A stretch of 64,000 bases of DNA from the NCBI GenBank assembly GCA_000004985.1, contig GG738850.1, one strand, 5' to 3'. This DNA comes from Naegleria gruberi (taxonomy: Eukaryota). The notes under the pieces are model-generated. The model ran no database searches and was not told the origin of the DNA. It worked only from the letters and a program-made list of their open reading frames with translations. The translations under genes were made by a program, and so were the position numbers. Shown in pieces: positions 1-64,000 of this stretch; within the stretch, counting starts at the first letter, position 1, and each line of letters opens with the position of its first letter.

Positions 1-342
1 AATATTAAAATCATCACCATATCGGTTATAAATAATAATTCCAATTAATAAAACACATACTCTATAAAAGTGTTTTCCAACAGAAACGTTCAAAATAACA
101 ACGAAAGCCTCTTCTTCGCTATTGTAGGACATTGGTATCTTTTCAGACCAATTATTAAAGCTACCAATAATATAAACTTTTCTTCCTCCGTATGGCCAAC
201 GAAACATTGTTGGTACTTTGGTTTCATTAAAAGCAGCTGGCACATAATTATCATAATATTTATCATCCTTTGGAGTTTGAGCATGAGGAGAGTGGGCTCC
301 ACCAGATGGTGTTGCTGGATTTTTACTTCCGGTCACACCCAT
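1..342 (-). CDS. AMP-activated protein kinase beta subunit (Sip/Gal83 family), 5' exon only; rest of gene lies left of the window
   Basis: Minus-strand ATG at 342..340 encodes MGVTGSKNPATPSGG... with Gly2 (N-myristoylation-type start). It is followed by a CBM48/glycogen-binding motif VPTMFRWPYGGRKVYIIGSFNNWSEKIPM...GKHFYR, matching the AMPK beta VPTVFRW..GGKEVYLSGSFNNW pattern. The exon ends at 61 with a GTATGT donor (60..55); downstream exons are outside the window. The ORF track misses it because the reading frame runs off the window edge. Confidence 0.8.
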   Translation of the reverse strand, partial: MGVTGSKNPATPSGGAHSPHAQTPKDDKYYDNYVPAAFNETKVPTMFRWPYGGRKVYIIGSFNNWSEKIPMSYNSEEEAFVVILNVSVGKHFYRVCVLLIGIIIYNRYGDDFNI

Positions 343-629
343 TTTCACTATTAAAATTGATCATCATTAATAATAATTATATTATCCAATATATAATATA
401 CATATCATATAACACCATCATCATCAACAATCAAAATTTTCAATACATAAAACAATCAGAAAACAACGTACATTAAAGTATTTTGGTGGTGGAGGATATT
501 TTTTTAGAGTTAGAAGGAAAATAAAAATAGCCTTCAAAAGAAAAAACAAGCAAATTGGGTTATTTTGAATAACCAAGTTGAAAATATCCGAAATTGGGTT
601 AAAGAATAAAATTCACATTGAAAAAATGT

Positions 630-1853
630 TTATACAGTTGATAAACCCATTAATTTTCTCAATTCTTCATAGAGAGGAAGTGTAAGTAAGCAATGAGATC
701 CAATTCTAATATAATTTGGTACAAATCCACTTGCAAAAGCTCTCACTCCATTGTTTTTCAAAGTTTTAACAGTACAATCAATTAGACCTGTATATTCAGT
801 CTTGGATGCCATCAATCTGGTTTTGATAACATCAGCTGGATTAGTTGTAATGGTACTCAAAAGACCAGCAACAAGAGAAGCTGTCACGTGAGTATAGATA
901 TTATCTTGGAAGTAATCAGTTTTGAGAAGTAAATGTTTCACATGATCATAGGTCGATAATTGAGTTGCAGTTAAAATTGAGGCACGTAAAACATTTGGTG
1001 TTGATCCTCTGAAAAGTCCCATAATACCACCTTCGTATTTGGTAATATTATTTACAATTTTAACCCAATTATCAGGTCTTTGTTGAGTAGCAGTTTTAAC
1101 AAATCCTTGCTATTTAATTATTTAATACAAAAATTCAATAATAATTATTAATATATAATTATTCAGTTTTTTGTATTTTTAGATTATTAAAATTCAGTTA
1201 TTAAATAAGATTAAGGTTTCTTGAAATACATACCTGACGAATTTTAACTAAATCACATCCATTACTAACAATACTTCCCAACGAACCTGAAATAGCTCCA
1301 GATAATATTTTAGTTGTCAATCCAACATCTCCACTAACAGTTTGTCCATTATGAACAATATTAGAAATGACACTTTTCAATGGATCATACATTCCCATTC
1401 TTACAGAGCTATAAAACTGCTCTCTCACAACAGCAGCAAATAATCCTCTTCCCACAAGTATTCCAAATCCCTCCTCCTTATACAAATTATAATATGACTT
1501 GGTGAATGATAATTTTTGATGTGTTAATTGGAGACGTGTTTTAACATGATCTGGAGAATTCATCAATCCAGATACGATACCTGCCGATATACCTCCTTTT
1601 GACAGAATTACAATTTGGCCATTTGATAAAACTTACCTGCAACAAACTTGAGCACAGTCTTGTAAATAGATTTGTTCTCTTCCAATCTCTTTTCATATTG
1701 CAAATGTTCATAATTTATCTTGTCATCATGATGTTCGGAAGTTAACAATGACGATGATTCGGTTGTTGGAGCAACTAGAGAGAATTGAACATCAGCAGTT
1801 GTTGTTTGTTTATTATTGCCAACGATATCGGAAGTGGACTTATTGAGCGACAT
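630..1853 (-). CDS. Mitochondrial carrier family (SLC25) protein, 3 exons: 1637..1853, 1234..1595, 630..1106
   Basis: Three carrier repeats with Px[DE]xx[KR] signatures (SPDHVKTRLQ, GCDLVKIRQ, NPADVIKTRLM) and EGxxGLFRG-type motifs. Introns are 1596..1636 (41 nt, GTAAGT donor) and 1107..1233 (127 nt, GTATGT donor); phases checked against ORF-track frames. About 351 aa, with a roughly 70-aa N-terminal extension before helix 1. Confidence 0.85.
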
Positions 1854-1990
1854 TTTTTTTCACACTTTAAAAACCCTCCCTGCAGATTTGATTGTATCGA
1901 CTTTACTCTTAATTCTTCCTTTCAAGTGGTACTGTAGTGAAGATTCTTAACTGAACGATAATTTACAATGTAAAGTTTATTAAATAATAT

Positions 1991-2860
1991 TTATAATTCA
2001 TCACGATGGATGGTTGTGTTCGATTGGTTGGATTGACTTTGGTCAGAGAGATGAAGATTTCGAATGATTTGACTCAAATCCTTAATTTCCTCATCAGAAA
2101 CAAAGTGACCAACACCATTGTAGATTTTAGTTTTCATATTTTCAACCTTGACTTGGGTTTTCAAGTATTCAAAACCAATATTAGCAAAATCAAACTTGAT
2201 AACAGGATCTGAATCTCCATGCAAAATATGAATTGGAATAAATCTATTACTATTCTTGAATGTTTCATCATCCTTGTAGAGAGTAACAAATCCAGAGGTA
2301 GAAATTATACCTCCCAACTTGTATTTACTTCTCAATCCAACTAAAATACTCATAGAACCTTAATGAATCGAATGTGAGATGACAATGTTGAATTGAAACA
2401 ACATGCATAATTTAGAAAACTCACCTCCTTGTGAAAAACCACCAACAATGATTCTATTTGGTTGAATATTGTTGTCACTGATTTGTAATTGAATAATTTC
2501 ATCAATTAAATTCTTTGATTCTAAAATTCCATCCCTATCCCAATCAGTAGAGCCAATCTTTTTCACATTGAACCATGCATTCATCTTTTGATTATTTACA
2601 GTTATGGTTCTAACGGGAGCATTTGGAATAATTGCCAACATGGAAGGAGGTAAAATGTTCTTAAATAAATTGGAAAATCCTCGATAATTATCACCCAGTC
2701 CATGCATCCATATCAATACCGAGTCCACCTTGTTATTGTTTGGTGTTAAAATTGCACAATTTAATTTTCCAATTGTGGAGTGTGAAATTGTATGTTGGAG
2801 GGACATTTCTATCAAAAACGAGAAAATGAATAGGAGAATGAAACTTTGTCTTGTGTTCAT
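1991..2860 (-). CDS. Secreted/ER-lumenal alpha/beta-hydrolase of the acyl-protein thioesterase / phospholipase-carboxylesterase family, 2 exons (2425..2860, 1991..2358)
   Basis: N-terminal hydrophobic signal peptide. GFSQGG nucleophile elbow (GxSxG) split by a 66-nt intron (GTGAGT donor 2424, AG 2359) and rejoined in frame as GFSQGGSMSILVG. Downstream catalytic HGD-type region; C-terminus ends HRDEL, an ER-retention-type signal. Confidence 0.75.
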
Positions 2861-3036
2861 TGTTTTTTAAAAATTCAACCATTAAATGTTCTCTTAAATA
2901 TTAACAGGTAAGTAAACTAATTTGTACGCACTCAACGTGGTCTGTCGGATTCTATTTACATGTTAAGGAAAACCATTCTTTTTGAAGAACTCAACTATGT
3001 TTGGATTTAAATTCATGATGGTTCTATGTGTACTGG

Positions 3037-3948
3037 TTATGAATCTAAATGAAGGTAATTGGCGAATAACTCTATATTTCCATCTTGACTTTCAATATCA
3101 CACAAGGAAATCAATAAAATTGATTTTGTAAGAACTGGTGAACTATCATACGGTTGTTTGTAGAAAACATTTGGAATATATTGTCTGAGGTGATATGGCC
3201 AGTCATTGTATAAAAAGTCATATTCAAAGTACATGACATTACTCTTAAACTTGTTATCTTCAGAAACTGGTGAATTGATATAATGTCCAATATTTAAATG
3301 GTTTAAAATTGAGTATTGCTTTCTAATTTTCCAATAATTTTCAACATTTCCATCATCGTGAATATATTTGAAATTTAACCAGCTTGAATCACATTGCTTA
3401 ATGTATTGTCCATTTGAAAGAATGATATTATCTCTATTAGCATATGATTTAAAATAAATTTTTGATATAAATCTATCATTTCCATCCACTCTACAATAAT
3501 CAGATCTTTGATTAATAAACATATTTCCAATAGATTGAAAGAATATTGGATCACTAAAATCGTATACTAATCCAGGATATAGACAAAGAACTTGTCCTTT
3601 CTTCACACTTCCTTTCAGAAATATGCCATCTCCTTTAATATTTTCCAAACTTGTCTCCTTTTTCAATAACATGAATTGGCTATTTGTATCTATTAACTCC
3701 TTTCTTTCATGATAATCATGAATTGATTTAAAATAATTTAATAATTGATTTGTTATGTAATCATGAGAGAGGCAAGCCTTGTAATTTTCATCCTTGGTCA
3801 ATAATTCATTTCGGAATGGATCTTCGCCTGTTTGAATATTTGTGAGTTTAAATCTTTTCTGATGATTATCACAAATAATATTAACAATTTTACTTGATAA
3901 ATTCCGATGATGAAGAGATTGGATGAAAGGGCTTTGAAGTTTCTTCAT
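3037..3948 (-). CDS. SET-domain-like protein (putative lysine methyltransferase); assignment tentative
   Basis: 303-aa ORF. GDGIFLKGSVKKGQVLCLYPGLVY resembles a SET N-region (GxG...Y.G), and NIGHYINSP...NVMYFEYDF resembles the NHSCxPN/ELxFDY SET core. No database search was possible. Confidence 0.5.
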   Translation of the reverse strand: MKKLQSPFIQSLHHRNLSSKIVNIICDNHQKRFKLTNIQTGEDPFRNELLTKDENYKACLSHDYITNQLLNYFKSIHDYHERKELIDTNSQFMLLKKETSLENIKGDGIFLKGSVKKGQVLCLYPGLVYDFSDPIFFQSIGNMFINQRSDYCRVDGNDRFISKIYFKSYANRDNIILSNGQYIKQCDSSWLNFKYIHDDGNVENYWKIRKQYSILNHLNIGHYINSPVSEDNKFKSNVMYFEYDFLYNDWPYHLRQYIPNVFYKQPYDSSPVLTKSILLISLCDIESQDGNIELFANYLHLDS

Positions 3949-3970
3949 TTTTTTAAAGTTTATTTACAAT

Positions 3971-6900
3971 TTATCTTCTGTATTCACGTTGTCTTTCTAA
4001 TTCGACATCAATGAGAGGAGTGTACTTCTTTCTCAATGTTTGAACCTTTTCGTGTGTAATCTTTGAGAAACCGAATGCTGTCTTCATAATCTTTTGACAA
4101 TCAAATTGAGTTTTAACAATATCTTGCATTGTTAACATAATTTCAGAAACATCTGTGGTCTTTAAGAGAGCATCTTGATTCAATTTGAGAATGGCCAAAA
4201 CAGTTCTGAACATCATTTGACTTCCATAACATAAGAATGCATCCCAGAATCTCAAAGTTGTTTCAATTGGGAAATCCACAGTAAATAGTTTCATAAAGAA
4301 GGACATTGTGAAAGTGGAAATCTCAAAATCTATTGACTTGAAGTGGCAAGCTAACTTGTACAAATTTACACTCAATAATTCATCAAATACCATGGCATCA
4401 ACAAGTACACCCTTCAGCTCTGGTGAGTAATAGTTGGCAGGTAAATAATCTTCCAAAATTGCAACAAACAACCAGAAAACTTCTTCCTCTGACAAGTGGA
4501 GTAACATTAAGCCAGCAATATAATTGAAGCTTTGAGAGTAGGAGACGAGAGGATTTCTCCAACAGTAAGCAATTAAAACTCTTCTCAAAGCAGCTTGAAC
4601 CTTTTCGTCATTGTTAAAGTATGGGTGTTGAACATAGGTTCTCTTCAAGTCCTTTTCAATTTGGTCTAACCATGGTGTCTTATTCTTGTTTCCATGAACG
4701 GAAAGAATCTTCTTGTAGTAGCCAGTGTTTTCATTTAGTTTTTGTTGAGCTCCACTGATTTCCATCCAAATTCTAGGTCTAAATATTGGACTGATACCAT
4801 ATTTCTTAATGAGATTCTTAATTCCGCTTGGATTTGAAAGCATTTCATTGATATTCTTCTTGGTCCATTCCTTTTCAAGCTTTTTAGATTTTGAAGTGTA
4901 GGATTTCTTCCATTGTTGATAGAGTTTGTATTCGTTGAGATTTTGTGGTTCTGGGAATCCCAAATTATCCATGACAAAATATTTTCTATTTTGTGAAAGC
5001 AGATTACCAGCAAGCATTTGGCTGAATTGTTCAAGCTTTTCCAATTCAGTAAACTTATCAAGACAATGGTCCGAAATAGCTTGCATTTGATCGTAGGCTT
5101 CATGTAAACATTTTTGATCAGGATAGGTTGAATCTGATAATTTGAATGCCATTTCTTGCAGCCAGTTACCATAGAATTGTACTCTTTCGATTGGAATCTT
5201 TGACAAGACATCTGACAATTTGATTATAGATTTTCCTGCTCTGAAGGTAACAGAACCATTACTGAAAATAGTGCTTCCAATACCCAAAGGTGTACCCATT
5301 GGTCCACCTCCTGAAAGATTAATACTAAGTCTATTACTGCTTGAAGATGATACTGATTGTGAGGCGCCTGCATAAACACTGAGTCCTCTGGTTCTTGCAG
5401 AGTTTTGAGTAATTGGGTTGTATTTGTAATTTTCCTTTTGATATTCAGAAATGGCTTCAACCAATTCTGGGAGGACAGTCTTATCATAGTAAGAACTGTA
5501 TGCAGTATTCTTGCTTTCAATCTCAGCAAGGGTTTGTAAAAGTCTTTCTAAATTGTTAGAGTATGTCTTGTACAATCTCATAGTTGGTACTCTCTTCAAA
5601 ATTAATCTACCAATTTGAATTTCATCAATCTTCTTTGGATCATCATTGCATGTTGTGTAAACATTTTCTAATTCTGTAAACAAGTCCTTGTTTATCATTC
5701 TGATACAATCAAAATCACTAAATATCTCGCTATGTTCTTGCTTTCCAATGTATTGTTTGATGTTTTCATTGGTAACTAAGTATTTGTCAATAATTTCCAA
5801 AATACTCAAGTATAGTTTTTCAGATTGGTAAAAGTTAGTTATCTTTTCAACACGACGATCCAAAGTAATTTCTCCATTAGGTTTCTTTGGAGTAAGTGGC
5901 TGTCTTGGAGTACTGTTTGGAGTTTCAGTTTTCTTTTCTGCCGTTGAAACACTCAAATCATCCATATCGTCCAAGTAATCATGAGATTGAACTCCAATAT
6001 TTGCCAAAATATCCATATCATCTCTATTTTCATCCACCATTACATCAGAATCAGAGTCAGAATCGTTTTGAGCTTGAGTGACCTCGATAAATGTTGAAGC
6101 TTCGAAGGCACTTGGTGTTGTGTCATCGAGTTGTGAATCTGAATCTGAGTCCACTCCTGTGAATTCACTCACAACATCTACTCCCAAAGAAGGTGAAGAT
6201 TTGTTAAGGAAATCGTTTGCAGTCTTTGGAGTGATTGCCTGTTCAGGTTCTTGTGTGTGAAGATTGAGAGATGGAATATGAACCTTTTCGTGTGTGGCAG
6301 GAGATGGAAGTTTTGCTTGTTCCTTTGGTGTTTCTACCACAACTTTCTTTGGTTCTGGTATTGGTTCAACATTTTTGATAATAGGTTTAACTATTTCAGG
6401 TTTCTTTTCTACAATAGGTTCAGGTTTAACTTGCTCTGGTTCCTTAATCTTTACTTCCTCAACTTCTTCTGTTGGTTTCACAGTTGGGGTTGCTTTTTGG
6501 ACTGGAACTTGTTTAGGAGTTGAAGGTTTTTCTTCAACATATTTCATTGTGGATTCAATAATCGCTGGTTCTCCCTTTGAAATAGTGACAACTGGCTTCT
6601 TTTTCTCAATTGTTGGTTTCACAGTAGATTCAGTTTTGATAACAGAGGAGAATTTTCTCTCCTTAACTGGAGAGGATAGGTTTTCAGTGTCCTGCTTTTG
6701 AACATGAACTGCTGCTGCCTTCTTGAACTTGTCTGTTGGAATGACAACTTCCTTCTTTTCCTCTTTTGCTGGAGTTTTAACAGGTTCAATAACTACAACA
6801 GCAGGTTCTGGTTCTTTCTTTGGAGATACAAGTGGCTCTGAAGCATTGAACCCCTGAATTATGGAATCTTCCTCTCCAGAAATACTTCCCCAATGTCTCA

Positions 6901-8976
6901 AAATGTTTCTTACTTGTGCACTTTGTTCTCTTGTTGGTCGAGAGCTGGATGGTGTTTGAGGAGGTTGGTAGACAGGTTTTTCAGGAGTCTTTACTTCAGG
7001 TAAGTCATTGTTAACCTCCTCAACCTGAACGCTTAAGCTTTGTCTTTCAAAAGCCATAACTTCCTCTTCATCAGTTGAAGAATTTGTTGATTTGACTTCG
7101 TCATCTTCATCATCTGATGAAATATCTGATAGAACTTCCTCTTCCTTTTTTCTTAATTGAGATTCTACCAATTCTTCCAAATTAGTTTCAGGAAGGAGAT
7201 GAACAAGAGGTTTCAAACCACCAACTTCTTCGATTCTCTTAAGATTCTCATCTTGGAGCATTAAATTCCACAATGTATGGGCAGCCTTCTTCTTAACATT
7301 ATTAACATCAACAATTGGTGATTCTGATGTCTCAATATCCTCCTTAACGGGATCAATGGATACAATAGAAACCAATGACTCGATACCACCTTCTTCACGG
7401 ATACTATTTGAAGATTCGTCATCAATAGCCATATTTGTAAGAATATTTGATGCTTTTTCAGCAATTTTCAATTCTTGAAGTGATTTGTAGCTCTTCAAAA
7501 ATTGAATAACAATAGGAATACCTCTCAATTCATAGATTTGCTTTCTATTTTCCTTTACAATTGACAAATTGTTTAACAATGTTAAAACGTTTTCCAAAGT
7601 TGTAAAATTATCACTTTCACTAATTGGATAAAGTTGTAACGAGTTGAGCAAAGATGGTATGAGATTTGAATTACTACCCATAATCAACGCATTCTCTTCA
7701 TCTAGAGAAAGTGAGGCCATGGCACCTGTCACTTTATAGACAACATCTCTATACATTTTCATATTCTTAGATGACAACTTGAGAGCAGTCAAAATAATAC
7801 TGCAAAGAATTTCTAAACCTTTCTGTTCTCTTATTTTGTCTCTAACTTCGCGACTATTTCCAGCCATATTCCATAGAATACCACTGGATGTTTTCACTTG
7901 TTCAATATCGTTAATTTTGATAGAACTTGCGGATTGTTTGATTTCTGTGAGTAATTTTTGGATCATTTCACTACTTTCGAATAAATTGTCATTGACAGGA
8001 GTATTATTAGTGGAAGGAGTATTGTTATTGCCAGACTTTTCATTTCTTGGAGATAAAATAAGTTTAGATGAAAGAATCTGAATGATATGTGAAGTATTTC
8101 TCTTCACATTCGCAAATTTAGAATTAGATAATATGATTAACTTTTCCACTAGGATCTTTGTGTCAATAGTATTTTGATTCAAATTTGGAATCATGACAAA
8201 TCTTTTAACATTTTCAATCAATAATAAATTCCACAAGCAGGCAGTCACACCTTCAATTATTTCCTGTGGGTGATCTTCTTCACTACCTGCATTGATTTTA
8301 CAAATCAATGAACAGAGGAAAGTAACTCCACCTAATTTCATAACCTGTTCACCAATTGTACTTTCTAAACAAAGAGATGAGAGTGCAATTAGTAAATTAT
8401 AAATAGTTGTTACATTCTGCTCGTCAACTAATCCACTAGAAACTAATTCTTCTAATGTCTTTATCATATTATTCAAATATTCATTGACTTTTCCTAATCC
8501 AACAAAGTATTCTCTATTCTTTTCATCAATAAATGTATTCAAAAAAGTACAAGTAATGTTTTCCAATACGGAAATATCTTCTTGATGTTCTGGCTTCATT
8601 CTTTCACACAAACTTTCAATGAGTGTGTGCTTTCTCATGACGGAACCACATTGCTCAATTGCAGAAATGTTACACAAGGTAGCAACAGCTCTCTTTCTTG
8701 TTGTTGCATCAGAACTTGCTATTAAATTTGTAATATTTGCAAATCCATTATGTTTTTCTAACTCCTTGACATCATTTTCTATAAATTTCAAATATTCGAT
8801 ACAAGAAGAATCAATAATATTCAACAACAAATTGGTGATTAATTATTACTATTTAATCATAATATCCACATACCTTCTTTAATTAATTTTTGAAACATGC
8901 CAGCAATCTGTGATCGTTTCTTATGATCATCCGAAGGTGTTGTACCTTCCAAGCTACACAACTTTTCAATATTCAT
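3971..8976 (-). CDS. Large TBC-domain (Rab GTPase-activating) protein, about 1,636 aa, with a PEVK-like low-complexity linker; 2 exons (8874..8976, 3971..8778)
   Basis: C-terminal TBC domain with RxxxW (RPRIW), Arg finger IxxDxxR (IEKDLKRT) and Gln finger YxQ (VSYSQSF). The long ORF has no in-frame ATG until far inside. An upstream exon (MNIEKLCSLEGTTPSDDHKKRSQIAGMFQKLIKE) joins in frame through a 95-nt intron (GTATGT donor at 8873, acceptor ...tttatag at 8780/8779). The middle 6280-6850 encodes a P/E/K/V-rich repetitive region. Confidence 0.75.
6280..6850 (-). repeat. Low-complexity coding repeat (PEVK-like: EPVKTP/KPE/EVVIP units) inside the TBC gene
   Basis: The translation is dominated by P, E, K and V in short degenerate repeats (KPTEEVEEVKIKEPEQVKPEPIVEKKPEIVKPIIKNVEPIPEPKKVVVETPKEQ...). 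Confidence 0.5.
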
Positions 8977-9516
8977 CTCCTATCCTAATCTAATGGAAAC
9001 TTGTCAAAGTTGCTTGGGTCAAAGAGAGAAAAAAAGATTTGCTTCGTTTTTTTTAAATGTCTACTTTCGTTCGGGCTATCTTGCGTCACTGGAAACCAAC
9101 AAACATCATCAAATGATTCGTAGTTGAGCAATATTTGTTTTTGGTAATTTAGGAGGAGTGGAAAGGAAATGGTAATTAACTTCGGTTTGTGTATCGTTTT
9201 CTGATGCAGGCTAGTACCACTCTTCATCGATCTATCACTGCAAGGCTATAAATGATATTTCACCAACGTTGGCAGAACATCAACACATATTAATATCACA
9301 TCTTTTATGAGTGCTGTAATCATCAGTGATGATTTTAAAAGAGTTGTGCGTTGATCTATGAAGGTAAATGAACAATTTTTACTTCCTTAATTTAATTGTG
9401 GTCCTATTATCAATGCAAATGTAACTTAATTGCTTGTAGGGGAATTCCTTGTTATTGTTGTTCAATTTTTATAAAAAATAAAATTTAAGAAAAATTATTT
9501 ATTGAATTTCAAAAAA

Positions 9517-12048
9517 ATGCCAAGCACCGTTGCTTCCATCGCTTCTGCTGGCGGAAAGTCATCAACAAACAATAACAATAATTTTAAAATGGATTTAATG
9601 GATCTTTTGGATAGGTCTCAACAATTGTTACCGGTTGTTGATAATTTTATTCAAAAAGATTTGGAATCTATTCATGAACAATCTAAAAAATTAATTCAAA
9701 AAACAGCAAGAGGAGATGTTCAATCAAAAGGAGATTATTTGCTTGCTGCTCACGGATTTGATGTGGAAAAGTATAGAAGAACAGTTAGTAGATTAGATCT
9801 TAAACAAGCCTTTGAACCTTTGGAACCTATCGGAGAAACAGATATTGAAGGTTATTTAAAACACGAACACGATATGATTCTTCTCTCTTCTGTAGAAGAA
9901 TCTAAAAGACATACTAGTAGTTGTTTTTATAAGAACTTTAATGATCACTTGGAGGATGATTGGAAATCAGCTAAAGAAAGCTTGATGAAAACTTTGAACT
10001 TACACAAAGCTTACCAAAGTCAACAATTTAGACCATCTCTTGGTTTGAATGACTCTGTCAGAAAACCATCTAAGTATTCATCATTCATTGTTTCATCAGG
10101 AAATTCTACACCATTCTCGTCTCCTATTAATCAAAATACAACTCTTATGGCTCCAACTCCAAAGAGAGGTAAGACTACAATGGACGAAAGAATGATTGCC
10201 TATAGCACTGTTGTTTATAATATTAACAAGACTATGAAGGCAGACCAAACTACTAGAATTATTGATCAATTCTCTGAAGCTGCCAAATATATTGAAGAAT
10301 CAGTAGCAAGGAAGAGAGAAGTTACAGAATGTTGGAGGTTATTGAGTTTCATGATCAATGAAAATAATGTTCATGGTGAAATCTCACAAAAGGACCTTTT
10401 ACGAGGAGCTAAAGAATATATGGAAACTTCCTATGTTCAATATATTAAAGATTTATTAGGTATTGAAGGAGAAGTTCCTGATAAATTGAAGCTCATTGAA
10501 CAATTTGTTGCTGAAACAACTAAGAATATTTTACCGGAACACCTCGGAGAATCTATTAATGGAAATTATATTTGGCCAGTATTATTTTATTGTTTAAGAT
10601 GTGGTTTCATAGAAGAAGCTCTTAGATTCACCAATGACCATATTGCCTATTTCTCTCAAGTCATTATTAGTGCTTTGGAAAATAAGAAGGAAGCTCAAAC
10701 TTCTAGCTCTTCAAGCTTGGAACAACAATTGCACGAATTATATAGAAAGATACCACCAAATAGATTATTCCAACATGCTGTATACTTGGTTTTGGGTAGA
10801 TGTGACGTGAAGAAGACCATTCCACAGATTTTCTCTAAAACTGAAGACTTTATGTGGTTGAAACTTTCCATAATAAGAGACGATTCAAATTATACATTAC
10901 AAGATTTACAAAAGATTGTTACATCACATGGACCAAAACATTTCTGTCCAAAGAAGAACTCTCTACTCTACTTTAAGCTTTTGTTATGTACTTTGCAATT
11001 TGAAAGAGCCATTCAATATCTCTGTAGTCGTCAAAGTGAAGGATATCACGTTGAAGCTGTTCACTTTGCATTCACCCTTTACTTCTACGATCTCCTTAAC
11101 GTTTCCGAAGACACTAGTGCTCCTCTTTTGACAGAGAAGGATGGTTGTCAACTTAACTTCCACTTCTTAATCAAAGATTACATAAGAATATTCGCCCATA
11201 CTGACCCATGTATTGCTGCTTCATACTTTTACATTTTCTATAAGAGAGATGAAAAGAAGAAATACTTCAAGTCTATCAAGGAATTGATAATTGAAGGAAA
11301 GGATGTATCTGTACTTTTGGGTCATGTAGATATTGATGGAAAATTGAAGAATGGATTTTTACACTACTTCTTAGATTCTTTTGATTTCCTGGAATTGGCC
11401 GAGTCATGTGCTCAATTATACAATGAAGCAGGTAGATATAGAGATTCAGTAGATATTTATTCAATGGCTTTATTATATAACTTTAGTTTAATGCCAGATC
11501 TTTCTGTTGATACACCAAATCGTTTGAAGAAATATATTCATTCTATTCTTGCCATTATGATTGATGAATTGAGTCAAGTATTGACCGGAGGTGAAAATAG
11601 AGAAGAAGTTAAGCAACTTGCCTCTAAAGTCTTTAAAAACTTTACTGATAACAAGATTCTTCAAATTATTGAACAAAGCAACAAGAAGAACTTTGAAACT
11701 TTCAAGATGCTTCTCAGTCTTACAAAAGTATTTGACAGCTTCTTGAATAGAAATTACGATCGTACTCTTGCAGATTTACAACAACTTCAAATTGTTCCAT
11801 TCAAAAAGCAAGAATTGGAGAGTATTTCATTAAGACAACTCGATAAGAAAATACAGAAGAAACTACCAGATATCTTATTTGTAGCTATGTGTACTCTTTG
11901 CCATTTACATTCTTCATCCAGATCTCACTCTCAAAATGAAATCAAGGATATGGCCTCGAATGTAATGTCATTTGCTGGTCTTAATGAAGAATTGGTTAGC
12001 AGTGATGTAACTACTCAACTCTTGCAATTCGTAAATAGAATGAAGTAA
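9517..12048 (+). CDS. NIC96: Nucleoporin Nup93/Nic96 family
   Basis: Single 844-aa exon; the first ATG is at 9517, and the track start at 9502 is a TTG. The all-alpha protein has an N-terminal coiled coil and the conserved YIWPVLFYCLRCG block, similar to the xWALxYYCxRCG motif I associate with Nup93. Length matches Nic96 (about 840 aa). Identification is from memory of the family, not from a search. Confidence 0.6.
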   Translation: MPSTVASIASAGGKSSTNNNNNFKMDLMDLLDRSQQLLPVVDNFIQKDLESIHEQSKKLIQKTARGDVQSKGDYLLAAHGFDVEKYRRTVSRLDLKQAFEPLEPIGETDIEGYLKHEHDMILLSSVEESKRHTSSCFYKNFNDHLEDDWKSAKESLMKTLNLHKAYQSQQFRPSLGLNDSVRKPSKYSSFIVSSGNSTPFSSPINQNTTLMAPTPKRGKTTMDERMIAYSTVVYNINKTMKADQTTRIIDQFSEAAKYIEESVARKREVTECWRLLSFMINENNVHGEISQKDLLRGAKEYMETSYVQYIKDLLGIEGEVPDKLKLIEQFVAETTKNILPEHLGESINGNYIWPVLFYCLRCGFIEEALRFTNDHIAYFSQVIISALENKKEAQTSSSSSLEQQLHELYRKIPPNRLFQHAVYLVLGRCDVKKTIPQIFSKTEDFMWLKLSIIRDDSNYTLQDLQKIVTSHGPKHFCPKKNSLLYFKLLLCTLQFERAIQYLCSRQSEGYHVEAVHFAFTLYFYDLLNVSEDTSAPLLTEKDGCQLNFHFLIKDYIRIFAHTDPCIAASYFYIFYKRDEKKKYFKSIKELIIEGKDVSVLLGHVDIDGKLKNGFLHYFLDSFDFLELAESCAQLYNEAGRYRDSVDIYSMALLYNFSLMPDLSVDTPNRLKKYIHSILAIMIDELSQVLTGGENREEVKQLASKVFKNFTDNKILQIIEQSNKKNFETFKMLLSLTKVFDSFLNRNYDRTLADLQQLQIVPFKKQELESISLRQLDKKIQKKLPDILFVAMCTLCHLHSSSRSHSQNEIKDMASNVMSFAGLNEELVSSDVTTQLLQFVNRMK

Positions 12049-12060
12049 AAATAATTTTAT

Positions 12061-13941
12061 TTACTTATCCTTTAATTTCTTTTGGTACAAAACATTGGAT
12101 GTCTCATCCAATGTTTCGTGTTGGTCTCGTTTTCTTTTTACATTTTCTGAATCTTCTTCAATGTTATTTACATCTTGATTGGAAATATTGTTAGTGTTGA
12201 TTGTGTAGTTTGGTGGTATTGCCAAGTAAGGGAATTGATTTGTGTAAAAATAATATTGTGGTATCATTTGTGGTGGATATGTAATAAAAGATGCTTGTGT
12301 TGTGTCTATTGAGCTATTACCTTGATTTGTAAGTGTGTTTGTTAACACACCTGATGGATTTGGTTGAGTAGTTGTGTATATTTGTTGTGATGGTTGTGTC
12401 AAGGCCCACTGAGCATACGGAAAAACAGTTGGGAATGTTGTAGCATTGGAAGTGGTAGTGTTTTGTGAAGTATTATAAATACCAGTTGTAATATTACTAG
12501 AAGTGGTTGAGGTAAGTGCATTTGGTGGAATGGCCATAGCAACCATTCCATTTGGTAAAACAGTTGTTATAGAAGAAGGTGGTGTAGATGTGTGAAGTTG
12601 ATGATGTGGGGAAAGTGTTGGTGTGTTTAAATTAAGTTGATTGAGTTGATGGTGTAGTGGAGATGGTGGTGCTGATGTATTATTTCCCATTATCATCATT
12701 AACTTGTTTTTGGAATATCCAATAGGTGATTTTGAAGGGCTTACTTTGATTTGTTTGACACTTCCTGCAATTGTACATCCACTTAATCTTAAAGCTCTCA
12801 AAGTACTTTGCTTATCTTCGAATTCAATAAAACAAAATCTTGTTTCGTATGATTCTGTATCTCCAGCCATAGCAATTCTGTGAATGGCTCCACATAATTC
12901 TTCAAAAAATGCTTTAACATGATCTTGTGATAGTTTTACGTCAATGCCACCCACATGAATTGTCCTCTCGACTAGGTCTCTATATTGTTTATCAATTAGT
13001 GACTTCTTAGGTGGTGTTTGAATGGCAGTTTTTGAGTGAGATACCTTGAGTTTAGATTTTCCCCAAAGTGAACCATTAACCATTATAGCCTTAAGTGACT
13101 GTTCAGTTGTGGCATATTCAATGAAAGCAAACTTGGTTTGTAGTTGTGTGTTAGAATTAGATGATTGTTGGTCATTATTACACAGTCTATAGTTAGTAAT
13201 ATCGCCATATACACTAAAGTAATCCAATAATTCATCTTCAGAAAATGAACTATCAATCCCAGAAATGTGAATTGTTCTACTTGCAGCAGAGTTAGCATCT
13301 ACAATGCTACTATTTGATATTGGAGAAAGTCCACCCAGATAAAGTGACGATGGGCTTGGTGGCAGATAATTGGGTGGGAGAGTGGAAGTTTCTGGTGATT
13401 CTACCTTCTTCTTTCTGATCGGATCTGTTTTCTTCTTGTTATTATTTTGAGGAGTAATTAGTGGGGGAAACACAACTGGCTTTTCAATAAGTGGAGTTAA
13501 ATTGCCATTATTACCATTGTTATTATTATTATTTGTGGAGGCAGAATTTTGTTTGCTATTAAAATCGTGTTTAGCCATAGAGATTTTCAAATTTTGTCCC
13601 ATAAACTCGGTACCATCTAAACTTAGGGATAATTTAGCTTGGTGATGATCTACAAATTCAACGAATGCAAACCTCTTAGCATAGGAAGGATCACCAGCTA
13701 ATTTAATATTTGTTACTTGACCATATTTTGAAAATAATAATTGAAGTGATTCTACGGTCGTATAACTAGAAATATTTCCAATATGTATTGTTCTTGATGT
13801 GTAATTATTTGATGATGATGATTGATTATTCGATTGGTGATGATTCTTTCTCGTGTGACTGCTGGAATTAAAAGATTTGTTATGATTCATTTTTTTGTGT
13901 AATTTCCCGCCAACAATTTCTTGAATTCTTTTACTGGGCAT
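12061..13941 (-). CDS. RNA-binding protein with three RRM domains and an N/Q/T/P-rich C-terminal low-complexity tail
   Basis: Three RRMs each begin RTIH(I/V)G(N/G)I with RNP1-like F(A/C)F(V/I)E(F/Y) (KRFAFVEF, TKFAFIEY, TRFCFIEF). 626 aa. Convergent with NIC96; the two stops are only 12 bp apart. Confidence 0.8.
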   Translation of the reverse strand: MPSKRIQEIVGGKLHKKMNHNKSFNSSSHTRKNHHQSNNQSSSSNNYTSRTIHIGNISSYTTVESLQLLFSKYGQVTNIKLAGDPSYAKRFAFVEFVDHHQAKLSLSLDGTEFMGQNLKISMAKHDFNSKQNSASTNNNNNNGNNGNLTPLIEKPVVFPPLITPQNNNKKKTDPIRKKKVESPETSTLPPNYLPPSPSSLYLGGLSPISNSSIVDANSAASRTIHISGIDSSFSEDELLDYFSVYGDITNYRLCNNDQQSSNSNTQLQTKFAFIEYATTEQSLKAIMVNGSLWGKSKLKVSHSKTAIQTPPKKSLIDKQYRDLVERTIHVGGIDVKLSQDHVKAFFEELCGAIHRIAMAGDTESYETRFCFIEFEDKQSTLRALRLSGCTIAGSVKQIKVSPSKSPIGYSKNKLMMIMGNNTSAPPSPLHHQLNQLNLNTPTLSPHHQLHTSTPPSSITTVLPNGMVAMAIPPNALTSTTSSNITTGIYNTSQNTTTSNATTFPTVFPYAQWALTQPSQQIYTTTQPNPSGVLTNTLTNQGNSSIDTTQASFITYPPQMIPQYYFYTNQFPYLAIPPNYTINTNNISNQDVNNIEEDSENVKRKRDQHETLDETSNVLYQKKLKDK

Positions 13942-14358
13942 TAATTGTTATCCGATTTCTTCATGTCATTTGTGACCGTACTAATCATCTTAAAGCAACT
14001 CTTTTCAATCAAATTTGATGCCTTGCATTGATTGTCGTCGATAAATTGGCAAAGTTCATTTGTAAACTGAAATCCATTTGAAAATTTGTAAAAGGTGAAC
14101 TCTTCTCAACACAAATTGTTCCCAATCTATGCATAATCAAAAAAGAACTCAATATTACGTAGCTGATCCTTATATATCACTGGAACAACTGTTCTTTGTT
14201 CTTGTGTGAATTATGGAATCAAAAATTCAAAACTTTATTTCTTGATATAATAATTTAAAAATGTAGGTACATGAGATAAAGTGATTCTCTCTGAGATGAA
14301 TCGAATAACATCATATTGATGAATAATACAATTTCCAGTAAATACAGAATATTAAAAA

Positions 14359-14772
14359 ATGAAAAATGAAAAACTCAAATCGTCATCGGATCAACAAGTT
14401 TTTAATTTATCAAAAATTGATTTAAATAACAAGGAATTGATTAAAGCTCTGGAGAGATTACCAACTACAGAACAATTCATGACAAATGTAAAGCAAAATA
14501 ATATTGAATTTATAATTCCGGATTTGAGAAGTATTCATAATGTGGTGAAGGAATTATTGCCCAAACCAAACAAGGGATTGTGGGAACCACAGTTTAATTT
14601 GGATCCATTCATATTGTCCTATATGGCTTTGTTATATCAGAATAGGGATAAGAAGAATCAACAAGAAAAGGATCAACAATCTGGTAAACAAGAAGAAGGA
14701 AACAATGTAGAGGCTAAGCCTTCGGAGGACAAGAAGGAAGATACTACACCACAGAGAATTTCAAAGTTGTAG
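14359..14772 (+). CDS. Hypothetical small protein (137 aa)
   Basis: Clean ORF with a basic/acidic C-terminal tail; no recognisable domain. Confidence 0.35.
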   Translation: MKNEKLKSSSDQQVFNLSKIDLNNKELIKALERLPTTEQFMTNVKQNNIEFIIPDLRSIHNVVKELLPKPNKGLWEPQFNLDPFILSYMALLYQNRDKKNQQEKDQQSGKQEEGNNVEAKPSEDKKEDTTPQRISKL

Positions 14773-15013
14773 AATAATAGGCTTTTAGGAACTATTCTAC
14801 AATTTGAAACAAGAATAGCATTGGTGTAATTAATTACATCAATTAATTGGAAGAGAAATTAGGTTGCATCAGAATATTTAACTGTTCGAAAAACTAGAAT
14901 ATCATGAGAGTGCTCCAATAATATTAGTGCAAATTCACATCAAATAATCATCACGATTATTTAATTGTTTAATAACAAATTCACTTTATATTATTTATTA
15001 AATAAATAAAAAA

Positions 15014-16397
15014 ATGTCATCAGAAACAAAAGTTGTATCGGATACATCAGTGCCACTCTATCAGGTCGATGATACCAATAAATTGCAATGCTCTACACCA
15101 ACATCATCAACTATTCACTTGTTCACCAAGTCAATATTAACATCAAATAAGCAACAAATAATTGGTGATTTAAATAGTGAAAGTACTACTCAACAACATC
15201 CTATTGAACCTGGTAATATTCATTGTAGTAGATTAGCTTCCGATTTAAATCAAGCCTCCACAGTATACTTTATTAACAAATCTAAATTATTCAAAATTAA
15301 ATATGAATTACCTAGTAGTGAAGTAAATGTATGGAAACCAACCAAGAATGCTAAATTACCTTATCCTTTACTTATTTCCGATATTGATGTTACTAAAATT
15401 TATCAATCCACATTAGATGTTAATTTCCAAGGTATTGAAATCGATAAGAATAGAATTGGTTTAACTGATGATATGGGAAATATTTATATTTTAAATAACA
15501 CATTTTCTACTAGTAATAATGAGGAAGATGATGAGGAAACTGATAACAGTTCAAAGAAGAGAAAAGTTGACGAAAAGAGTACTATTCAATGTGTTTACAA
15601 TAATATTGATACAATTAAATATCATGTTAAAGGTCACACTTCACTTAAATTCCATCCAACTAATGAAGCTGTTATTATTAAGAGTACTTTTGAAACTAAG
15701 AACGTTTCTATTTTTGATATCAATAACCAAAAGAGCATATTTTCTGTTAACACAATGCAAAATCCAACCAAATTGCATACCTTTGAAATTCCACAATCAA
15801 ATAATACATTATTAGCAATTGGAGAATATAACAATGTTTCAATTTGGGATTTCAGAACAAACAAACCAGTTAATAGACTGACTAGAACTAGAGGAATTGT
15901 TTATGATATGGATATTACAACCAATGTTAAATGTGGTAAAAATAATTCTAATGCCTTATTGGGTGTTATTGGAAGTGACAGAACTGTCTACATGTATGAC
16001 ACTATGAAATGGTCTCCAATTCACAAGTGGCAAAATTGTTTGAAATATGCTGTAAGTAGACAATCTTTTGAAAGATTCTTTAATCAATGTATTATTATAG
16101 CCATCTTACTTATCCTTCTCAAATATTAATAAGGAATTGTGCTACGTTGCTGGTTTTGATAATAGTGAATTCAAATGTGGTAATTTCGTTGATCAAAAAC
16201 AACAAAGAAAGGGTAGAGGTCATGGTCTCTATGCTGACAATAGATGGATTGGTATGACTAAACCGAATGCGCAAGATACTATCGTTGGTATTAGTATGAA
16301 TGGTTCTTTATATGTTATTGAACATCCACACCGAATGGCTCCAAACTTGAATGATTTAGTTCCTTCTACAGAAGCTCAAGATGTCATGGACGAATAA
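15014..16397 (+). CDS. Hypothetical protein with WD40-like repeats, 2 exons (15014..16051, 16134..16397), about 433 aa
   Basis: An ORF ending artificially inside a GTAAGT intron (16052..16133, 82 nt) continues in frame as ...KWQNCLKYA|ELCYVAGFDNSEFKCGNF.... WD-like strands include NVSIWDFRTNKPV and DRTVYMYDT. Contains the NLS-like DNSSKKRK cassette at 15544-15567. Confidence 0.6.
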
Positions 16398-16416
16398 ATC
16401 AAACTATTTATTTCTA

Positions 16417-16865
16417 TCAATCCAGCTTTTTCATTGATAAGTGGTTAAGCAATTCCTCAAAATACCTGGAAAGTTTTGAACACAACAAAGTTTCCGATAG
16501 TTCTTTTTCTTTGATAAAGCTCATCAATCTTTCAATTGTATCCAATGTATTGGTTATGTAAAAACCTATATCGTCAAAATAGTTCTCATGTGTTTCAAAG
16601 TTAGCATAAATTATCTCAAAATCTTCTAAATTAGAAAATAAATTAAAGATTTGTTTATATAATTCGCATGAATCACATCGGGTTTCCTTTTGCATTGTGT
16701 AGGCTTGCATCGTATGCAATATGAATAATTGTGCAATGTTATGAAAATCACTCGTTTAAGCAATAGTGTTTTGTCTTTGAAATCCTCTGCTAGCATTTTT
16801 CTATTATTAACAAGCACACAATTCCACCAATATTCAAATTTGGTGTTGCAGAGCAAACTGAACAA
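16417..16865 (-). CDS. Possible small gene (two overlapping ORFs, model unresolved)
   Basis: Minus-strand ORFs of 79 and 100 aa overlap in different frames; a short intron may join them but no consensus donor was found. Confidence 0.2.
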
Positions 16866-17023
16866 CCAGAATTATGAAGTGTAAGCCAGTAATAATATAT
16901 TGGAGTGAATACACAATATCATCTGTTGAAAGGCAATTTCATTAGACAGGGTGAGCTTGGGGTCATGCAAAGACTTTCCAATTCAGAAGAAAGTTGATAT
17001 TACTATTTATTTGTTTTGGTCTT

Positions 17024-17302
17024 CTATTTAAAATAATACATTGCAACTACCAAGAAAAACATACTAAGTAAGGTTACTTGTAATCTGTTATTTCCATCCA
17101 CAATTGCTTCTAATAACTTATCATTGCTTTCTAATAACTTATCATTGCTTTCTAATAACTTATCATTGCTTTCTAACAACTTGGCATTGCTTTCTAACAA
17201 TTTGGCATTGCCTTCTTCCATAGTTTCTTTAAGGCTTTGGATTTGGGCTCTAACTGAGTGGTTGGATGATCCTCCTGATGAACTGCTTGTGTAGCCTTCC
17301 AT
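17024..17302 (-). CDS. Tail-anchored coiled-coil mini-protein, paralog 1 (92 aa) with 5 KLLESN(A/D) heptads
   Basis: MEGYTSSSSGGSSNHSVRAQIQSLKETMEEGN + (AKLLESN)x5 + ...LLSMFFLVVAMYYFK. The single C-terminal TM segment ends 2 residues before the stop. Paralogous to 18815..19051 and 19416..19631, with conserved 5' and 3' flanks. Confidence 0.6.
   Translation of the reverse strand: MEGYTSSSSGGSSNHSVRAQIQSLKETMEEGNAKLLESNAKLLESNDKLLESNDKLLESNDKLLEAIVDGNNRLQVTLLSMFFLVVAMYYFK
17105..17215 (-). repeat. 21-bp tandem repeat x5 (cttatcattgctttctaataa / cttggcattgctttctaacaa) encoding KLLESN[DA] heptads
   Basis: Direct inspection of 17101-17220; unit length 21 = one heptad. The paralogs carry 2 copies and about 1 copy respectively. 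Confidence 0.8.
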
Positions 17303-18814
17303 TTTTTTAAATTAAATATTATTTAAAAATAGAGAAACGCTCAAAACTTACCTTCTTCTTAAACACAATAAACGATGAGGAGTTGTAATGAAAAACTTAC
17401 ATCTTCCGAAAACATATCACCATTAGCGTGAAATGCATCAAGGTGAGAAGAGGAGCCCATTGTTGCAGAAGTACTATCACTTCCAGTAGATGATGTATTT
17501 TGGTTGTTTTTTGTTGTTTTGTTGGGGAAGGTTGTTCCTCAATAACTCACATTTAAGCAAAAAAATTCCACATCTAATGAAACACATGATGAAGCATGGA
17601 TGTTCCAACGACGCTATTGAGCAACTTTACAAAATCCACATCCAATTAAAACATGTTGTTTGTCTTCCTTACAATCGCTGCGAGATCCCTTAATATAACG
17701 CATCTGGTATCCTCACTGTTTTCACTTATCAAAAACGATTTTACAAGTCATCCACATAATCAAGGCAATACAGCCAACCTTAAAGACTCGGGAGGAATGG
17801 TAGCATAAATAATACTGCTAATACAAAGAAATGCTCAATGATCCTATCATTGTGTAATGACACAAAAATATGAAACGCAAGACTTAAACCCAACATATTT
17901 AGCTATAGCTTCCTTTTAGTGCTTTAGAAACGCGGTTTGGACATTCTCGCTTTCATAGGTTTCTTAAGGACAAAACATTAAGCTGACACCTTGACAAGAC
18001 TTCTCTTTCTTGATGGTATTTTTTTTGGACTTTCTTTTAAATATTAATTTTTACAATAAATATTTGTATCCTTAATATCCTTGACAGGAGCCAAAGGGCA
18101 AATATTTTGAGATGATAAATTGCCATGCCATTAAATATTATTTAACTTCGAGCTTAAGGATTGTAGTTGTTATCTGTGCATAATAGGAGACCGAACACTG
18201 CTATTATTTTGATTTGAAGAATTATTAATATTAAAAAAAACCTCATCAGCTGATTGGAAAAAACCAATATTCTTTCTCATTAATAAGAATACTCACTCAA
18301 AAAATTCAAAGGGGAAACGATGTCATAAGAGTTATTTTTAGTTTTTAAACTTTGTTCATATTAAATACTCGGTGAAAACAAAAGGAAGAAAAGTAAGGCA
18401 AGCTAAATTACTGAATGTGAGTATTACATATCTTAGAGTTTTACCAAGTGTCGTTTTCCAAATTCTACCAAGTTTTACACCCACTCTTCTAAAATTTGAT
18501 TAAAGACTCAGGGAAAACGATTCAAGTGATGGATTATGGTATTTGTGAAACGTACCCTAACTTCCGATAAAAGTGAGCCAATTCTATTGAAGGAAAGATA
18601 AGATACACTTGAGTTTGATTCATGAGAAGCTTTTAAGAAGGTTGATGAGGTAAATGAAACTAGTTTTGTTTCCAACGCACACTATTTTAGCCCACTCACC
18701 AAAAGGTTGGTAATTTCACCGAAACTATGGTTTTCACTACAAACTATTTTTAAGGCAGAAATGTTATCTCTAAAGATTAGAAGAATATCTATATTTATTC
18801 ACTTTTTTGGCCTT

Positions 18815-19051
18815 CTATTTAAAATAATACATTGTAATCACCAAGGAAAACATACTAAGTAAGGCTGCTAGTACTCTGTTATTCCCATCCTTAATTGCTT
18901 CTAATAACTTATCATTGCTTTCTAACAACTTGGCATTGCCTTCTAACAACTTAGTATTGCCTTCTTCCATAGTTTCTTTAAGGCTTTGGATTTGGGCTCT
19001 AACTGAGTGGTTGGATGATCCTCCTGATGAACTGCTTGCACTGTCTACCAT
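18815..19051 (-). CDS. Tail-anchored coiled-coil mini-protein, paralog 2 (78 aa)
   Basis: MVDSASSSSGGSSNHSVRAQIQSLKETMEEGNTKLLEGNAKLLESNDKLLEAIKDGNNRVLAALLSMFSLVITMYYFK. About 85% identical to paralog 1 outside the repeat. Confidence 0.6.
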   Translation of the reverse strand: MVDSASSSSGGSSNHSVRAQIQSLKETMEEGNTKLLEGNAKLLESNDKLLEAIKDGNNRVLAALLSMFSLVITMYYFK

Positions 19052-19415
19052 TTTTTATTAACTATTGTTTAAAAATAGAGAAATGCTCAAAACTAACCTC
19101 GTGGTCTAGTCCACGCACCTTAAATTGTAATGTAGGCTTAATTATTCAGTAATATTAGGTTCATCCATTGAAATATAATATTGAATGCAGTGACAAACCA
19201 TTTGTTTCGCACACATAATTTGCTAATTAACCTGAACAGAAACCCATATCTTAATCTATTATTTGAATACCTGAAATTTGCTCCGTTGTGATAGAAAACA
19301 ATTCAACTGATCCCTTATAGTTTCAATTTTAAATAAATCATTAACGATTTTTTAGTAAGAAAGGTTAGAACAAAAATTGGAAGAATATATTTATTCAGTT
19401 TGTTGGTTTGGCCTT

Positions 19416-19631
19416 CTATTTGAAAAAATACATTGCAACCACCAAGGAAAACATACTAAGGAAGGTTACTTGTAATCTGTTATTTCCTTCCACAATTGCT
19501 TCTAATAACTTATCATTGCTTTCTAGCAACTTAGTATTGCCTTCTTTCATAGTTTCTTTAAGGCTTTGGATTTGGGTTCTAACTGAGTGGTTGGATGATC
19601 TTCTTGATGAACTGCTTGTGTAGCCTTCCAT
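19416..19631 (-). CDS. Tail-anchored coiled-coil mini-protein, paralog 3 (71 aa)
   Basis: MEGYTSSSSRRSSNHSVRTQIQSLKETMKEGNTKLLESNDKLLEAIVEGNNRLQVTFLSMFSLVVAMYFFK. The 3' flank ttggccttctattt(a/g)aaa(t/a)aatacattg is conserved in all three copies. Confidence 0.6.
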   Translation of the reverse strand: MEGYTSSSSRRSSNHSVRTQIQSLKETMKEGNTKLLESNDKLLEAIVEGNNRLQVTFLSMFSLVVAMYFFK

Positions 19632-20039
19632 TTTTTATTTTAAATTGCTGTTCGTGATGTTCAGCTTGTAACTTTACAACTTATTTTGCCAAATACTTAC
19701 AAGTAATATCGGAGTTAGAGAAGCTCAATCTTAACACTGTTTTAATACAATTAGTAATGAAGGAGCCAAATACTTTGAAATGAAACAATTTACAAAACTT
19801 TATATCTCCAATGATATTCCTTAATTGAACCAATTCTTTACAAGTGGATGATGTAAATCAATTTAATTAATACTTTATTGTAAACTAACACCACTAACCT
19901 TTTGTTAAATTTCCTCTCTATTTGGTTCGACAGTATCAACTTTTCGGACCTCAATCACTGACACAAATCGAAACTCTACTGCACACAACTAAATTATCCG
20001 CTCGAATGTTATTGATAGCAAGAAAAAAAAACTTTTCAC

Positions 20040-22055
20040 ATGAAAACCCTATTGTCGTTAGCAGGCAGACTAACAAGTCTCACCATGCTGTTATTCTTAT
20101 ATTGTTTACTTGTTGCTTTAAACAATTCGACAGTAGAAGCATCCATTGATCCACTCTATAAAATGTCAACATTTATTGGTGGTGGCACATCACCCATTAC
20201 AAATGGCATACTCACTACAAATGCTACACTCTCTAGACCTAGTGGTTTAGCTTTATACAGAGGAGAAGTCTATCTAGTAGATTCTGCAAGAATTCTAAAA
20301 GTTAACAATCATAACAATTCCCTTACTATTATTGCTGATGTAAATGCAATGTTGAATAATCCATTTGGTATTTGTTTGAATGATGAAGGTGAAATTTTTA
20401 TTGTTGAGCGAGCTTCACATGTGGTTCGTAAAATTTTGACAAATGGTACAATTATTGTATTTGCTGGAATTGTTAATCAACAAGGTTATTCTGGGGATGG
20501 TGGTTTGGCTGTAAATGCAGCTCTTAATTGGCCATATGATGTAGCATGTGATTTAAAGACTGGTGATGTTTACATTTCAGATAATGAGAATCAACTTATT
20601 CGAAAGGTGTTCAAAAATGGAACTATTACAACAATTGCTGGATCTAGATCTGGAGGCACAACACAAGATGGATCTTTAGCCACCCAAACTGTAATTAATC
20701 GACCAATGATGATGTCTCTGAGTTCGAATGGTAATCTCTACTTTACTTCAAATATTTGTACAATTCGAAAGATCAGTACGAATCAAACTATTTCAACAGT
20801 TGCTGGCGATGGTCAAAATAATAATTATCGTAAAAATGACATTCTAGCTACATTAGTAACTCTGGATGTACCATTTGGAGTCGATGAAGGTCCATTTGGT
20901 GAATTGTACATTGCAGAAACTTACCTTAGTGCTATTCGAAAGGTTTCTCCAAATGGAATAATTTCAAAAATTGCTGGAACTTTCCAATCAGGAGTTTCAC
21001 TGAATACCGTTTTAGATGCTTCCAAAGCTCAAATAACCGATCCATATGATGTCATAGTTGATCCTTCTACTGGAATAGTTTACTTTTCCGAATATTCATC
21101 AGATGTTAAACGAGTTGCTAAATTGGAGCCATACTGTACATTTCCTTTTGAATTAATTAATGGAACATGTACTTACTCATGTTATGGAATTGGATATGAT
21201 GATGCAAGAGTTTGTGCTGGGCATGGAATTTGCCTTTCGAATAATACATGTCAATGTGAATCAGGATGGAAAGGTAATAATCAATGTTCCTTACCTTCAT
21301 GTGAATTATTGAATAATTGTACTGGAAATGGAATGTGTATTTCAAATAATACTTGTGAATGTAATTCCAAATGGAAACATATTGATTGTTCCATTAGTAT
21401 TTGTATTCCATATTTGAATTTAAATAGTCAATTACAATGTTCTCAAGATTTAAATAGTCAATTATTAACATTTAATGAATTACAATCAAATATTAATTTA
21501 AATCCAATTAATTTAAATGAAAATCAACAAATTACTTTTATTTTAGGTAATAATTTTACAAATAATTTGGAAAATTCAAAATATTTTATTAGTTCATCAA
21601 TTTCTCAATCAAATTTACAATTTTATTCAAATGTTACAAATTTAGTTTTACAAAATTCAAATTCTACATTCATTCAACTCCAATTATCAAATTCAATTCA
21701 ATTCCATTTCAAAAATATCGACATTGAACTGTCATCTTTCAATTATACATGTTTAAGATATGACTATTTGTTAAATAGATGGACAAATGAATCAATTTCT
21801 ACAATAATAGATTTATCCGTGAATGAAATTACATGTTCAACTAATTATTTATCTACATCAATTGTTATTCAGAGATATAGAATTATTGAAGTAGTTCCAT
21901 CAAAGTCAAATGTCATCCCAAAGGTATCGAATAGTAATGGTGGAACTGTTGTTAATCCAAAAGAATCTAATAGAGGAATTATTAGTCATGCAATTAGACT
22001 TGTCGGTTCAACAACTTTGACTGTTGTAATAATGATGATATTTAACATTTTGTAA
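20040..22055 (+). CDS. Secreted, C-terminally membrane-anchored protein with NHL repeats followed by EGF-like cysteine modules (teneurin/tenascin-like architecture)
   Basis: Signal peptide MLLFLYCLLVALNNSTVEA. At least five NHL-type repeats (GxxGYSGDGGLAVNAALNWPYDVACD..GDVYISDNENQLIRKV etc.). EGF-like CxxHGICLSNNTCQCESGWKGNNQC / CTGNGMCISNNTCECNSKWKHIDC. Asn-rich stalk with many NxT/S sites. C-terminal hydrophobic LVGSTTLTVVIMMIFNIL. Confidence 0.75.
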   Translation: MKTLLSLAGRLTSLTMLLFLYCLLVALNNSTVEASIDPLYKMSTFIGGGTSPITNGILTTNATLSRPSGLALYRGEVYLVDSARILKVNNHNNSLTIIADVNAMLNNPFGICLNDEGEIFIVERASHVVRKILTNGTIIVFAGIVNQQGYSGDGGLAVNAALNWPYDVACDLKTGDVYISDNENQLIRKVFKNGTITTIAGSRSGGTTQDGSLATQTVINRPMMMSLSSNGNLYFTSNICTIRKISTNQTISTVAGDGQNNNYRKNDILATLVTLDVPFGVDEGPFGELYIAETYLSAIRKVSPNGIISKIAGTFQSGVSLNTVLDASKAQITDPYDVIVDPSTGIVYFSEYSSDVKRVAKLEPYCTFPFELINGTCTYSCYGIGYDDARVCAGHGICLSNNTCQCESGWKGNNQCSLPSCELLNNCTGNGMCISNNTCECNSKWKHIDCSISICIPYLNLNSQLQCSQDLNSQLLTFNELQSNINLNPINLNENQQITFILGNNFTNNLENSKYFISSSISQSNLQFYSNVTNLVLQNSNSTFIQLQLSNSIQFHFKNIDIELSSFNYTCLRYDYLLNRWTNESISTIIDLSVNEITCSTNYLSTSIVIQRYRIIEVVPSKSNVIPKVSNSNGGTVVNPKESNRGIISHAIRLVGSTTLTVVIMMIFNIL

Positions 22056-22214
22056 ATAAATCGAGCAAGGATTGTATAATACCTCGACTTCTTGTGATGA
22101 TCACCTTGAGATTACAACTCACGTTTGGAAACCAAATTGTTACAAAATCACGTTTCAGATTTCATTTAAATTCAACAATAGCATTCTACCTAACATTCAA
22201 AACACAATTAAAAA

Positions 22215-22931
22215 ATGGCCTTTAGAAGTTTCATTTCCACATCCTCTATTACATTATTATCACTTGGAAGTTTGTATACTAGTGTGAATACAAGTGAAGC
22301 CCTAAATGCAACTAGAAAGTATTTAGAGACAACTGAAAAAGTTGCCACAACTCAAAATACCATGTTTGATAAAACAGTCAATGCATTACAAGAGGTTGAA
22401 CAGTTAAAGAACATCCAATCTGAATTGGTGAAAAAACTTAGCATGGAGTCAACTCAACTTCTTTCATTAGAAGAAGAACTTGCTTCATTAAAAACTCAAA
22501 GAATAGTTGATGTTTTAGCCCCTTGTTTGATTGCAGGAGGTACTATGTGGGCAATCTATTTCATTTATAAATATTTCAGCAAGTCAAAGAAATCAAACTC
22601 TGAAGAGGAAAGAAATATGCCAAAAATACTTTTGACATTCTACATTGAGAAGGATCATTTCTCTGATTCATTGGAAGAAAAAATTACAACTCGTTTAGAG
22701 GCAGTTCAACATTATGGATTCCAATTCAAAAGAACATTTTCTTCACAAGGTTCTCACTTTACAATCGTTAGTAGTGAAAAACAAGTTATTGAAGATTCTA
22801 GAATTTTACTAACAATTGGAATGAAGGAAGAAGAAGGTTCAAATGAAGTAGCAGTTAGAAAGGATACTTCTGGAGATGTTCACTTCGATACGAGAGTTGT
22901 GAATAAGTTGATAAGCAAATTGCAAATTTAA
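22215..22931 (+). CDS. Hypothetical single-pass membrane protein with signal peptide and coiled coil (238 aa)
   Basis: Hydrophobic N-terminus, coiled coil QEVEQLKNIQSELVKKLSMESTQLLSLEEELASLKTQ, and a TM segment LAPCLIAGGTMWAIYFIYKYF. Confidence 0.5.
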   Translation: MAFRSFISTSSITLLSLGSLYTSVNTSEALNATRKYLETTEKVATTQNTMFDKTVNALQEVEQLKNIQSELVKKLSMESTQLLSLEEELASLKTQRIVDVLAPCLIAGGTMWAIYFIYKYFSKSKKSNSEEERNMPKILLTFYIEKDHFSDSLEEKITTRLEAVQHYGFQFKRTFSSQGSHFTIVSSEKQVIEDSRILLTIGMKEEEGSNEVAVRKDTSGDVHFDTRVVNKLISKLQI

Positions 22932-23101
22932 CCAAATAACAAATTGTTCAATGATTCAAAATTTTGGAAGTTTCTTGTAATCATTTCGTTATCTTATTGA
23001 ATAGTCTACCACAATGAATAAACCATAAGAGAAAAAGTTACTTCTTTACATTGCTTTTTTTCAAATTGTTTGGAGTGATGTAAAAAGCAAAGTAAAAGAA
23101 T

Positions 23102-23174
23102 TGCTGACGGACGGGATCGAACCGGCGACCAATGGCTTATTAGACCAACGCTCTACCGACTGAGCTACGCCAGC
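23102..23174 (-). tRNA. tRNA-Ile (anticodon AAT)
   Basis: Minus-strand sequence GCTGGCGTAGCTCAGTCGGTAGAGCGTTGGTCTAATAAGCCATTGGTCGCCGGTTCGATCCCGTCCGTCAGCA folds as a cloverleaf: 7-bp acceptor, D-arm GCTC/GAGC, anticodon loop CTAATAA, T-loop TTCGATC. Close to the eukaryotic tRNA-Ile-AAT consensus. Confidence 0.9.
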
Positions 23175-23296
23175 TTAAATTCATTGTGAAATTTCTTAAT
23201 AATTCACTTATACAATAATTAGCTAATCGAAATCGTTCAAGATATTTTCAGAATAAATCTTTAGGAATAATCTTTGGGTTGTGCGGTACTGATACT

Positions 23297-23512
23297 TCAT
23301 TGAACAGAACATTTGGCACATCTTTTAAATTTAGGAAGAGATGTTACAGATTCGTGTGATGATTTTGCAAGTTGTGTTGGTTGTGAGTAATCCATCATGA
23401 GGGTTGTGTCCTCAGCCACTAATTGCTCTGCAGCACCATCTTGGTCTTGAATTGATTGATAGAGTGGAGAATGCATGTTTAGTGTTTGTTTTTTGCTGAT
23501 GGTGTTTTTCAA
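23297..23512 (-). CDS. Doubtful small ORF (71 aa)
   Basis: ORF only; lies between the tRNA-Ile gene and the promoter of the 23555 gene. Confidence 0.15.
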   Translation of the reverse strand: MKNTISKKQTLNMHSPLYQSIQDQDGAAEQLVAEDTTLMMDYSQPTQLAKSSHESVTSLPKFKRCAKCSVQ

Positions 23513-23554
23513 AATTGATTTTCACACAGGTTCAAGTTGAAATAAATATTCGAA

Positions 23555-24541
23555 ATGGAAGGTAATTCGAATAGTGGAGTATTGATTTCCAGAAGAAAGT
23601 TGAAAAAATCCTTCATTAACAAGCTTAAAACTAAAATTAAATTCCATTCAATATTGAAAAAAATGAGTCATTCCTATAGCGAAATTGAAGAACTAGGCAA
23701 TTTGCCATCCGAGCAATACCAAACCGAATCATTCAGAAAATTAATTAATCAGTTTCTTGAATTGTTACAAAAACATCCTAATCTTTCACCTTTTCAGGTA
23801 CCTGCATATTTTGATAAACAATTCTTTTGTTGTTTGTGGTTGGAACTGAATAAAGTACTTACTCCAGAACATCAATACAATGTCTCTCGATCGAGAATGA
23901 AGAGGAAAGACATGATTGAAATGAGTGCTAAACATAGAGAAGTGGTTATGGAAGAAATGAGGAAACTTGTGAAAAAATTGGAATGTGAGGAATATGTATG
24001 TTCTCATACGGTGAAGGAAGTGGAATCGAGTGGAATTCGTGGAATGGTGGATTTTGGAGTGAAGTTTGATGGAAAGATTGTCAAGATTGGAACTGCTTTT
24101 GTAATTAATCCAAATTTTGAGGAGGGAAAATCATTGATTACTGTTATTAGTATGCAAAAGGGATGCTATCCATTCTTGCCCCCTTATGAATTTAAACCCC
24201 ATTCAATTATATCATATCCATGGAACTTGATGAGAAGAAGTACAGAATCACAGAAGGAAATTGAGGAAAAGATGGAAAATTTCTCCAGTGTTATACCAGA
24301 TCAGTCAGATGTTGGATATCTCGATACTTTCATAAAGAATAATTCCAAGAAACGTTCGATTGAAGATTTGGATGGAAGTAAACTGGTAGAAATGAACAGA
24401 AAGCTACTGAAACTGTCAAAGGATTTAAAAACAGAAAATGAAGAGTTGAAAGAATCTAAAAAAGCTCTAGAGAAAGAAAATTTAAAGCAAAAGAATTTAC
24501 TCCTCGCTCTAAGGGCCATGATGGATGCGTCTAGTCTGTAA
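23555..24541 (+). CDS. Hypothetical protein with C-terminal coiled coil (328 aa)
   Basis: Clean ORF with a basic N-terminus and a C-terminal heptad-rich region (NRKLLKLSKDLKTENEELKESKKALEKENLKQKNLLLALRAMM). Confidence 0.5.
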   Translation: MEGNSNSGVLISRRKLKKSFINKLKTKIKFHSILKKMSHSYSEIEELGNLPSEQYQTESFRKLINQFLELLQKHPNLSPFQVPAYFDKQFFCCLWLELNKVLTPEHQYNVSRSRMKRKDMIEMSAKHREVVMEEMRKLVKKLECEEYVCSHTVKEVESSGIRGMVDFGVKFDGKIVKIGTAFVINPNFEEGKSLITVISMQKGCYPFLPPYEFKPHSIISYPWNLMRRSTESQKEIEEKMENFSSVIPDQSDVGYLDTFIKNNSKKRSIEDLDGSKLVEMNRKLLKLSKDLKTENEELKESKKALEKENLKQKNLLLALRAMMDASSL

Positions 24542-24639
24542 TTTTAATAGATAAACCAGTTCTCCCCTAATTAATCTAGATTCCACAAGCTCTCAATTTT
24601 CTCAAACTCAAAAAAAGGATTACAAAATCTTTAAAAAAA

Positions 24640-25131
24640 ATGAATCAAAACCTCTTCAGCTCGGAATTACTTTCCCTCCTCAACAATACAAACTCAACGT
24701 TTAGCGATGAAGTATCTTTGGGTAGTAATTTAAATAATAATACAAAAAATGCAATAAATATTGATGATGAAGAAGAGGAGATCGGATTTCAAGACTCGGC
24801 AGAAAAGGAATTTATTAATAATATTCCACAATTAGGATTATATTTCGAACCAAAGGAAAAGATTTCAAATAATTCATCAATACCCAATGATTTCCTTCAA
24901 TATAATTTTATTAGAGTTCCTCCCATTATTTCGGAAGAGGAAAGGAAATCGTCTCTGTCAATGATTTGTGATGGAGAAATTATTAAAATTTCAAAGCCAC
25001 AAGATGAAAAATCATCGGCAGATATTGAATTGCATAGTATGGAAAGAATGAAAAATAATTTATATGATAATTTTGGAGTGGAAAATAATCAGCGAGCTAG
25101 ACTTGTATCATATCAAGAACAAAAATTGTAA
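24640..25131 (+). CDS. Hypothetical acidic protein (163 aa)
   Basis: ORF with typical codon usage, starting 100 bp after the previous gene; no recognisable domain. Confidence 0.35.
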   Translation: MNQNLFSSELLSLLNNTNSTFSDEVSLGSNLNNNTKNAINIDDEEEEIGFQDSAEKEFINNIPQLGLYFEPKEKISNNSSIPNDFLQYNFIRVPPIISEEERKSSLSMICDGEIIKISKPQDEKSSADIELHSMERMKNNLYDNFGVENNQRARLVSYQEQKL

Positions 25132-25238
25132 AAATAATTGAATGAATTAATTTTGGAATTTACAAAAATATTTCAAGTGTAAAATTTAGAATTTTTAACA
25201 GTTAGCCTTAATATTTATTAAATTTTTTAATTATTTAT

Positions 25239-26582
25239 TTACTTCTTGTTTGGTTGTTGATCTTCATAGACCTTAGTGACGATACCGGCACCAATGGTGA
25301 GACCGCCTTCTCTGACAGCAAAGCTCAAACCTTCAATAATAGCAACGTGGTTAATCAAAGAAACGTTGATCTTCTTCTTGTCACCTGGCATAGCCATACA
25401 CTTTTCACCTTCAGCGATATCCTTACCTTCTTCTGGGTAGATCTTCATCTTACCAGTAACGTCGGCAGTTCTGAAGAAGAATTGTGGTGAGAAACCATCA
25501 ACGAAAGCAGTACGTCTACCACCTTCTTCAGCAGTCAAAACGTAAATGTCAGCATCGAACTTTTGACGTGGCTTCAACAAACCAGGCTTACAGATAACTT
25601 GACCTCTCTTAATTTGCTTCTTATCAATACCTCTCAACAAGATACCCAAATTGTCACCAGCTTGACCTCTATCAACCAACTTGTGGAACATTTCAATACC
25701 AGTAACAGATGACTTGAGAGCAGTTGGAGCAAAACCAACAACTTCAACTTCAGCACCTAATTTGAGTTGACCTTGATCGACCTTACCAGTGGCAACAGTA
25801 CCTCTACCTGAGATAGTGAAAACACCTTCAACAGGCATCAAGAATGGCTTGTTAATATCTCTTTCTGGTTCTGGAATATCCTTATCAACAGCATCCATCA
25901 ACTTTTGAATTGCTTGAGTACCGATTTCAGAGCTGTCTCCTTCCAAACCCTTCAATGCAGAACCTCTGATAATACTAATGTTATCACCATCAAATCCGTA
26001 TTGTTTAACAGTATCTCTAATTTCTTCTTCAACCATTTCAATCATTTCAGCATCAGGAACCAAGTCGACCTTGTTCAAAAAGACGACAATATGCTTGATA
26101 CCGACTTGTTTACACAACAACAAATGTTCTCTAGTTTGGAGCATAGGACCATCGTCAGCGGAAATGACAAGGATGGAACCGTCCATTTGAGCAGCACCAG
26201 TAATCATGTTTTTAATGTAGTCAGCGTGTCCAGGACAGTCAATGTGGGCATAATGTCTAGTAGCGGTAGCATATTCAATGTGTGAAGTAGAAATGGTAAT
26301 ACCTCTTTGTTTTTCTTCTGGAGCTTTATCAATTTGATCGTAGGCCAAAAAGCTGTTAGCCTTTGGATCCAATTCATTCAAATATTTAGTAATAGCAGCA
26401 GTGAGTGTGGTTTTACCGTGGTCAACGTGACCGATAGTACCAATGTTGATGTGTGGCTTGCTTCTGTCGAACTTTTCCTTAGCAGCAAATCTAACTTGGT
26501 TAGTGTTCATCATTTTAGAACCACTCACCAAGACATTGGTCTTGAGTTGTTGTTTGATAATGTTTCTAGATGAAGAGAACAT
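25239..26582 (-). CDS. TUF1: Mitochondrial translation elongation factor Tu (nuclear-encoded), intronless
   Basis: P-loop [22 protein letters not shown] and the full EF-Tu domain II/III are conserved. An N-terminal extension of about 40 aa rich in S/R/K, consistent with a mitochondrial presequence. 447 aa. Confidence 0.97.
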
Positions 26583-27014
26583 GGTTGGAGCAAGAAGAAA
26601 TATTTTTTTTGAGGTCGTTTTTTAAATTTCAATCATTTTGTGTGTTGGTGTGTTGACTTCAAACTTTTGCCGCTCGTTTTTTAAATCGCTAATTGAAAAT
26701 ACTAGTTGTTTGTAAATTGAAGCAAATGGTGTATGTGTCGGAATCATGTTGTGTGTTGTTGGATAACAATGAGTAATTATATTGCTTGATGATATATTAT
26801 TTGGATAACAAATTATTTTTCTATTGGGTTTTTTTGGAGGAGTTTTATGTTTCTCCTTTTTGGGAACCTCTAAGTCTTAAGACTTAAACAATCCAAAAAA
26901 ATCATTGTTGAATAGTCATCCTATGAGTTAAATAATAACTTATTCTGAATGGCCACCTTCCTTACTTTACACAATTTCTTTGCACAGACAGTTAACTGTT
27001 AAAACAAAACAATT

Positions 27015-27086
27015 CTCCCATGCCGGGAATTGAACCCGGACCTCCTGGGTGAAAGCCAGGTATCCTAGCCATTGGACTACACGGGA
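27015..27086 (-). tRNA. tRNA-Glu (anticodon TTC)
   Basis: Minus-strand sequence TCCCGTGTAGTCCAATGGCTAGGATACCTGGCTTTCACCCAGGAGGTCCGGGTTCAATTCCCGGCATGGGAG: acceptor TCCCGTG/CATGGGA, anticodon stem CCTGG/CCAGG, loop CTTTCAC. Very close to the animal/fungal tRNA-Glu-TTC. Confidence 0.9.
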
Positions 27087-27412
27087 ATACATTTACAATG
27101 AAAATATTTCACTGATGAACAAAACTGTAAATGACGGATATTGGAATTGTTTGCTTAATAATTTAAAAAATAATATTAGGGAATATATTTGCTGGTATGT
27201 TATTCAAAAATCAATTAAAAACTGAATGCAGAGAAATTCATTTAAATATTATTATTTCAGATGACAGTTTTCAATTTTGTTGTTTATTGTTTGTGAAAAT
27301 GAAATCTCTACTTATTTTCATCATTTTCCTCAAACTCAACATTATATTCTTCCATTCTTTCCTATAAATAGAGCAAGACATTTGCAACAAAATAATTTTC
27401 ATTAAATAAAAA

Positions 27413-30400
27413 ATGAACCCAAACAATCGACCACCTCATCCTACAACAGCAGGAGGTTATTATTCTTCATCATCTGGAAATAATAATAACGTGGTCGGCG
27501 GTGGTGGTTTTAATCAACAACAAAATCACTCTTCATCAGGAATTCCTCCACATAATAGACAAGGCTTTCCTACGGGACAAGGAAGAACAAATCAAAATGG
27601 CCCAATTGTACAAAATAGACAACAACATCCACCAAGAAATGTAAATAATCCTAATACAAATCCAAATAATATTCCATCAACAATGCAACAAAATAGAAAA
27701 AAACATCCATCAGGTAGTCAATCCTCATATCCAACACAACCTCATCAATCATATCATAACAATACAACAGGAAGTGGATTTAGTACACAAGCTGGACATA
27801 AAGCAACGTTTGGAAAAAAAGGTCAAGAAGTTGTTGTTGAACAATTATCAGCAAAATTAGGATTTCCGGATGTCTTTCTATGTGAACAAAATTCTAGTAG
27901 ACCGGTCATGGAATTGTCTTTTACACCTAGTACTGCTCGTGATGGTTATGTTGACAAGTCATTTTCATATATTGATCGTGAACCAATTGATTCTCATGGA
28001 ACTCACTTCTTTAATAATGATTTTTATAATTTATTAGAAAAATCTGAACAAACTTTAAGGGATGAGTACAAGACTTTTTCAACAAACAAAACAAGGGAAG
28101 AAATGAAACAAAGATTCGAAAATGCCTACAATTCTTGCAGTTGTACAGCTAATAATTCCTTCTTCCCAAAACTCACAGATACAGGTACTATGTTCAAAGC
28201 CCTTGCTGGAAGACCTGATGAGCAAAAAAGATCATCCCTTGCATCTTCAAGAACATCTCTTAGAGAATTGGCATCAAAACTTTCTAGATATTATGTTAAA
28301 CCTAACTTCTTTGAACTTTTAGCACAAAACAATATTCCATTCTTCAGAGCCTTATGGTACACTAAAATTCTTATTAGAGACATTAATACCAACATTACAA
28401 ATGTAAAGGATCTAGCACAAGATTTAACAACCAAGTTTTGTGACTACTTGCTTACATCTTGTAACGATGACAGTACAGATCCTAAAAAGAAGAACTCAAT
28501 TGTGTATACCATCAACTTTTTATCCTATTGCCTTGAAGAGAATTTATTGAATGAAAATGTTTTAGGACAAAGGCTATTAGAAATTTTAGAAATCAAGTTT
28601 GGTATCAAACCAAAAGCAAGCAAGGATACACCTCTCATGGATGCATACTTTTTCTCATTACTTTATGTTAAAACAAGTGATCAAATTTATCAACAACTGT
28701 CAACTACAATCCAATCATCTAAAAAGGTTGGCTCGGTGATCAAATTTTATGTATTACAATTATTTAAATTATTTATGATGCATTCTTCCGATCCAAAATT
28801 TACATTTGAAATTTTTAGAAGACTAAATCCTGGACAACAACAACTTTCATTAGACAGTGTTAAAAATCTATTTTGCAAAATTAAGGATGATATTTATGCC
28901 ATCAATGTACTTGATAGACATAATTGTAACATTCCAGAGTTATATAATATTCTCTTGAATAACAAGGAAGTTGGTGTTCAACTCATATCTACCATTTGCA
29001 AGTGGGCTATTACTCCAAAACGATTCCAAAACTATAGGCCATATATTGCAGGTACCTTGGTGAATAACTTTATCAAACAAAATCCTACAATGAAGAAACA
29101 AGTAGAAGATACCTTATTCAAAGAAGTTCTAAATTATTCAGAGGAGCCTACTCCAGATACTTACAAAAATATGTTGAAACTATTCAATGAGCTAATTCTT
29201 CAAAATAACTTTTCCATTAGTGAATATATCAAATATCTTACATCTAGAGGTTTTAATGTAGCTAAGACAGATGAATTTAACACTAGGCACACCAATATTC
29301 TCAAAAATTTGCCCTCATATGATCCTAACACAAAGAATAAGATTTACTCTAAACTCTATGGCACCAAACATGAAATTGTGAGGAAAAACCAGCAAACTGA
29401 AACTGAAATCCAAGAAAATATTTTCAAACTTATTAATGGAGGCAGTGATCATAATATTTCCTCCATTATTGAAAGTATGACTCTTTTACCAGAAAATGGA
29501 ATGCAGTTTGAAATTACACAACAAATAGCTGAGCATGTAAAGACTATGGATCTTGCATATTTATCGGAACAAACAATAGATAGTATTTTGGCAATTATGA
29601 TCTCAGTATCCAATCTTAGAGCTTTTAGAGATATTGTGTATAATATTACTACCAAACTCATCTCTGGAGAATTTAAATCTCCTAATCTAGAAATTAAGAT
29701 GTTTTCTATTATTAAGAATAGTCTCCAGCTCTTCATTTCTTTAGACGATTCAGATATCATTGATATATTCCAAAAACGATTCAAAACAACAAACAACAGA
29801 AATATTCAATCTATTATCCATAGATACATTACCGAAATATCAACAACTCCAAATGCTGACCCTTTCAAAACAAAAATAACCAAATTTACCAACGATTGTA
29901 ATGTCATTCCTGCTCCAATTAATATCGAGCAATCGCCTACAATCCACCCATTTACACAGTATATACAAAGCCAAGATATTATTTTGATACCGTCCAACAT
30001 CTTGGTTTCCGAATTAACCAAATCCCCTACCAAATTCTCCAACGATCAACTTAAACATTTAATTGAGGTACTATTCGAAAAATTCCAAAAGCATAGAGTA
30101 GACACTTACATAACAGTCTTGAGAGATATGTATACATTTAGTCATCTATTATCTGATACTTCAATTATTGAATGCTTTAAGGATTTCATTATTTCAACAC
30201 TTGACAGTACTCAGTACATTAGAGAAAAGCACTCTTCACTCATTCTATTCTGTATGAAAGCTGTAACTTGTGGTGTTCTCTCTGGATACACCTTCCTCAA
30301 TCATATATTATTTAACGTATTTGATAATCTCAAGTCTAAGGTTGCAACTATTTCTAAGCCTAATCCACAAGTCCAAGCCATTACATCTATTCATGCTATG

Positions 30401-32128
30401 TTATCATCTACAAAGACCAGTATCTTCCAACATGTAAACTTTATAAGAGTTTTCTCGAACTTTTCCAGATGCTTATCAAAAGAAAGAATAACTACTCTCG
30501 CTAATAATTGTGGTATATCTGAGGAAGTGGAAGCTGTTGACAGAGAAATTTATGAAGACGTCAAGACCACACTTCTCTATGATTTCCTTGGCCCTATAGA
30601 AGCAAAAGAAACCATCCACAAGATGTCAATTTCTTGCAAGAGTATTCATGATAACGTCAAATCAAGCAAGAAAAGTACAAAAGATATCTTTGCATTCAGT
30701 TCTCTTGTCTATGAAGCCATGATAGAAATACTATTGGATTATCTTTCTAATGAAAAGTCTTTGCAGGACATTAGTCGTACATTGTCCTACACTCAAGATT
30801 GTTTAGGACCACTTTACGAACTTCCATCTCTTCAAACCAAGCCAAAAGAAGGGGATGGCACAGGTAAAAGCAATTCCAAAGATAGTGATTATGGTAACAA
30901 ATATCAAGCCATCACAACTTTGGTTGCCAACTTGTGTAAACCATTTTCAACAATCAGAGATATGGTTCCTGAGAAGCTATTCTCCTTCCTTAGTCAAAGT
31001 ACAAGTATTAATGACTATCTTCAATTTATAATGTCTCTCTCCAATCAGAGTGACAAGTGGAGAATAGCGTTAGACTCCCAACTTTTATTCTTATTTATGT
31101 TTACTTGGAATAGAAGAAAGGCACTCACAAAAGAACAATACCATCACTTTGTCGCAAGAAAAGGTCAGGAAAATTCCTTCTACTTTTATGCCAAATCACT
31201 TTTACTTACCTCATTCTACCCACCTTTCTCTGAGCTACAAGATGTTATTTTAGATCATTTCAAATTATCAATCAACTATAGCGAAAAACGTCAACAAGAT
31301 ATTGAAGCTCTCTTACCTATTGTTGAAGAGCTTATTCGACTCGATTTTTCCAAAGCAGAAACAGCCTGCAAATGTATTCTGGATGCCATTCAAGCCATCT
31401 CCAATCCCTCCTCCTCACAATCCTCTACCCCTGGCACTCCTACTCCACATTCATTCCCTTCCACTCGTGAAAGACTTACTACTTGTTTATTATGTCTTAA
31501 AGAAATTATTTTCTCCTCTCCACTTTTGGAATCACATGAAGATAAATTTGGAGAAAGAAAGAGAACCACTACAGTTCCACAAATCAAATCAATTTTAATT
31601 AATTTATGTACCAACAAGATTTTGCCATCAGTATTTAACACACCTATCCAAAAACCAGAAGACGTAGCATTATATGATATTTATTATTTAATTTATGGAA
31701 TGTTAGCCAAGTTAAAGATACCCCAAGAAGAATTGAATAAGGAATTTGAAAAATTATTCCAAAAAGAGAATAATCTACAAGTCTCTAATCCAAGAACTAT
31801 ACAAGTTGGAACACCTGTCAGCACACCAACCTCCAGTAGAAGAACTCCAACACCTGGTGGTGCCAGCAAAATGTCTCCAATTATTAGCCCTCAACAATCA
31901 CCAGTTCCAATGTCTCCACAAGTTGCTACCGTTAGACAAGAGCAAAACAGGGTCATCAGCAGCTGGTTTGTAATTGAGGATTACGTTTCCAATTGTTCTC
32001 ATTGTAACTCTTGCCATGGTAATTTAACTCCTGCACGTTTCCAGGGTAAAGTTGTTAAGAAGACTGAATTGATATTTGCCAAAAAGCCAGAAACCGTCAA
32101 CTCCAGCAATCCTTTCCAACCACATTAA
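27413..32128 (+). CDS. Large (1,571 aa) hypothetical nuclear protein with an N-terminal Q/N/P-rich disordered region; function unassigned
   Basis: Single continuous ORF preceded by a tataaata element at about 27363. The N-terminal 130 aa are low complexity (NNNVVGGGGFNQQQNHSS..., PPRNVNNPNTNPNN); the rest is predicted helical. A +1-frame ORF with a KKRK NLS continues past the stop (see findings). Confidence 0.7.
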   Translation: MNPNNRPPHPTTAGGYYSSSSGNNNNVVGGGGFNQQQNHSSSGIPPHNRQGFPTGQGRTNQNGPIVQNRQQHPPRNVNNPNTNPNNIPSTMQQNRKKHPSGSQSSYPTQPHQSYHNNTTGSGFSTQAGHKATFGKKGQEVVVEQLSAKLGFPDVFLCEQNSSRPVMELSFTPSTARDGYVDKSFSYIDREPIDSHGTHFFNNDFYNLLEKSEQTLRDEYKTFSTNKTREEMKQRFENAYNSCSCTANNSFFPKLTDTGTMFKALAGRPDEQKRSSLASSRTSLRELASKLSRYYVKPNFFELLAQNNIPFFRALWYTKILIRDINTNITNVKDLAQDLTTKFCDYLLTSCNDDSTDPKKKNSIVYTINFLSYCLEENLLNENVLGQRLLEILEIKFGIKPKASKDTPLMDAYFFSLLYVKTSDQIYQQLSTTIQSSKKVGSVIKFYVLQLFKLFMMHSSDPKFTFEIFRRLNPGQQQLSLDSVKNLFCKIKDDIYAINVLDRHNCNIPELYNILLNNKEVGVQLISTICKWAITPKRFQNYRPYIAGTLVNNFIKQNPTMKKQVEDTLFKEVLNYSEEPTPDTYKNMLKLFNELILQNNFSISEYIKYLTSRGFNVAKTDEFNTRHTNILKNLPSYDPNTKNKIYSKLYGTKHEIVRKNQQTETEIQENIFKLINGGSDHNISSIIESMTLLPENGMQFEITQQIAEHVKTMDLAYLSEQTIDSILAIMISVSNLRAFRDIVYNITTKLISGEFKSPNLEIKMFSIIKNSLQLFISLDDSDIIDIFQKRFKTTNNRNIQSIIHRYITEISTTPNADPFKTKITKFTNDCNVIPAPINIEQSPTIHPFTQYIQSQDIILIPSNILVSELTKSPTKFSNDQLKHLIEVLFEKFQKHRVDTYITVLRDMYTFSHLLSDTSIIECFKDFIISTLDSTQYIREKHSSLILFCMKAVTCGVLSGYTFLNHILFNVFDNLKSKVATISKPNPQVQAITSIHAMLSSTKTSIFQHVNFIRVFSNFSRCLSKERITTLANNCGISEEVEAVDREIYEDVKTTLLYDFLGPIEAKETIHKMSISCKSIHDNVKSSKKSTKDIFAFSSLVYEAMIEILLDYLSNEKSLQDISRTLSYTQDCLGPLYELPSLQTKPKEGDGTGKSNSKDSDYGNKYQAITTLVANLCKPFSTIRDMVPEKLFSFLSQSTSINDYLQFIMSLSNQSDKWRIALDSQLLFLFMFTWNRRKALTKEQYHHFVARKGQENSFYFYAKSLLLTSFYPPFSELQDVILDHFKLSINYSEKRQQDIEALLPIVEELIRLDFSKAETACKCILDAIQAISNPSSSQSSTPGTPTPHSFPSTRERLTTCLLCLKEIIFSSPLLESHEDKFGERKRTTTVPQIKSILINLCTNKILPSVFNTPIQKPEDVALYDIYYLIYGMLAKLKIPQEELNKEFEKLFQKENNLQVSNPRTIQVGTPVSTPTSSRRTPTPGGASKMSPIISPQQSPVPMSPQVATVRQEQNRVISSWFVIEDYVSNCSHCNSCHGNLTPARFQGKVVKKTELIFAKKPETVNSSNPFQPH

Positions 32129-33006
32129 TGGTGATAACAGTTCAAAGAAGAGAAAATCTGAATCTCCAATAACTCTTGACAATCATATCAATGAAGCTTC
32201 TATTGAATTCCCTGATAGTAAAAAGTTGAAACAATAAATAAGCTTAATTGTGTGGAAACTATTTATTAACAAACTGTGGTCACAAGTCTTCACAATTTGA
32301 AATTATTGGTGGTGTCAGTCATACTTCCTTAACTAAACCTGATATGTGTAAACATTCCATTTACTTGGTAAATCTTAGCTACTTAAACTGGTTTCAATAA
32401 AGTTGAATAAATAGGAAATAAATTCTTGGAGTATTATTCTAGAAGTTCTTGAAGATTTCATTCCCTGGAAAATATTATTGGTTCATCATGATTTTGAATA
32501 ATGACAAAATATATAAAAGTAATATTGAATTTGCTCCACTCCTTTTCAACAAATTTCATAGAAGTCCGATGTTACTAATAGTTGTTATTAATCCCAAAAG
32601 CTTAAGAGAAGACACGCCACTCAACTCTCTCAATCACCAATTCAAAATATTGCCAAAAGACGATCAGTGTAACAAAGTGATTAAAGTGAGAAAATAATTG
32701 TAGATGAATTAATTCTTAGTTGCTATTATCGATCATTGCTGTTTTGTGTGTTAATTGCTCCATCATAAGACTGTTGTAATAATGAACACAGCCAAGAAAT
32801 ATTATTCATGTTGTTGTTTTGGTGATTGAAGAAGACGTTCGAGGGTTGAAGTTTGCTGAATTTTTCACTTCCTTGTTTTTCAACCACAGAAATTATCAAC
32901 AAGCCAAAAATGCCCTCTCAAACTTTTGTTGTAAAATGTGTTTTACTAGGTTTACTCCAACAAAATTTTAAAAAACTTGTTGAAAAAAAATACGTCACAC
33001 TAGAAA

Positions 33007-33705
33007 ATGACTGCCGGCAAAAATAAGAGAGTTGTCAAGGGTAAGAAGACTAAGAAGATTACCGATCCATTCGCCAAGAAGGAATGGTTCGACGTCTTTG
33101 CTCCTCACCCATTCAACAAGAAGAAGACTGAACCATTCACCAAGACCCCAATCAATAAAACCGCTGGTACTAAAATCTCCACTGAAGCTTTGAAGGGAAG
33201 AGTCTTCGAAATCTCTGCTGCTGATTTGTTGAATGAAGAAGAACAACAACATCAACTCATCAGATTGGCTGTCGGTGATGCCAAGAGTGAAAATAAGAAG
33301 GCTTTGACTGTCTTCAACGGTTTGAGATTCACTGTTGATAAGCTCAGATCTTTGGTCAAGAAGTGGCACACACTCATTACCACCAGAATTAACGTTAAGA
33401 CTGCTGATGGTTTCCAAATGAGAGTTTTCGCTTTAGGTATTACCAAGAGAAGACAATTGCAAACTCACAAGAGAACTTATGCTTACAAGTCTCAAGTCAT
33501 GAGAATCACTGCCAGAATGAAGGATGCTATCAACAAGAAGGCTACTGCTTCTCCAGTCAATGAATTCGTTGAAAAGGTCGTTACTGGTCAATTGGGTAAG
33601 GAAATTGAAAAGTCCTGTGCTTCTATCTTCCCAATGAAGGACGTCTGTATCTGCAAGATTAAGGTCACCAAGACACCAAAGGATCTCGCTTCCGCTCTCC
33701 ACTAA
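33007..33705 (+). CDS. RPS3A: 40S ribosomal protein eS1 (S3a)
   Basis: MTAGKNKRVVKGKKTKKITDPFAKKEWFDVFAPHPF...GRVFEISAADL...VKKWHTLI...IFPMKDVCICKIKV aligns along its length with human RPS3A and yeast Rps1. 232 aa, ending ...PKDLASALH, shorter than orthologues at the C-terminus. Confidence 0.95.
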   Translation: MTAGKNKRVVKGKKTKKITDPFAKKEWFDVFAPHPFNKKKTEPFTKTPINKTAGTKISTEALKGRVFEISAADLLNEEEQQHQLIRLAVGDAKSENKKALTVFNGLRFTVDKLRSLVKKWHTLITTRINVKTADGFQMRVFALGITKRRQLQTHKRTYAYKSQVMRITARMKDAINKKATASPVNEFVEKVVTGQLGKEIEKSCASIFPMKDVCICKIKVTKTPKDLASALH

Positions 33706-34113
33706 ATAAATTAAATCCCAAAAAATTAAAATTCATTTAAAAATTCAAAATTTTATCTTTTTACAAGATTTTTAATTCTTGTAATCCATAAATATCTATA
33801 AGTTCATAAAGATCTCTCGTATGACTCTATTCCTGATATCAAGACTGATATTTTACTTTAAAGTAAAAGTTGAAACACAAAATTGAAACTCAATTGAGAG
33901 AGATGTAATGATGTGATGTTGGTTGAAGTAGAGATTGAGTTTGACTTTATTTACTTCCATCATCAACACACCACATCACAATGTTATTGAGGGCATTGCC
34001 CAAAAATTGAGAACCGGACTAGGTTTAAGTGGTACACCAGAAAAAAACTACAGCCGTTTGTGTCTTCTATTAAAAAAATATAATAACGTACTGGACTGGA
34101 AATTGAGTCGAAT

Positions 34114-36994
34114 ATGGGCTGTGGCACATTTTCCAAAAATTTGGTAGAGGACAGGCACACCCCAATAATTAGTAACAAAAAGTCATCATCAACGGCGGAT
34201 ATTCCACCAACAACAACAACAAATAATCCTTCAGAAACATCAGGTTCAGTCGATATATCGAATAGAAGAGTGTCCAAACAATCTTCAGTGAGAGCAAGTA
34301 AGGCTTCTACACTAGCCGAACAACTTTCTTCTCAGCAACAACATCAATCACACCAAGAAGAAGAATATTCTTTCGCGGACCACCAAGAAGAGGCTTATGC
34401 TTTTATTCCGTGGCCAGAAGATATAATGATCAGTCTCGCTACTAAGGGATCTAAATTTGAATTAAGAGAAGTATCACTTCTTCTACCATCGGATGAATTA
34501 AATCAAAAACCTCTTCTTAAATATGTAAAGGATAAGAGAAATAATTGTCAACAAAATATAATAGATTGCATGTATACAATCATGAGTAGGGTTCTAAACT
34601 TTGGAACCAATTTACCTTTTCCTGTAAATACTGAAAACCAATTTGATCTTGCCGTTGATTTCATTGCTAATGGCTGTCCAATTGGAAAACAACAATTTAC
34701 CTTCTTTTCTCATAAAGAAATCCTCCTACACAGAAGTGCGTTCTTCAAAGGAGAGTTATCAAAAGATAACGGAGCAGTAGATTCACTAAAAAGAACCCTT
34801 AGTAGTGCTCATGACCTTAGAAAATCGATGGTAAAGGCAGAATTCGCTGATAGAAGAAACACAGCAGGTGATCCATCACAGCTAAAACGAACGTCGAGTC
34901 ATATAACATCTCAAGGTCCTAGATCGAGTCTACCTCCAATGCCCTTACAAAAACGACCTTTTAATACAACAAGCTCTTCCAACCTCCTTCAGGGTATGGG
35001 TGATCTAAGCAAATCTGGATCTTCATCTTCGATAACAAGCGTTGAAGAGGGAGGTAATTCAGAGAAGGAAGAATTATTCTCCTCACAAGGTAGTTTATCA
35101 ACACTTTTACTAACAGAAGATTCTAGGAAAAAAGGACAACGAAAGCCAAACAACCAAAATTTAGCAGTCTCCATTTCTAAGCAAACAAAAGCAAATCTAC
35201 AGCCAAGTAGGTTAGAGGTTGCAATATCTCCTCTTGTAAAAGATCCAGAGATTTTGTTGTTAGTTTTTGAAAATATTTACTCTGGCTATTTCCGACCTGA
35301 ATACGTTCAAAAGATGAAATCTTTGGATATTGAAAGTTTAATTCAGATATTAGCACTAGGTTACCAATTTAAAGTTCATTCATTGAGAGCAGTTTCAAAA
35401 AGTTTAATCAGTCAGTTTTTGTGTACCCACAAGGATAAGTACACATCTTTGGAGGAGCTCATCAATGGAACTTGCAAGAATATAACTGTTGAGGATATTC
35501 AAAAAAACAATATGAGTATAGTTTTAGAATTGAAGAAAATTTTCATGGACTCTAAGAGTAAGTAATTAATCTAGAGAATTTCTAACATGCATTTTAATAG
35601 AATCATTACAAGAAAATTTCATTTCTCTATCACAAGAAAAAAGAACATTCCTTAAGGATCTAGATTTTATGTTTGTACATAGTAATATGAAGAAGAACCA
35701 TATGGACTTCAGTGACATGAAGTTAACAATACAGGTTGAAGAAAAAAAGGAAGAAGAGGAAAAAGAAGATGAATCCCCCAAGAGGTCGTCGTCTTTCAGG
35801 GATACTTATGAAGAAGATGTTCAACCACTAATAAGTCAAAGAAAGAAGAGGACGAGCAAACTTCAGGACAGTGTCGATAAGAGTCAAACTAAGAAAATAT
35901 TTATTCACAACTTTATACTGAAATCAAGAACAGATATTACAAATCCTGAAATATTTAATCTATACAGCACAAATGTTGATGTTGTGAAGACTTTTATTCA
36001 TTACCTGTATACAGATACTATACACAGTGATACATACAATGTGAGTAAGAAGAAGATAATACCTCTTGCTGCTTTGTTCAAGATTGATAGACTGAAATAT
36101 GAATGTTTGGCTCATGCTATTTTCAATTTATCGGATGAAAACATTCTCAGGAAGTTTAAGAAAGCTCAAGATGCTAAGGAGACTGTTCTTGCCCAAGCAA
36201 TTTTCTACACAATGTCACACATGTATCCTAAACTAGTCCAAAAGAACTATGAGGAAGGAACGCCAGAATATAATATTCTCTTCTCAATAGATGAAAAGCT
36301 TAGGCATTTATATCAGAGAATGAGTGGGCAATTCCTTATTAGAAGAAGAATATTTACAGAAAGTAGGTTGGCGGAGATAATACCGAGAGCTGATGTTTCT
36401 AAACTTTCTCCTTCTCAAAAATCTCCAAACCACAAGATTAATGTTCAAATATGTGGCCTTCACGGCTCTGGTCTTAGTACCTTCGTAAATCAAGCCAAAC
36501 CTCTCATCTCTGAACTTCATTCATTTGAAGGAGTTGACAATATTGAACTCAATATTTCTTCCATGTACATATCAGACAGACCATTTACTGCAAATTCTTT
36601 AAAGTCAACAGACGGTGTAATTTTTATATTTTCCATTGATTCAGTAGATTCCTACCAAACAATGAGAGCTAAGTATGACGACTTTAGATTCTATTCCAAA
36701 GTTCCAGCTGTAATAATAGGAAACAAATGCGATTTGATACTTTGTAATTTTGAAACAGAGGACAAGATTGTTGATTCAGACAGAATAGTGAAAGAAGTAA
36801 CTGAAGATATGGCTTGCCCATATCTTGAAATGTCTTCTAAAAATTCAAGTGATGTTAAAAGATCGCTTGAGGAATGCATAAGAGAAGTGTTGTTTTATAG
36901 ACATATCACTTCAAAGATACCAAGTCATTTCTTAAATACTATTGCTAGGGATCAACAAGGATTGGAATCATCAAGTAACATTTCAGAGGAATAA
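34114..36994 (+). CDS. N-myristoylatable BTB - BTB - Ras-like GTPase fusion protein, modelled as 2 exons (34114..35557, 35601..36994); alternatively two adjacent genes
   Basis: First ORF: MGCGTF (Gly2/Cys3), BTB elements FTFFSHKEILLHRSAFFKGEL ... LLLVFENIYSGYF ... LALGYQFKVHSLRAVSKSL. Its TAA stop (35563-65) overlaps a GTAAGT donor (35558-63); a branch-like ttctaac follows, then an AG at 35599/600 that rejoins the second ORF in frame (43-nt intron). Second part: acidic linker, second BTB (FIHNFILKS...FIHYLYTDTI...LAALFKIDRLKYECL), then a small-GTPase domain (GLHGSGLST degenerate P-loop, IGNKCDL = NKxD). Only about 100 bp separate the two ORFs, too little for an independent promoter. Confidence 0.6.
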
Positions 36995-37049
36995 TAAATA
37001 TCAAATATTCCATTACGCTTTACAATTGCTTTTAGAAACATGAAAAAAA

Positions 37050-38643
37050 ATGTATCCAAATAGAATGCTGGGGTTTACTTTCCCTAATTTTCCTCTCTTT
37101 CCACCAAGTAAAAATACAACACCACAACGGAATGATTTCAACGATTTATCAATTCTATGTGTTGCAAAAGAAGAACAGAAATCAATAACTGGTACGATCG
37201 ATGATTCGTCTTCTTCCTGTTCCGATCGCATCACAAAGAAACAAACAACAAAAAGAAAGAGATTATTTTGCAAGGAAAGTTACATTACATGTCAAGTAGG
37301 TTTTAAAGAAGATAGTTTCTAATCTAGATTCGGAATAGAGCAACTCTCAATTATATTCAACAATACAAGTTGTGGAGGAGGAAAATATTCTAATTCAACT
37401 GAACAAAATTCTTGATGCCTCCAATGACGAGCAATATTTTGGAATAACAATACTAGGAAACAAATATAATGTTAAAAAGACATCACATTTATACAGATTA
37501 AGATCCAAATTGGAGGTGAGGAGAAGGAAAAGATTAATAGGAGACTCTTTGGAGTTGTTTGATCTTGATCATATTTTACAACAAGTATCACTTCATTCAC
37601 AAAATAATCATTTCAAGCATCACGTTGTGAATAGCGATAGTATTCCTTATGTATTAAAATCTAAAATTCCAGTGATTGATAATTTTTCAAAATCAGAGAA
37701 TGAAATCAAGAAGGAATCAAAACCAGTTCCAATTCTTCCCAAGAAAATACTCCCTAAACCTATTGTAAATCAAAAGCCATCCCCAAAAAAAGGAAATACT
37801 CAAACTCAACAATCACTAGGACTGCCATTTATTGGTGGATATAATAATATCTCATTGCATTCTCCACTCATGTTTTTAACAACATCAAGAGAACTTCCAA
37901 TTACTTCACAAGTTATGCAACCACCCCCAACAAATATTCCTTTCAAAAACACATTTAATACGGACATTCAAATTACAACTCAAGCTTCTTCAAACAATGA
38001 AAAGTCAAAGAGACAAAAGATTGAAACAATAATTCCATTCAGTCAAAAATTACTAGGTTCAACAAAAATTACTGATATACTTTCGACGCATGATATTAGC
38101 TCATGTAATCTTGTAAAGTTATTCAAGGATATCACAAAACACAAGCAGAACATTATTTCTAACATACAATTGTGTAGAATCAAACCAACATTGTTGAAAC
38201 AAATTAATTCGCTCCTACAAAGATGTTTTTGGCCCAACATTGATGTAGAGAAATATCTCGAGCAACCAGATAGAACTATTGTAGCCATGTACAATCATTT
38301 GGTTGTTGGATTCGGAGTTGTGACAAGTGAAGGATATATTCATTACTTGGTTGTTATGCCACAGTTTAGAAATTATGGAATAGGTTCATTACTAATTGAA
38401 CAATTATTGAAATGCAACAGATCTTCTGAATTCACAATTCATATTCCACTGGAAGACAAGAAAACTATTTCATTTATGAAGAAAAGGTTTGGATTTAATT
38501 CTAAAGCTGTACATTGTGATTTCTTTAAAAGTTTGGTAGAATCTCCCAATAATAATATTTCTCTAACACAATATCAAACTAATATTACAGATTTCTTTAA
38601 AGAGAAATCTAGTGATGCATTATTAATGGTACGATCTAATTAA
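37050..38643 (+). CDS. GNAT-family N-acetyltransferase with a long N-terminal region, 2 exons (37050..37295, 37339..38643), about 517 aa
   Basis: C-terminal GNAT motif A: HLVVGFGVVTSEGYIHYLVVMPQFRNYGIGSLLIEQLL. The second ORF has no ATG (track start is GTG) but is open upstream to an AG at 37337/38. The first ORF ends at a GTAGGT donor (37296), leaving a 43-nt intron with a ctaat branch, in frame as ...SYITCQ|SNLQLYSTIQVVEEEN.... Confidence 0.65.
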
Positions 38644-38644
38644 A

Positions 38645-39007
38645 TTATGGTGTAGTTTTTTGATGTTTTTCAATATTATTTACAATATATTTAATATCAT
38701 TGTTGATGTGGTTGGCCCAATTTTCAACATCTCCCAATTCCTTTACACATTGATTTAACTGTTGGAAAGTTTGAATCCATTGTGTTGTTTGTTTGTTGAA
38801 TTTTTCTACTTGGGCATGAAGATGTTTGGCTTCATTTTCGATCATTTGTTGATTTTGAAAAACTTTGATGACATCACTATTTGTTTGATCGATCAATTCA
38901 TGACTGACCGATTGCAGACTATCCTTGGCTTTGTGCCTCCTCTTGTCATTTTCCTCTCGGACCTTTTGTTGGCGTTGATTGTGTTCCTTGATGAGATGTG
39001 ATAACAT
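38645..39007 (-). CDS. BLOC1S1: BLOC-1 subunit 1 (BLOS1 / GCN5L1) orthologue
   Basis: MLSHLIKEHNQRQ... / ...QWIQTFQQLNQCVKELGDVENWANHINNDI matches human BLOC1S1 (MLSRLLKEH... [26 protein letters not shown]) over the full 120-aa length. Confidence 0.9.
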   Translation of the reverse strand: MLSHLIKEHNQRQQKVREENDKRRHKAKDSLQSVSHELIDQTNSDVIKVFQNQQMIENEAKHLHAQVEKFNKQTTQWIQTFQQLNQCVKELGDVENWANHINNDIKYIVNNIEKHQKTTP

Positions 39008-39101
39008 TTTTTAATATTTTAAATAAAATCTTTTCGGAATAAAACAACACTACGAATAATTAAACAAAAAATTATTGTGAATGAAAATAATTTAGTTTAA
39101 T

Positions 39102-41500
39102 TTACACATCTGGGATTGTTTGATACAAGGCATCTATTTCGTTTTTGAAAACTTCTTTCAACTTTGGTCGGATAATCTTCATGGTTGGTGTTGTAACTCC
39201 GTATTGTTCAAATTCCTTTGGCAAAAGTTTAAGGCCACGAATAATTTCAAAACCTTTAAGCTTGGCTTGCTTGGCGACTGCGACAATATCAGCAAGTACT
39301 GCCTTAACAATATCTGGATCTTCACACAACTCTTCAATCTTATCAGCCAATTGTTCCTTACCATTATCTTTGGCATATTGTTGCAAAACTGAAATATTAG
39401 CAACAGCAAAACCTATAACACAGCTCTTGAATGAATCTCCATAAACCCAAATGCCAGTAATAAACTTAGATTGACTTAATTTTTGTTCAATATTTTCAGC
39501 AGCAATATATTCACCTTGACTCAATTTGAAAATATTCTTCTTTCTGTCAATAATTGAAATTGTACCATTTTCATTTTCCTTTCCAATGTCACCTGTATGG
39601 AACCATCCTTCAGCATCCCAAGCTTCCTTAGTCTTTTCTTCATCCTTATAATATCCCATTGAGACTGATGGACCACGTACACAAATTTCACCAGACTTAT
39701 TTAGTTCCATACTATAGTTCATTTCAGGCACATCATCCAATTTAACTTCAACTGATGGGACAACACAACCAATATGACTTTCAGAATAGTCATAAGGAAG
39801 TTGAATCAATGCAGCAGCACATGTTTCCTGAAAATTAGTTAGATTAAACAACATTCACAAAAACTTACAGTAAGACCATAACCTTGGACCAAACTACATC
39901 CGAAAATGACTCTCATGTATTGTTGAACTTCAGGACGGATTGGTGCACCACCTGAAAGACAAAATCTGATACGTCCACCAAAGTTCTTTCTGATAACACC
40001 CAAAACAACATCTGAGATTGGAGTAGATTTACCAGAGAGCATACCTTCTTCCTTAGATTTAATGGCCTTACTAATGGCCCATTGCTTTAATTTACCTTCC
40101 TTTGAGATCTTTTCTTTAATACCATCATATAATTTATCAAGAACTCTTGGTACAGCAGGGAAAGCAGTTGGTTTCAAAGCAATCAAATCATCCTTCAAAT
40201 TCTTAATATTACCTTCCCAGAAACCAATACTAGCACCTGCTTGCAAAAAGACAATTTCAACCATACGCTCCAAAATGTGTGCAAGTGGTAAATATGAAAC
40301 AACTTTCAAAAAATGTATCAATTCCAAAATCTACTATACTTACCACAATCATTTTCATTCAAATCAATAATATTGTGGGCAATACCAGCACTAGCAGCAA
40401 TAAAGTTCAAATGGGTAATGACAACACCCTTTGGCATACCAGTGGTTCCTGATGTGTAATTCAAACAAGCAATACTTTGAGGAGTTGGTGGAACATCTTC
40501 AATTGGGTTTTGTTTACCGAGTTCCATAACTTCATTTAAGGTGTATGACTTGATGTTAATCTTTTCCAAAGTTGATTTTTGTTCTTCAGTGATAGCATCA
40601 AAACAGATGACTGATTTAAGGTATTCAGCCTTTGGTGCCAATTTGATGACACTACCAAGGGTTTCTCCAGAACAACAAACTGAAACAACTTCACCATGAT
40701 TCATAATGAAATTTGATGATTCTTCTCCGAGAGTGTCATAGAGAGCAAGACTGACAAGAGATTGCTTATTGCAAGCCTCAACTGAAATTTGCCATTCTCT
40801 TCTATTCTTACTGTAAATAGCAATATGTTGGTTTGGGGAAATACCAATATGTCTCAAACCACAAGCAAGATTTCTGGACATATCATCAACTTCTTTAAAT
40901 GTAATGAATTCATATTCCATTAATAATTTAGATGAATCTGTTGGGTCTCTCATTCTTCTACCCAAGCAAGGTCTATCTGCGAATTTTTCAACACACTTTT
41001 TGAATGAATCATACAATGTGGAAATGTCCTCATATTTCTTAATAATCAAGGCATCTTGGTGGCCATTCTTTCTCTTGATACGAGGATCAGATCCACCAGA
41101 GACAGTTTGATTAGCTACTGGAGGATATGATTTAGATGAAGATGTAGTTGTTTTAATTCCCTTCAATTCCGGAACAAGGAATAAAGAAGCATCGGTCTTT
41201 GGTTCACTCTTTGGAACAGCCTCTACTGGTGGTTCCTCTTCCTTTGGTGGGGTTGTAATTTCTTCAACAAAATTATTAATATCCTTGTTTTCTTGATCTT
41301 TTTTTCTTTTAACCTTTTTCAATTATTAACAATAAAAACTCACCTTCAACTGTTGAAATATTTTCCTCTGTTTTCAAAGTTTCTGTGGTTGCCACTTCTT
41401 CAGTAGTAGTGGTACTACTTTCAATCTTTTCTTCTTGTTGCTTTTGTTCTTGTTCCTCCGTAACAGCAAGGGAATCGGCAAATGCTGAAAAATCACTCAT
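39102..41500 (-). CDS. Long-chain acyl-CoA synthetase (fatty-acid CoA ligase, AMP-binding superfamily), 4 exons: 41344..41500, 40344..41297, 39869..40236, 39102..39827 (about 734 aa)
   Basis: AMP-binding motif I YTSGTTGMPKGVVITH. ACSL linker CGASIGFWEGNIKNLKDDLIALKPTAFPAVPRVL is split by a 107-nt intron and re-formed in frame. Motif II GYGLT|ETCAA is re-formed across a 41-nt intron (GTAAGT...tctaactaattttcag). C-terminal GEICVRGPSV..GY..WFHTGDIG...IIDRKKNIFKLSQGEYIA. The first intron (42 or 48 nt) has two equally in-frame acceptors. Confidence 0.88.
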
Positions 41501-42084
41501 TTTTTTTTGATTTTAATGTTTGGTTGGGCAGGGGTTGGTGTGCCATTCAAAAGATTTGCTTCGGATTAATGCTCAAACAGCACACTCCACTTCTTGTGTT
41601 GTGGAGGATTAAGAGAGTCACATTAAAGAATCTTTAACAACTGTGTATATCCTGCAAAAAAATAAAATTTAGTAAATGAGGTGGATATTTTGAAGGTTCA
41701 ATGGTTGTAGGTTAGGAAAATTTTGCTTGTTTACAAAGAGTTGGAACTTGAGTGTTCTGCATATTGAGGTAAATGGTTGTATAAACTATTCAAATTATCA
41801 TTGTGACTATTGAGTCGAATTAAGGTGAATGTACCATTCGAGGGATTTCATATTTGAGATAATAAGGACAATATTGAGCGGCAATTTGTTGGCTTTTGGT
41901 TATTTTTTCTACGATCTATTGGTGCGACGTCGATTTTTTGTCCTTCGCACAAATGATTCACTTAAACAAGACATAAGTATTTATTGTAAAGTATTATCTT
42001 TGCTTGAATAATCTACAGTTTATTAATCACACTAGAATTGAATCCAATTCTTAGTTGGAGGTATGGTCAATCAAGTTATACAAT

Positions 42085-43091
42085 TTACCAACAACATCCA
42101 CTACCTCCTTCACTTTCGTTTGGTTCACTAGTTGAAATATTTACATTATCAGTTGGCTTATTTCTGACTGGTTCAGTACTTTCGAGAAGATTAGTTGTGT
42201 TGAGTATTTGATAGACAACTTCCTCAAATGCCTTATCAACATTTTCTTTTGTTTTGGCTGATGTTTCAATATAGACCATATTATTGGATTTGGCAAAGTT
42301 TTGAGCGTCTTGGAGTGAAACTTTTCTTTCTTCCTTCAAATCAATCTTGTTTCCAATCAATAATTTTACACATTCCTCAAATGTTGAATATAAATCACAT
42401 TCCTTAAGCCAATTCTTAATATTATTAAATGTTTCCTCTCTAGTAACATCATAAACAAGAATTATTCCATGAGCATTTCCTAAATATTTTGATTAAAATA
42501 TAAATCTCAAAATACATACTATAATAACTTGATGTAAGAGTTCCTTAAATTTTGTTAGAATTGATCAGTGAATTTTGGAAGCAAACTTACTAAATCTCTC
42601 TTGACCTAATTCAATTCTTTAGAGAATTCTGTTTCTTATTTATACACTTACCTGCAGTATCAAATATCTTTATCAATTATTTAGAAAAATTCAAATCTAT
42701 TATTTTACCTACAGTCAATTTTACTTTCTTCCTATTTACATTCATAAATTTAACCTTGCTATTTATAAAATCGTCATCATCATATTAAATCCAAATTCAA
42801 TAATTATTCATTAAAAACATACAAATCCACACCAATTGTTGGCGACATTTGTTCTTTAAACTCATCCTCAGTAAATTGTGTAATAATACTACTCTATCGG
42901 AATTAATTATCTTCATCAATCTTTAAAAAAACAAACCTTTCCTGTGGCACTATCACCAACAAGCTATTAAATCCCGAACCGAACCAAACCAAAATAATCG
43001 ATTCATCATCATCATCGTCGTTGCAAATACTCTAATAAATTGGAAAACTCACCACAAGTTTGAAATTATGATCAAAAGCCTTTGAAGTCAT
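42085..43091 (-). CDS. Rab-family small GTPase, about 8 exons separated by 39-47-nt introns, about 205 aa
   Basis: Assembled translation: MTSKAFDHNFKLV|LVGDSATGK|SSIITQFTEDEFKEQMSPTIGVDF|FKVKFMNVNRKKVKLT|IFDTAG|QERF|RTLTSSYYR|NAHGIILVYDVTREETFNNIKNWLKECDLYSTFEECVKLLIGNKIDL...ETSAK...GGSGCCW. G1 to G5 are all present and the C-terminus has a CCX prenylation motif. Every junction has a GT(A/G)AGT-type donor and an AG, several with a ctaac branch. Exact exon coordinates are +-2 nt. Confidence 0.85.
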
Positions 43092-43240
43092 TTTTTTATT
43101 TTTAGATTTCTATTAAGAAACACGTTTGCAGTTTTTGTTTGAAAGTTCTTCCCAGTGTCCAAACAATCAATTGAATAATATTGAAAAGAAATTGAAGAAT
43201 TGAATCGATAGCAATGGTTTATTTACAAAATTTAAAAAAA

Positions 43241-44311
43241 TCAATTCAAATTGCAACCAATTGCCTTGTTTGTTTGCACCTTAATTGAATGTAAAATTGG
43301 AGTTAATTTGGCAGTTAACTTGGATGGAACCTTTCCATTGGCCTTTTTTGATTCATCCATCAATAATACCAAGTCAACTGGAATTGCAACTATTGGAATG
43401 GCACTTTTAATCATCAATCCTGTTAAACTCATAATACCTGTGTGGCCATTAGTCAATCCATCAGATTTATCCAAATCTTGATGCTTGTGGCCTGTCAGAG
43501 ATTCAACAAATTGAAGAACGTTGACATTTCTATTACCAATTTTCATAACTCTACTATCAATGTATGGATCAGTCAACCTTTGTTCATAAATCTTTCTAAT
43601 CATTGCATTTACTGCTTGAGTATCCCTTTGTAAGAGTTCTTGAATGGACTTGGCTGATTTCTTGGCATGTTTCCATTCAGCAATTGATGCAGCAACTGTT
43701 GCTGTTGTTCCCACACCAACACAACCAATACCAGCACCTGAGGCAATTAATGAAACACCAAAAGTGAAAGGAGCAGCTACGATACCACCAAGAATCAAGG
43801 AAGCTCCAACAATATTGGTTTTTGTACCTTTCACTTTGGTCTTTGCTGTACTTTGTTGTTTCTTTTCTAATGATTGGATTAAATTGTCCAGCATTTTAAT
43901 GATTTCCAATCGTTGGACAAGCCACTCATTTGCAGATTGTTCAATGACAGCAAATCCACAATTTGGATTATCAAAATTGGTACTTTCAAATGTTGGGGTT
44001 TGAGGAAGAATTACATTGGTCTGGAAATTTGTTTGTTGACCACCTTTTTCATAGCTACTATTACTGGTTGTGGATTGAATTGGTTTAAAGTTATTGGTTA
44101 GTTGTAATGGTTGGGGAGTTATTGGTTGTTGTACAAATTGAGGATTAGAAGTGATAACTGGAAAATATTGAGCGTTTGGTTGTGGATACATGTATTGAGG
44201 AGGATTAGGTGGGTAAAGTTGATATTCTGGTGGTTGATAATTCACTCCAGGTTCTGTAATGTTTGGTTGAGTAGAGAAATGTGGATATTGAGGAGAAACT
44301 TGTTGATGCAT
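43241..44311 (-). CDS. Hypothetical membrane protein: P/Q/Y-rich N-terminus with a PPxY motif, central glycine-zipper hydrophobic hairpin, helical C-terminal domain (356 aa)
   Basis: N-terminus HQQVSPQYPHFSTQP...YQLYPPNPPQYMYPQP contains PPQY. The core IVGASLILGGIVAAPFTFGVSLIASGAGIGCVGVGTTATVAASIA is a GxxxG-rich hairpin. Confidence 0.55.
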   Translation of the reverse strand: MHQQVSPQYPHFSTQPNITEPGVNYQPPEYQLYPPNPPQYMYPQPNAQYFPVITSNPQFVQQPITPQPLQLTNNFKPIQSTTSNSSYEKGGQQTNFQTNVILPQTPTFESTNFDNPNCGFAVIEQSANEWLVQRLEIIKMLDNLIQSLEKKQQSTAKTKVKGTKTNIVGASLILGGIVAAPFTFGVSLIASGAGIGCVGVGTTATVAASIAEWKHAKKSAKSIQELLQRDTQAVNAMIRKIYEQRLTDPYIDSRVMKIGNRNVNVLQFVESLTGHKHQDLDKSDGLTNGHTGIMSLTGLMIKSAIPIVAIPVDLVLLMDESKKANGKVPSKLTAKLTPILHSIKVQTNKAIGCNLN

Positions 44312-44603
44312 TTTGTTTAAATTGTATTGAATAGAAAATAGATCATGAGTTTCTGATTTATTCTTTTCCTCAATTCCTTGTTTTGTTTCGAATTGAGGTA
44401 CACCAATGTCAAATCTATAATTCGAAACCCGACTTCAATTTAGAAGGTTGACTCTCGATTTCAAGGAGAAATAAATTTGAGCGCAAAACAACGACAGCCG
44501 ATATCTCTTTCTAAAACTGCGAACTTCAAATTGTCCACATTTGACTTGCAAGAATCAAATATTGTTTCATCAATGAATGCATGATCATTGCAATTCAGTT
44601 TTA

Positions 44604-45425
44604 TCACAAAATGTTAACAATTTCATATTCAATGCAATTATTTTCTTGTTTTATTTTGTTCATTGTTGAACTAATTGATTTGATATTATGTACATTTGAT
44701 TTTCTTTCTTTACTACCACTAATTATGTCAATAGTTTCAAATTCAGATAATAAACCATGGTAGTTATTTATCTTATCAGTGATTGATTCTTGTTTGATGC
44801 TTTCCACAGTGAATGTTGATTCGTCTTGTTCCGATTCTTCTTCTTGTTCTTCAGAACATTCAGGGAAGCATTCATCAAAGATAGATGATGAAATTGAAAC
44901 ACAACTCAATGGAGTTTCTTCATCATCATCTTCATAGGAATAGACTGAGTAGACATCGGATGAATTATCTTCATCAGATTCTTCGCATTCATCGTATTGT
45001 TCATAAGTAGTAGAACAATCACTATTGTTGTTATCAATCTTTCTTAAACTATCAATGAGCAATTCTCTTCTCATATATTCAGAGTCGAATGAATCACCAA
45101 GATCATTCTTCCAAGACATGATGATATCATCAACTCTTTCAATTTCTTCTTCCATATACCAGAGATCCATTTCTAAGTTGTTTGTTATTAGGAAAGTCCA
45201 AAATTTTCTATGTATATTTGATGATTTTGAACTAGTGTTCGAATATTCTTCTTCATGCAAAAGCCTTGTTATGCTATTTGAGTACAAGTAGACTTGATGT
45301 TGTCTCTTTTTTTTTGATTTGTATCGTTGCTTGAATTTGCAGTGAAACATTTTAAACCTACGCTCTGTTGCATCAATAGCGCGGACGAATGAAATTGTTG
45401 AACGTGCTTTGATGAGCTGCTTCAA
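44604..45425 (-). CDS. Hypothetical acidic protein (273 aa)
   Basis: ORF with a basic N-terminus (KKKRQHQ) and a D/E/S-rich C-terminal half; no domain recognised. Confidence 0.45.
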   Translation of the reverse strand: MKQLIKARSTISFVRAIDATERRFKMFHCKFKQRYKSKKKRQHQVYLYSNSITRLLHEEEYSNTSSKSSNIHRKFWTFLITNNLEMDLWYMEEEIERVDDIIMSWKNDLGDSFDSEYMRRELLIDSLRKIDNNNSDCSTTYEQYDECEESDEDNSSDVYSVYSYEDDDEETPLSCVSISSSIFDECFPECSEEQEEESEQDESTFTVESIKQESITDKINNYHGLLSEFETIDIISGSKERKSNVHNIKSISSTMNKIKQENNCIEYEIVNIL

Positions 45426-45995
45426 GTCACATCATCAAACCAAGAGCGCAATTTTCTTTGTTCCTTCCGCACTGTATTTTACCTCGTGAGGAAGCGTTGA
45501 TGGCTCACTTGCTACGTGTTTGCTGAGGTGGATGAAACGTTTGAAAAAACACGATCACGTTCTATTAGAGGTCAAATTGATTGTGCTTGCGCAGCAGTAA
45601 AGGACTTTCTCGTTGGATTCTTAGTTGCATTGGCGATGTTATCTTGGTATGGAAAACGTACGATCATGTCTGAGAATCTCAAATTGATAATCGTTTTGAT
45701 ATGATTGAGGTTAAAGTGTAATAATAGTTTGTAAAATGATCCACCTATTTTGATTAGATGAACTAAGAATCAGTTCAATCAAATTGAATATTGTAGATTT
45801 TCAAATCATAAACAGATGGCAACTTTTGATTGAGCATTTTGATTCTGAAATTAAATCACTTCTTTGTTGAAATTTCCAGCTTGTGATTTATTTTCCAATC
45901 TCCAATTTTTTTGAGTTTGGACAAAGATACTCATTGGAAGGTCAATATTCGAAACTCATCTAATGATACAGAAATTCAAAACGGAATAATTCAAA

Positions 45996-46883
45996 TTGTT
46001 GACTATCTTATTACAATTATTTAAAAAAATGTCGCATGCACCACAAGAAGAAACACTTGTGAACACAAGCAGGAAGGCTACAAATTTTCTCTTCCTTACA
46101 GATTACTTGATTGGAGGAGCTTCTCGAGCCATCGGAAGAACATTAACAGCACCAATTGATCGATTCATGATTCTCCTTCATCACCCAGAAAAACCCAAGT
46201 TTCCGCAAGCTTGTTTCTTGTTTTGGAGAGGAAATTTACTCAACATGATCAAATCATTCTTTCCAAATACTGTGGTTTTTAATTTTGCCATCAAGGATTT
46301 GATAAAGAGGCAGAATTATTTACCATTTCAAGCAGTTGATCAGAGAGGATATGGATTTGTGGTGAATCAGTTTGTGAGTGGTGGTTTGGCAGGTGCTTGT
46401 TGTGAATTTGTGAGATTCCCTTTTGATAATATTATGAAATTTAGGGTGGGTCAATTGGGTAGTGGAATGGAAAAGTATTTCGGATTGTTTAAAGGGGCTG
46501 GTATTTCAGTAATGAGCGCAATGGTTTATCGTTCGTTATATTTTGGATTAAATGATTCATTGAGAGAAGTGAATACTTACAGGAACGATTTGGGAGTGAA
46601 AGGAGTCATATCTAAATATGGGATAGCTCAATTAGCATCAGCAAGTGCTTGGATTATGAACAGTCCAATTAGCACCATACATAGAAGAATGATCATGCAA
46701 CAACAATATTCCCCCAATCAATGGCATTATAATTCCTCAATAGATTGTTTCAAAAAAATACTACGAAACGAAGGAATTTCCTCCTTCTTTAGAGGCTTGA
46801 GATTTTCGAACACTATTGGGCCTGCAGTTATTTTGACTCTCTATGATCAAGCCCATTGTTACTTATTTGAACAGGAGAAGTAG
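45996..46883 (+). CDS. Divergent mitochondrial carrier family protein (295 aa)
   Basis: Three degenerate carrier repeats: TAPIDRFMILL, RFPFDNIMKFRV, NSPISTIHRRMIM, plus FWRGN / FFRGL glycine motifs. The likely true start is the second Met (MSHAPQEE, 46029). Confidence 0.65.
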   Translation: MLTILLQLFKKMSHAPQEETLVNTSRKATNFLFLTDYLIGGASRAIGRTLTAPIDRFMILLHHPEKPKFPQACFLFWRGNLLNMIKSFFPNTVVFNFAIKDLIKRQNYLPFQAVDQRGYGFVVNQFVSGGLAGACCEFVRFPFDNIMKFRVGQLGSGMEKYFGLFKGAGISVMSAMVYRSLYFGLNDSLREVNTYRNDLGVKGVISKYGIAQLASASAWIMNSPISTIHRRMIMQQQYSPNQWHYNSSIDCFKKILRNEGISSFFRGLRFSNTIGPAVILTLYDQAHCYLFEQEK

Positions 46884-47301
46884 TCCATGTTATTGTCTAG
46901 TAAAGGTTGTCTTCCTGATTATACCAAAAAAGTCCACAATAAGGTGAAATGTATTGAGGAGTTAAGGTACAGTTCGAAGAGTTTGTTCAACTTGAAGGAT
47001 TAGTAAACAATTCTAGGATTTGCCATGTTGAGTAAGTGTCCAAAGAATTCCAGCCAGAGTTGTATTATTATCTAGTTTTTGTGTCAAACCTATAGTTCCA
47101 TTTCCATAGCTAGGTTCTACATCAGGTACAAGTACTCCAATAACTGAACTTCAAAATTGCTGAATACTGTTAACGAAATTTAGTTAAATTGTTACTATAA
47201 TCAGATTTAATCTGGATTGTCTCTGATTATGTAGTTTTTGAAAAGAAGACAAGTTATTGAACTTTCAGAAAGACTGGTTTAAATAAACCAGTCCAATAAA
47301 A

Positions 47302-48282
47302 ATGCCAAGAACACTTTTCTCTGCACTTCCACACGAAACACTTCAACACATATTATCTTTTGGAGTTTGCAATCTATCTTCTTGCAAAAGAGAGGAACTT
47401 TATTCATGTATTCGATTTGTTTCCAATTTTCAATCTTTAAACAAGCAACTTTCTTCCGAAATGCAACGCTATTTTAATGAATTTTGGTGGCTAGTAGTAA
47501 AGAAAACAGTTGGATATAATTTATTATTAGAAACTGAGTATAATCAATTAAAAGAGAAAATGATTGAAATTGGAGAATTAAAAAGGAAGGCATTAATTGC
47601 TAAATATATTACAAGAAATGCTCGTACAAGATATTCAGATGTGAGATTGTTAGTATTTGGCTATAAAAAAGTTGGAAAATCAGCAATTACCATTCAATTC
47701 TTACAAGGAGTTTTCATATCAGAATATTCATCATTATGTGACGATTCCTATCGTAAACCATATGAAGTAGATGGCCATTACGGATTACTAGATATTCTAG
47801 ATTGCTCTACAGATGCTGATCCATCATCTGCATTGAGGGATGGACATGTAATTTCTGGAAATAGTTATTTAATTGTTTGGGATGTTTCCAATACAGAAAA
47901 CTTATTGGAAAAGACTGACACCTTGTTAAGCCAATTATTCGAACTCAGATTCATTAGGAATACTCAGGTTATGAATAACTTTCCAATTGTATTTGCTTTG
48001 AATAAGACGGATTTATTAGAGGATTCCAATGGAAGTAATGTTATAATTGAGAAATGCAGAAATGCAATTAATGAAGTTATCAGAAAGAAAGAGTTGAATA
48101 ATTGTGCAATTATTGAATGTAGTGCTAAAAAAGGAGAAAATATACATTCTTTATTTGAAGAGTGTGTGAGAAGAGAGAGACTAATGACTGACCAAGATCA
48201 TTTATCTTTATTGAAGAATGTTTTGACACATGATTCGAAATGCATTCACCGAAGCACTAACAAATCATGCACCCTTCATTGA
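47302..48282 (+). CDS. F-box-like + Ras-like GTPase fusion protein (326 aa)
   Basis: N-terminal LPHETLQHILSFGVCNL is F-box-like. The GTPase domain has an intact P-loop FGYKKVGKS, NKTDL (NKxD) and CSAK, but switch II DxxGQ is replaced by LDILDCSTDAD. Confidence 0.65.
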   Translation: MPRTLFSALPHETLQHILSFGVCNLSSCKREELYSCIRFVSNFQSLNKQLSSEMQRYFNEFWWLVVKKTVGYNLLLETEYNQLKEKMIEIGELKRKALIAKYITRNARTRYSDVRLLVFGYKKVGKSAITIQFLQGVFISEYSSLCDDSYRKPYEVDGHYGLLDILDCSTDADPSSALRDGHVISGNSYLIVWDVSNTENLLEKTDTLLSQLFELRFIRNTQVMNNFPIVFALNKTDLLEDSNGSNVIIEKCRNAINEVIRKKELNNCAIIECSAKKGENIHSLFEECVRRERLMTDQDHLSLLKNVLTHDSKCIHRSTNKSCTLH

Positions 48283-48460
48283 CTTGTACAGAAATAACCT
48301 GTCGTTAACTCATCCTTAATCAATATCAAGATAAGAAAAATCATTGCATCTACCACGACTGTCCAATATTGTGTTTTCAAAATCAAGATTGAATGTTTCA
48401 ACAAGGTATCAATCAACAATCAACATATAAAGTGATTTAGTTGCCTACCACCAAGAAAAA

Positions 48461-49921
48461 ATGTCACAACATCATCACAACAATACTAGACCCAATTTAT
48501 TAGAAAATATTCCTTTGGAAGTTTGGCAGAGTTGTATTTTTGAATATTGGCTCGGACCCATTCATGAAATCAATCAGTGTTTGGATAAATTGAATATTGA
48601 TGAAATTGAAAAGTTTAAAAATGTAATTTATTCAAAGATTATTGATGGATTGGATTTGATGAGTGTGCGGAGTGTTCATAAACTTTGTTATTTGGTTTCT
48701 AGGAGATTTAGAGAATTGTTTATAAAGGAAATGGACGAGTTTTGGTTGAAGGTATCGAATATGTTGGAGATGGCTGTTTATTGGAGAAGGTATGAAACTT
48801 CAAAAGGTGCTACATTAGCACAGGGTGATATTACGGCCATAGATTCTATTCCCTATGTGCAAATGCAAAAATTAATTGAGGCCACTGAAATGAATCTAAA
48901 TAGAGAATATACTGATATTATTGATCCATCCATGTGTAGAGAACACTGGCATAATTCAAATATTAAAAAAAAGAATGATGTAAATACGGAGCTGATGCAT
49001 CAGGAATTTGTAAAGAGATTTGAAAAATTAATCATCTCTCAAGAAAAATACGAAAAGATTAGAAAAGTAACTCAACTCGATAGCTATGATTTGTTTTTAC
49101 ACAAGTCATTTATAATATCATTGGACATGATTTCATATTTCGATAGTGAAAGGTCTAATTCAGGTTATTCTAGTTTTAGCACTGAGACTCAATGTCAATT
49201 ATTCAATAAGGGGCTCTTTTCCTTAAAACCTAACCCTAACTCTCTTGGATTAATTATTTCACATGCAGAAAACTCAGAGGAAGTACTTAACATTGATTCA
49301 AAATTCATAGCTATTTCAATTTCAAACTCTGAATGGGCAGAAAAGCAGTTTACAAACATTCCAAATACTGTACAATATCTATGTCTTGAATTCAATCATC
49401 ACTCCTATTCAGGGTATAAGAGCTTGATAGATAAACGCCTATTTGATGAGAATGATCCTGTATTTCCCAATGTTCGTGATCTAACCATTAGAATCGGATA
49501 TCCTGAAGATGATGACTATTTCCTCCACAATTTAGTCATTGAAAAGAATATTCTTTCTGGAATAACAAGGACGAGATTTCCAAAATTGATAAGAATTTCA
49601 ATTTGTGGCTTTGGATCAATGGAATCTCTGTTAGATTGTGAAATTTTGAGCCAATTACCTTATGTGGAAATTATTCAATTCTCTCATGGATATGATTACG
49701 AATTGACTCGTCATTGGTCAGAAAGAAAAGTTCATGAATTAGTAACAAGACATCAAGATTCATTGATTCATCATTTGGTAGTTCATGCATGTATTAGTAG
49801 AATCAATAATGATGCTGATTATGGTTCAATTAAGGAATATTACAATCTCAGTAAGCCAAAGTTTGTGGCTTCCATTTCTCATTCCTCATTCAATGAATAT
49901 TACGAAAATTGCTTCGAATAA
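48461..49921 (+). CDS. F-box-like protein (486 aa)
   Basis: N-terminal LENIPLEVWQSCIFEYWLGPI is F-box-like and an N-terminal His run is present. The rest is unassigned, with an LRR-like periodicity late in the protein (...LTIRIGYPEDDDYFLHNLVIEKNILSGITRTRFPKLIRISICGF...). Confidence 0.55.
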   Translation: MSQHHHNNTRPNLLENIPLEVWQSCIFEYWLGPIHEINQCLDKLNIDEIEKFKNVIYSKIIDGLDLMSVRSVHKLCYLVSRRFRELFIKEMDEFWLKVSNMLEMAVYWRRYETSKGATLAQGDITAIDSIPYVQMQKLIEATEMNLNREYTDIIDPSMCREHWHNSNIKKKNDVNTELMHQEFVKRFEKLIISQEKYEKIRKVTQLDSYDLFLHKSFIISLDMISYFDSERSNSGYSSFSTETQCQLFNKGLFSLKPNPNSLGLIISHAENSEEVLNIDSKFIAISISNSEWAEKQFTNIPNTVQYLCLEFNHHSYSGYKSLIDKRLFDENDPVFPNVRDLTIRIGYPEDDDYFLHNLVIEKNILSGITRTRFPKLIRISICGFGSMESLLDCEILSQLPYVEIIQFSHGYDYELTRHWSERKVHELVTRHQDSLIHHLVVHACISRINNDADYGSIKEYYNLSKPKFVASISHSSFNEYYENCFE

Positions 49922-50146
49922 ATTAAGTGGCTTGATTAGAATAGTAAAAACTCATATATTTGTATCAGTAAACAATGGTATCCCAATTTTCAATTTTTTG
50001 TTATCCTTCACAAATTAGTAAATTGTGTAATTTTTAATTAAAAAAAATTATCGCTTCACCACCCACTCGCATGATTCTTCATCAATTAGTGTAATTCGGA
50101 ATCAAATAATCTTCACACAAAATTATCATAATCATCGGGTGTAAAA

Positions 50147-53100
50147 ATGGAGCGAACATTATCATCGACAAATTGGAATAGAAAATTTAATTGTTCCGAA
50201 CAACGACAACGATCATCAATTCATATTGTAAATTATTTAATAGTGATAATTATTAGTTTTATTCTCATTAGTCATGGAATTAATTCAGTGATGGGAAAGA
50301 TTAGATATTTTGATACAAATAGTTTATTTGAACAAAATTATGTTCACTCAACGACATCAACAAGTGCTTCTGATGATGATGATACGGATTATTCGGCCCT
50401 ATTTTCAGATACATCACCACAACTTTCACTATTTAATATTCACAAGATTATTTCAGCGAGATTTGTCTTTTCAAAATTTAACGAGTTTATTTATTTACCA
50501 TCGAAATCTAATTCTACAATGGTGTTTTACTTTTTGACAGTTCTTAAAGATGGATTTGTCAAAATTGATTGTGATGGTGTTATTAACACAAAGGATTCAA
50601 CAATTTCAAGTACACTTGTAGTTGGAAAATATAATTTGGAAGAAGAAAAAGTTGTTTGGGCTGCCAAGCAAGAAATTCAATACTTTTTCGGTAAACCATT
50701 TGCATACGTAACAGAAAAAGATGAGATTATTATCAGTTGTAATATCAAAGATGATCAAGGTATTTTCTCAAAAAAGTTCTTTTCAGTGAATGGTGTATCA
50801 ACAAAACAACCTTCATTCGTCAACAAGAATACTGCACGAGAAGTCAACATTGTCATGGAAGGTAGTATTGATCGATTTTCTACTATTGGTAATCAAAGTG
50901 AAGGGTTTTTAGTGTTTGGTGCTAAAAATTTGAGAAAAACAAACTCTCTTTACGATTCTAAAAAGGAGACTTTGCATTTAGAAACATCTGTTATGGCTTC
51001 TTTTTATGCTGATGGATCACCTAGATGGAATGTGAAATTAGGTATGTGTTTAGTTTCATTTTTATATTCATAATACTGATCCAAGTTTATGGAAATATTG
51101 AGTTTTTTGAGCTTCTTTCAGTTAAAGTAGTTAGTTTATCAAATAACACTATACCCATTGTTGCTTGCTTTAATTATCTTGGAAGTGGCAGCCTAAAAAC
51201 TTTTGAGAGCCTTCAGGATACCTTTGTAGCACAAACAGATTCAGGATTCGAAAATACTAATTTCAGACTTTTTTCAAAGTACTTTTCAGCTGGAGTTTAT
51301 AGTATTTCTGAAACAGGGGTGTTTTCAGAACTATTTTCATTAAGAGCTTATCCTACAGGTGATTCAACAAGTGCCAACATTCTTGTTAAAGGGTTTTACT
51401 ATGACAAGGACAAGAAAATCTACATTTTATTAATTTATATGAAAGGATATCTTACTTTTTCTAAAACCAGTCATGGAGGATCCAATATGGAAGGAAATAT
51501 AATTTACACATCTACCAACAGAACTGGAGATTATATTCTTGTGAAATATACTGAGGGAGGTACTCCAGTATGCGTTCCTACATCATACATTGGTGATGAT
51601 CCTATTGTAACTACAAATTATTTTATCAATAAGAGAGTTTCTATTGAATCCTACAATAGTTCAAAGCTGCATTTGGAAGTGATAGATATTGAAACAGGAA
51701 CTATCAGGGATAATTTGGCAATTGACATTCAATCCGAAGACCCGTATGGCATTCAGTACGAATTATTTTATGAAAAGAGAAGATATTTAATTGTAAGAGG
51801 AACAACTCAAAATAATGGAACAATATTAATTAATAACAAGTTTTATGTAAAGCCATCAAAGGGTCAGTCAGAATTGGTATTTGTTCTGTACTTGAATACT
51901 CACCCAGAATATGGTAAACGTGAATTGGAATGTGATCAACAACTCAAATGCAGAGCGGTAAGTTTGAATTTTCAATCATTTTTAATTGTTCGATTAGAAT
52001 GCAAATGACAAGATTTGTCAAGCACATGGTATTTGTAATATGGAACAAAAATGTGAATGTGATGAATTCTATATGGGAGATTTTTGTGAAACATATTATA
52101 GAAATACTTTTATAGCAGTTATGGCAACTGTAGGAGTCATATTGATTACTCTGACAGGAAGTGTTTTAACAGGCATCGGAATGTATGCTTACAGAACAAT
52201 AGCTAAACGTCTAAAGCGTTTGCAGAGCAAGGTTAAGGCTGAACAAGAATTGGAACAAAAATTATTGGAATTTGTTGGACTTAATATTAACGAAACTACG
52301 TTTAATTTCAAAACATGGCTCATTCCATTCGAACAATTAACAATTGACAGAGAAATTGCTAGCTCTAATGGAAGAACAATTTTCCAAGGCTCATGGAAAG
52401 GAACATCTGTTGCCATTAAGAAGGTTAGACTAGAAGATTCCTTTGATTACCATGAGGATACTAAGGAATTGAACCTGGATAAAACATTGGAAAGAGAAGC
52501 AGCCATTTTGAGTAGAGTTAGACATCCTAATATTTTGAGATTCTGGGGTTTGGCATTTACTCAAACTGAACAATTTTTAGTGAGTGAGTTATTTACCTTG
52601 AGTATGGATCAAATTATTGATGAGGCAAAAAGAGGAGATCTCTACATTCCAATCCTTTGTAAACTTCAAATTCTACACGATATTGCATGTTCAATGACCT
52701 ATTTACATGAATTTGATCCTCCAATTCTTCACAGAAATTTAAAACCATCCAATATTATGGTAAGTTTTCAGGAAATTTTATTGATTTTCCTTACAATTTC
52801 AAGTTGAGTGAAGACGTCAGATATGGAAAAATACTTTCTGCTGTAAAGCCAAAAATCGCTGACTTTGGATTGTCTACACACTTGAGAGAAGATAATGTTC
52901 TTACGATGCAAATCGGTAATGTTCTATACTCAGATCCTCTCATCTTTAAGGGTGAAAGATATTCTGAAAAGTGTGATGTTTACAGTTTCTCAATGATAAT
53001 GTACGAAATGTTTTTTGAAACAGAACCATACAAAACTTCAGATAAGGTTGGAGAAATTAAGGAAAATTATAATCAATACTCAGTTCTTCCAAACAAGATA

Positions 53101-53343
53101 TCTGAAGGGTACAGACCAAAGATTCCTTTCACAAAAACTCTTGAATCGATTGGTGATTGGATGGAATCTAATTTAGAGTTAATCAATGAACGAATTACAG
53201 ATCCAGAAAATTTAGCAAAATGCATCCAATCCTATTCTGAACTAATGAAGAAATGTTGGTCTGGTGATCAAGATGAAAGACCTTCTTTCCGTGCCATCCA
53301 AGTTTCTATCCAGCAAATTATCAAAGCTTTGGAAATTAAATAA
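50147..53343 (+). CDS. Single-pass receptor-like protein kinase (TKL-like), 4 exons: 50147..51041, 51086..51957, 52013..52759, 52804..53343 (about 1,017 aa); predicted pseudokinase (HRD to HRN)
   Basis: Signal/anchor ILISHGINSV, then a large Cys-poor ectodomain. An EGF-like module CRA|ICQAHGICNMEQKCECDEFYMGDFCE is assembled across the 55-nt intron 51958..52012. TM segment FIAVMATVGVILITLTGSVLTGIGMYAY. Kinase elements: GSWKGTSVAIKK (VAIK), E in helix C, HRNLKPSNIM (catalytic Asp replaced by Asn), IADFGLS (DFG), APE-like region, CW..RPSF. The first and last introns are 44 nt (GTATGT and GTAAGT donors); phases verified against all four ORF-track frames. Confidence 0.8.
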
Positions 53344-53649
53344 TAATATATTTAACACTCTTACTGTGCCTATTACATACCTTATTATAGCAAGAATACC
53401 AAATTTACCTCATTACAGCTCGTTATCATTAAGGAAGAGATGAAAAACTGAACATGTCTGCTATTTTTATGTAGCAATGATATCAAAAATTAAAAGGGCA
53501 CAAATCAATAAAATATATTTTCTTATCATTTTTTAAAAACAAACGCTAAACACAACAGCACTGCTATTTTTCAGCGACGTCTTGGACTTTTGGAGAGGAT
53601 CCATCATCATAAAAGCAGCAACAACAACAATAACAACAGTATATAATAA

Positions 53650-56166
53650 TTGAAGATGCAGGCATTGTTGAAAAGGAAGAAAGTTGCCAAGTTTAATTTT
53701 AAAATAACAATTCTCCACTTGATGAAATTACCAAAGAGTGGAGTTATATTGTATATAACATGGAAGAGAGGAAAGAAACATAAAGGAGAAACAAAAAAAG
53801 CCTTTGCCAAAGATAAAACAGCATCATGGGAAGAAGAAATTGAATTTAAAGGAACATTGTTTAAAAATTCTAAAGGAAAATATAAGAAGAAGTTTTTGGA
53901 ATTACATCTTCACCAAGTAGGAGATAAAAAGAAGAAGAGTGAGATTGGACACTTATCTATTAATTTAGCAGATTATTCATCTTTGCAAATGGAAAGTCGA
54001 TCCGAAACTAGAACATTTACTGTACCTATGTGGGGAGGATCATCAAATGGTGAATTGAAAATCAAGATTGAAAGTAATCCAAGATTGAAATCCGATCCAA
54101 ATGATTTAACAACATTTACTGATAATACCACCATGACTGATGCTACTGAAGATAGTGAAGAAGATAATCAAGGAGGTTTTAGATCGAAAGGATTTAGAGA
54201 ATATGGTGAGGATGATGATGATCATTTCGGAGAGCATGATGATGAAGAAATTGTAGAAAATGAAGACTTTGATATGGAAGATGATGATAATAGATTTAAT
54301 CGTGAAGATGATGATGTAAGAAGTGGTGGAAGTAATGACCAAGCTAGTGATAGGGAGGATTTCAATAATTCACCTCCTAGAGGTTCTTCTTCAAGAGTGA
54401 CCAGGAGCAGAGATGATTTGAGTGATGGTTTGGATGACGACATGGATGAAGACTTTAATAGTGGAGATGAAGAATTGGATGAAGAACCAGTTGCCAAGAA
54501 ACCAGAACCAAAACCACTTTCAGGTGTTAGTGCCTTTGAAAGAAGAGGTGTTATTGGATCAAGAAATAAGGACAGAAGACGTCAAAATATGAGTTTAACG
54601 AATGAACTTGATTCTGATGCCTTCTTGAAGAATTTGGAAAAAACCAATGAATCAATTCAACAAAGACAGAAGAGAAAAGTCATTGAAGAACCTGTTAAAA
54701 CAAATACTAATAATAATAATGCTTCTGATGATGAAAACAGTATGACTGGAGACGACCAATCAAGTAGCCACAATGAAGAATTGGAAAAAGCCAAGAAGGA
54801 ATTGGAGAAACTTGAAATTAATAGACGAGTAACTGAAGAAAAATTAGCAAAGGCTCAAAAAGAAAACAACGAGAAGAACCTTGTTTTTTATCTAATTACA
54901 GACAAATTACCTGAATATTCACGTGAAATTCCAGTTTCTGCTCCATTGATTTATAAGGCTCTCAAACATTGGGATTCTTTCAAGCCAGAAAATAATTCAT
55001 TAATTTCCAAGATTATTACTGCCCTGACTTCTGTCATTAGAAGTAATGACACTAAATTTGATACATTATGCTATTGGTTATCTGTCATGTTAAGTTTACT
55101 CACCCTTTTACAAAAAGACTTCCCAATTACTCATTCCCACGAACAAGGTGTTCAAGTTGACTTACTCAAGGATTTAGATTTGTCTTCAATCAATGTTGGT
55201 AGTAGAGGTATCCTAGATGATGTTTTGCCATCAAAGGAAACAACTGTTGGATATATTGAAATGTTAGAAGCAGTTGTTAAAACAGTATTAGAATTGGATA
55301 AGGAAAAGGGTATAAGAACAACTAGCATTTCACTTGTTGCTTCAGATAATGGTAATGATGATGACAACTCATTTGCTTTTGAGGGTCCTGTTTCTCAATT
55401 CAAAAAGGATTTATTGGAGTTAATTCATAAGATTTTTGTGATTCTGTACCAAGATGTGATTCGTAAATTACTTCCACTTCTTTTTGAAGGTTTATTTGGT
55501 AAGAATGGGCAACCATCTTCAAATGCTGATGCAAACAAAATTGGAAAAGTACTTGATGAAACATTCAAGCTATTCAAGAATAACTTTATACCAAAGACAT
55601 TCAGAGAACAATTTTTCGGACAAGTATTCTACTTTATTAATTGCTTTGCTTTCAATGCAGTGTATTCACATAAGAGAAATTACTGCAATATGAGTTCTGG
55701 TATTATGTTAAAGATGAGCGTCTCTATATTGGAACTATGGGCTGAAGAAAGAAACTTTGAGTTTTGTACTTCCAAACAATTCACACAAGGAGTTGTTATT
55801 ACAGGAATAGGGATGCTTTTCTTGAGACAAACAGCTGACGTGATGATTACTGCCAAGTCTTCACTTGTTGATAAATCCTCAAGACAATTGGTTTGTCCAT
55901 TGCTTTCTGATACTCAATTGAAAAGAGCTTTGGAAAATTACAAGAAGGACGATTTTGATAATGTTGTTCCTTCATCAGTGCTGAATAATATTCACTCTGA
56001 TAAGAGTAAGCCAAAATATTTATTGAATGGATCCCTTATCTTTAAACCAAACCTCGAGTACCTTTCACAAAATTCCTCATCTCTTAATATTATGAACGAT
56101 GCTATCTTCCAAAACAATATACCTGCACAATTACAGGACGAGGAATTCGATTTCCTCACCAAATAA
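53650..56166 (+). CDS. Protein with N-terminal NT-C2 (EEIG1/EHBP1-type C2) domain, acidic D/E-rich middle and conserved helical C-terminal domain (838 aa)
   Basis: N-terminus KFNFKITILHLMKLPKSGVILYITWKRGKKHKGET...FLELHLHQVG...GHLSINLADY has the NT-C2 pattern. The acidic stretch lies at about 54100-54500. The C-terminus LLPLLFEGLFG...FYFINCFAFNAVYSH...ILELWAEE resembles DIL/PMI1-type tails. An (AAC)n microsatellite sits in the 5' region at about 53620-53650. Confidence 0.6.
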   Translation: MKMQALLKRKKVAKFNFKITILHLMKLPKSGVILYITWKRGKKHKGETKKAFAKDKTASWEEEIEFKGTLFKNSKGKYKKKFLELHLHQVGDKKKKSEIGHLSINLADYSSLQMESRSETRTFTVPMWGGSSNGELKIKIESNPRLKSDPNDLTTFTDNTTMTDATEDSEEDNQGGFRSKGFREYGEDDDDHFGEHDDEEIVENEDFDMEDDDNRFNREDDDVRSGGSNDQASDREDFNNSPPRGSSSRVTRSRDDLSDGLDDDMDEDFNSGDEELDEEPVAKKPEPKPLSGVSAFERRGVIGSRNKDRRRQNMSLTNELDSDAFLKNLEKTNESIQQRQKRKVIEEPVKTNTNNNNASDDENSMTGDDQSSSHNEELEKAKKELEKLEINRRVTEEKLAKAQKENNEKNLVFYLITDKLPEYSREIPVSAPLIYKALKHWDSFKPENNSLISKIITALTSVIRSNDTKFDTLCYWLSVMLSLLTLLQKDFPITHSHEQGVQVDLLKDLDLSSINVGSRGILDDVLPSKETTVGYIEMLEAVVKTVLELDKEKGIRTTSISLVASDNGNDDDNSFAFEGPVSQFKKDLLELIHKIFVILYQDVIRKLLPLLFEGLFGKNGQPSSNADANKIGKVLDETFKLFKNNFIPKTFREQFFGQVFYFINCFAFNAVYSHKRNYCNMSSGIMLKMSVSILELWAEERNFEFCTSKQFTQGVVITGIGMLFLRQTADVMITAKSSLVDKSSRQLVCPLLSDTQLKRALENYKKDDFDNVVPSSVLNNIHSDKSKPKYLLNGSLIFKPNLEYLSQNSSSLNIMNDAIFQNNIPAQLQDEEFDFLTK

Positions 56167-56391
56167 TTGTTGTAATCAACAACAAACAATGTATAAACTA
56201 TAATTTATAATAATCTATTAATAGATGTTTAAATTGTAAATCACAAGAATAAAGTTAATATTGGAAATTGCTTTTAATGATATAAATTATTTCAATGAAT
56301 TAATCAACGACCAAAGATTGATGAGAGCACAGTGTTGTTTCTTCCTTGCTAGGCATTTAGAATAGTTTTATTTTGTAATTTACAATCATGT

Positions 56392-57695
56392 TTAGAGAGA
56401 GTATGATGAACAAACCTTCTCGCACAAGTCAACCAATTCATTATATAGCTCCTTATTTTTGGTAATTGGCAATGGTTCTTTAACTGCACATTGATCAAAG
56501 AATTTACCAGAAATTCCAGAAACATCTTTAGAACAAGCCAAATGGAGGGTGTTTTGACTACCAATTTCCAAATCTACAAAGAAAAAATATTGAATCAATG
56601 AAATCAAAGATTGGAGACCATAAGGAACCTCTCTCGATAATTCTGATTTGATAGCTCCTGGATGGCAAGCATTTACAGTAACTTTGCAATTTGGAGTATT
56701 CTTGATACGTTCATTAAAGTAATAGGTTTGATAAATATTACACAACTTGGTAAAACCATATTGCTTATTCTGGTTGACCAAGAAAAAATTAGAGAATGGT
56801 GTGACTGGCTTTTGTACACGATTCATCAATGTATGAACCTTCTTCTCAGTATTATAAAACTCATAATCCTTAATAAACATGTGAGCATATGAGGAAACAA
56901 TCACAATTCTAGCTCCATTAGGATTACCATTCATATTATTCCACAACAAGTCAACCAACAAATGATGACCCAATACATTCGATTGAAACATCTCCTCATA
57001 TCCTTGAACTGAATACCTTTCCCCTTTTATGAAATTAATTTACCATAAATTCAATTATTAACAAACCTACCTCCTACAGCACATCCTGCATTATTGATAA
57101 GAACATCCAATACTAAACCACCGTGTAAAAATTCCCTAGCACATTCTCTAACACTTTCCAAATTATTGAAATCCAATTTAATGAAATTCAAAGATCCTCC
57201 CTCATAGTTTACTTTCTTTTTCTTAATTTGTGAAATTACCTTTTGTGTCTTTTCTTCATTCCTACAAGCCATATAAACTGTAGCTCCCTGTCTATACAAT
57301 GCCTCAGCAGTATAGGAGCCAATACCTGCACTTGCACCTCTACAATATTTCAAATTATTCACAATGATGACAAATTGACCAAAAATTTAAATCATCACAA
57401 TTACCAGCAGATTTTAAATTCCCAATCAATCAATATTATTATTACTCCATCACCACACAAATAAAACAACGTACGTTATCAAGCAAACCTTTCCTCTCAT
57501 ATCTTCCTTCTCTCCATTAGTTCTCACTCCTCTCGTCATGAAATATTTCAGGAGCATGAGTGAGGATCCGACAATTCCTACTGCTGCTGCTGCTGTGCAA
57601 CCAATGGCAAACTGATGCTTTTCGAGTAGGGCAGAGTAGTAACCACCAGTAGTACTAGCGGCGCCTAGAAGATTGGAAAAATTGAAGAGCGGCAT
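56392..57695 (-). CDS. Membrane-anchored short-chain dehydrogenase/reductase (retinol-dehydrogenase / WWOX-like), 3 exons: 57475..57695, 57071..57339, 56392..57008 (about 368 aa)
   Basis: The N-terminal TM anchor exon ends ...MRGKVCLIT and is joined through a 136-nt intron (GTACGT donor) to GASAGIGSYTAEAL..., forming the TGxxxGxG Rossmann motif. NNAG; FQSNVLGHHLLVDLL (= N.LGHFLLT.LL); ARIVIVSS (Ser); YxxxK region; VNACHPGAIKSEL. The second intron is 62 nt (GTAGGT donor). Confidence 0.85.
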
Positions 57696-57775
57696 TTTTT
57701 TTCTAAATGCGCTCGAAAAATTGCCGCTCCAATAATTGATTTCAGAAATATGAAAACTTTATTGTGTCAAACTAA

Positions 57776-58615
57776 CTAAACAACAGGATTTTCTTTGGAT
57801 TTGATTCTCCTTCTCAAAACCAACACGATTACAACAACTGAAATGACAACAATCACCATCAAGCCACTAAATCCAAGAACTGAACCAACTATTGCTCCAG
57901 AAATTACCTCATTTTGGTCATGTGTTGAAAATTCCAACAAACACTGACTGTCCCATGCTTTACATTCAATTTGCAAATAGACAGGAACATGCTTTTCACT
58001 CTTTTTACTTTGTGGAATGTCAATATATTGAGAAATGGTATCAAATCTTGAGATTACCTTTGTTTCCAACTTTGGATCATCTTGCTTATTAAAAGTATAT
58101 CCAATGTTGAGTTTAATTGGTTCATATGGATAGTCATTCTTCACATCAATATATGTTTGTGAATCACCCTTAATTATATTTGAAAAATCCAATCTCAACA
58201 TGCAATTTTCACACATTAGATACGGAGAATTAAATTGAGGTATCTCAAAAACAGGACTGATGGTGCAATTGACACTAAATTCCACATCTGAAGAGAAAAT
58301 CAAATACCACGGTCCTCTATGCAACTTGAGGGAAAAATTGTTGACACTATCTCTATTCTCAATAATGGATTCCCAATTAAATGTCTCATTATTAAAGACA
58401 TTGTGAGAGCTGTACAAATTAACACGAGTACTAGCATTGAAATTTAACAAGTAGGATCCACCACTAATACCCTCCTCCTTTTCACTATTGATTAATTTAT
58501 AGAACATGTTGGAGCGTGTGGAGGAAGCAGCTACTCCGATAGATGATGAGCATACACACAACAGTAATAGAATGGTCAGCAGTAATAAAGAAGTGGTGCA
58601 GTTCAGTGATTTCAT
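57776..58615 (-). CDS. Type I membrane glycoprotein, hypothetical (279 aa)
   Basis: Signal peptide LLLLTILLLLCVCSS, several NxS/T sites, and a C-terminal TM segment AIVGSVLGFSGLMVIVVISVVVIVLVL followed by RRRIKSK. Confidence 0.55.
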   Translation of the reverse strand: MKSLNCTTSLLLLTILLLLCVCSSSIGVAASSTRSNMFYKLINSEKEEGISGGSYLLNFNASTRVNLYSSHNVFNNETFNWESIIENRDSVNNFSLKLHRGPWYLIFSSDVEFSVNCTISPVFEIPQFNSPYLMCENCMLRLDFSNIIKGDSQTYIDVKNDYPYEPIKLNIGYTFNKQDDPKLETKVISRFDTISQYIDIPQSKKSEKHVPVYLQIECKAWDSQCLLEFSTHDQNEVISGAIVGSVLGFSGLMVIVVISVVVIVLVLRRRIKSKENPVV

Positions 58616-59040
58616 TTTCTTTGGTTAGGAGTTGTGATGTGAAATTTTGCTATTTAAGGCGGAACTTTAATTTTCACTCCAACTCCAACGATTAATTGTA
58701 TCTCACCAACGTTGTTACTGTAAAGGAGAGTTGTTGTTGTTATTGTTGGATTCCATTACAATTCATTGGGGTCTGGATATAGGAGATGACTCATATATAC
58801 ATTAATTCATTATTATAATAACAGCATCTAAAACAACAATTACCAAGTGAAAAAAAAAGAATTGAAATCTATGCAACAACTACACTTGTTGTGGAGTTGG
58901 ATTTATTTGAGGGATTATGAAAATCAAATATTGAATTATAAAAATTGACAACTATTTGTTTATGTGCTCTTTCCACTTAATATGTTGTTTTTCAACTTTA
59001 ACCAATTTCTCTAAAATGGCCGATTTATAGGGTTAGATAG

Positions 59041-60729
59041 ATGGGAACCCCAGATTGGGGTAATGATTTAACACTCAACTATGACACTTGCAATATTATG
59101 TCACTCACACAAAAACAATCAAAAAAAATGAGTAAACGAAATAGACAAGATTTGGAAAATCAATTAATTAATTATTCGGAGGAAAATAATATGGACGAGA
59201 AAGCAAAAAAGGTTTCAATGCAACGACAAGAAATATTTTCAGATGATGTTTGTTTTGAAATAATTTGCATGCTCGATGATTCGTGGTTTATTTTGAATAA
59301 TTGTTCATTGATTTCAAAACAATTCTTTAATGTGATCAAGGAACGTTCAAAACTTGTTATTCAATTTAATCAAAAATTTACAGAAACAAGAATTGAATTA
59401 TTCATGAAAAGTCAATTTATGAATAGTATTGTTCATCTTAAATTTTATAGAAGCTCGCTTGACTCTATAGAACAAGTCAAATTAATAAGTGAAATGAAAC
59501 AATTAAAATTACTTGATATTCGTGGAATTCAAATAGGAGATGAAGGAGCCAAATTTATAAGTGAAATGAAACAATTGAGATCACTTAGTATTTATAACAA
59601 TCAAATTGGTGTAGCAGGAGTCAAATCAATAAGTGAAATGAAACAATTAACATCACTTGCAATTTGTAACAATCGAATTGGTGATGAAGGAGTCAAATTT
59701 ATAAGTGAAATGAAACAATTAACGTCACTTACTATATGTTACAATCAAATTGGTGTTGAAGGAGTAAAATCCATAATTGAAATGAACCAATTAAAATCAC
59801 TTAATATATCTTACAATGAAATTGGAGATGAAGGCGCGAAATCAATATGTGAAATGAAACAATTAACATCACTTAATATATGTGACAATCGAATTGGTGT
59901 AGAAGGAATCAAATCAATATGTGAAATGAAACAATTAACATTACTTAATATATCTAAGAATCAAATTGGTGATGAAGGAGTCAAATTCATAATTGAAATG
60001 AAGCAATTAACGTCACTTGACATATGTTACAATCGAATTGGTGATGAAGGAGCCAAATCCATAAGTGAAATGAAACAATTGAAATCACTTGATATTTATA
60101 ATAATCAAATTAGTGATGAAGGAGTCAAATTTATAAGTGAAATGAAACAATTAACATCACTTGATATTAGTGCAAATGAAATTGGTGTAGAAGGAACCAA
60201 ATCAATATGTGAAATGAAACAATTAACATTACTTAATATATCTAAGAATCAAATTGGTGATGAAGGAGTCAAATTCATAATTGAAATGAAGCAATTAACG
60301 TCACTTGACATATGTTACAATCGAATTGGTGATGAAGGAGCCAAATCCATAAGTGAAATGAAACAATTGAAATCACTTGATATTTATAATAATCAAATTA
60401 GTGATGAAGGAGTCAAATTTATAAGTGAAATGAAACAATTAACATCACTTGATATTAGTGCAAATGAAATTGGCGTTGAAGGAGTCAAATCAATAAGTGA
60501 AATGAAACAATTAACATCACTTAATATTAATAACAATGAAATTGGTGATGAAGGAGCCAAATTTATAAGTGAAATGAAACAATTAACATCACTTAATATA
60601 TGTTACAATCGAATTGGTGTTGAAGGAGTCAAATTAATAGGTGAAATGAAACAATTGAAATCACTTAATATTAATTACCAAAAGACGAAATCTAAGGATT
60701 TGGTATGGATTACAAATGAGACTGCTTAA
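59041..60729 (+). CDS. Leucine-rich-repeat protein of the ribonuclease-inhibitor (RNI/NLR-type) class, about 17 tandem 24-residue repeats (562 aa)
   Basis: Repeat consensus (K/S)ISEMKQLTSL(N/D)I(S/C/Y)xNxIGDEGVKF, i.e. LxxLxLxxNxIGxxGxxxL. The 120-aa N-terminal region is non-repetitive, and there is no NACHT/NB-ARC domain in this ORF. Confidence 0.8.
   Translation: MGTPDWGNDLTLNYDTCNIMSLTQKQSKKMSKRNRQDLENQLINYSEENNMDEKAKKVSMQRQEIFSDDVCFEIICMLDDSWFILNNCSLISKQFFNVIKERSKLVIQFNQKFTETRIELFMKSQFMNSIVHLKFYRSSLDSIEQVKLISEMKQLKLLDIRGIQIGDEGAKFISEMKQLRSLSIYNNQIGVAGVKSISEMKQLTSLAICNNRIGDEGVKFISEMKQLTSLTICYNQIGVEGVKSIIEMNQLKSLNISYNEIGDEGAKSICEMKQLTSLNICDNRIGVEGIKSICEMKQLTLLNISKNQIGDEGVKFIIEMKQLTSLDICYNRIGDEGAKSISEMKQLKSLDIYNNQISDEGVKFISEMKQLTSLDISANEIGVEGTKSICEMKQLTLLNISKNQIGDEGVKFIIEMKQLTSLDICYNRIGDEGAKSISEMKQLKSLDIYNNQISDEGVKFISEMKQLTSLDISANEIGVEGVKSISEMKQLTSLNINNNEIGDEGAKFISEMKQLTSLNICYNRIGVEGVKLIGEMKQLKSLNINYQKTKSKDLVWITNETA
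59476..60690 (+). repeat. 72-bp-period coding tandem repeat (about 17 units) including a near-perfect 288-bp (4-unit) tandem duplication at about 59905-60192 / 60193-60480
   Basis: Two 288-nt blocks, both starting aaatcaatatgtgaaatgaaacaattaacattacttaatatatctaagaatcaaattggtgatgaaggagtcaaattcataattg..., occur at an offset of exactly 288 nt. They differ at only 2-3 positions (gaatc vs gaacc; ggtgtag vs ggcgttg). Confidence 0.8.
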
Positions 60730-60914
60730 TCAACCTCACACTTAAAATAACTATTAACATTCTTCCCAATATCTACGGTCAGGTTCTCGACGGAATTGCA
60801 ACCGATTGTGAATTATTTACATTGAGTAAGGTTTGAGGTTAATGAGAGGCTAATAATAATAAAATAATAAAAATAGATTAGAATTATAAAATAATAAAAA
60901 TAGATTAGAAAAAA

Positions 60915-62231
60915 ATGTCTGATGATCAACAAGAGGACCTTTCACCTTCCCGTCCGACTGAAAAAGAAGTAAAACCACCACCCCTTCGAAAATATGGCAA
61001 TTTGAATGATGTGAGAGAGGCTCATTCGTTCTATGCTGTAGGAAATATGGCAACAATCTTTGTTTTTATGGCACAGAATAATGCAGATAGTTTTGAATTG
61101 ATTGCGTTGGAGGGAGAACAATTTCCTGACGAGGTACGTGATAAGCGTGTGTCGTTGATCTTATCTGGTGGGAGAGCAAGTGGAGTTTATTCAATATTTA
61201 TGATTAGAGGATTGGAAAAGAAAGGTTTCTTGTTGGGAAAGGGAGTTGTGAAATATTTTACATACGAAAGGTTGATGAATGATGTGGATAGTTCAAAATC
61301 GAGGAGATTTAATCGATGTTTGGCTTGTTGTGAGGGATATGTAATTTTAGAGATGGAGGATGAGGAATTGTATATATTTGAAATTGTGGATGAAGTTTTA
61401 AAACCATTTAAATTGGAAAAAAAAGTGAAACTAATTGCTCACAATATGATGTCTAGCACTGTTGCTGTGTATTTTACAGATCATACTTTGAGGATTGTAG
61501 ATTTGACAAATGACAACAAGTTGGGAAATGAAATTGAGTTAATTAATAATTCTCCAATCAAAGTCTTGGCGAAATATGCAGCAGATTTATTTATTTTCGT
61601 TCATCAGGATGATTCCATGTATATTTATAGAAATGATGAGGAAAGTGATGGGTTTGTTAGTATTCCAGACAATGTCACTACTCAAATCAAAACTGAGTTT
61701 TCATCTCCAATCAAACAATTGGTTGCTGGTTATTCACATTTTGTTGTTCTACTTGAAGATGGAAAATGTTATACCAGGTAGGTTATTTTGTAAATGATAT
61801 AGTTGAATTGAATGCTAATTCTCTTTTAATAACCAAGAGGGATGAACAATTATGGTCAAATAGATGGTAAAATGGGTGGTGAGGGCTCTACAGTGACTCA
61901 TTTTCATCCAATTCTTCACAATATTGGAACAGTGCTCTCTGTGAATTGTTCTTCATTATCCACAACTTTGGAAACAGAAAGTGAAATAGTTCTTGTCGGA
62001 GAAGTTTCTCAAACATTCCAAAAGTTAAGTTATCCTTATTGTCAGGGAATGAATAGCTTTTGGGTTCATAGAAAAGAATTCTCAGATGAAACAACTAGCT
62101 TTGGACCTTGGCATGGATTTATTTATAGAGCTAGTTTCCATAATTTACCTTGTAAGACATTACAATATTTCAAAAATAATTTGAGAATGTTGGTAAAGGT
62201 TCCTAAACTTTCTGATATTTCCATTCAATAA
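60915..62231 (+). CDS. Hypothetical protein with C-terminal RCC1-like repeat signature, 2 exons (60915..61777, 61838..62231), about 418 aa
   Basis: The first ORF ends at a GTAGGT donor (61778), followed by a 60-nt intron with a gctaat branch and an AG at 61836/37, in frame as ...GYSHFVVLLEDGKCYT|RGMNNYGQIDGK.... That junction reads as a G.SH..al.edG.vy.wG.N..GQLG RCC1-type blade. Confidence 0.5.
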
Positions 62232-62380
62232 TTGCCTATTAAATTAATTTTACAGCTCCATAAATTTCAAAACTCAAATATTGCGGAAGAACTGTTAAGG
62301 TAAACAACTTACTAACCTCACTCTAACCATGCAAAAAGAGTTTTATTTTATTGTTGTTTTATTGATCATTCCAAAGAAAA

Positions 62381-64000
62381 TCATTCTTCATTGAGGTAAT
62401 TCCAATTGTGAGGATCTGAATTTGGACATTGTGAATTCAGGACAATCTTATCAAACTTTAAGGTGATCAATTGCTGATTAGAGTTAATGACATGCATGAT
62501 ATTTGGTTTAGTACAGAAAGATCCAAGTACCCATCCAACTGTTTGATTGGCCTTTTTGAAGGATAGTTCGTTGTGATCGAAAAGAAGAACGTGGCCCTTT
62601 CCTTCATCTCCAAATCCAAGAATGGCCACAGTTGAGTCATTGATTTCACAAGCTGATTGAGGTGTTGGATGAATTCTAAAGTTCTTTGCCTCAAATGCCA
62701 AAGTAGGAATTGATTTGTCTGGATAGATTATTTTCCATGTCTTTTTCTTTAAATCAAAACAATGAACTTTTGAAAATGATTTCGTAGAGTCACTACCACC
62801 AATTATCAAAAGTGAATTCTTTTCTGGCAAATGAATGGCTGAATGCTGAGAGAGGGGATCAGGTAAATCGTTATGATCCTCTTGTTTAATTTTCTCCCAT
62901 GAAAAAGATGATAAATTCAATAGATACATGTCGTTGAAATATTCGTAAGGACCTCCCTTACAGACTTGTCCACCAAATATCAATATACTATTCAACTTTG
63001 CTATGTAAGTTGCAGAGTGGAAGGCACGTGCAGATGGAACTTCTCCTTTGGTTTTCACATTAATGAGAGAGGCAGCATTGATATCATAGCAAATGACATC
63101 ATTGTACTGATATTGAGAATCAAAACCACCAAATATGAAAACCATATCATTGACACATGTGGCAGAGTGTCCCCACTTGGTTTCTGTGACAAATTTCCCA
63201 CTCGTATTCTTCAACTTTGGCACAGAAACATTTCCAGTATTTACATCAATGAATTGAATCATTTGTCCTGCGGTAGCTCTTGGTCCTCCAATTACAATAA
63301 TTGTATCTTTCCATTGACAAGTGCTTGAGAATATTCTATCACCAATGGCTGCATTATTTACAGAGCTAACAGAAGAAACGAGCTTTTGATTTCTTTGCTT
63401 GGTAGTTGGCAATCTCATAACTCCTCGTACTTTAGGTTGTCTAATATAGAATTCATCATCGCTTGGACATACATTTGTGGTATGATATCTGGACTTACAT
63501 GAACCACATTCCTTAATGGAGTAATAGTTTCTTGTTTGGCCACAAACCAAGTAATAATATTTGAAGAATTCAGGAGGTACTGGATAGAGTGTTTGTTTGG
63601 AACCATAAAATCCACCACCAGTTTCCAAAGTCCTTGGTAGATCGTCCAAAGATTTGATTTCTCCAACTGGTTCAGTACAATACAATGAAGATGGTCTACC
63701 AAATAAACCAACAGTGTATGAATCAGAATCATCAGAATCATCTCCAATCCACCAATAATTTAGAGAAATAGAATTTCCATCTGAGAGTACCATGTGTGGC
63801 CATCCTTTTGGGATGAACATAACATCACCAGGATTCAGTGTGACACGAACAGGATTTGATTTGAAAAAGTTAGGGAAATTCAGTGCGATTTCAGAAGGTT
63901 CCTTAGTGAGATCGATACGTGTTTGTCTATCACTGGTTGGATGATCTTCCTCATTGAGATAGAGTAAGGATTTTTCCTTTGGCTCCCATAAAATCATGTG
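62381..64000 (-). CDS. JmjC/cupin C-terminal portion + Kelch-repeat beta-propeller protein; 5' end of gene is beyond the window
   Basis: VTLNPGDVMFIPKGWPHMV...SLNYWW is the C-terminal half of a JmjC fold (its N-terminal HxD/E part must lie upstream, off-window). It is followed by at least four Kelch blades (WGHSATCVNDMVFIFGG, RAFHSATYIAKLNSILIFGG, HSAIHLPEKNSLLIIGG, TVAILGFGDEG). The architecture resembles TYW-type or JmjC-Kelch hydroxylases. The stop is at 62381. Confidence 0.7.
   Translation of the reverse strand, partial: HMILWEPKEKSLLYLNEEDHPTSDRQTRIDLTKEPSEIALNFPNFFKSNPVRVTLNPGDVMFIPKGWPHMVLSDGNSISLNYWWIGDDSDDSDSYTVGLFGRPSSLYCTEPVGEIKSLDDLPRTLETGGGFYGSKQTLYPVPPEFFKYYYLVCGQTRNYYSIKECGSCKSRYHTTNVCPSDDEFYIRQPKVRGVMRLPTTKQRNQKLVSSVSSVNNAAIGDRIFSSTCQWKDTIIVIGGPRATAGQMIQFIDVNTGNVSVPKLKNTSGKFVTETKWGHSATCVNDMVFIFGGFDSQYQYNDVICYDINAASLINVKTKGEVPSARAFHSATYIAKLNSILIFGGQVCKGGPYEYFNDMYLLNLSSFSWEKIKQEDHNDLPDPLSQHSAIHLPEKNSLLIIGGSDSTKSFSKVHCFDLKKKTWKIIYPDKSIPTLAFEAKNFRIHPTPQSACEINDSTVAILGFGDEGKGHVLLFDHNELSFKKANQTVGWVLGSFCTKPNIMHVINSNQQLITLKFDKIVLNSQCPNSDPHNWNYLNEE

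What the first reader, a model, noticed from the sequence alone, without database searches (positions are those of the whole stretch)
47302..49921. F-box-GTPase fusion next to a second F-box-like gene
An F-box-like N-terminus is fused to a Ras-family domain whose switch II (DxxGQ) is replaced by LDILDCSTDAD. That predicts no intrinsic GTP hydrolysis, with the G domain acting as a permanently GTP-state-like binding module or SCF substrate receptor. The immediately downstream gene also starts with an F-box-like motif, suggesting a local cluster of SCF-type adaptors.
Basis: partly seen in the sequence, partly recalled or inferred. Interest (0 to 1): 0.55.

Follow-up and report, generated by a model that had tools for sequence, protein, structure and literature searches.

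The report
Naegleria Ras pseudoGTPase with F-box-like start
This is an already catalogued Naegleria gruberi Ras-family gene whose GTPase switch is broken and whose N-terminus only partly resembles an F-box, while the gene next to it shows no F-box signal, so the finding is a modest addition to a published pattern.

Summary
The window is Naegleria gruberi nuclear DNA. ORF 47302-48282 (326 aa) is exactly the manually corrected model of XP_002681395.1 that Herman et al. 2021 (PMC8296547, Table S8) list as "Ras", with no extra domain and no pseudogene flag.

The degenerate switch II is real, and the damage goes further. G12, G13, T35, G60 and Q61 are all replaced, while GKS, NKxD and SAK are kept, so this looks like a nucleotide-binding but non-switching pseudoGTPase. 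It also ends in a CaaX-like CTLH.

The gene belongs to a Naegleria Ras subgroup of at least 17 paralogues. They share a roughly 110-aa helical N-terminal extension, and many also have a degenerate switch II.

That extension starts with a conserved LPxEIxxHILSF motif. The motif matches F-box profiles at 88-92% hhalign probability, but over helix 1 only. Pfam stays below threshold, and a confident AlphaFold2 model found no F-box fold in the PDB.

The downstream gene (48461-49921) belongs to an orphan Naegleria family. Its match to F-box profiles is at background level, and the adjacency is not seen at the paralogue loci that could be checked.

F-box fusions to Rab, Rho, Ran and Gα GTPases are already published for Naegleria. 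This would at most add the Ras family to that list.

The parts
47302..48282 (+). Intronless gene for a 326-aa Ras-family protein. It equals the corrected model of N. gruberi XP_002681395.1.
   Evidence: ORF. The identical 326-aa sequence is in Herman 2021 Table S8. It is absent as an exact product from the protein collection.
47302..47637 (+). N-terminal extension of about 112 aa, a family-specific helical domain with predicted helices at aa 11-21, 30-46, 52-70, 74-90 and 93-111.
   Evidence: AF2 gives pLDDT 89.9 and pTM 0.80. An HMM of this region finds only the same family among 1.84 billion representative proteins (16 hits). W62 is invariant, and F61 and R95 nearly so.
47317..47361 (+). Motif resembling F-box helix 1 (FSALPHETLQHILSF, aa 6-20).
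   Evidence: Pfam F-box-like PF12937 at E=0.07, profile positions 1-15 only. hhalign against known F-boxes gives 89.8-92.3% probability, P=1.8e-6 to 5.6e-7. The column-shuffle control scores 8.0 +/- 1.4 against 31.3 observed.
47638..48174 (+). Ras/Rap-like G domain (aa 113-291).
   Evidence: Pfam PF00071 at E=1.6e-17. Rap1b at 3.3e-21, with K-Ras and M-Ras next.
47659..47682 (+). P-loop GYKKVGKS. The GK[ST] part is kept, and G12 and G13 are both replaced by Lys.
   Evidence: Alignment to K-Ras.
47725..47751 (+). Degenerate switch I, YSSLCDDSY. The Thr35 equivalent is Leu145.
47800..47826 (+). Degenerate G3/switch II, DCSTDADPS. D57 is kept, G60 is Thr, Q61 is Asp, and there is a one-residue insertion.
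48001..48012 (+). Intact G4 guanine-specificity motif NKTD.
   Evidence: NKxD is invariant in all 15 family members tabulated.
48121..48129 (+). Intact G5 motif SAK.
48268..48279 (+). C-terminal CaaX-like tetrapeptide CTLH. The final residue is atypical, and the polybasic stretch of the paralogues is missing.
   Evidence: Paralogues end in CSIM, CSLM, CNVM, CSVM or CICM.
48461..49921 (+). Adjacent gene for a 486-aa 'predicted protein', a member of an orphan Naegleria multigene family. No F-box signal detected.
   Evidence: 100% identical to P0006 of N. gruberi, with seven paralogues at 41-50% identity. No Pfam or PDB sequence match.
48497..48559 (+).
   Evidence: Conserved in P0007 and in L001 ORF 1469-2902. 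hhalign to F-box gives probability 0.5-1.4%.

Best explanation
The gene at 47302-48282 is one paralogue of a Naegleria-specific, fast-diversifying Ras subgroup.

Every member has four parts:
- a five-helix N-terminal domain of about 110 aa that opens with an F-box helix-1-type LPxEIxxHILSF motif;
- a Ras/Rap-like G domain;
- a conserved C-terminal helix;
- a CaaX box.

Shown for this copy: the G domain keeps the residues that hold a guanine nucleotide (GKS, D57, NKTD, SAK). It has lost every residue needed to sense or hydrolyse the gamma-phosphate (G12K, G13K, T35L, G60T, Q61D).

Inferred: the protein most likely acts as a nucleotide-bound but non-cycling pseudoGTPase. It would be a possibly membrane-tethered adaptor whose partner binding depends on the conserved N-terminal domain rather than on a GTP/GDP switch.

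Inferred: the N-terminal domain is probably an F-box-derived or F-box-mimicking module. Whether it still binds Skp1 is unproven.

Shown: the downstream gene belongs to an unrelated orphan family, sits there without any adjacency at the paralogue loci checked, and has no detectable F-box signal.
For: Identity of the locus:
- ORF2 is 100% identical to an N. gruberi protein.
- ORF1 is identical to the corrected XP_002681395.1 in Table S8 of PMC8296547.

The family:
- The N-terminal HMM hits only this family among 1.84 billion representative proteins.
- At least 17 N. gruberi paralogues share the extension.

G-motif table:
- GK[ST] and NKxD are invariant in all 15 family members.
- Only 3 of the 15 keep Gln61.
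- Seven have lost the DxxG glycine.
- The window copy is among the most degenerate.

Constraint on the N-terminus:
- N-terminal identity to the nearest paralogue is 49-50%, against 43-44% for the whole protein.
- The family-conserved residues are retained, so the N-terminus is under at least as much constraint as the G domain.

F-box helix 1:
- hhalign gives 89.8% (P=1.8e-6), 90.1%, and 92.3% (P=5.6e-7), far above the shuffle control.
- 6 of 15 members independently have PF12937 as their top weak Pfam hit (best E=2e-4).
- In two members without the loop insertion, the distance from LP to the conserved Trp is close to canonical: 38 aa in XP_002668120, the same as in Skp2, and a few residues longer in P0022.

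The N-terminal domain is predicted confidently as a compact helical domain (pLDDT 89.9, pTM 0.80).

Intactness: a 326-codon ORF in DNA of about 33% GC is not expected by chance. My estimate is about 1e-11 from a stop-codon frequency of 0.075 per codon.
Against: - No experimental data exist on expression, nucleotide binding, prenylation or partners.
- The P-loop with two lysines and the loss of T35 could abolish nucleotide binding altogether.
- CTLH is an atypical CaaX, and the polybasic stretch is missing, so membrane anchoring is uncertain.
- All F-box matches stop after helix 1, at profile positions 1-15 to 1-23.
- AF2 draws the stretch aligned to helices H2 and H3 as one long helix at aa 30-46.
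- Herman et al. did not record any extra domain for this gene.
Confidence: 0.55

Rival explanations
1. The N-terminus is a functional, divergent F-box that binds Skp1. The protein is then an SCF (CRL1) substrate receptor, and its dead Ras domain serves as the substrate- or membrane-binding module.
For: - The helix-1 motif matches F-box profiles at 88-92% probability.
- Six of 15 members hit PF12937, and further members hit other F-box-type models (PF00646, PRANC, F-box_4, F-box-like_2).
- Global hhalign to Naegleria Rab-like F-boxes over 45 columns still gives 71%.
- TbFRP in the sister group Euglenozoa is a FYVE-F-box-GTPase.
- From my own knowledge, truncated poxviral PRANC F-boxes still bind Skp1.
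Against: - No member reaches a Pfam gathering score; the best is 21.1 bits against 24.3.
- Helices H2 and H3 are not detected.
- Most members carry a 10-25-aa insertion after H1.
- The AF2 model shows no F-box-like match in the PDB or BFVD.
- A PDB sequence-profile search found nothing.
- SMART, Pfam and CDD, as used by Herman et al., did not call an F-box in this Ras subgroup.
Confidence: 0.27
2. The window copy is a decaying, functionless paralogue of a birth-and-death gene family. The loss of switch residues and the odd CaaX simply reflect relaxed selection.
For: - It has the most degenerate G motifs in the family, an atypical CTLH end and no polybasic stretch.
- Table S8 flags several family members as putative pseudogenes, for example ACER01000490 and XP_002669178.
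- There is no one-to-one N. fowleri orthologue, since the ID occurs only in the N. gruberi sheet.
- The original gene model was wrong.
Against: - The ORF is intact over 326 codons in AT-rich DNA.
- All family-conserved N-terminal residues, GKS, NKTD, SAK and the C-terminal helix are kept.
- Herman et al. did not flag it as a pseudogene.
- Switch II degeneration recurs in many intact paralogues, which points to a tolerated or selected state rather than decay.
Confidence: 0.15
3. The two adjacent genes form a functional pair or cluster of F-box adaptors.
For: - The genes lie on the same strand 178 bp apart.
- Both N-termini contain a (L/I)PxE(I/V) motif.
- hhalign between the two N-terminal families aligns this motif, but only at 3.9% probability.
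Against: - The ORF2 family scores at background against F-box profiles.
- There is no Pfam hit.
- All other paralogues of both families lie on different scaffolds, judged from contig lengths.
- The ORF2 paralogue in L001 follows an HMG-box gene.
- The GTPase paralogues in L003 and L005 are not followed by an ORF2-type gene.
- The 64-kb window holds no further copy of either family.
Confidence: 0.03

Closest known systems
Naegleria F-box-GTPase fusions (Rab-like, Rho, Ran, G-alpha), from Herman et al. 2021, BMC Biol 19:142, Additional files 4 and 10
   Same: Same organism and same architecture: an N-terminal LPxE-type motif, a helical linker and a small-GTPase domain. Both are lineage-specific expansions with birth-and-death dynamics, and some carry a CaaX. 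The window gene is itself in their table.
   Different: [quoted passage not shown] This Ras subgroup received no domain call, and here only helix 1 is detectable.
TbFRP (FYVE-F-box-Ras-like GTPase of Euglenozoa; PMC3593210)
   Same: An F-box placed N-terminal to a Ras-superfamily G domain, in a discoban protist. Its function is unknown, and a link to ubiquitin-dependent turnover has been proposed.
   Different: TbFRP has a FYVE domain, and its G domain is closest to Rab18. Its authors found no N. gruberi orthologue. The window protein has no FYVE domain, has a Ras/Rap-like G domain and ends in a CaaX-like tetrapeptide. Homology between the two was not tested because no TbFRP sequence was available.
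RhoBTB and Rab40 (small GTPases fused to cullin-adaptor domains)
   Same: Same concept: a small-GTPase domain is fused to a module that docks on a cullin-RING ligase (BTB for CRL3, SOCS box for CRL5). The RhoBTB G domain is also atypical. This rests on my own knowledge, plus the mention of RhoBTB in Naegleria.
   Different: The adaptor domain differs and sits C-terminal in both. No BTB or SOCS box is present here.
Rap1/Ras proper
   Same: Best sequence match of the G domain (Rap1b at 3.3e-21), with a C-terminal CaaX.
   Different: G12, G13, T35, G60 and Q61 are lost. The protein has a 112-aa N-terminal domain and an extra C-terminal helix.
PseudoGTPases and constitutively bound atypical GTPases (Rnd, RhoH and similar; reviewed in PMC13236570)
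   Same: Nucleotide-binding motifs are retained while catalytic residues are substituted. Function is expected to be regulated by abundance or localisation rather than by cycling.
   Different: Rnd and RhoH keep T35 and G60 and are truly GTP-locked. Here both gamma-phosphate sensors are gone.

Membership tests
Ras family small GTPase (Pfam PF00071) | Profile match above the curated threshold | tested here: met
   64 bits against a cutoff of 21.6, E=1.6e-17, aa 115-291. Rap1b at 3.3e-21.
Ras family small GTPase (Pfam PF00071) | G1 P-loop GxxxxGK[ST] | tested here: met
   GYKKVGKS. G12 and G13 are both Lys.
Ras family small GTPase (Pfam PF00071) | G2/switch I threonine (T35) | tested here: not met
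   YSSLCDDSY, so T35 is Leu.
Ras family small GTPase (Pfam PF00071) | G3 DxxG(Q) in switch II | tested here: not met
   DCSTDAD. D57 is kept, G60 is Thr and Q61 is Asp.
Ras family small GTPase (Pfam PF00071) | G4 NKxD and G5 SAK | tested here: met
   NKTD and SAK.
Ras family small GTPase (Pfam PF00071) | C-terminal CaaX prenylation box | tested here: inconclusive
   CTLH has the CaaX form, but His as the last residue is atypical. Paralogues end in CSIM, CSLM or CNVM.
F-box domain (Pfam PF00646 / PF12937), ORF1 N-terminus | Profile match above the curated threshold | tested here: not met
   PF12937 gives 13.3 bits against 24.3, E=0.07. The best family member reaches 21.1 bits.
F-box domain (Pfam PF00646 / PF12937), ORF1 N-terminus | Helix 1 motif LPxE-hydrophobic-x-x-I/L-x-x-aromatic/L | tested here: met
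   LPHETLQHILSF, conserved in the family. hhalign gives 88-92% probability over 17-22 columns, and the shuffle control reaches a maximum score of 12 against 31 observed.
F-box domain (Pfam PF00646 / PF12937), ORF1 N-terminus | Helices 2-3 (the hydrophobic/V-C/S-K-x-W-x-x-L part) completing the three-helix unit of about 40-48 aa | tested here: inconclusive
   No Pfam match extends beyond profile position 23. The global hhalign score is neither raised nor lowered by the rest of the alignment (71% over 45 columns). Two members have canonical or near-canonical spacing. AF2 predicts a single 17-residue helix there.
F-box domain (Pfam PF00646 / PF12937), ORF1 N-terminus | Three-dimensional similarity to solved F-box domains | tested here: inconclusive
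F-box domain (Pfam PF00646 / PF12937), ORF1 N-terminus | Binding to Skp1 | not testable with these tools
   No complex prediction or experiment was available.
F-box domain, ORF2 N-terminus (48461-49921) | Any profile similarity to F-box | tested here: not met
   hhalign gives probability 0.5-1.4% and a score of about 11.7, which is shuffle-level. No Pfam hit at E up to 10.
Naegleria Ras subgroup with N-terminal extension (this family) | N-terminal domain with LPxEI...FQSLN...FWW...KRK, followed by a Ras domain, a C-terminal helix and a CaaX | tested here: met
   The HMM finds paralogues at E=1e-51 to 1e-7. Alignments.
TbFRP orthologue group | FYVE domain plus F-box plus Rab18-like G domain | tested here: not met
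   No FYVE hit in Pfam. The G domain is Ras/Rap-like. The authors found no N. gruberi orthologue.

The most novel reading that the evidence does not exclude
The N-terminal domain of this Ras subgroup is a divergent but functional F-box. Naegleria would then have built a family of at least 17 farnesylated Ras-type SCF receptors. In members with an intact switch (for example XP_002674622) the GTP state would gate substrate ubiquitination at membranes. In switch-dead members such as this one, recruitment would be constitutive. [quoted passage not shown]
Probability: 0.25. Interest if true: 0.55.

Novelty: new member of a known kind. Interest (0 to 1): 0.27.

Why it matters
If the N-terminal domain really docks on Skp1, the Ras family would join the GTPase classes that Naegleria couples directly to cullin-RING ubiquitin ligases. 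That would strengthen the published suggestion that GTPase-dependent ubiquitination is a significant regulatory mode in this lineage.

The subgroup would also offer a natural series, from switch-competent to switch-dead paralogues, for testing it.

As it stands, the gene is already catalogued, the general phenomenon is published, and the F-box assignment for this subgroup is only partial. The practical value is limited to two things: a domain-annotation hint for the Naegleria Ras subgroup, and a correction of the claim about the neighbouring gene.

Tried and rejected
- **PDB sequence-profile searches.** Searches with the N-terminal alignment and with the ORF2 family alignment found nothing.
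- **Third homologue search.** A search with the ORF2 N-terminal profile returned nothing, although identical proteins are in the database. I treat this as a sensitivity failure and it was uninformative.
- **Recovering paralogue N-termini.** Looking up N. gruberi paralogue loci to recover missing N-termini and check synteny failed, because N. gruberi gene positions are not on record. I used environmental contigs L001-L006 instead.
- **AFDB fold search.** The afdb50 library was unavailable.
- **Viral fold search.** The BFVD search gave nothing.
- **Direct similarity of the two N-termini.** BLASTP gives E=2.7 and hhalign 3.9%, so this was rejected.
- **Giant virus or Entamoeba origin.** I considered this early because of the AT-rich DNA, the mitochondrial carrier and the transmembrane kinase. 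The 100% N. gruberi match rejected it.
- **Unannotated gene.** I considered that ORF1 was unannotated. Table S8 shows it is XP_002681395.1 with a corrected model.
- **Tandem duplicate of the nearby Ras-BTB gene.** Rejected at 26% identity over 119 aa, E=0.003.
- **Structure of ORF2.** This could not be predicted because both AF2 jobs went to ORF1.
Full report
**Origin and gene content.** The window is AT-rich (about 31-36% GC). ORF 48461-49921 is 100% identical to a Naegleria gruberi 'predicted protein' on a 707,703-bp scaffold, so the window is N. gruberi nuclear DNA. The flagged interval holds two same-strand ORFs 178 bp apart: 47302-48282 (326 aa) and 48461-49921 (486 aa). The upstream neighbour is a mitochondrial-carrier gene. 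Downstream lie two orphan ORFs and a transmembrane kinase gene that is split by an intron.

**ORF1, the G domain.**
- Pfam finds a Ras domain at aa 115-291 (E=1.6e-17). The best solved relatives are Rap1b (3.3e-21), then K-Ras and M-Ras.
- Aligned to K-Ras, the motifs are:
  - P-loop GYKKVGKS: GKS is kept, and G12 and G13 are both Lys.
  - Switch I YSSLCDDSY: T35 is Leu.
  - Switch II DCSTDADPS: D57 is kept, G60 is Thr, Q61 is Asp, and there is a one-residue insertion.
  - G4 NKTD and G5 SAK are intact.
  - The C-terminus is CTLH.
- By established Ras biochemistry, Q61 positions the catalytic water. T35 and G60 are the two residues that couple the gamma-phosphate to the switch conformations.
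- With all three gone, hydrolysis is not expected. Nor is a true 'GTP-locked' conformation. The retained GKS, NKxD and SAK motifs argue that a guanine nucleotide may still be bound. This is an inference, not a measurement.

**ORF1 is already catalogued.**
- The exact 326-aa product is absent from the large protein collection. There the best hits are two N. gruberi 'ras family small GTPases' at 43% and 39% identity.
- Herman et al. 2021 (PMC8296547), Additional file 10 (Table S8), lists precisely this sequence as the manually corrected model of XP_002681395.1.
- They annotate it 'Ras', with no pseudogene flag and no additional domain.
- The ID occurs only in the N. gruberi sheet, so no one-to-one N. 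fowleri orthologue was assigned.

**The family.**
- An HMM of the N-terminal 112 aa was searched against 1.84 billion representative proteins. It found 16 proteins at E up to 1e-3. Fourteen belong to the same family; the two weakest (E of 1.6e-4 and 7.8e-4) look unrelated. The family hits are N. gruberi paralogues plus fragments from environmental assemblies.
- Table S8 adds further corrected paralogues. I count at least 17 N. gruberi genes with the same architecture:
  - LPxEIxxHILSF, then a variable loop of 0-25 aa;
  - I.x..NFQSLN, then FWW, then a helical stretch with LKRKILL;
  - the Ras domain;
  - a conserved C-terminal helix (D.L.LLK...D);
  - a CaaX box.
- W62 is invariant, and F61 and R95 are nearly so.
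- The motif table shows GK[ST] and NKxD invariant in all 15 members tabulated. Only 3 keep Gln61, Pro61 is the commonest residue there, and seven have lost the DxxG glycine.
- Loss of the switch is thus a recurrent, tolerated state in the subgroup, and the N-terminal domain is at least as conserved as the G domain. N-terminal identity to the nearest paralogue is 49-50%, against 43-44% overall.

**Is the N-terminus an F-box?** The sequence evidence is positive but partial.
- Pfam F-box-like (PF12937) matches ORF1 at E=0.07 and 13.3 bits against a cutoff of 24.3, covering profile positions 1-15 only.
- Among 15 family N-termini, 6 have PF12937 as a weak hit (best E=2e-4, 21.1 bits). Others hit PF00646, PRANC, F-box_4 or F-box-like_2.
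- None reaches a gathering score, and none extends beyond profile position 23.
All eight pass Pfam F-box models.
  - The 16-sequence family N-terminus gives 89.8% probability against it (P=1.8e-6, score 31.3), confident over 22 columns that correspond to helix 1.
  - Sixty column-shuffled controls score 8.0 +/- 1.4, with a maximum of 12.
- With 19 sequences, the result against the textbook alignment is 90.1%.
- Against 12 Naegleria Rab-like F-boxes taken from Table S8:
  - the local result is 92.3% (P=5.6e-7, 17 columns);
  - the global result is 71% over 45 columns, with an unchanged score. The remainder of the domain therefore neither adds nor subtracts.
- Two members lack the loop insertion. 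In XP_002668120 the distance from LP to the conserved Trp is 38 aa, the same as in Skp2. In P0022 it is a few residues longer.

**Structural evidence does not support an F-box.**
- AlphaFold2 on the 112-aa domain with 15 sequences gives pLDDT 89.9 and pTM 0.80. It predicts helices at aa 11-21, 30-46, 52-70, 74-90 and 93-111.
- The stretch that would be helices H2 and H3 is drawn as one 17-residue helix.
- Foldseek against the PDB finds nothing better than E=3.3.
- BFVD gives nothing, and a PDB sequence-profile search gives nothing.
- A three-helix unit of about 40 residues inside a 112-residue query would rank poorly anyway, so I score this test as inconclusive rather than negative.
- Net: the module is F-box-like or F-box-derived and recognisable only through helix 1. 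Membership of the F-box family is not established.

**ORF2.**
- It belongs to an N. gruberi multigene family with seven further members, six in N. gruberi and one from an environmental contig, at 41-50% identity.
- It has no Pfam or PDB sequence match.
- Most deposited models lack the N-terminus. An environmental contig (L001, ORF 1469-2902) shows the full form, MTHLLSLPLDIWRYCIFEYWLGP....
- The motif is conserved, but the family profile scores at background against both F-box alignments (probability 0.5-1.4%, score about 11.7).
- It aligns with the ORF1 family at only 3.9% probability, and BLASTP between the two N-termini gives E=2.7.
- The 'second F-box-like gene' is not supported.

**Clustering.**
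- The other paralogues of both families lie on scaffolds of different lengths, and so on different scaffolds.
- The ORF2 paralogue in L001 follows an HMG-box gene.
- The GTPase paralogues in L003 and L005 are not followed by an ORF2-type gene. The window holds no second copy of either family.
- The adjacency is therefore not seen at any other locus that could be checked.
The two G domains are only distantly related.

**Comparison with what is known.**
[quoted passage not shown] The term 'F-box' occurs 72 times in their table.
- TbFRP of Euglenozoa is a FYVE-F-box-GTPase with a Rab18-like G domain, and no N. gruberi orthologue was found.
- RhoBTB and Rab40 are the analogous CRL3 and CRL5 fusions (my own knowledge).
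- The present gene would at most extend the Naegleria list to the Ras family, through a degenerate F-box. The gene itself, and the general phenomenon, are already in the literature.

**Verdict.**
The dead-switch Ras domain is real, the N-terminal motif is real but is only helix 1 of an F-box, and the second gene shows no F-box signal.
- Most likely mechanism (confidence about 0.55): a non-cycling, possibly prenylated Ras pseudoGTPase that acts as an adaptor through a conserved F-box-derived helical domain.
- A true SCF receptor remains a live rival (about 0.27).
- A decaying paralogue is less likely (about 0.15).
- Interest is low to moderate.

Noticed in passing
window 34114-35565 and 35669-36994 (+): These two ORFs, presumably joined by an intron, encode XP_002681393. 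Herman et al. list it as the single Ras-BTB fusion of N. gruberi, with a one-to-one N. fowleri orthologue (Ras34). The Ras domain is at aa 307-407 of the second ORF, and its P-loop looks degenerate (GLHGSGLST, with no Lys). It lies only about 10 kb upstream of the F-box-like Ras gene, but the two G domains share just 26% identity over 119 aa (E=0.003). Pfam did not detect the BTB domain here at E up to 0.01.
   Followed up: partly
L002 2339-2386; L003 about 880-1088: Paralogues of the GTPase on environmental contigs (ENA ERZ929261) have an intron inside the P-loop codons, right after GGVG. This explains why many database fragments end there. The window gene is intronless.
   Followed up: partly
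P0007 (paralogue of ORF2): The 720-aa gene model carries an extra N-terminal stretch with a weak RNase H match (E=3e-4). It is probably a retroelement remnant merged into the model.
   Followed up: no
ORF2-family models P0009-P0013; L001 1469-2902: Most deposited gene models of the ORF2 family start downstream of the conserved N-terminal LPx(E/D)IWxxCIFEYWLGP motif. The full N-terminus is visible in L001 and in the window copy, so the models are likely truncated.
   Followed up: partly
window 52040-53343 (+), with 51025-52008: A receptor-like kinase: an EGF-like Cys motif, a transmembrane helix and a kinase domain. The reading frame breaks at about 52805, consistent with an intron. The preceding orphan ORFs (50147-52008) may be its extracellular part.
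   Followed up: no
window 3971-8830 (-): A 1619-aa protein that combines ARM-like, RhoGEF and RabGAP-TBC domains in one polypeptide. This is another unusual small-GTPase regulator architecture.
   Followed up: no
window 43241-44311 (-): A 356-aa ORF with an apolipoprotein L-like domain (PF05461, E=6e-8).
   Followed up: no
window 59041-60729 (+) and 62381-63997 (-): An LRR protein (RNI-type repeats) and a protein with a partial Cupin_8 match (JmjC-type) followed by Kelch repeats. LRR and Kelch repeats are common substrate-binding domains in F-box proteins, but I did not check for an F-box in either.
   Followed up: no
(tool behaviour): The word-indexed homologue search with a 103-column profile of the ORF2 N-terminus returned no hit, even though identical proteins (P0006, P0007) are in the database. 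Negative results of that tool with short profiles should not be trusted.
   Followed up: no

What the first reader, a model, noticed from the sequence alone, without database searches (positions are those of the whole stretch)
50147..53343. Receptor-like kinase predicted to be a pseudokinase (HRD to HRN) with an EGF-like module assembled across an intron
All kinase subdomain hallmarks are present (VAIK, helix-C Glu, DFG, C-terminal CW...RP) but the catalytic-loop Asp is Asn (HRNLKPSN), the classic lesion of signalling pseudokinases. The ectodomain is about 600 aa and Cys-poor, except for a six-Cys EGF-like motif that spans the exon 2/3 junction. Together with the neighbouring F-box-GTPase genes this looks like a surface-sensing module.
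Basis: partly seen in the sequence, partly recalled or inferred. Interest (0 to 1): 0.6.

Follow-up and report, generated by a model that had tools for sequence, protein, structure and literature searches.

The report
Naegleria receptor with a dead kinase
This is an annotated Naegleria gruberi gene for a single-pass membrane receptor whose intracellular kinase domain lost its catalytic aspartate and ATP-loop glycines yet stays strongly conserved; it is a sound but fairly ordinary example of a receptor pseudokinase.

Summary
Window 50147-53343 (+) is a four-exon gene, identical to N. gruberi XP_002681397.1 (1022 aa, annotated only as "serine/threonine protein kinase"). It encodes a signal peptide, an orphan Cys-poor ectodomain, a six-Cys EGF-like module split by intron 2, one TM helix and a TKL-type kinase domain. 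That domain reads HRNLKPSN, with the Asn codon AAT at 52736-52738.

The Asn is not a sequencing error. It is present in an independent 99.25%-identical metagenome contig and in three other Naegleria-clade orthologues (AAT, AAT, AAC).

The pseudokinase reading gains further support:
- All three Gly-loop glycines are gone.
- The second catalytic-loop Asn is also lost in two lineages.
- The Willaertia magna orthologue keeps GxGxxG and HRD (GAT), so the lesions arose within the Naegleria clade.
- The kinase domain is still the best-conserved part (71-73% identity, against 51-52% for the ectodomain; dN/dS 0.04).

The idea of a "surface-sensing module" with neighbouring F-box-GTPase genes is not supported: the neighbours are not conserved and the F-box match is insignificant.

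Catalytic inactivity and cell-surface location are inferred, not shown. Verdict: a new member of a known kind, of modest interest.

The parts
50147..51041 (+). Exon 1: start codon, N-terminal signal peptide/anchor (hydrophobic core aa 27-50, 50225-50296) and the first half of the ectodomain
   Evidence: Translation and splice sites. Kyte-Doolittle peak at aa 22-50. Identical to XP_002681397.1.
51042..51085 (+). Intron 1 (44 nt, GTATGT...AAG, phase 1). Present in N. gruberi, N. lovaniensis and L003; absent in L002 and Willaertia.
   Evidence: Orthologue alignments show that 'VYGNIEFFELLS' downstream is coding. tblastn HSPs are continuous across this point in L002 and L004.
51086..51957 (+). Exon 2: second half of the orphan ectodomain, plus C581 and the first EGF cysteine (C587)
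51958..51997 (+). Intron 2 (40 nt, GTAAGT...TAG, phase 0), inside the EGF-like module. Its position is conserved in all five lineages.
51949..52087 (+). EGF-like module, C587...C619 (six Cys), interrupted by intron 2
   Evidence: Pfam EGF_2 at 23.5 bits against a cut-off of 22.1. The Cys are invariant in the four aligned orthologues. Coordinates.
51998..52759 (+). Exon 3: rest of the EGF module, the TM helix, the juxtamembrane helix, the kinase N-lobe and the catalytic loop up to ...HRNLKPSNIM
52109..52192 (+). Single transmembrane helix (aa 627-654)
   Evidence: Kyte-Doolittle peak 2.29 over aa 624-653. Coordinates.
52193..52273 (+). Conserved juxtamembrane helix RTIAKRLKRLQSKVKAEQELEQKLLEF (aa 655-681)
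   Evidence: 57-68% identity between species. The AF2 model has a helix at residues 2-25 of the cytoplasmic fragment.
52328..53310 (+). Pseudokinase domain (aa ~700-1012; genomic span includes intron 3), TKL-like
   Evidence: Pfam. PDB sequence search. AF2 model with pLDDT 82.4 and pTM 0.83, and Foldseek top hits BRAF, RIPK2, CTR1 and Roco4.
52355..52390 (+). Degenerate Gly-rich loop IASSNGRTIFQG: none of the three GxGxxG glycines remains
   Evidence: Alignments against Willaertia and 14 other kinases that all keep GxGxxG.
52736..52738 (+). AAT = Asn836, replacing the catalytic-base Asp of HRD
   Evidence: Same codon in the independent contigs L005/L006. AAT, AAT and AAC in the orthologues, GAT in Willaertia.
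52760..52803 (+). Intron 3 (44 nt, GTAAGT...AAG, phase 0), directly after the catalytic loop. Its position is conserved in all five lineages.
52804..53343 (+). Exon 4: DFG (52861-52869), SDP in place of APE (52927-52941), the C-lobe with a conserved insert of about 40 aa, CW...RP (53254-53283) and the stop codon TAA

Best explanation
The gene encodes a single-copy type-I membrane receptor found only in Naegleria and its close relative Willaertia. From N- to C-terminus it has a signal peptide, an orphan all-beta ectodomain (possibly propeller-like), one EGF-like module, a TM helix, a conserved juxtamembrane helix and a TKL-type kinase domain.

In the Naegleria clade the kinase domain became a pseudokinase after the split from Willaertia. 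A single G-to-A change turned the catalytic-base Asp into Asn, and the ATP-clamping glycines of the Gly-rich loop were all replaced. The domain fold and most of its sequence are nevertheless held under strong purifying selection.

Most likely mechanism (inferred, not shown): the ectodomain binds an extracellular ligand or surface. Receptor clustering is passed through the TM and juxtamembrane helix. The pseudokinase domain then signals without phosphotransfer, as an allosteric partner or docking scaffold for an active cytoplasmic or membrane kinase, as HER3, KSR and plant receptor pseudokinases do.

Shown here: gene structure, domain content, the lesions, their phylogenetic distribution and the selection on the domain. 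Inferred: loss of activity, cell-surface location, ligand binding and the partner kinase.
For: 1. Identity and architecture..

2. HRN is real and conserved. The window and independent contigs L005/L006 carry AAT. N. lovaniensis has AAT, L002 AAT and L003 AAC; the AAT/AAC difference is synonymous and keeps Asn. Willaertia has GAT.

3. Further catalytic decay.
- The Gly-loop reads ASSNGR / NTSGK / EQDGK and STSGK in L003, against GEGIDG in Willaertia.
- The PKA-N171 equivalent is N, T, N and I in the four Naegleria-clade lineages.
- All 14 other kinases aligned, and Willaertia, keep both GxGxxG and HRD.

4. The domain is under constraint.
- The kinase domain is 71-73% identical among three deep Naegleria lineages, against 51-52% for the ectodomain.
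- Nei-Gojobori dN/dS between N. lovaniensis and L003 is 0.038 for the kinase domain (dS 0.63, 328 codons) and 0.076 for the ectodomain.

5. The fold is complete. The AF2 model has pLDDT 82.4 and pTM 0.83, and is closest to BRAF, RIPK2, CTR1 and Roco4.

6. Asp-to-Asn at this position is a standard kinase-dead lesion.
- The PDB hits include a CTR1 chain (3p86) whose deposited sequence reads HRNLK, and RIP2K(D146N).
- A review states that the change 'usually abolishes catalysis' (PMC7586955).
- HER3 has the same HRNxxxxN together with DFG (PMC13259870, Table 2).

7. No paralogue shares the ectodomain. A full HMM scan of 1.84 billion representatives found only the orthologue clusters plus one EGF-only match.
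Against: - No biochemical data exist.
- The beta3 Lys (VAIK), the alphaC Glu and the DFG Asp are invariant, and the catalytic-loop Lys is kept. Nucleotide binding, or HER3-like residual activity, therefore cannot be excluded (PMC7586955 notes activity in HER3 and JAK2 JH2).
- APE is already degenerate in the Willaertia protein (YMDPI), which I presume to be active. Not every deviation therefore marks inactivity.
- Activity of the Willaertia protein is itself only inferred from its motifs.
- Plasma-membrane location is inferred from the signal peptide, the TM helix, the EGF module and six N-x-S/T sequons.
- The ectodomain model is of low confidence (pLDDT 54).
- No partner kinase was identified.
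Confidence: 0.7

Rival explanations
1. It is still a working, low-activity or mechanistically atypical protein kinase, and the Asn and the odd Gly-loop are tolerated, as reported for HER3 and JAK2 JH2.
For: - VAIK Lys, alphaC Glu, DFG Asp and the HRNLK Lys are invariant in all lineages.
- N. gruberi and L002 keep the catalytic-loop Asn.
- dN/dS of 0.038 shows the domain matters.
Against: - Unlike HER3, which keeps GxGxxG (PMC13259870, Table 2), all three Gly-loop glycines are lost.
- The metal-binding catalytic-loop Asn is free to vary: T in N. lovaniensis, I in L003. That is not expected if phosphotransfer were under selection.
- Asp-to-Asn appears among the retrieved PDB entries for the nearest relatives: RIP2K(D146N) by title, and a CTR1 chain, 3p86, whose sequence reads HRNLK. 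That these are engineered kinase-dead mutants is my own recollection.
Confidence: 0.2
2. The Asn is a sequencing or assembly error, or the locus is a decaying pseudogene.
For: The N. lovaniensis assembly copy contains two 1-nt frameshifts.
Against: - The same codon is in an independent metagenome assembly that differs at 13 positions and 4 gaps, and Asn is in three other lineages.
- Intact ORFs with conserved introns are found in N. gruberi, L002, L003 and Willaertia.
- dN/dS is 0.04-0.1.
- Both N. lovaniensis frameshifts sit in T runs. Adding one T to each restores sequence that matches L003, so they look like homopolymer undercalls.
Confidence: 0.02
3. The receptor forms a co-inherited functional module with the adjacent F-box-GTPase genes.
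For: - A Ras-family GTPase gene lies 2 kb upstream (47302-48282; Pfam Ras E=1.6e-17).
- A small GTPase gene also sits directly upstream, on the opposite strand, in L002 and Willaertia.
Against: - The N. gruberi neighbours have no tblastn match at E<=1e-3 anywhere in the fetched loci L001-L004, i.e. within up to 10 kb of the orthologous receptor gene.
- N. lovaniensis and L003 have a UVB_sens_prot gene upstream instead.
- The F-box-like match is insignificant (E=0.082, 13.1 bits against 24.3) and the 486-aa ORF has no Pfam match at all.
- Eukaryotic gene adjacency is weak evidence of shared function (general knowledge).
Confidence: 0.05

Closest known systems
HER3/ErbB3 (human receptor tyrosine pseudokinase)
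   Same: Single-pass receptor whose kinase domain has HRNxxxxN while keeping the beta3 Lys and DFG (PMC13259870, Table 2). It signals allosterically (my own knowledge).
   Different: - HER3 is a tyrosine-kinase-group protein with an intact GxGxxG loop and an alphaC His.
- It arose by duplication and pairs with active ErbB paralogues.
- Here the domain is TKL-like, the Gly-loop is lost, the alphaC Glu is kept, the ectodomain is unrelated, and no paralogue shares the ectodomain.
Willaertia magna KAL9644574.1 (orthologue, 1072 aa)
   Same: Same architecture: orphan ectodomain, seven conserved Cys, TM, juxtamembrane helix, kinase with the same C-lobe insert. Introns 2 and 3 are at the same positions. 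Identity is 37% in the ectodomain and 53% in the kinase domain.
   Different: Keeps GEGIDG and HRDLKPSN (codon GAT), so it is predicted to be active. It lacks intron 1.
PSKH2 (vertebrate CAMK-group pseudokinase)
   Same: A lineage-specific HRD-to-HRN swap in an otherwise kinase-like domain, proposed as a model for kinase-to-pseudokinase transition (PMC7586955).
   Different: Cytoplasmic CAMK-group protein with an active paralogue, PSKH1. It is not a receptor.
Plant receptor-like pseudokinases (e.g. DRIK1; BIR2 and STRUBBELIG from my own knowledge)
   Same: Type-I receptors with TKL-group (RLK/Pelle) pseudokinase domains that act through partner kinases. Plant LRR-RLKs are among the best profile hits (P0016 and P0017, E about 1e-22 to 1e-18). 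The DRIK1 paper was listed.
   Different: They have LRR or other known ectodomains and belong to large paralogous families. No phylogeny here places the Naegleria protein inside RLK/Pelle, and its best PDB sequence matches are MLK/CTR1/Roco4/RAF.
KSR-RAF and RIPK2 (TKL kinases regulated by kinase-domain dimerisation)
   Same: BRAF and RIPK2 are the closest structural neighbours of the predicted domain. KSR is a TKL pseudokinase that allosterically activates RAF (my own knowledge).
   Different: These are soluble proteins with different regulatory domains. A dimer interface was not tested here.
Entamoeba transmembrane kinases (TMKs)
   Same: Amoeboid-protist single-pass receptor kinases, some predicted to be inactive (my own knowledge, not tested here).
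   Different: TMK ectodomains are Cys-rich (CXXC/CXC repeats) and form a large family. This ectodomain is Cys-poor and single-copy.

Membership tests
Eukaryotic protein kinase superfamily (Pfam PF00069/PF07714) | Significant match to the kinase-domain profile over both lobes | tested here: met
   Pkinase E=1.1e-34, 120.5 bits against a cut-off of 31.7, aa 710-996. PK_Tyr_Ser-Thr E=1.5e-30. The AF2 model is a bilobal kinase fold with pTM 0.83.
TKL (tyrosine-kinase-like) group | Closest similarity to MLK/RAF/CTR1/LRRK-Roco/RIPK/IRAK kinases rather than to other groups | tested here: met
   Top PDB sequence hits are MLK4 8.5e-25, CTR1 1.5e-24, MLK1, Roco4, DLK, ZAK, BRAF and TAK1. Top Foldseek hits are BRAF, RIPK2, CTR1 and Roco4. 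No group-level phylogeny was made.
Pseudokinase (sequence definition) | Loss of at least one of: the beta3 Lys (VAIK), the catalytic Asp (HRD), the metal-binding Asp (DFG) | tested here: met
   HRD Asp is Asn836 (AAT, 52736-52738), conserved in four lineages. The definition is as given in the abstract of PMC13519141 and in PMC13259870.
Pseudokinase (functional definition) | No phosphotransfer activity | not testable with these tools
   Needs a recombinant protein assay. Indirect support comes from loss of all GxGxxG glycines and a variable catalytic-loop Asn.
EGF-like domain (Pfam EGF_2, PF07974) | Six-cysteine pattern C-x-C...C scoring above the family's gathering threshold | tested here: met
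   23.5 bits against a cut-off of 22.1, E=7.2e-5, aa 575-607, a marginal pass. The six Cys are invariant in the four aligned orthologues. The ectodomain profile also hit an EGF-repeat protein through these columns only (P0010).
Type-I single-pass membrane receptor | N-terminal signal sequence, one internal TM helix, and the catalytic-type domain C-terminal to it | tested here: met
   There are only two hydrophobic segments, aa 22-50 and 624-653, and the kinase domain follows the second. Actual membrane location was not tested.
Plant RLK/Pelle (IRAK) family | Monophyly with RLK/Pelle/IRAK kinase domains | tested here: inconclusive
   Plant LRR-RLKs score 1e-22 to 1e-18 in the profile search, but PDB sequence matches favour MLK/CTR1/Roco4. 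No tree was built.
ErbB/HER3 receptor tyrosine pseudokinases | Tyrosine-kinase-group domain, ErbB L-domain/furin-like ectodomain, intact GxGxxG with HRN | tested here: not met
   The kinase is TKL-like. The ectodomain has no Pfam match other than EGF. The Gly-loop is lost. It shares only the HRN lesion, so it may work like HER3 but is not a member.
Beta-propeller ectodomain | Circular array of four-stranded antiparallel blades | tested here: inconclusive

The most novel reading that the evidence does not exclude
A single-copy receptor changed from an active kinase (Willaertia: GxGxxG, HRD) to a conserved pseudokinase (Naegleria clade: no Gly-loop glycines, HRN) without a detectable gene duplication leaving an active twin with the same ectodomain. 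The usual route to a pseudokinase is duplication followed by loss of activity, as reviewed for EphA10 and EphB6. This would give a natural before/after pair for studying how a receptor rewires from catalytic to purely allosteric signalling, on an ectodomain fold seen nowhere else, in a genus that includes the brain-eating amoeba N. fowleri.
Probability: 0.4. Interest if true: 0.5.

Novelty: new member of a known kind. Interest (0 to 1): 0.3.

Why it matters
Receptor pseudokinases are well described in animals and plants, but I found none described in Heterolobosea within the paper library searched. This gene is annotated simply as a serine/threonine kinase.

If the inference holds, three things follow:
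- The annotation should be corrected.
- Naegleria would have a receptor that signals without catalysis.
- The Willaertia/Naegleria orthologue pair would be a clean natural experiment on the kinase-to-pseudokinase transition in a single-copy gene.

A close relative of N. lovaniensis (L003, species not identified) carries the same gene. Whether N. fowleri has it was not tested; if it does, the receptor would be a lineage-restricted surface protein of possible interest in that pathogen.

None of this overturns current understanding. It adds one case to a known class.

Tried and rejected
- First splice choice for intron 1 (51042-51121, giving 1010 aa). Rejected after orthologue comparison; the correct intron is 51042-51085.
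- Word-indexed protein searches with the single protein and with a four-sequence profile. They returned only P0001 and P0002 as family members, plus generic kinases, and did not return N. gruberi or Willaertia. The exhaustive HMM scan was needed.
- Ectodomain structure from six sequences. Low confidence (pLDDT 54), so the propeller-like similarity is only a hint. An hhalign comparison of the N- and C-terminal halves found no repeat. The afdb50 library was unavailable.
- Synteny test of the neighbours. Only the AMP-binding gene (40318-41322, minus strand) is shared, and only with N. lovaniensis.
- F-box check of the upstream genes. Not significant.
- Other kinase or ectodomain copies within the 64-kb window. 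None found.
- Literature searches for Naegleria pseudokinases or receptor kinases and for the accession numbers. Nothing specific. Kwon et al. 2019 (PMC6997932) is not held, so I could not check whether D2V3K2 is in their pseudokinase catalogue.
- IRE1/PERK-like ER stress sensor. Considered and rejected: there is no KEN/RNase domain and the kinase is TKL-like.
Full report
**What is there**

The window is AT-rich eukaryotic DNA (GC about 0.32). Reading 50147-53343 on the + strand gives a four-exon gene with short GT..AG introns. My first model used an 80-nt intron 1. Comparison with two homologues showed that the segment translating to 'VYGNIEFFELLS' is coding. Intron 1 is therefore 51042-51085.

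The final model has exons 50147-51041, 51086-51957, 51998-52759 and 52804-53343 and gives 1022 aa. It is identical to Naegleria gruberi NEG-M XP_002681397.1 / EFC48653.1 / UniProt D2V3K2, annotated only as 'serine/threonine protein kinase'. The gene is therefore already in the databases. Its pseudokinase character is not flagged, and no paper in the searchable library names it.

**Checking the observation**

- Pfam finds Pkinase (E=1.1e-34) and PK_Tyr_Ser-Thr (E=1.5e-30) over aa 692-998. It also finds an EGF_2 match just above threshold (23.5 against 22.1 bits) at aa 575-607.
- VAIK, the alphaC Glu (LEREA), DFG and CW...RP are present. The catalytic loop reads HRNLKPSN, with AAT at 52736-52738.
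- Two hydrophobic segments (aa 22-50 and 624-653) give a type-I topology. The ectodomain has only four Cys outside the EGF region and six N-x-S/T sequons.
- Intron 2 lies between the first and second EGF cysteines. The intron position is conserved in all five lineages examined. The seven Cys are invariant in the four aligned full-length orthologues.

**Is the Asn an error?**

No.
- An independent metagenome contig (ENA ERZ929261, run ERR1078381; L005) is 99.25% identical over 3476 nt, with 13 mismatches and 4 gaps. It carries the same CAC AGA AAT, as does the Logan assembly L006 of the same run.
- Orthologues were recovered from N. lovaniensis (L001), a JGI metagenome contig (L002) and a Logan contig close to N. 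lovaniensis (L003). They read HRNIKPST (AAT), HRNLKTEN (AAT) and HRNIKPSI (AAC). The AAT/AAC difference is a synonymous change that keeps Asn.

- The Gly-rich loop has lost all three glycines of GxGxxG. It reads IASSNGRTIFQG in N. gruberi, IVNTSGKTILQG in N. lovaniensis, ISEQDGKVILKG in L002 and IVSTSGKTVLQG in L003.
- APE reads SDP.
- The catalytic-loop Asn (PKA N171 equivalent) is retained in N. gruberi and L002, but is Thr in N. lovaniensis and Ile in L003. This is one of the very few variable positions in an otherwise 94%-identical pair.
- In an alignment with 14 other kinases and the Willaertia orthologue, all keep GxGxxG and HRD.

**Where the lesions arose**

An exhaustive profile scan with the ectodomain against 1.84 billion representative proteins found only six proteins. 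These were the Naegleria-clade copies, one Willaertia magna protein (KAL9644574.1, 1072 aa) and one unrelated EGF-only match.

The Willaertia protein has the same architecture and shares introns 2 and 3. It reads IVGEGIDGIIVKG and HRDLKPSN, with codon GAT. A single G-to-A transition and the Gly-loop decay therefore happened after the Naegleria/Willaertia split and before the Naegleria lineages sampled here diverged.

L002 and Willaertia both lack intron 1, and both have UCH and small-GTPase genes immediately upstream. This suggests that L002 is the earliest-branching HRN lineage. It is a suggestion only; no tree was built.

**Is the dead domain still used?**

Yes.
- Among N. gruberi, N. lovaniensis and L002 the kinase domain is 71-73% identical. 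The ectodomain is 51-52%, the EGF module 38-52% and the TM helix 21-28%.
- Between N. lovaniensis and L003, Nei-Gojobori dN/dS is 0.038 for the kinase domain (dS 0.63, 328 codons). It is 0.093 for EGF+TM+juxtamembrane and 0.076 for the ectodomain.
- AlphaFold2 predicts a complete bilobal kinase preceded by a long juxtamembrane helix (pLDDT 82.4, pTM 0.83).
- Its nearest solved structures are BRAF, RIPK2, CTR1 and Roco4. The best sequence matches in the PDB are MLK4, CTR1, MLK1, Roco4, DLK, ZAK, BRAF and TAK1. This is a TKL-type domain.
- Two of the retrieved entries carry the same Asp-to-Asn change. The CTR1 chain 3p86 reads HRNLK in the printed alignment. From my own knowledge this is the D676N kinase-dead mutant. 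The other is RIP2K(D146N).

**The ectodomain**

**Mechanism**

- Shown: the architecture, the lesions, their derived state and purifying selection.
- Inferred from established pseudokinase biology: the receptor senses something outside the cell and signals through a non-catalytic kinase fold, by allosteric pairing with or scaffolding of an active kinase. The basis is that HRD-to-HRN 'usually abolishes catalysis' (PMC7586955) and that HER3 carries HRNxxxxN with DFG (PMC13259870, Table 2).
- Because no paralogue shares the ectodomain, a HER2/HER3-style pairing with a sister receptor is unlikely. The partner, if any, is unknown.
- The main rival is residual or atypical activity, as reported for HER3 and JAK2 JH2. 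Retention of Lys, Glu and DFG favours at least nucleotide binding. Loss of the Gly-loop and the drifting catalytic-loop Asn argue against selected phosphotransfer.

**The neighbourhood claim**

- Upstream lie a Ras-family GTPase gene (47302-48282) and a 486-aa ORF with no Pfam match (48461-49921). Downstream is an NT-C2/DIL protein.
- Neither upstream gene has a tblastn counterpart at E<=1e-3 anywhere in the fetched loci L001-L004, i.e. within up to 10 kb of the orthologous receptor gene.
- The neighbours differ from species to species.
- The F-box-like signal is insignificant (E=0.082).
- The 'surface-sensing module' is therefore not supported.

**Verdict**

The module idea is not supported. 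This is a new, uncharacterised member of a well-known class, receptor pseudokinases, in a lineage where I found none described. Its one unusual feature is that the transition appears to have occurred in a single-copy orthologue. Interest is modest (0.3).

Noticed in passing
L001 (N. lovaniensis PYSW02000014.1) around 10861 and 11709: The orthologous ORF is broken by two 1-nt frameshifts, both in T runs. Adding one T to each restores sequence that matches the independent L003 copy. The annotated protein C9374_001885 (973 aa) bridges both with false introns and lacks about 68 residues. These are probably homopolymer undercalls in the assembly.
   Followed up: partly
window 51042-51085; L002 and L004: Intron 1 is present in N. 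gruberi, N. lovaniensis and L003 but absent in L002 and Willaertia. Introns 2 and 3 are shared by all five. This implies an intron gain within Naegleria, or two losses.
   Followed up: partly
L002 1807-5060 and L004 4192-7803: The metagenome lineage L002 and Willaertia share a UCH deubiquitinase gene and a small GTPase gene, both on the opposite strand, directly upstream of the receptor gene. This microsynteny is lost in N. gruberi, N. lovaniensis and L003.
   Followed up: partly
window 43241-44311 (-): A 356-aa ORF matches Pfam Apolipoprotein L (PF05461; E=6.1e-8, 32.9 bits against a cut-off of 25.9). An ApoL-like protein in a heterolobosean amoeba is unexpected.
   Followed up: no
window 47302-48282 (+) and 48461-49921 (+): A Ras-family GTPase with a 114-aa N-terminal extension that begins 'LPHETLQHILSF', and a 486-aa ORF that begins 'IPLEVWQSCIFEYW'. 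Both starts resemble the beginning of an F-box, but the Pfam F-box-like match is only E=0.082 for the first and absent for the second.
   Followed up: partly
window 53650-56166 (+): An NT-C2 (E=3.2e-27) plus DIL (E=3.1e-20) domain protein with a long acidic low-complexity middle region.
   Followed up: no
window 59041-60729 (+): A 562-aa leucine-rich-repeat protein (LRR_6 E=3.7e-73).
   Followed up: no
window 52927-53200 (aa ~885-975): A conserved C-lobe insert of about 40 aa (…KVGEIKENYNQYSVLPNKISEGYRPKIPFTKTLESIGDWMESNLELINERI…) is shared even with Willaertia. It is specific to this family and may be a docking surface.
   Followed up: no
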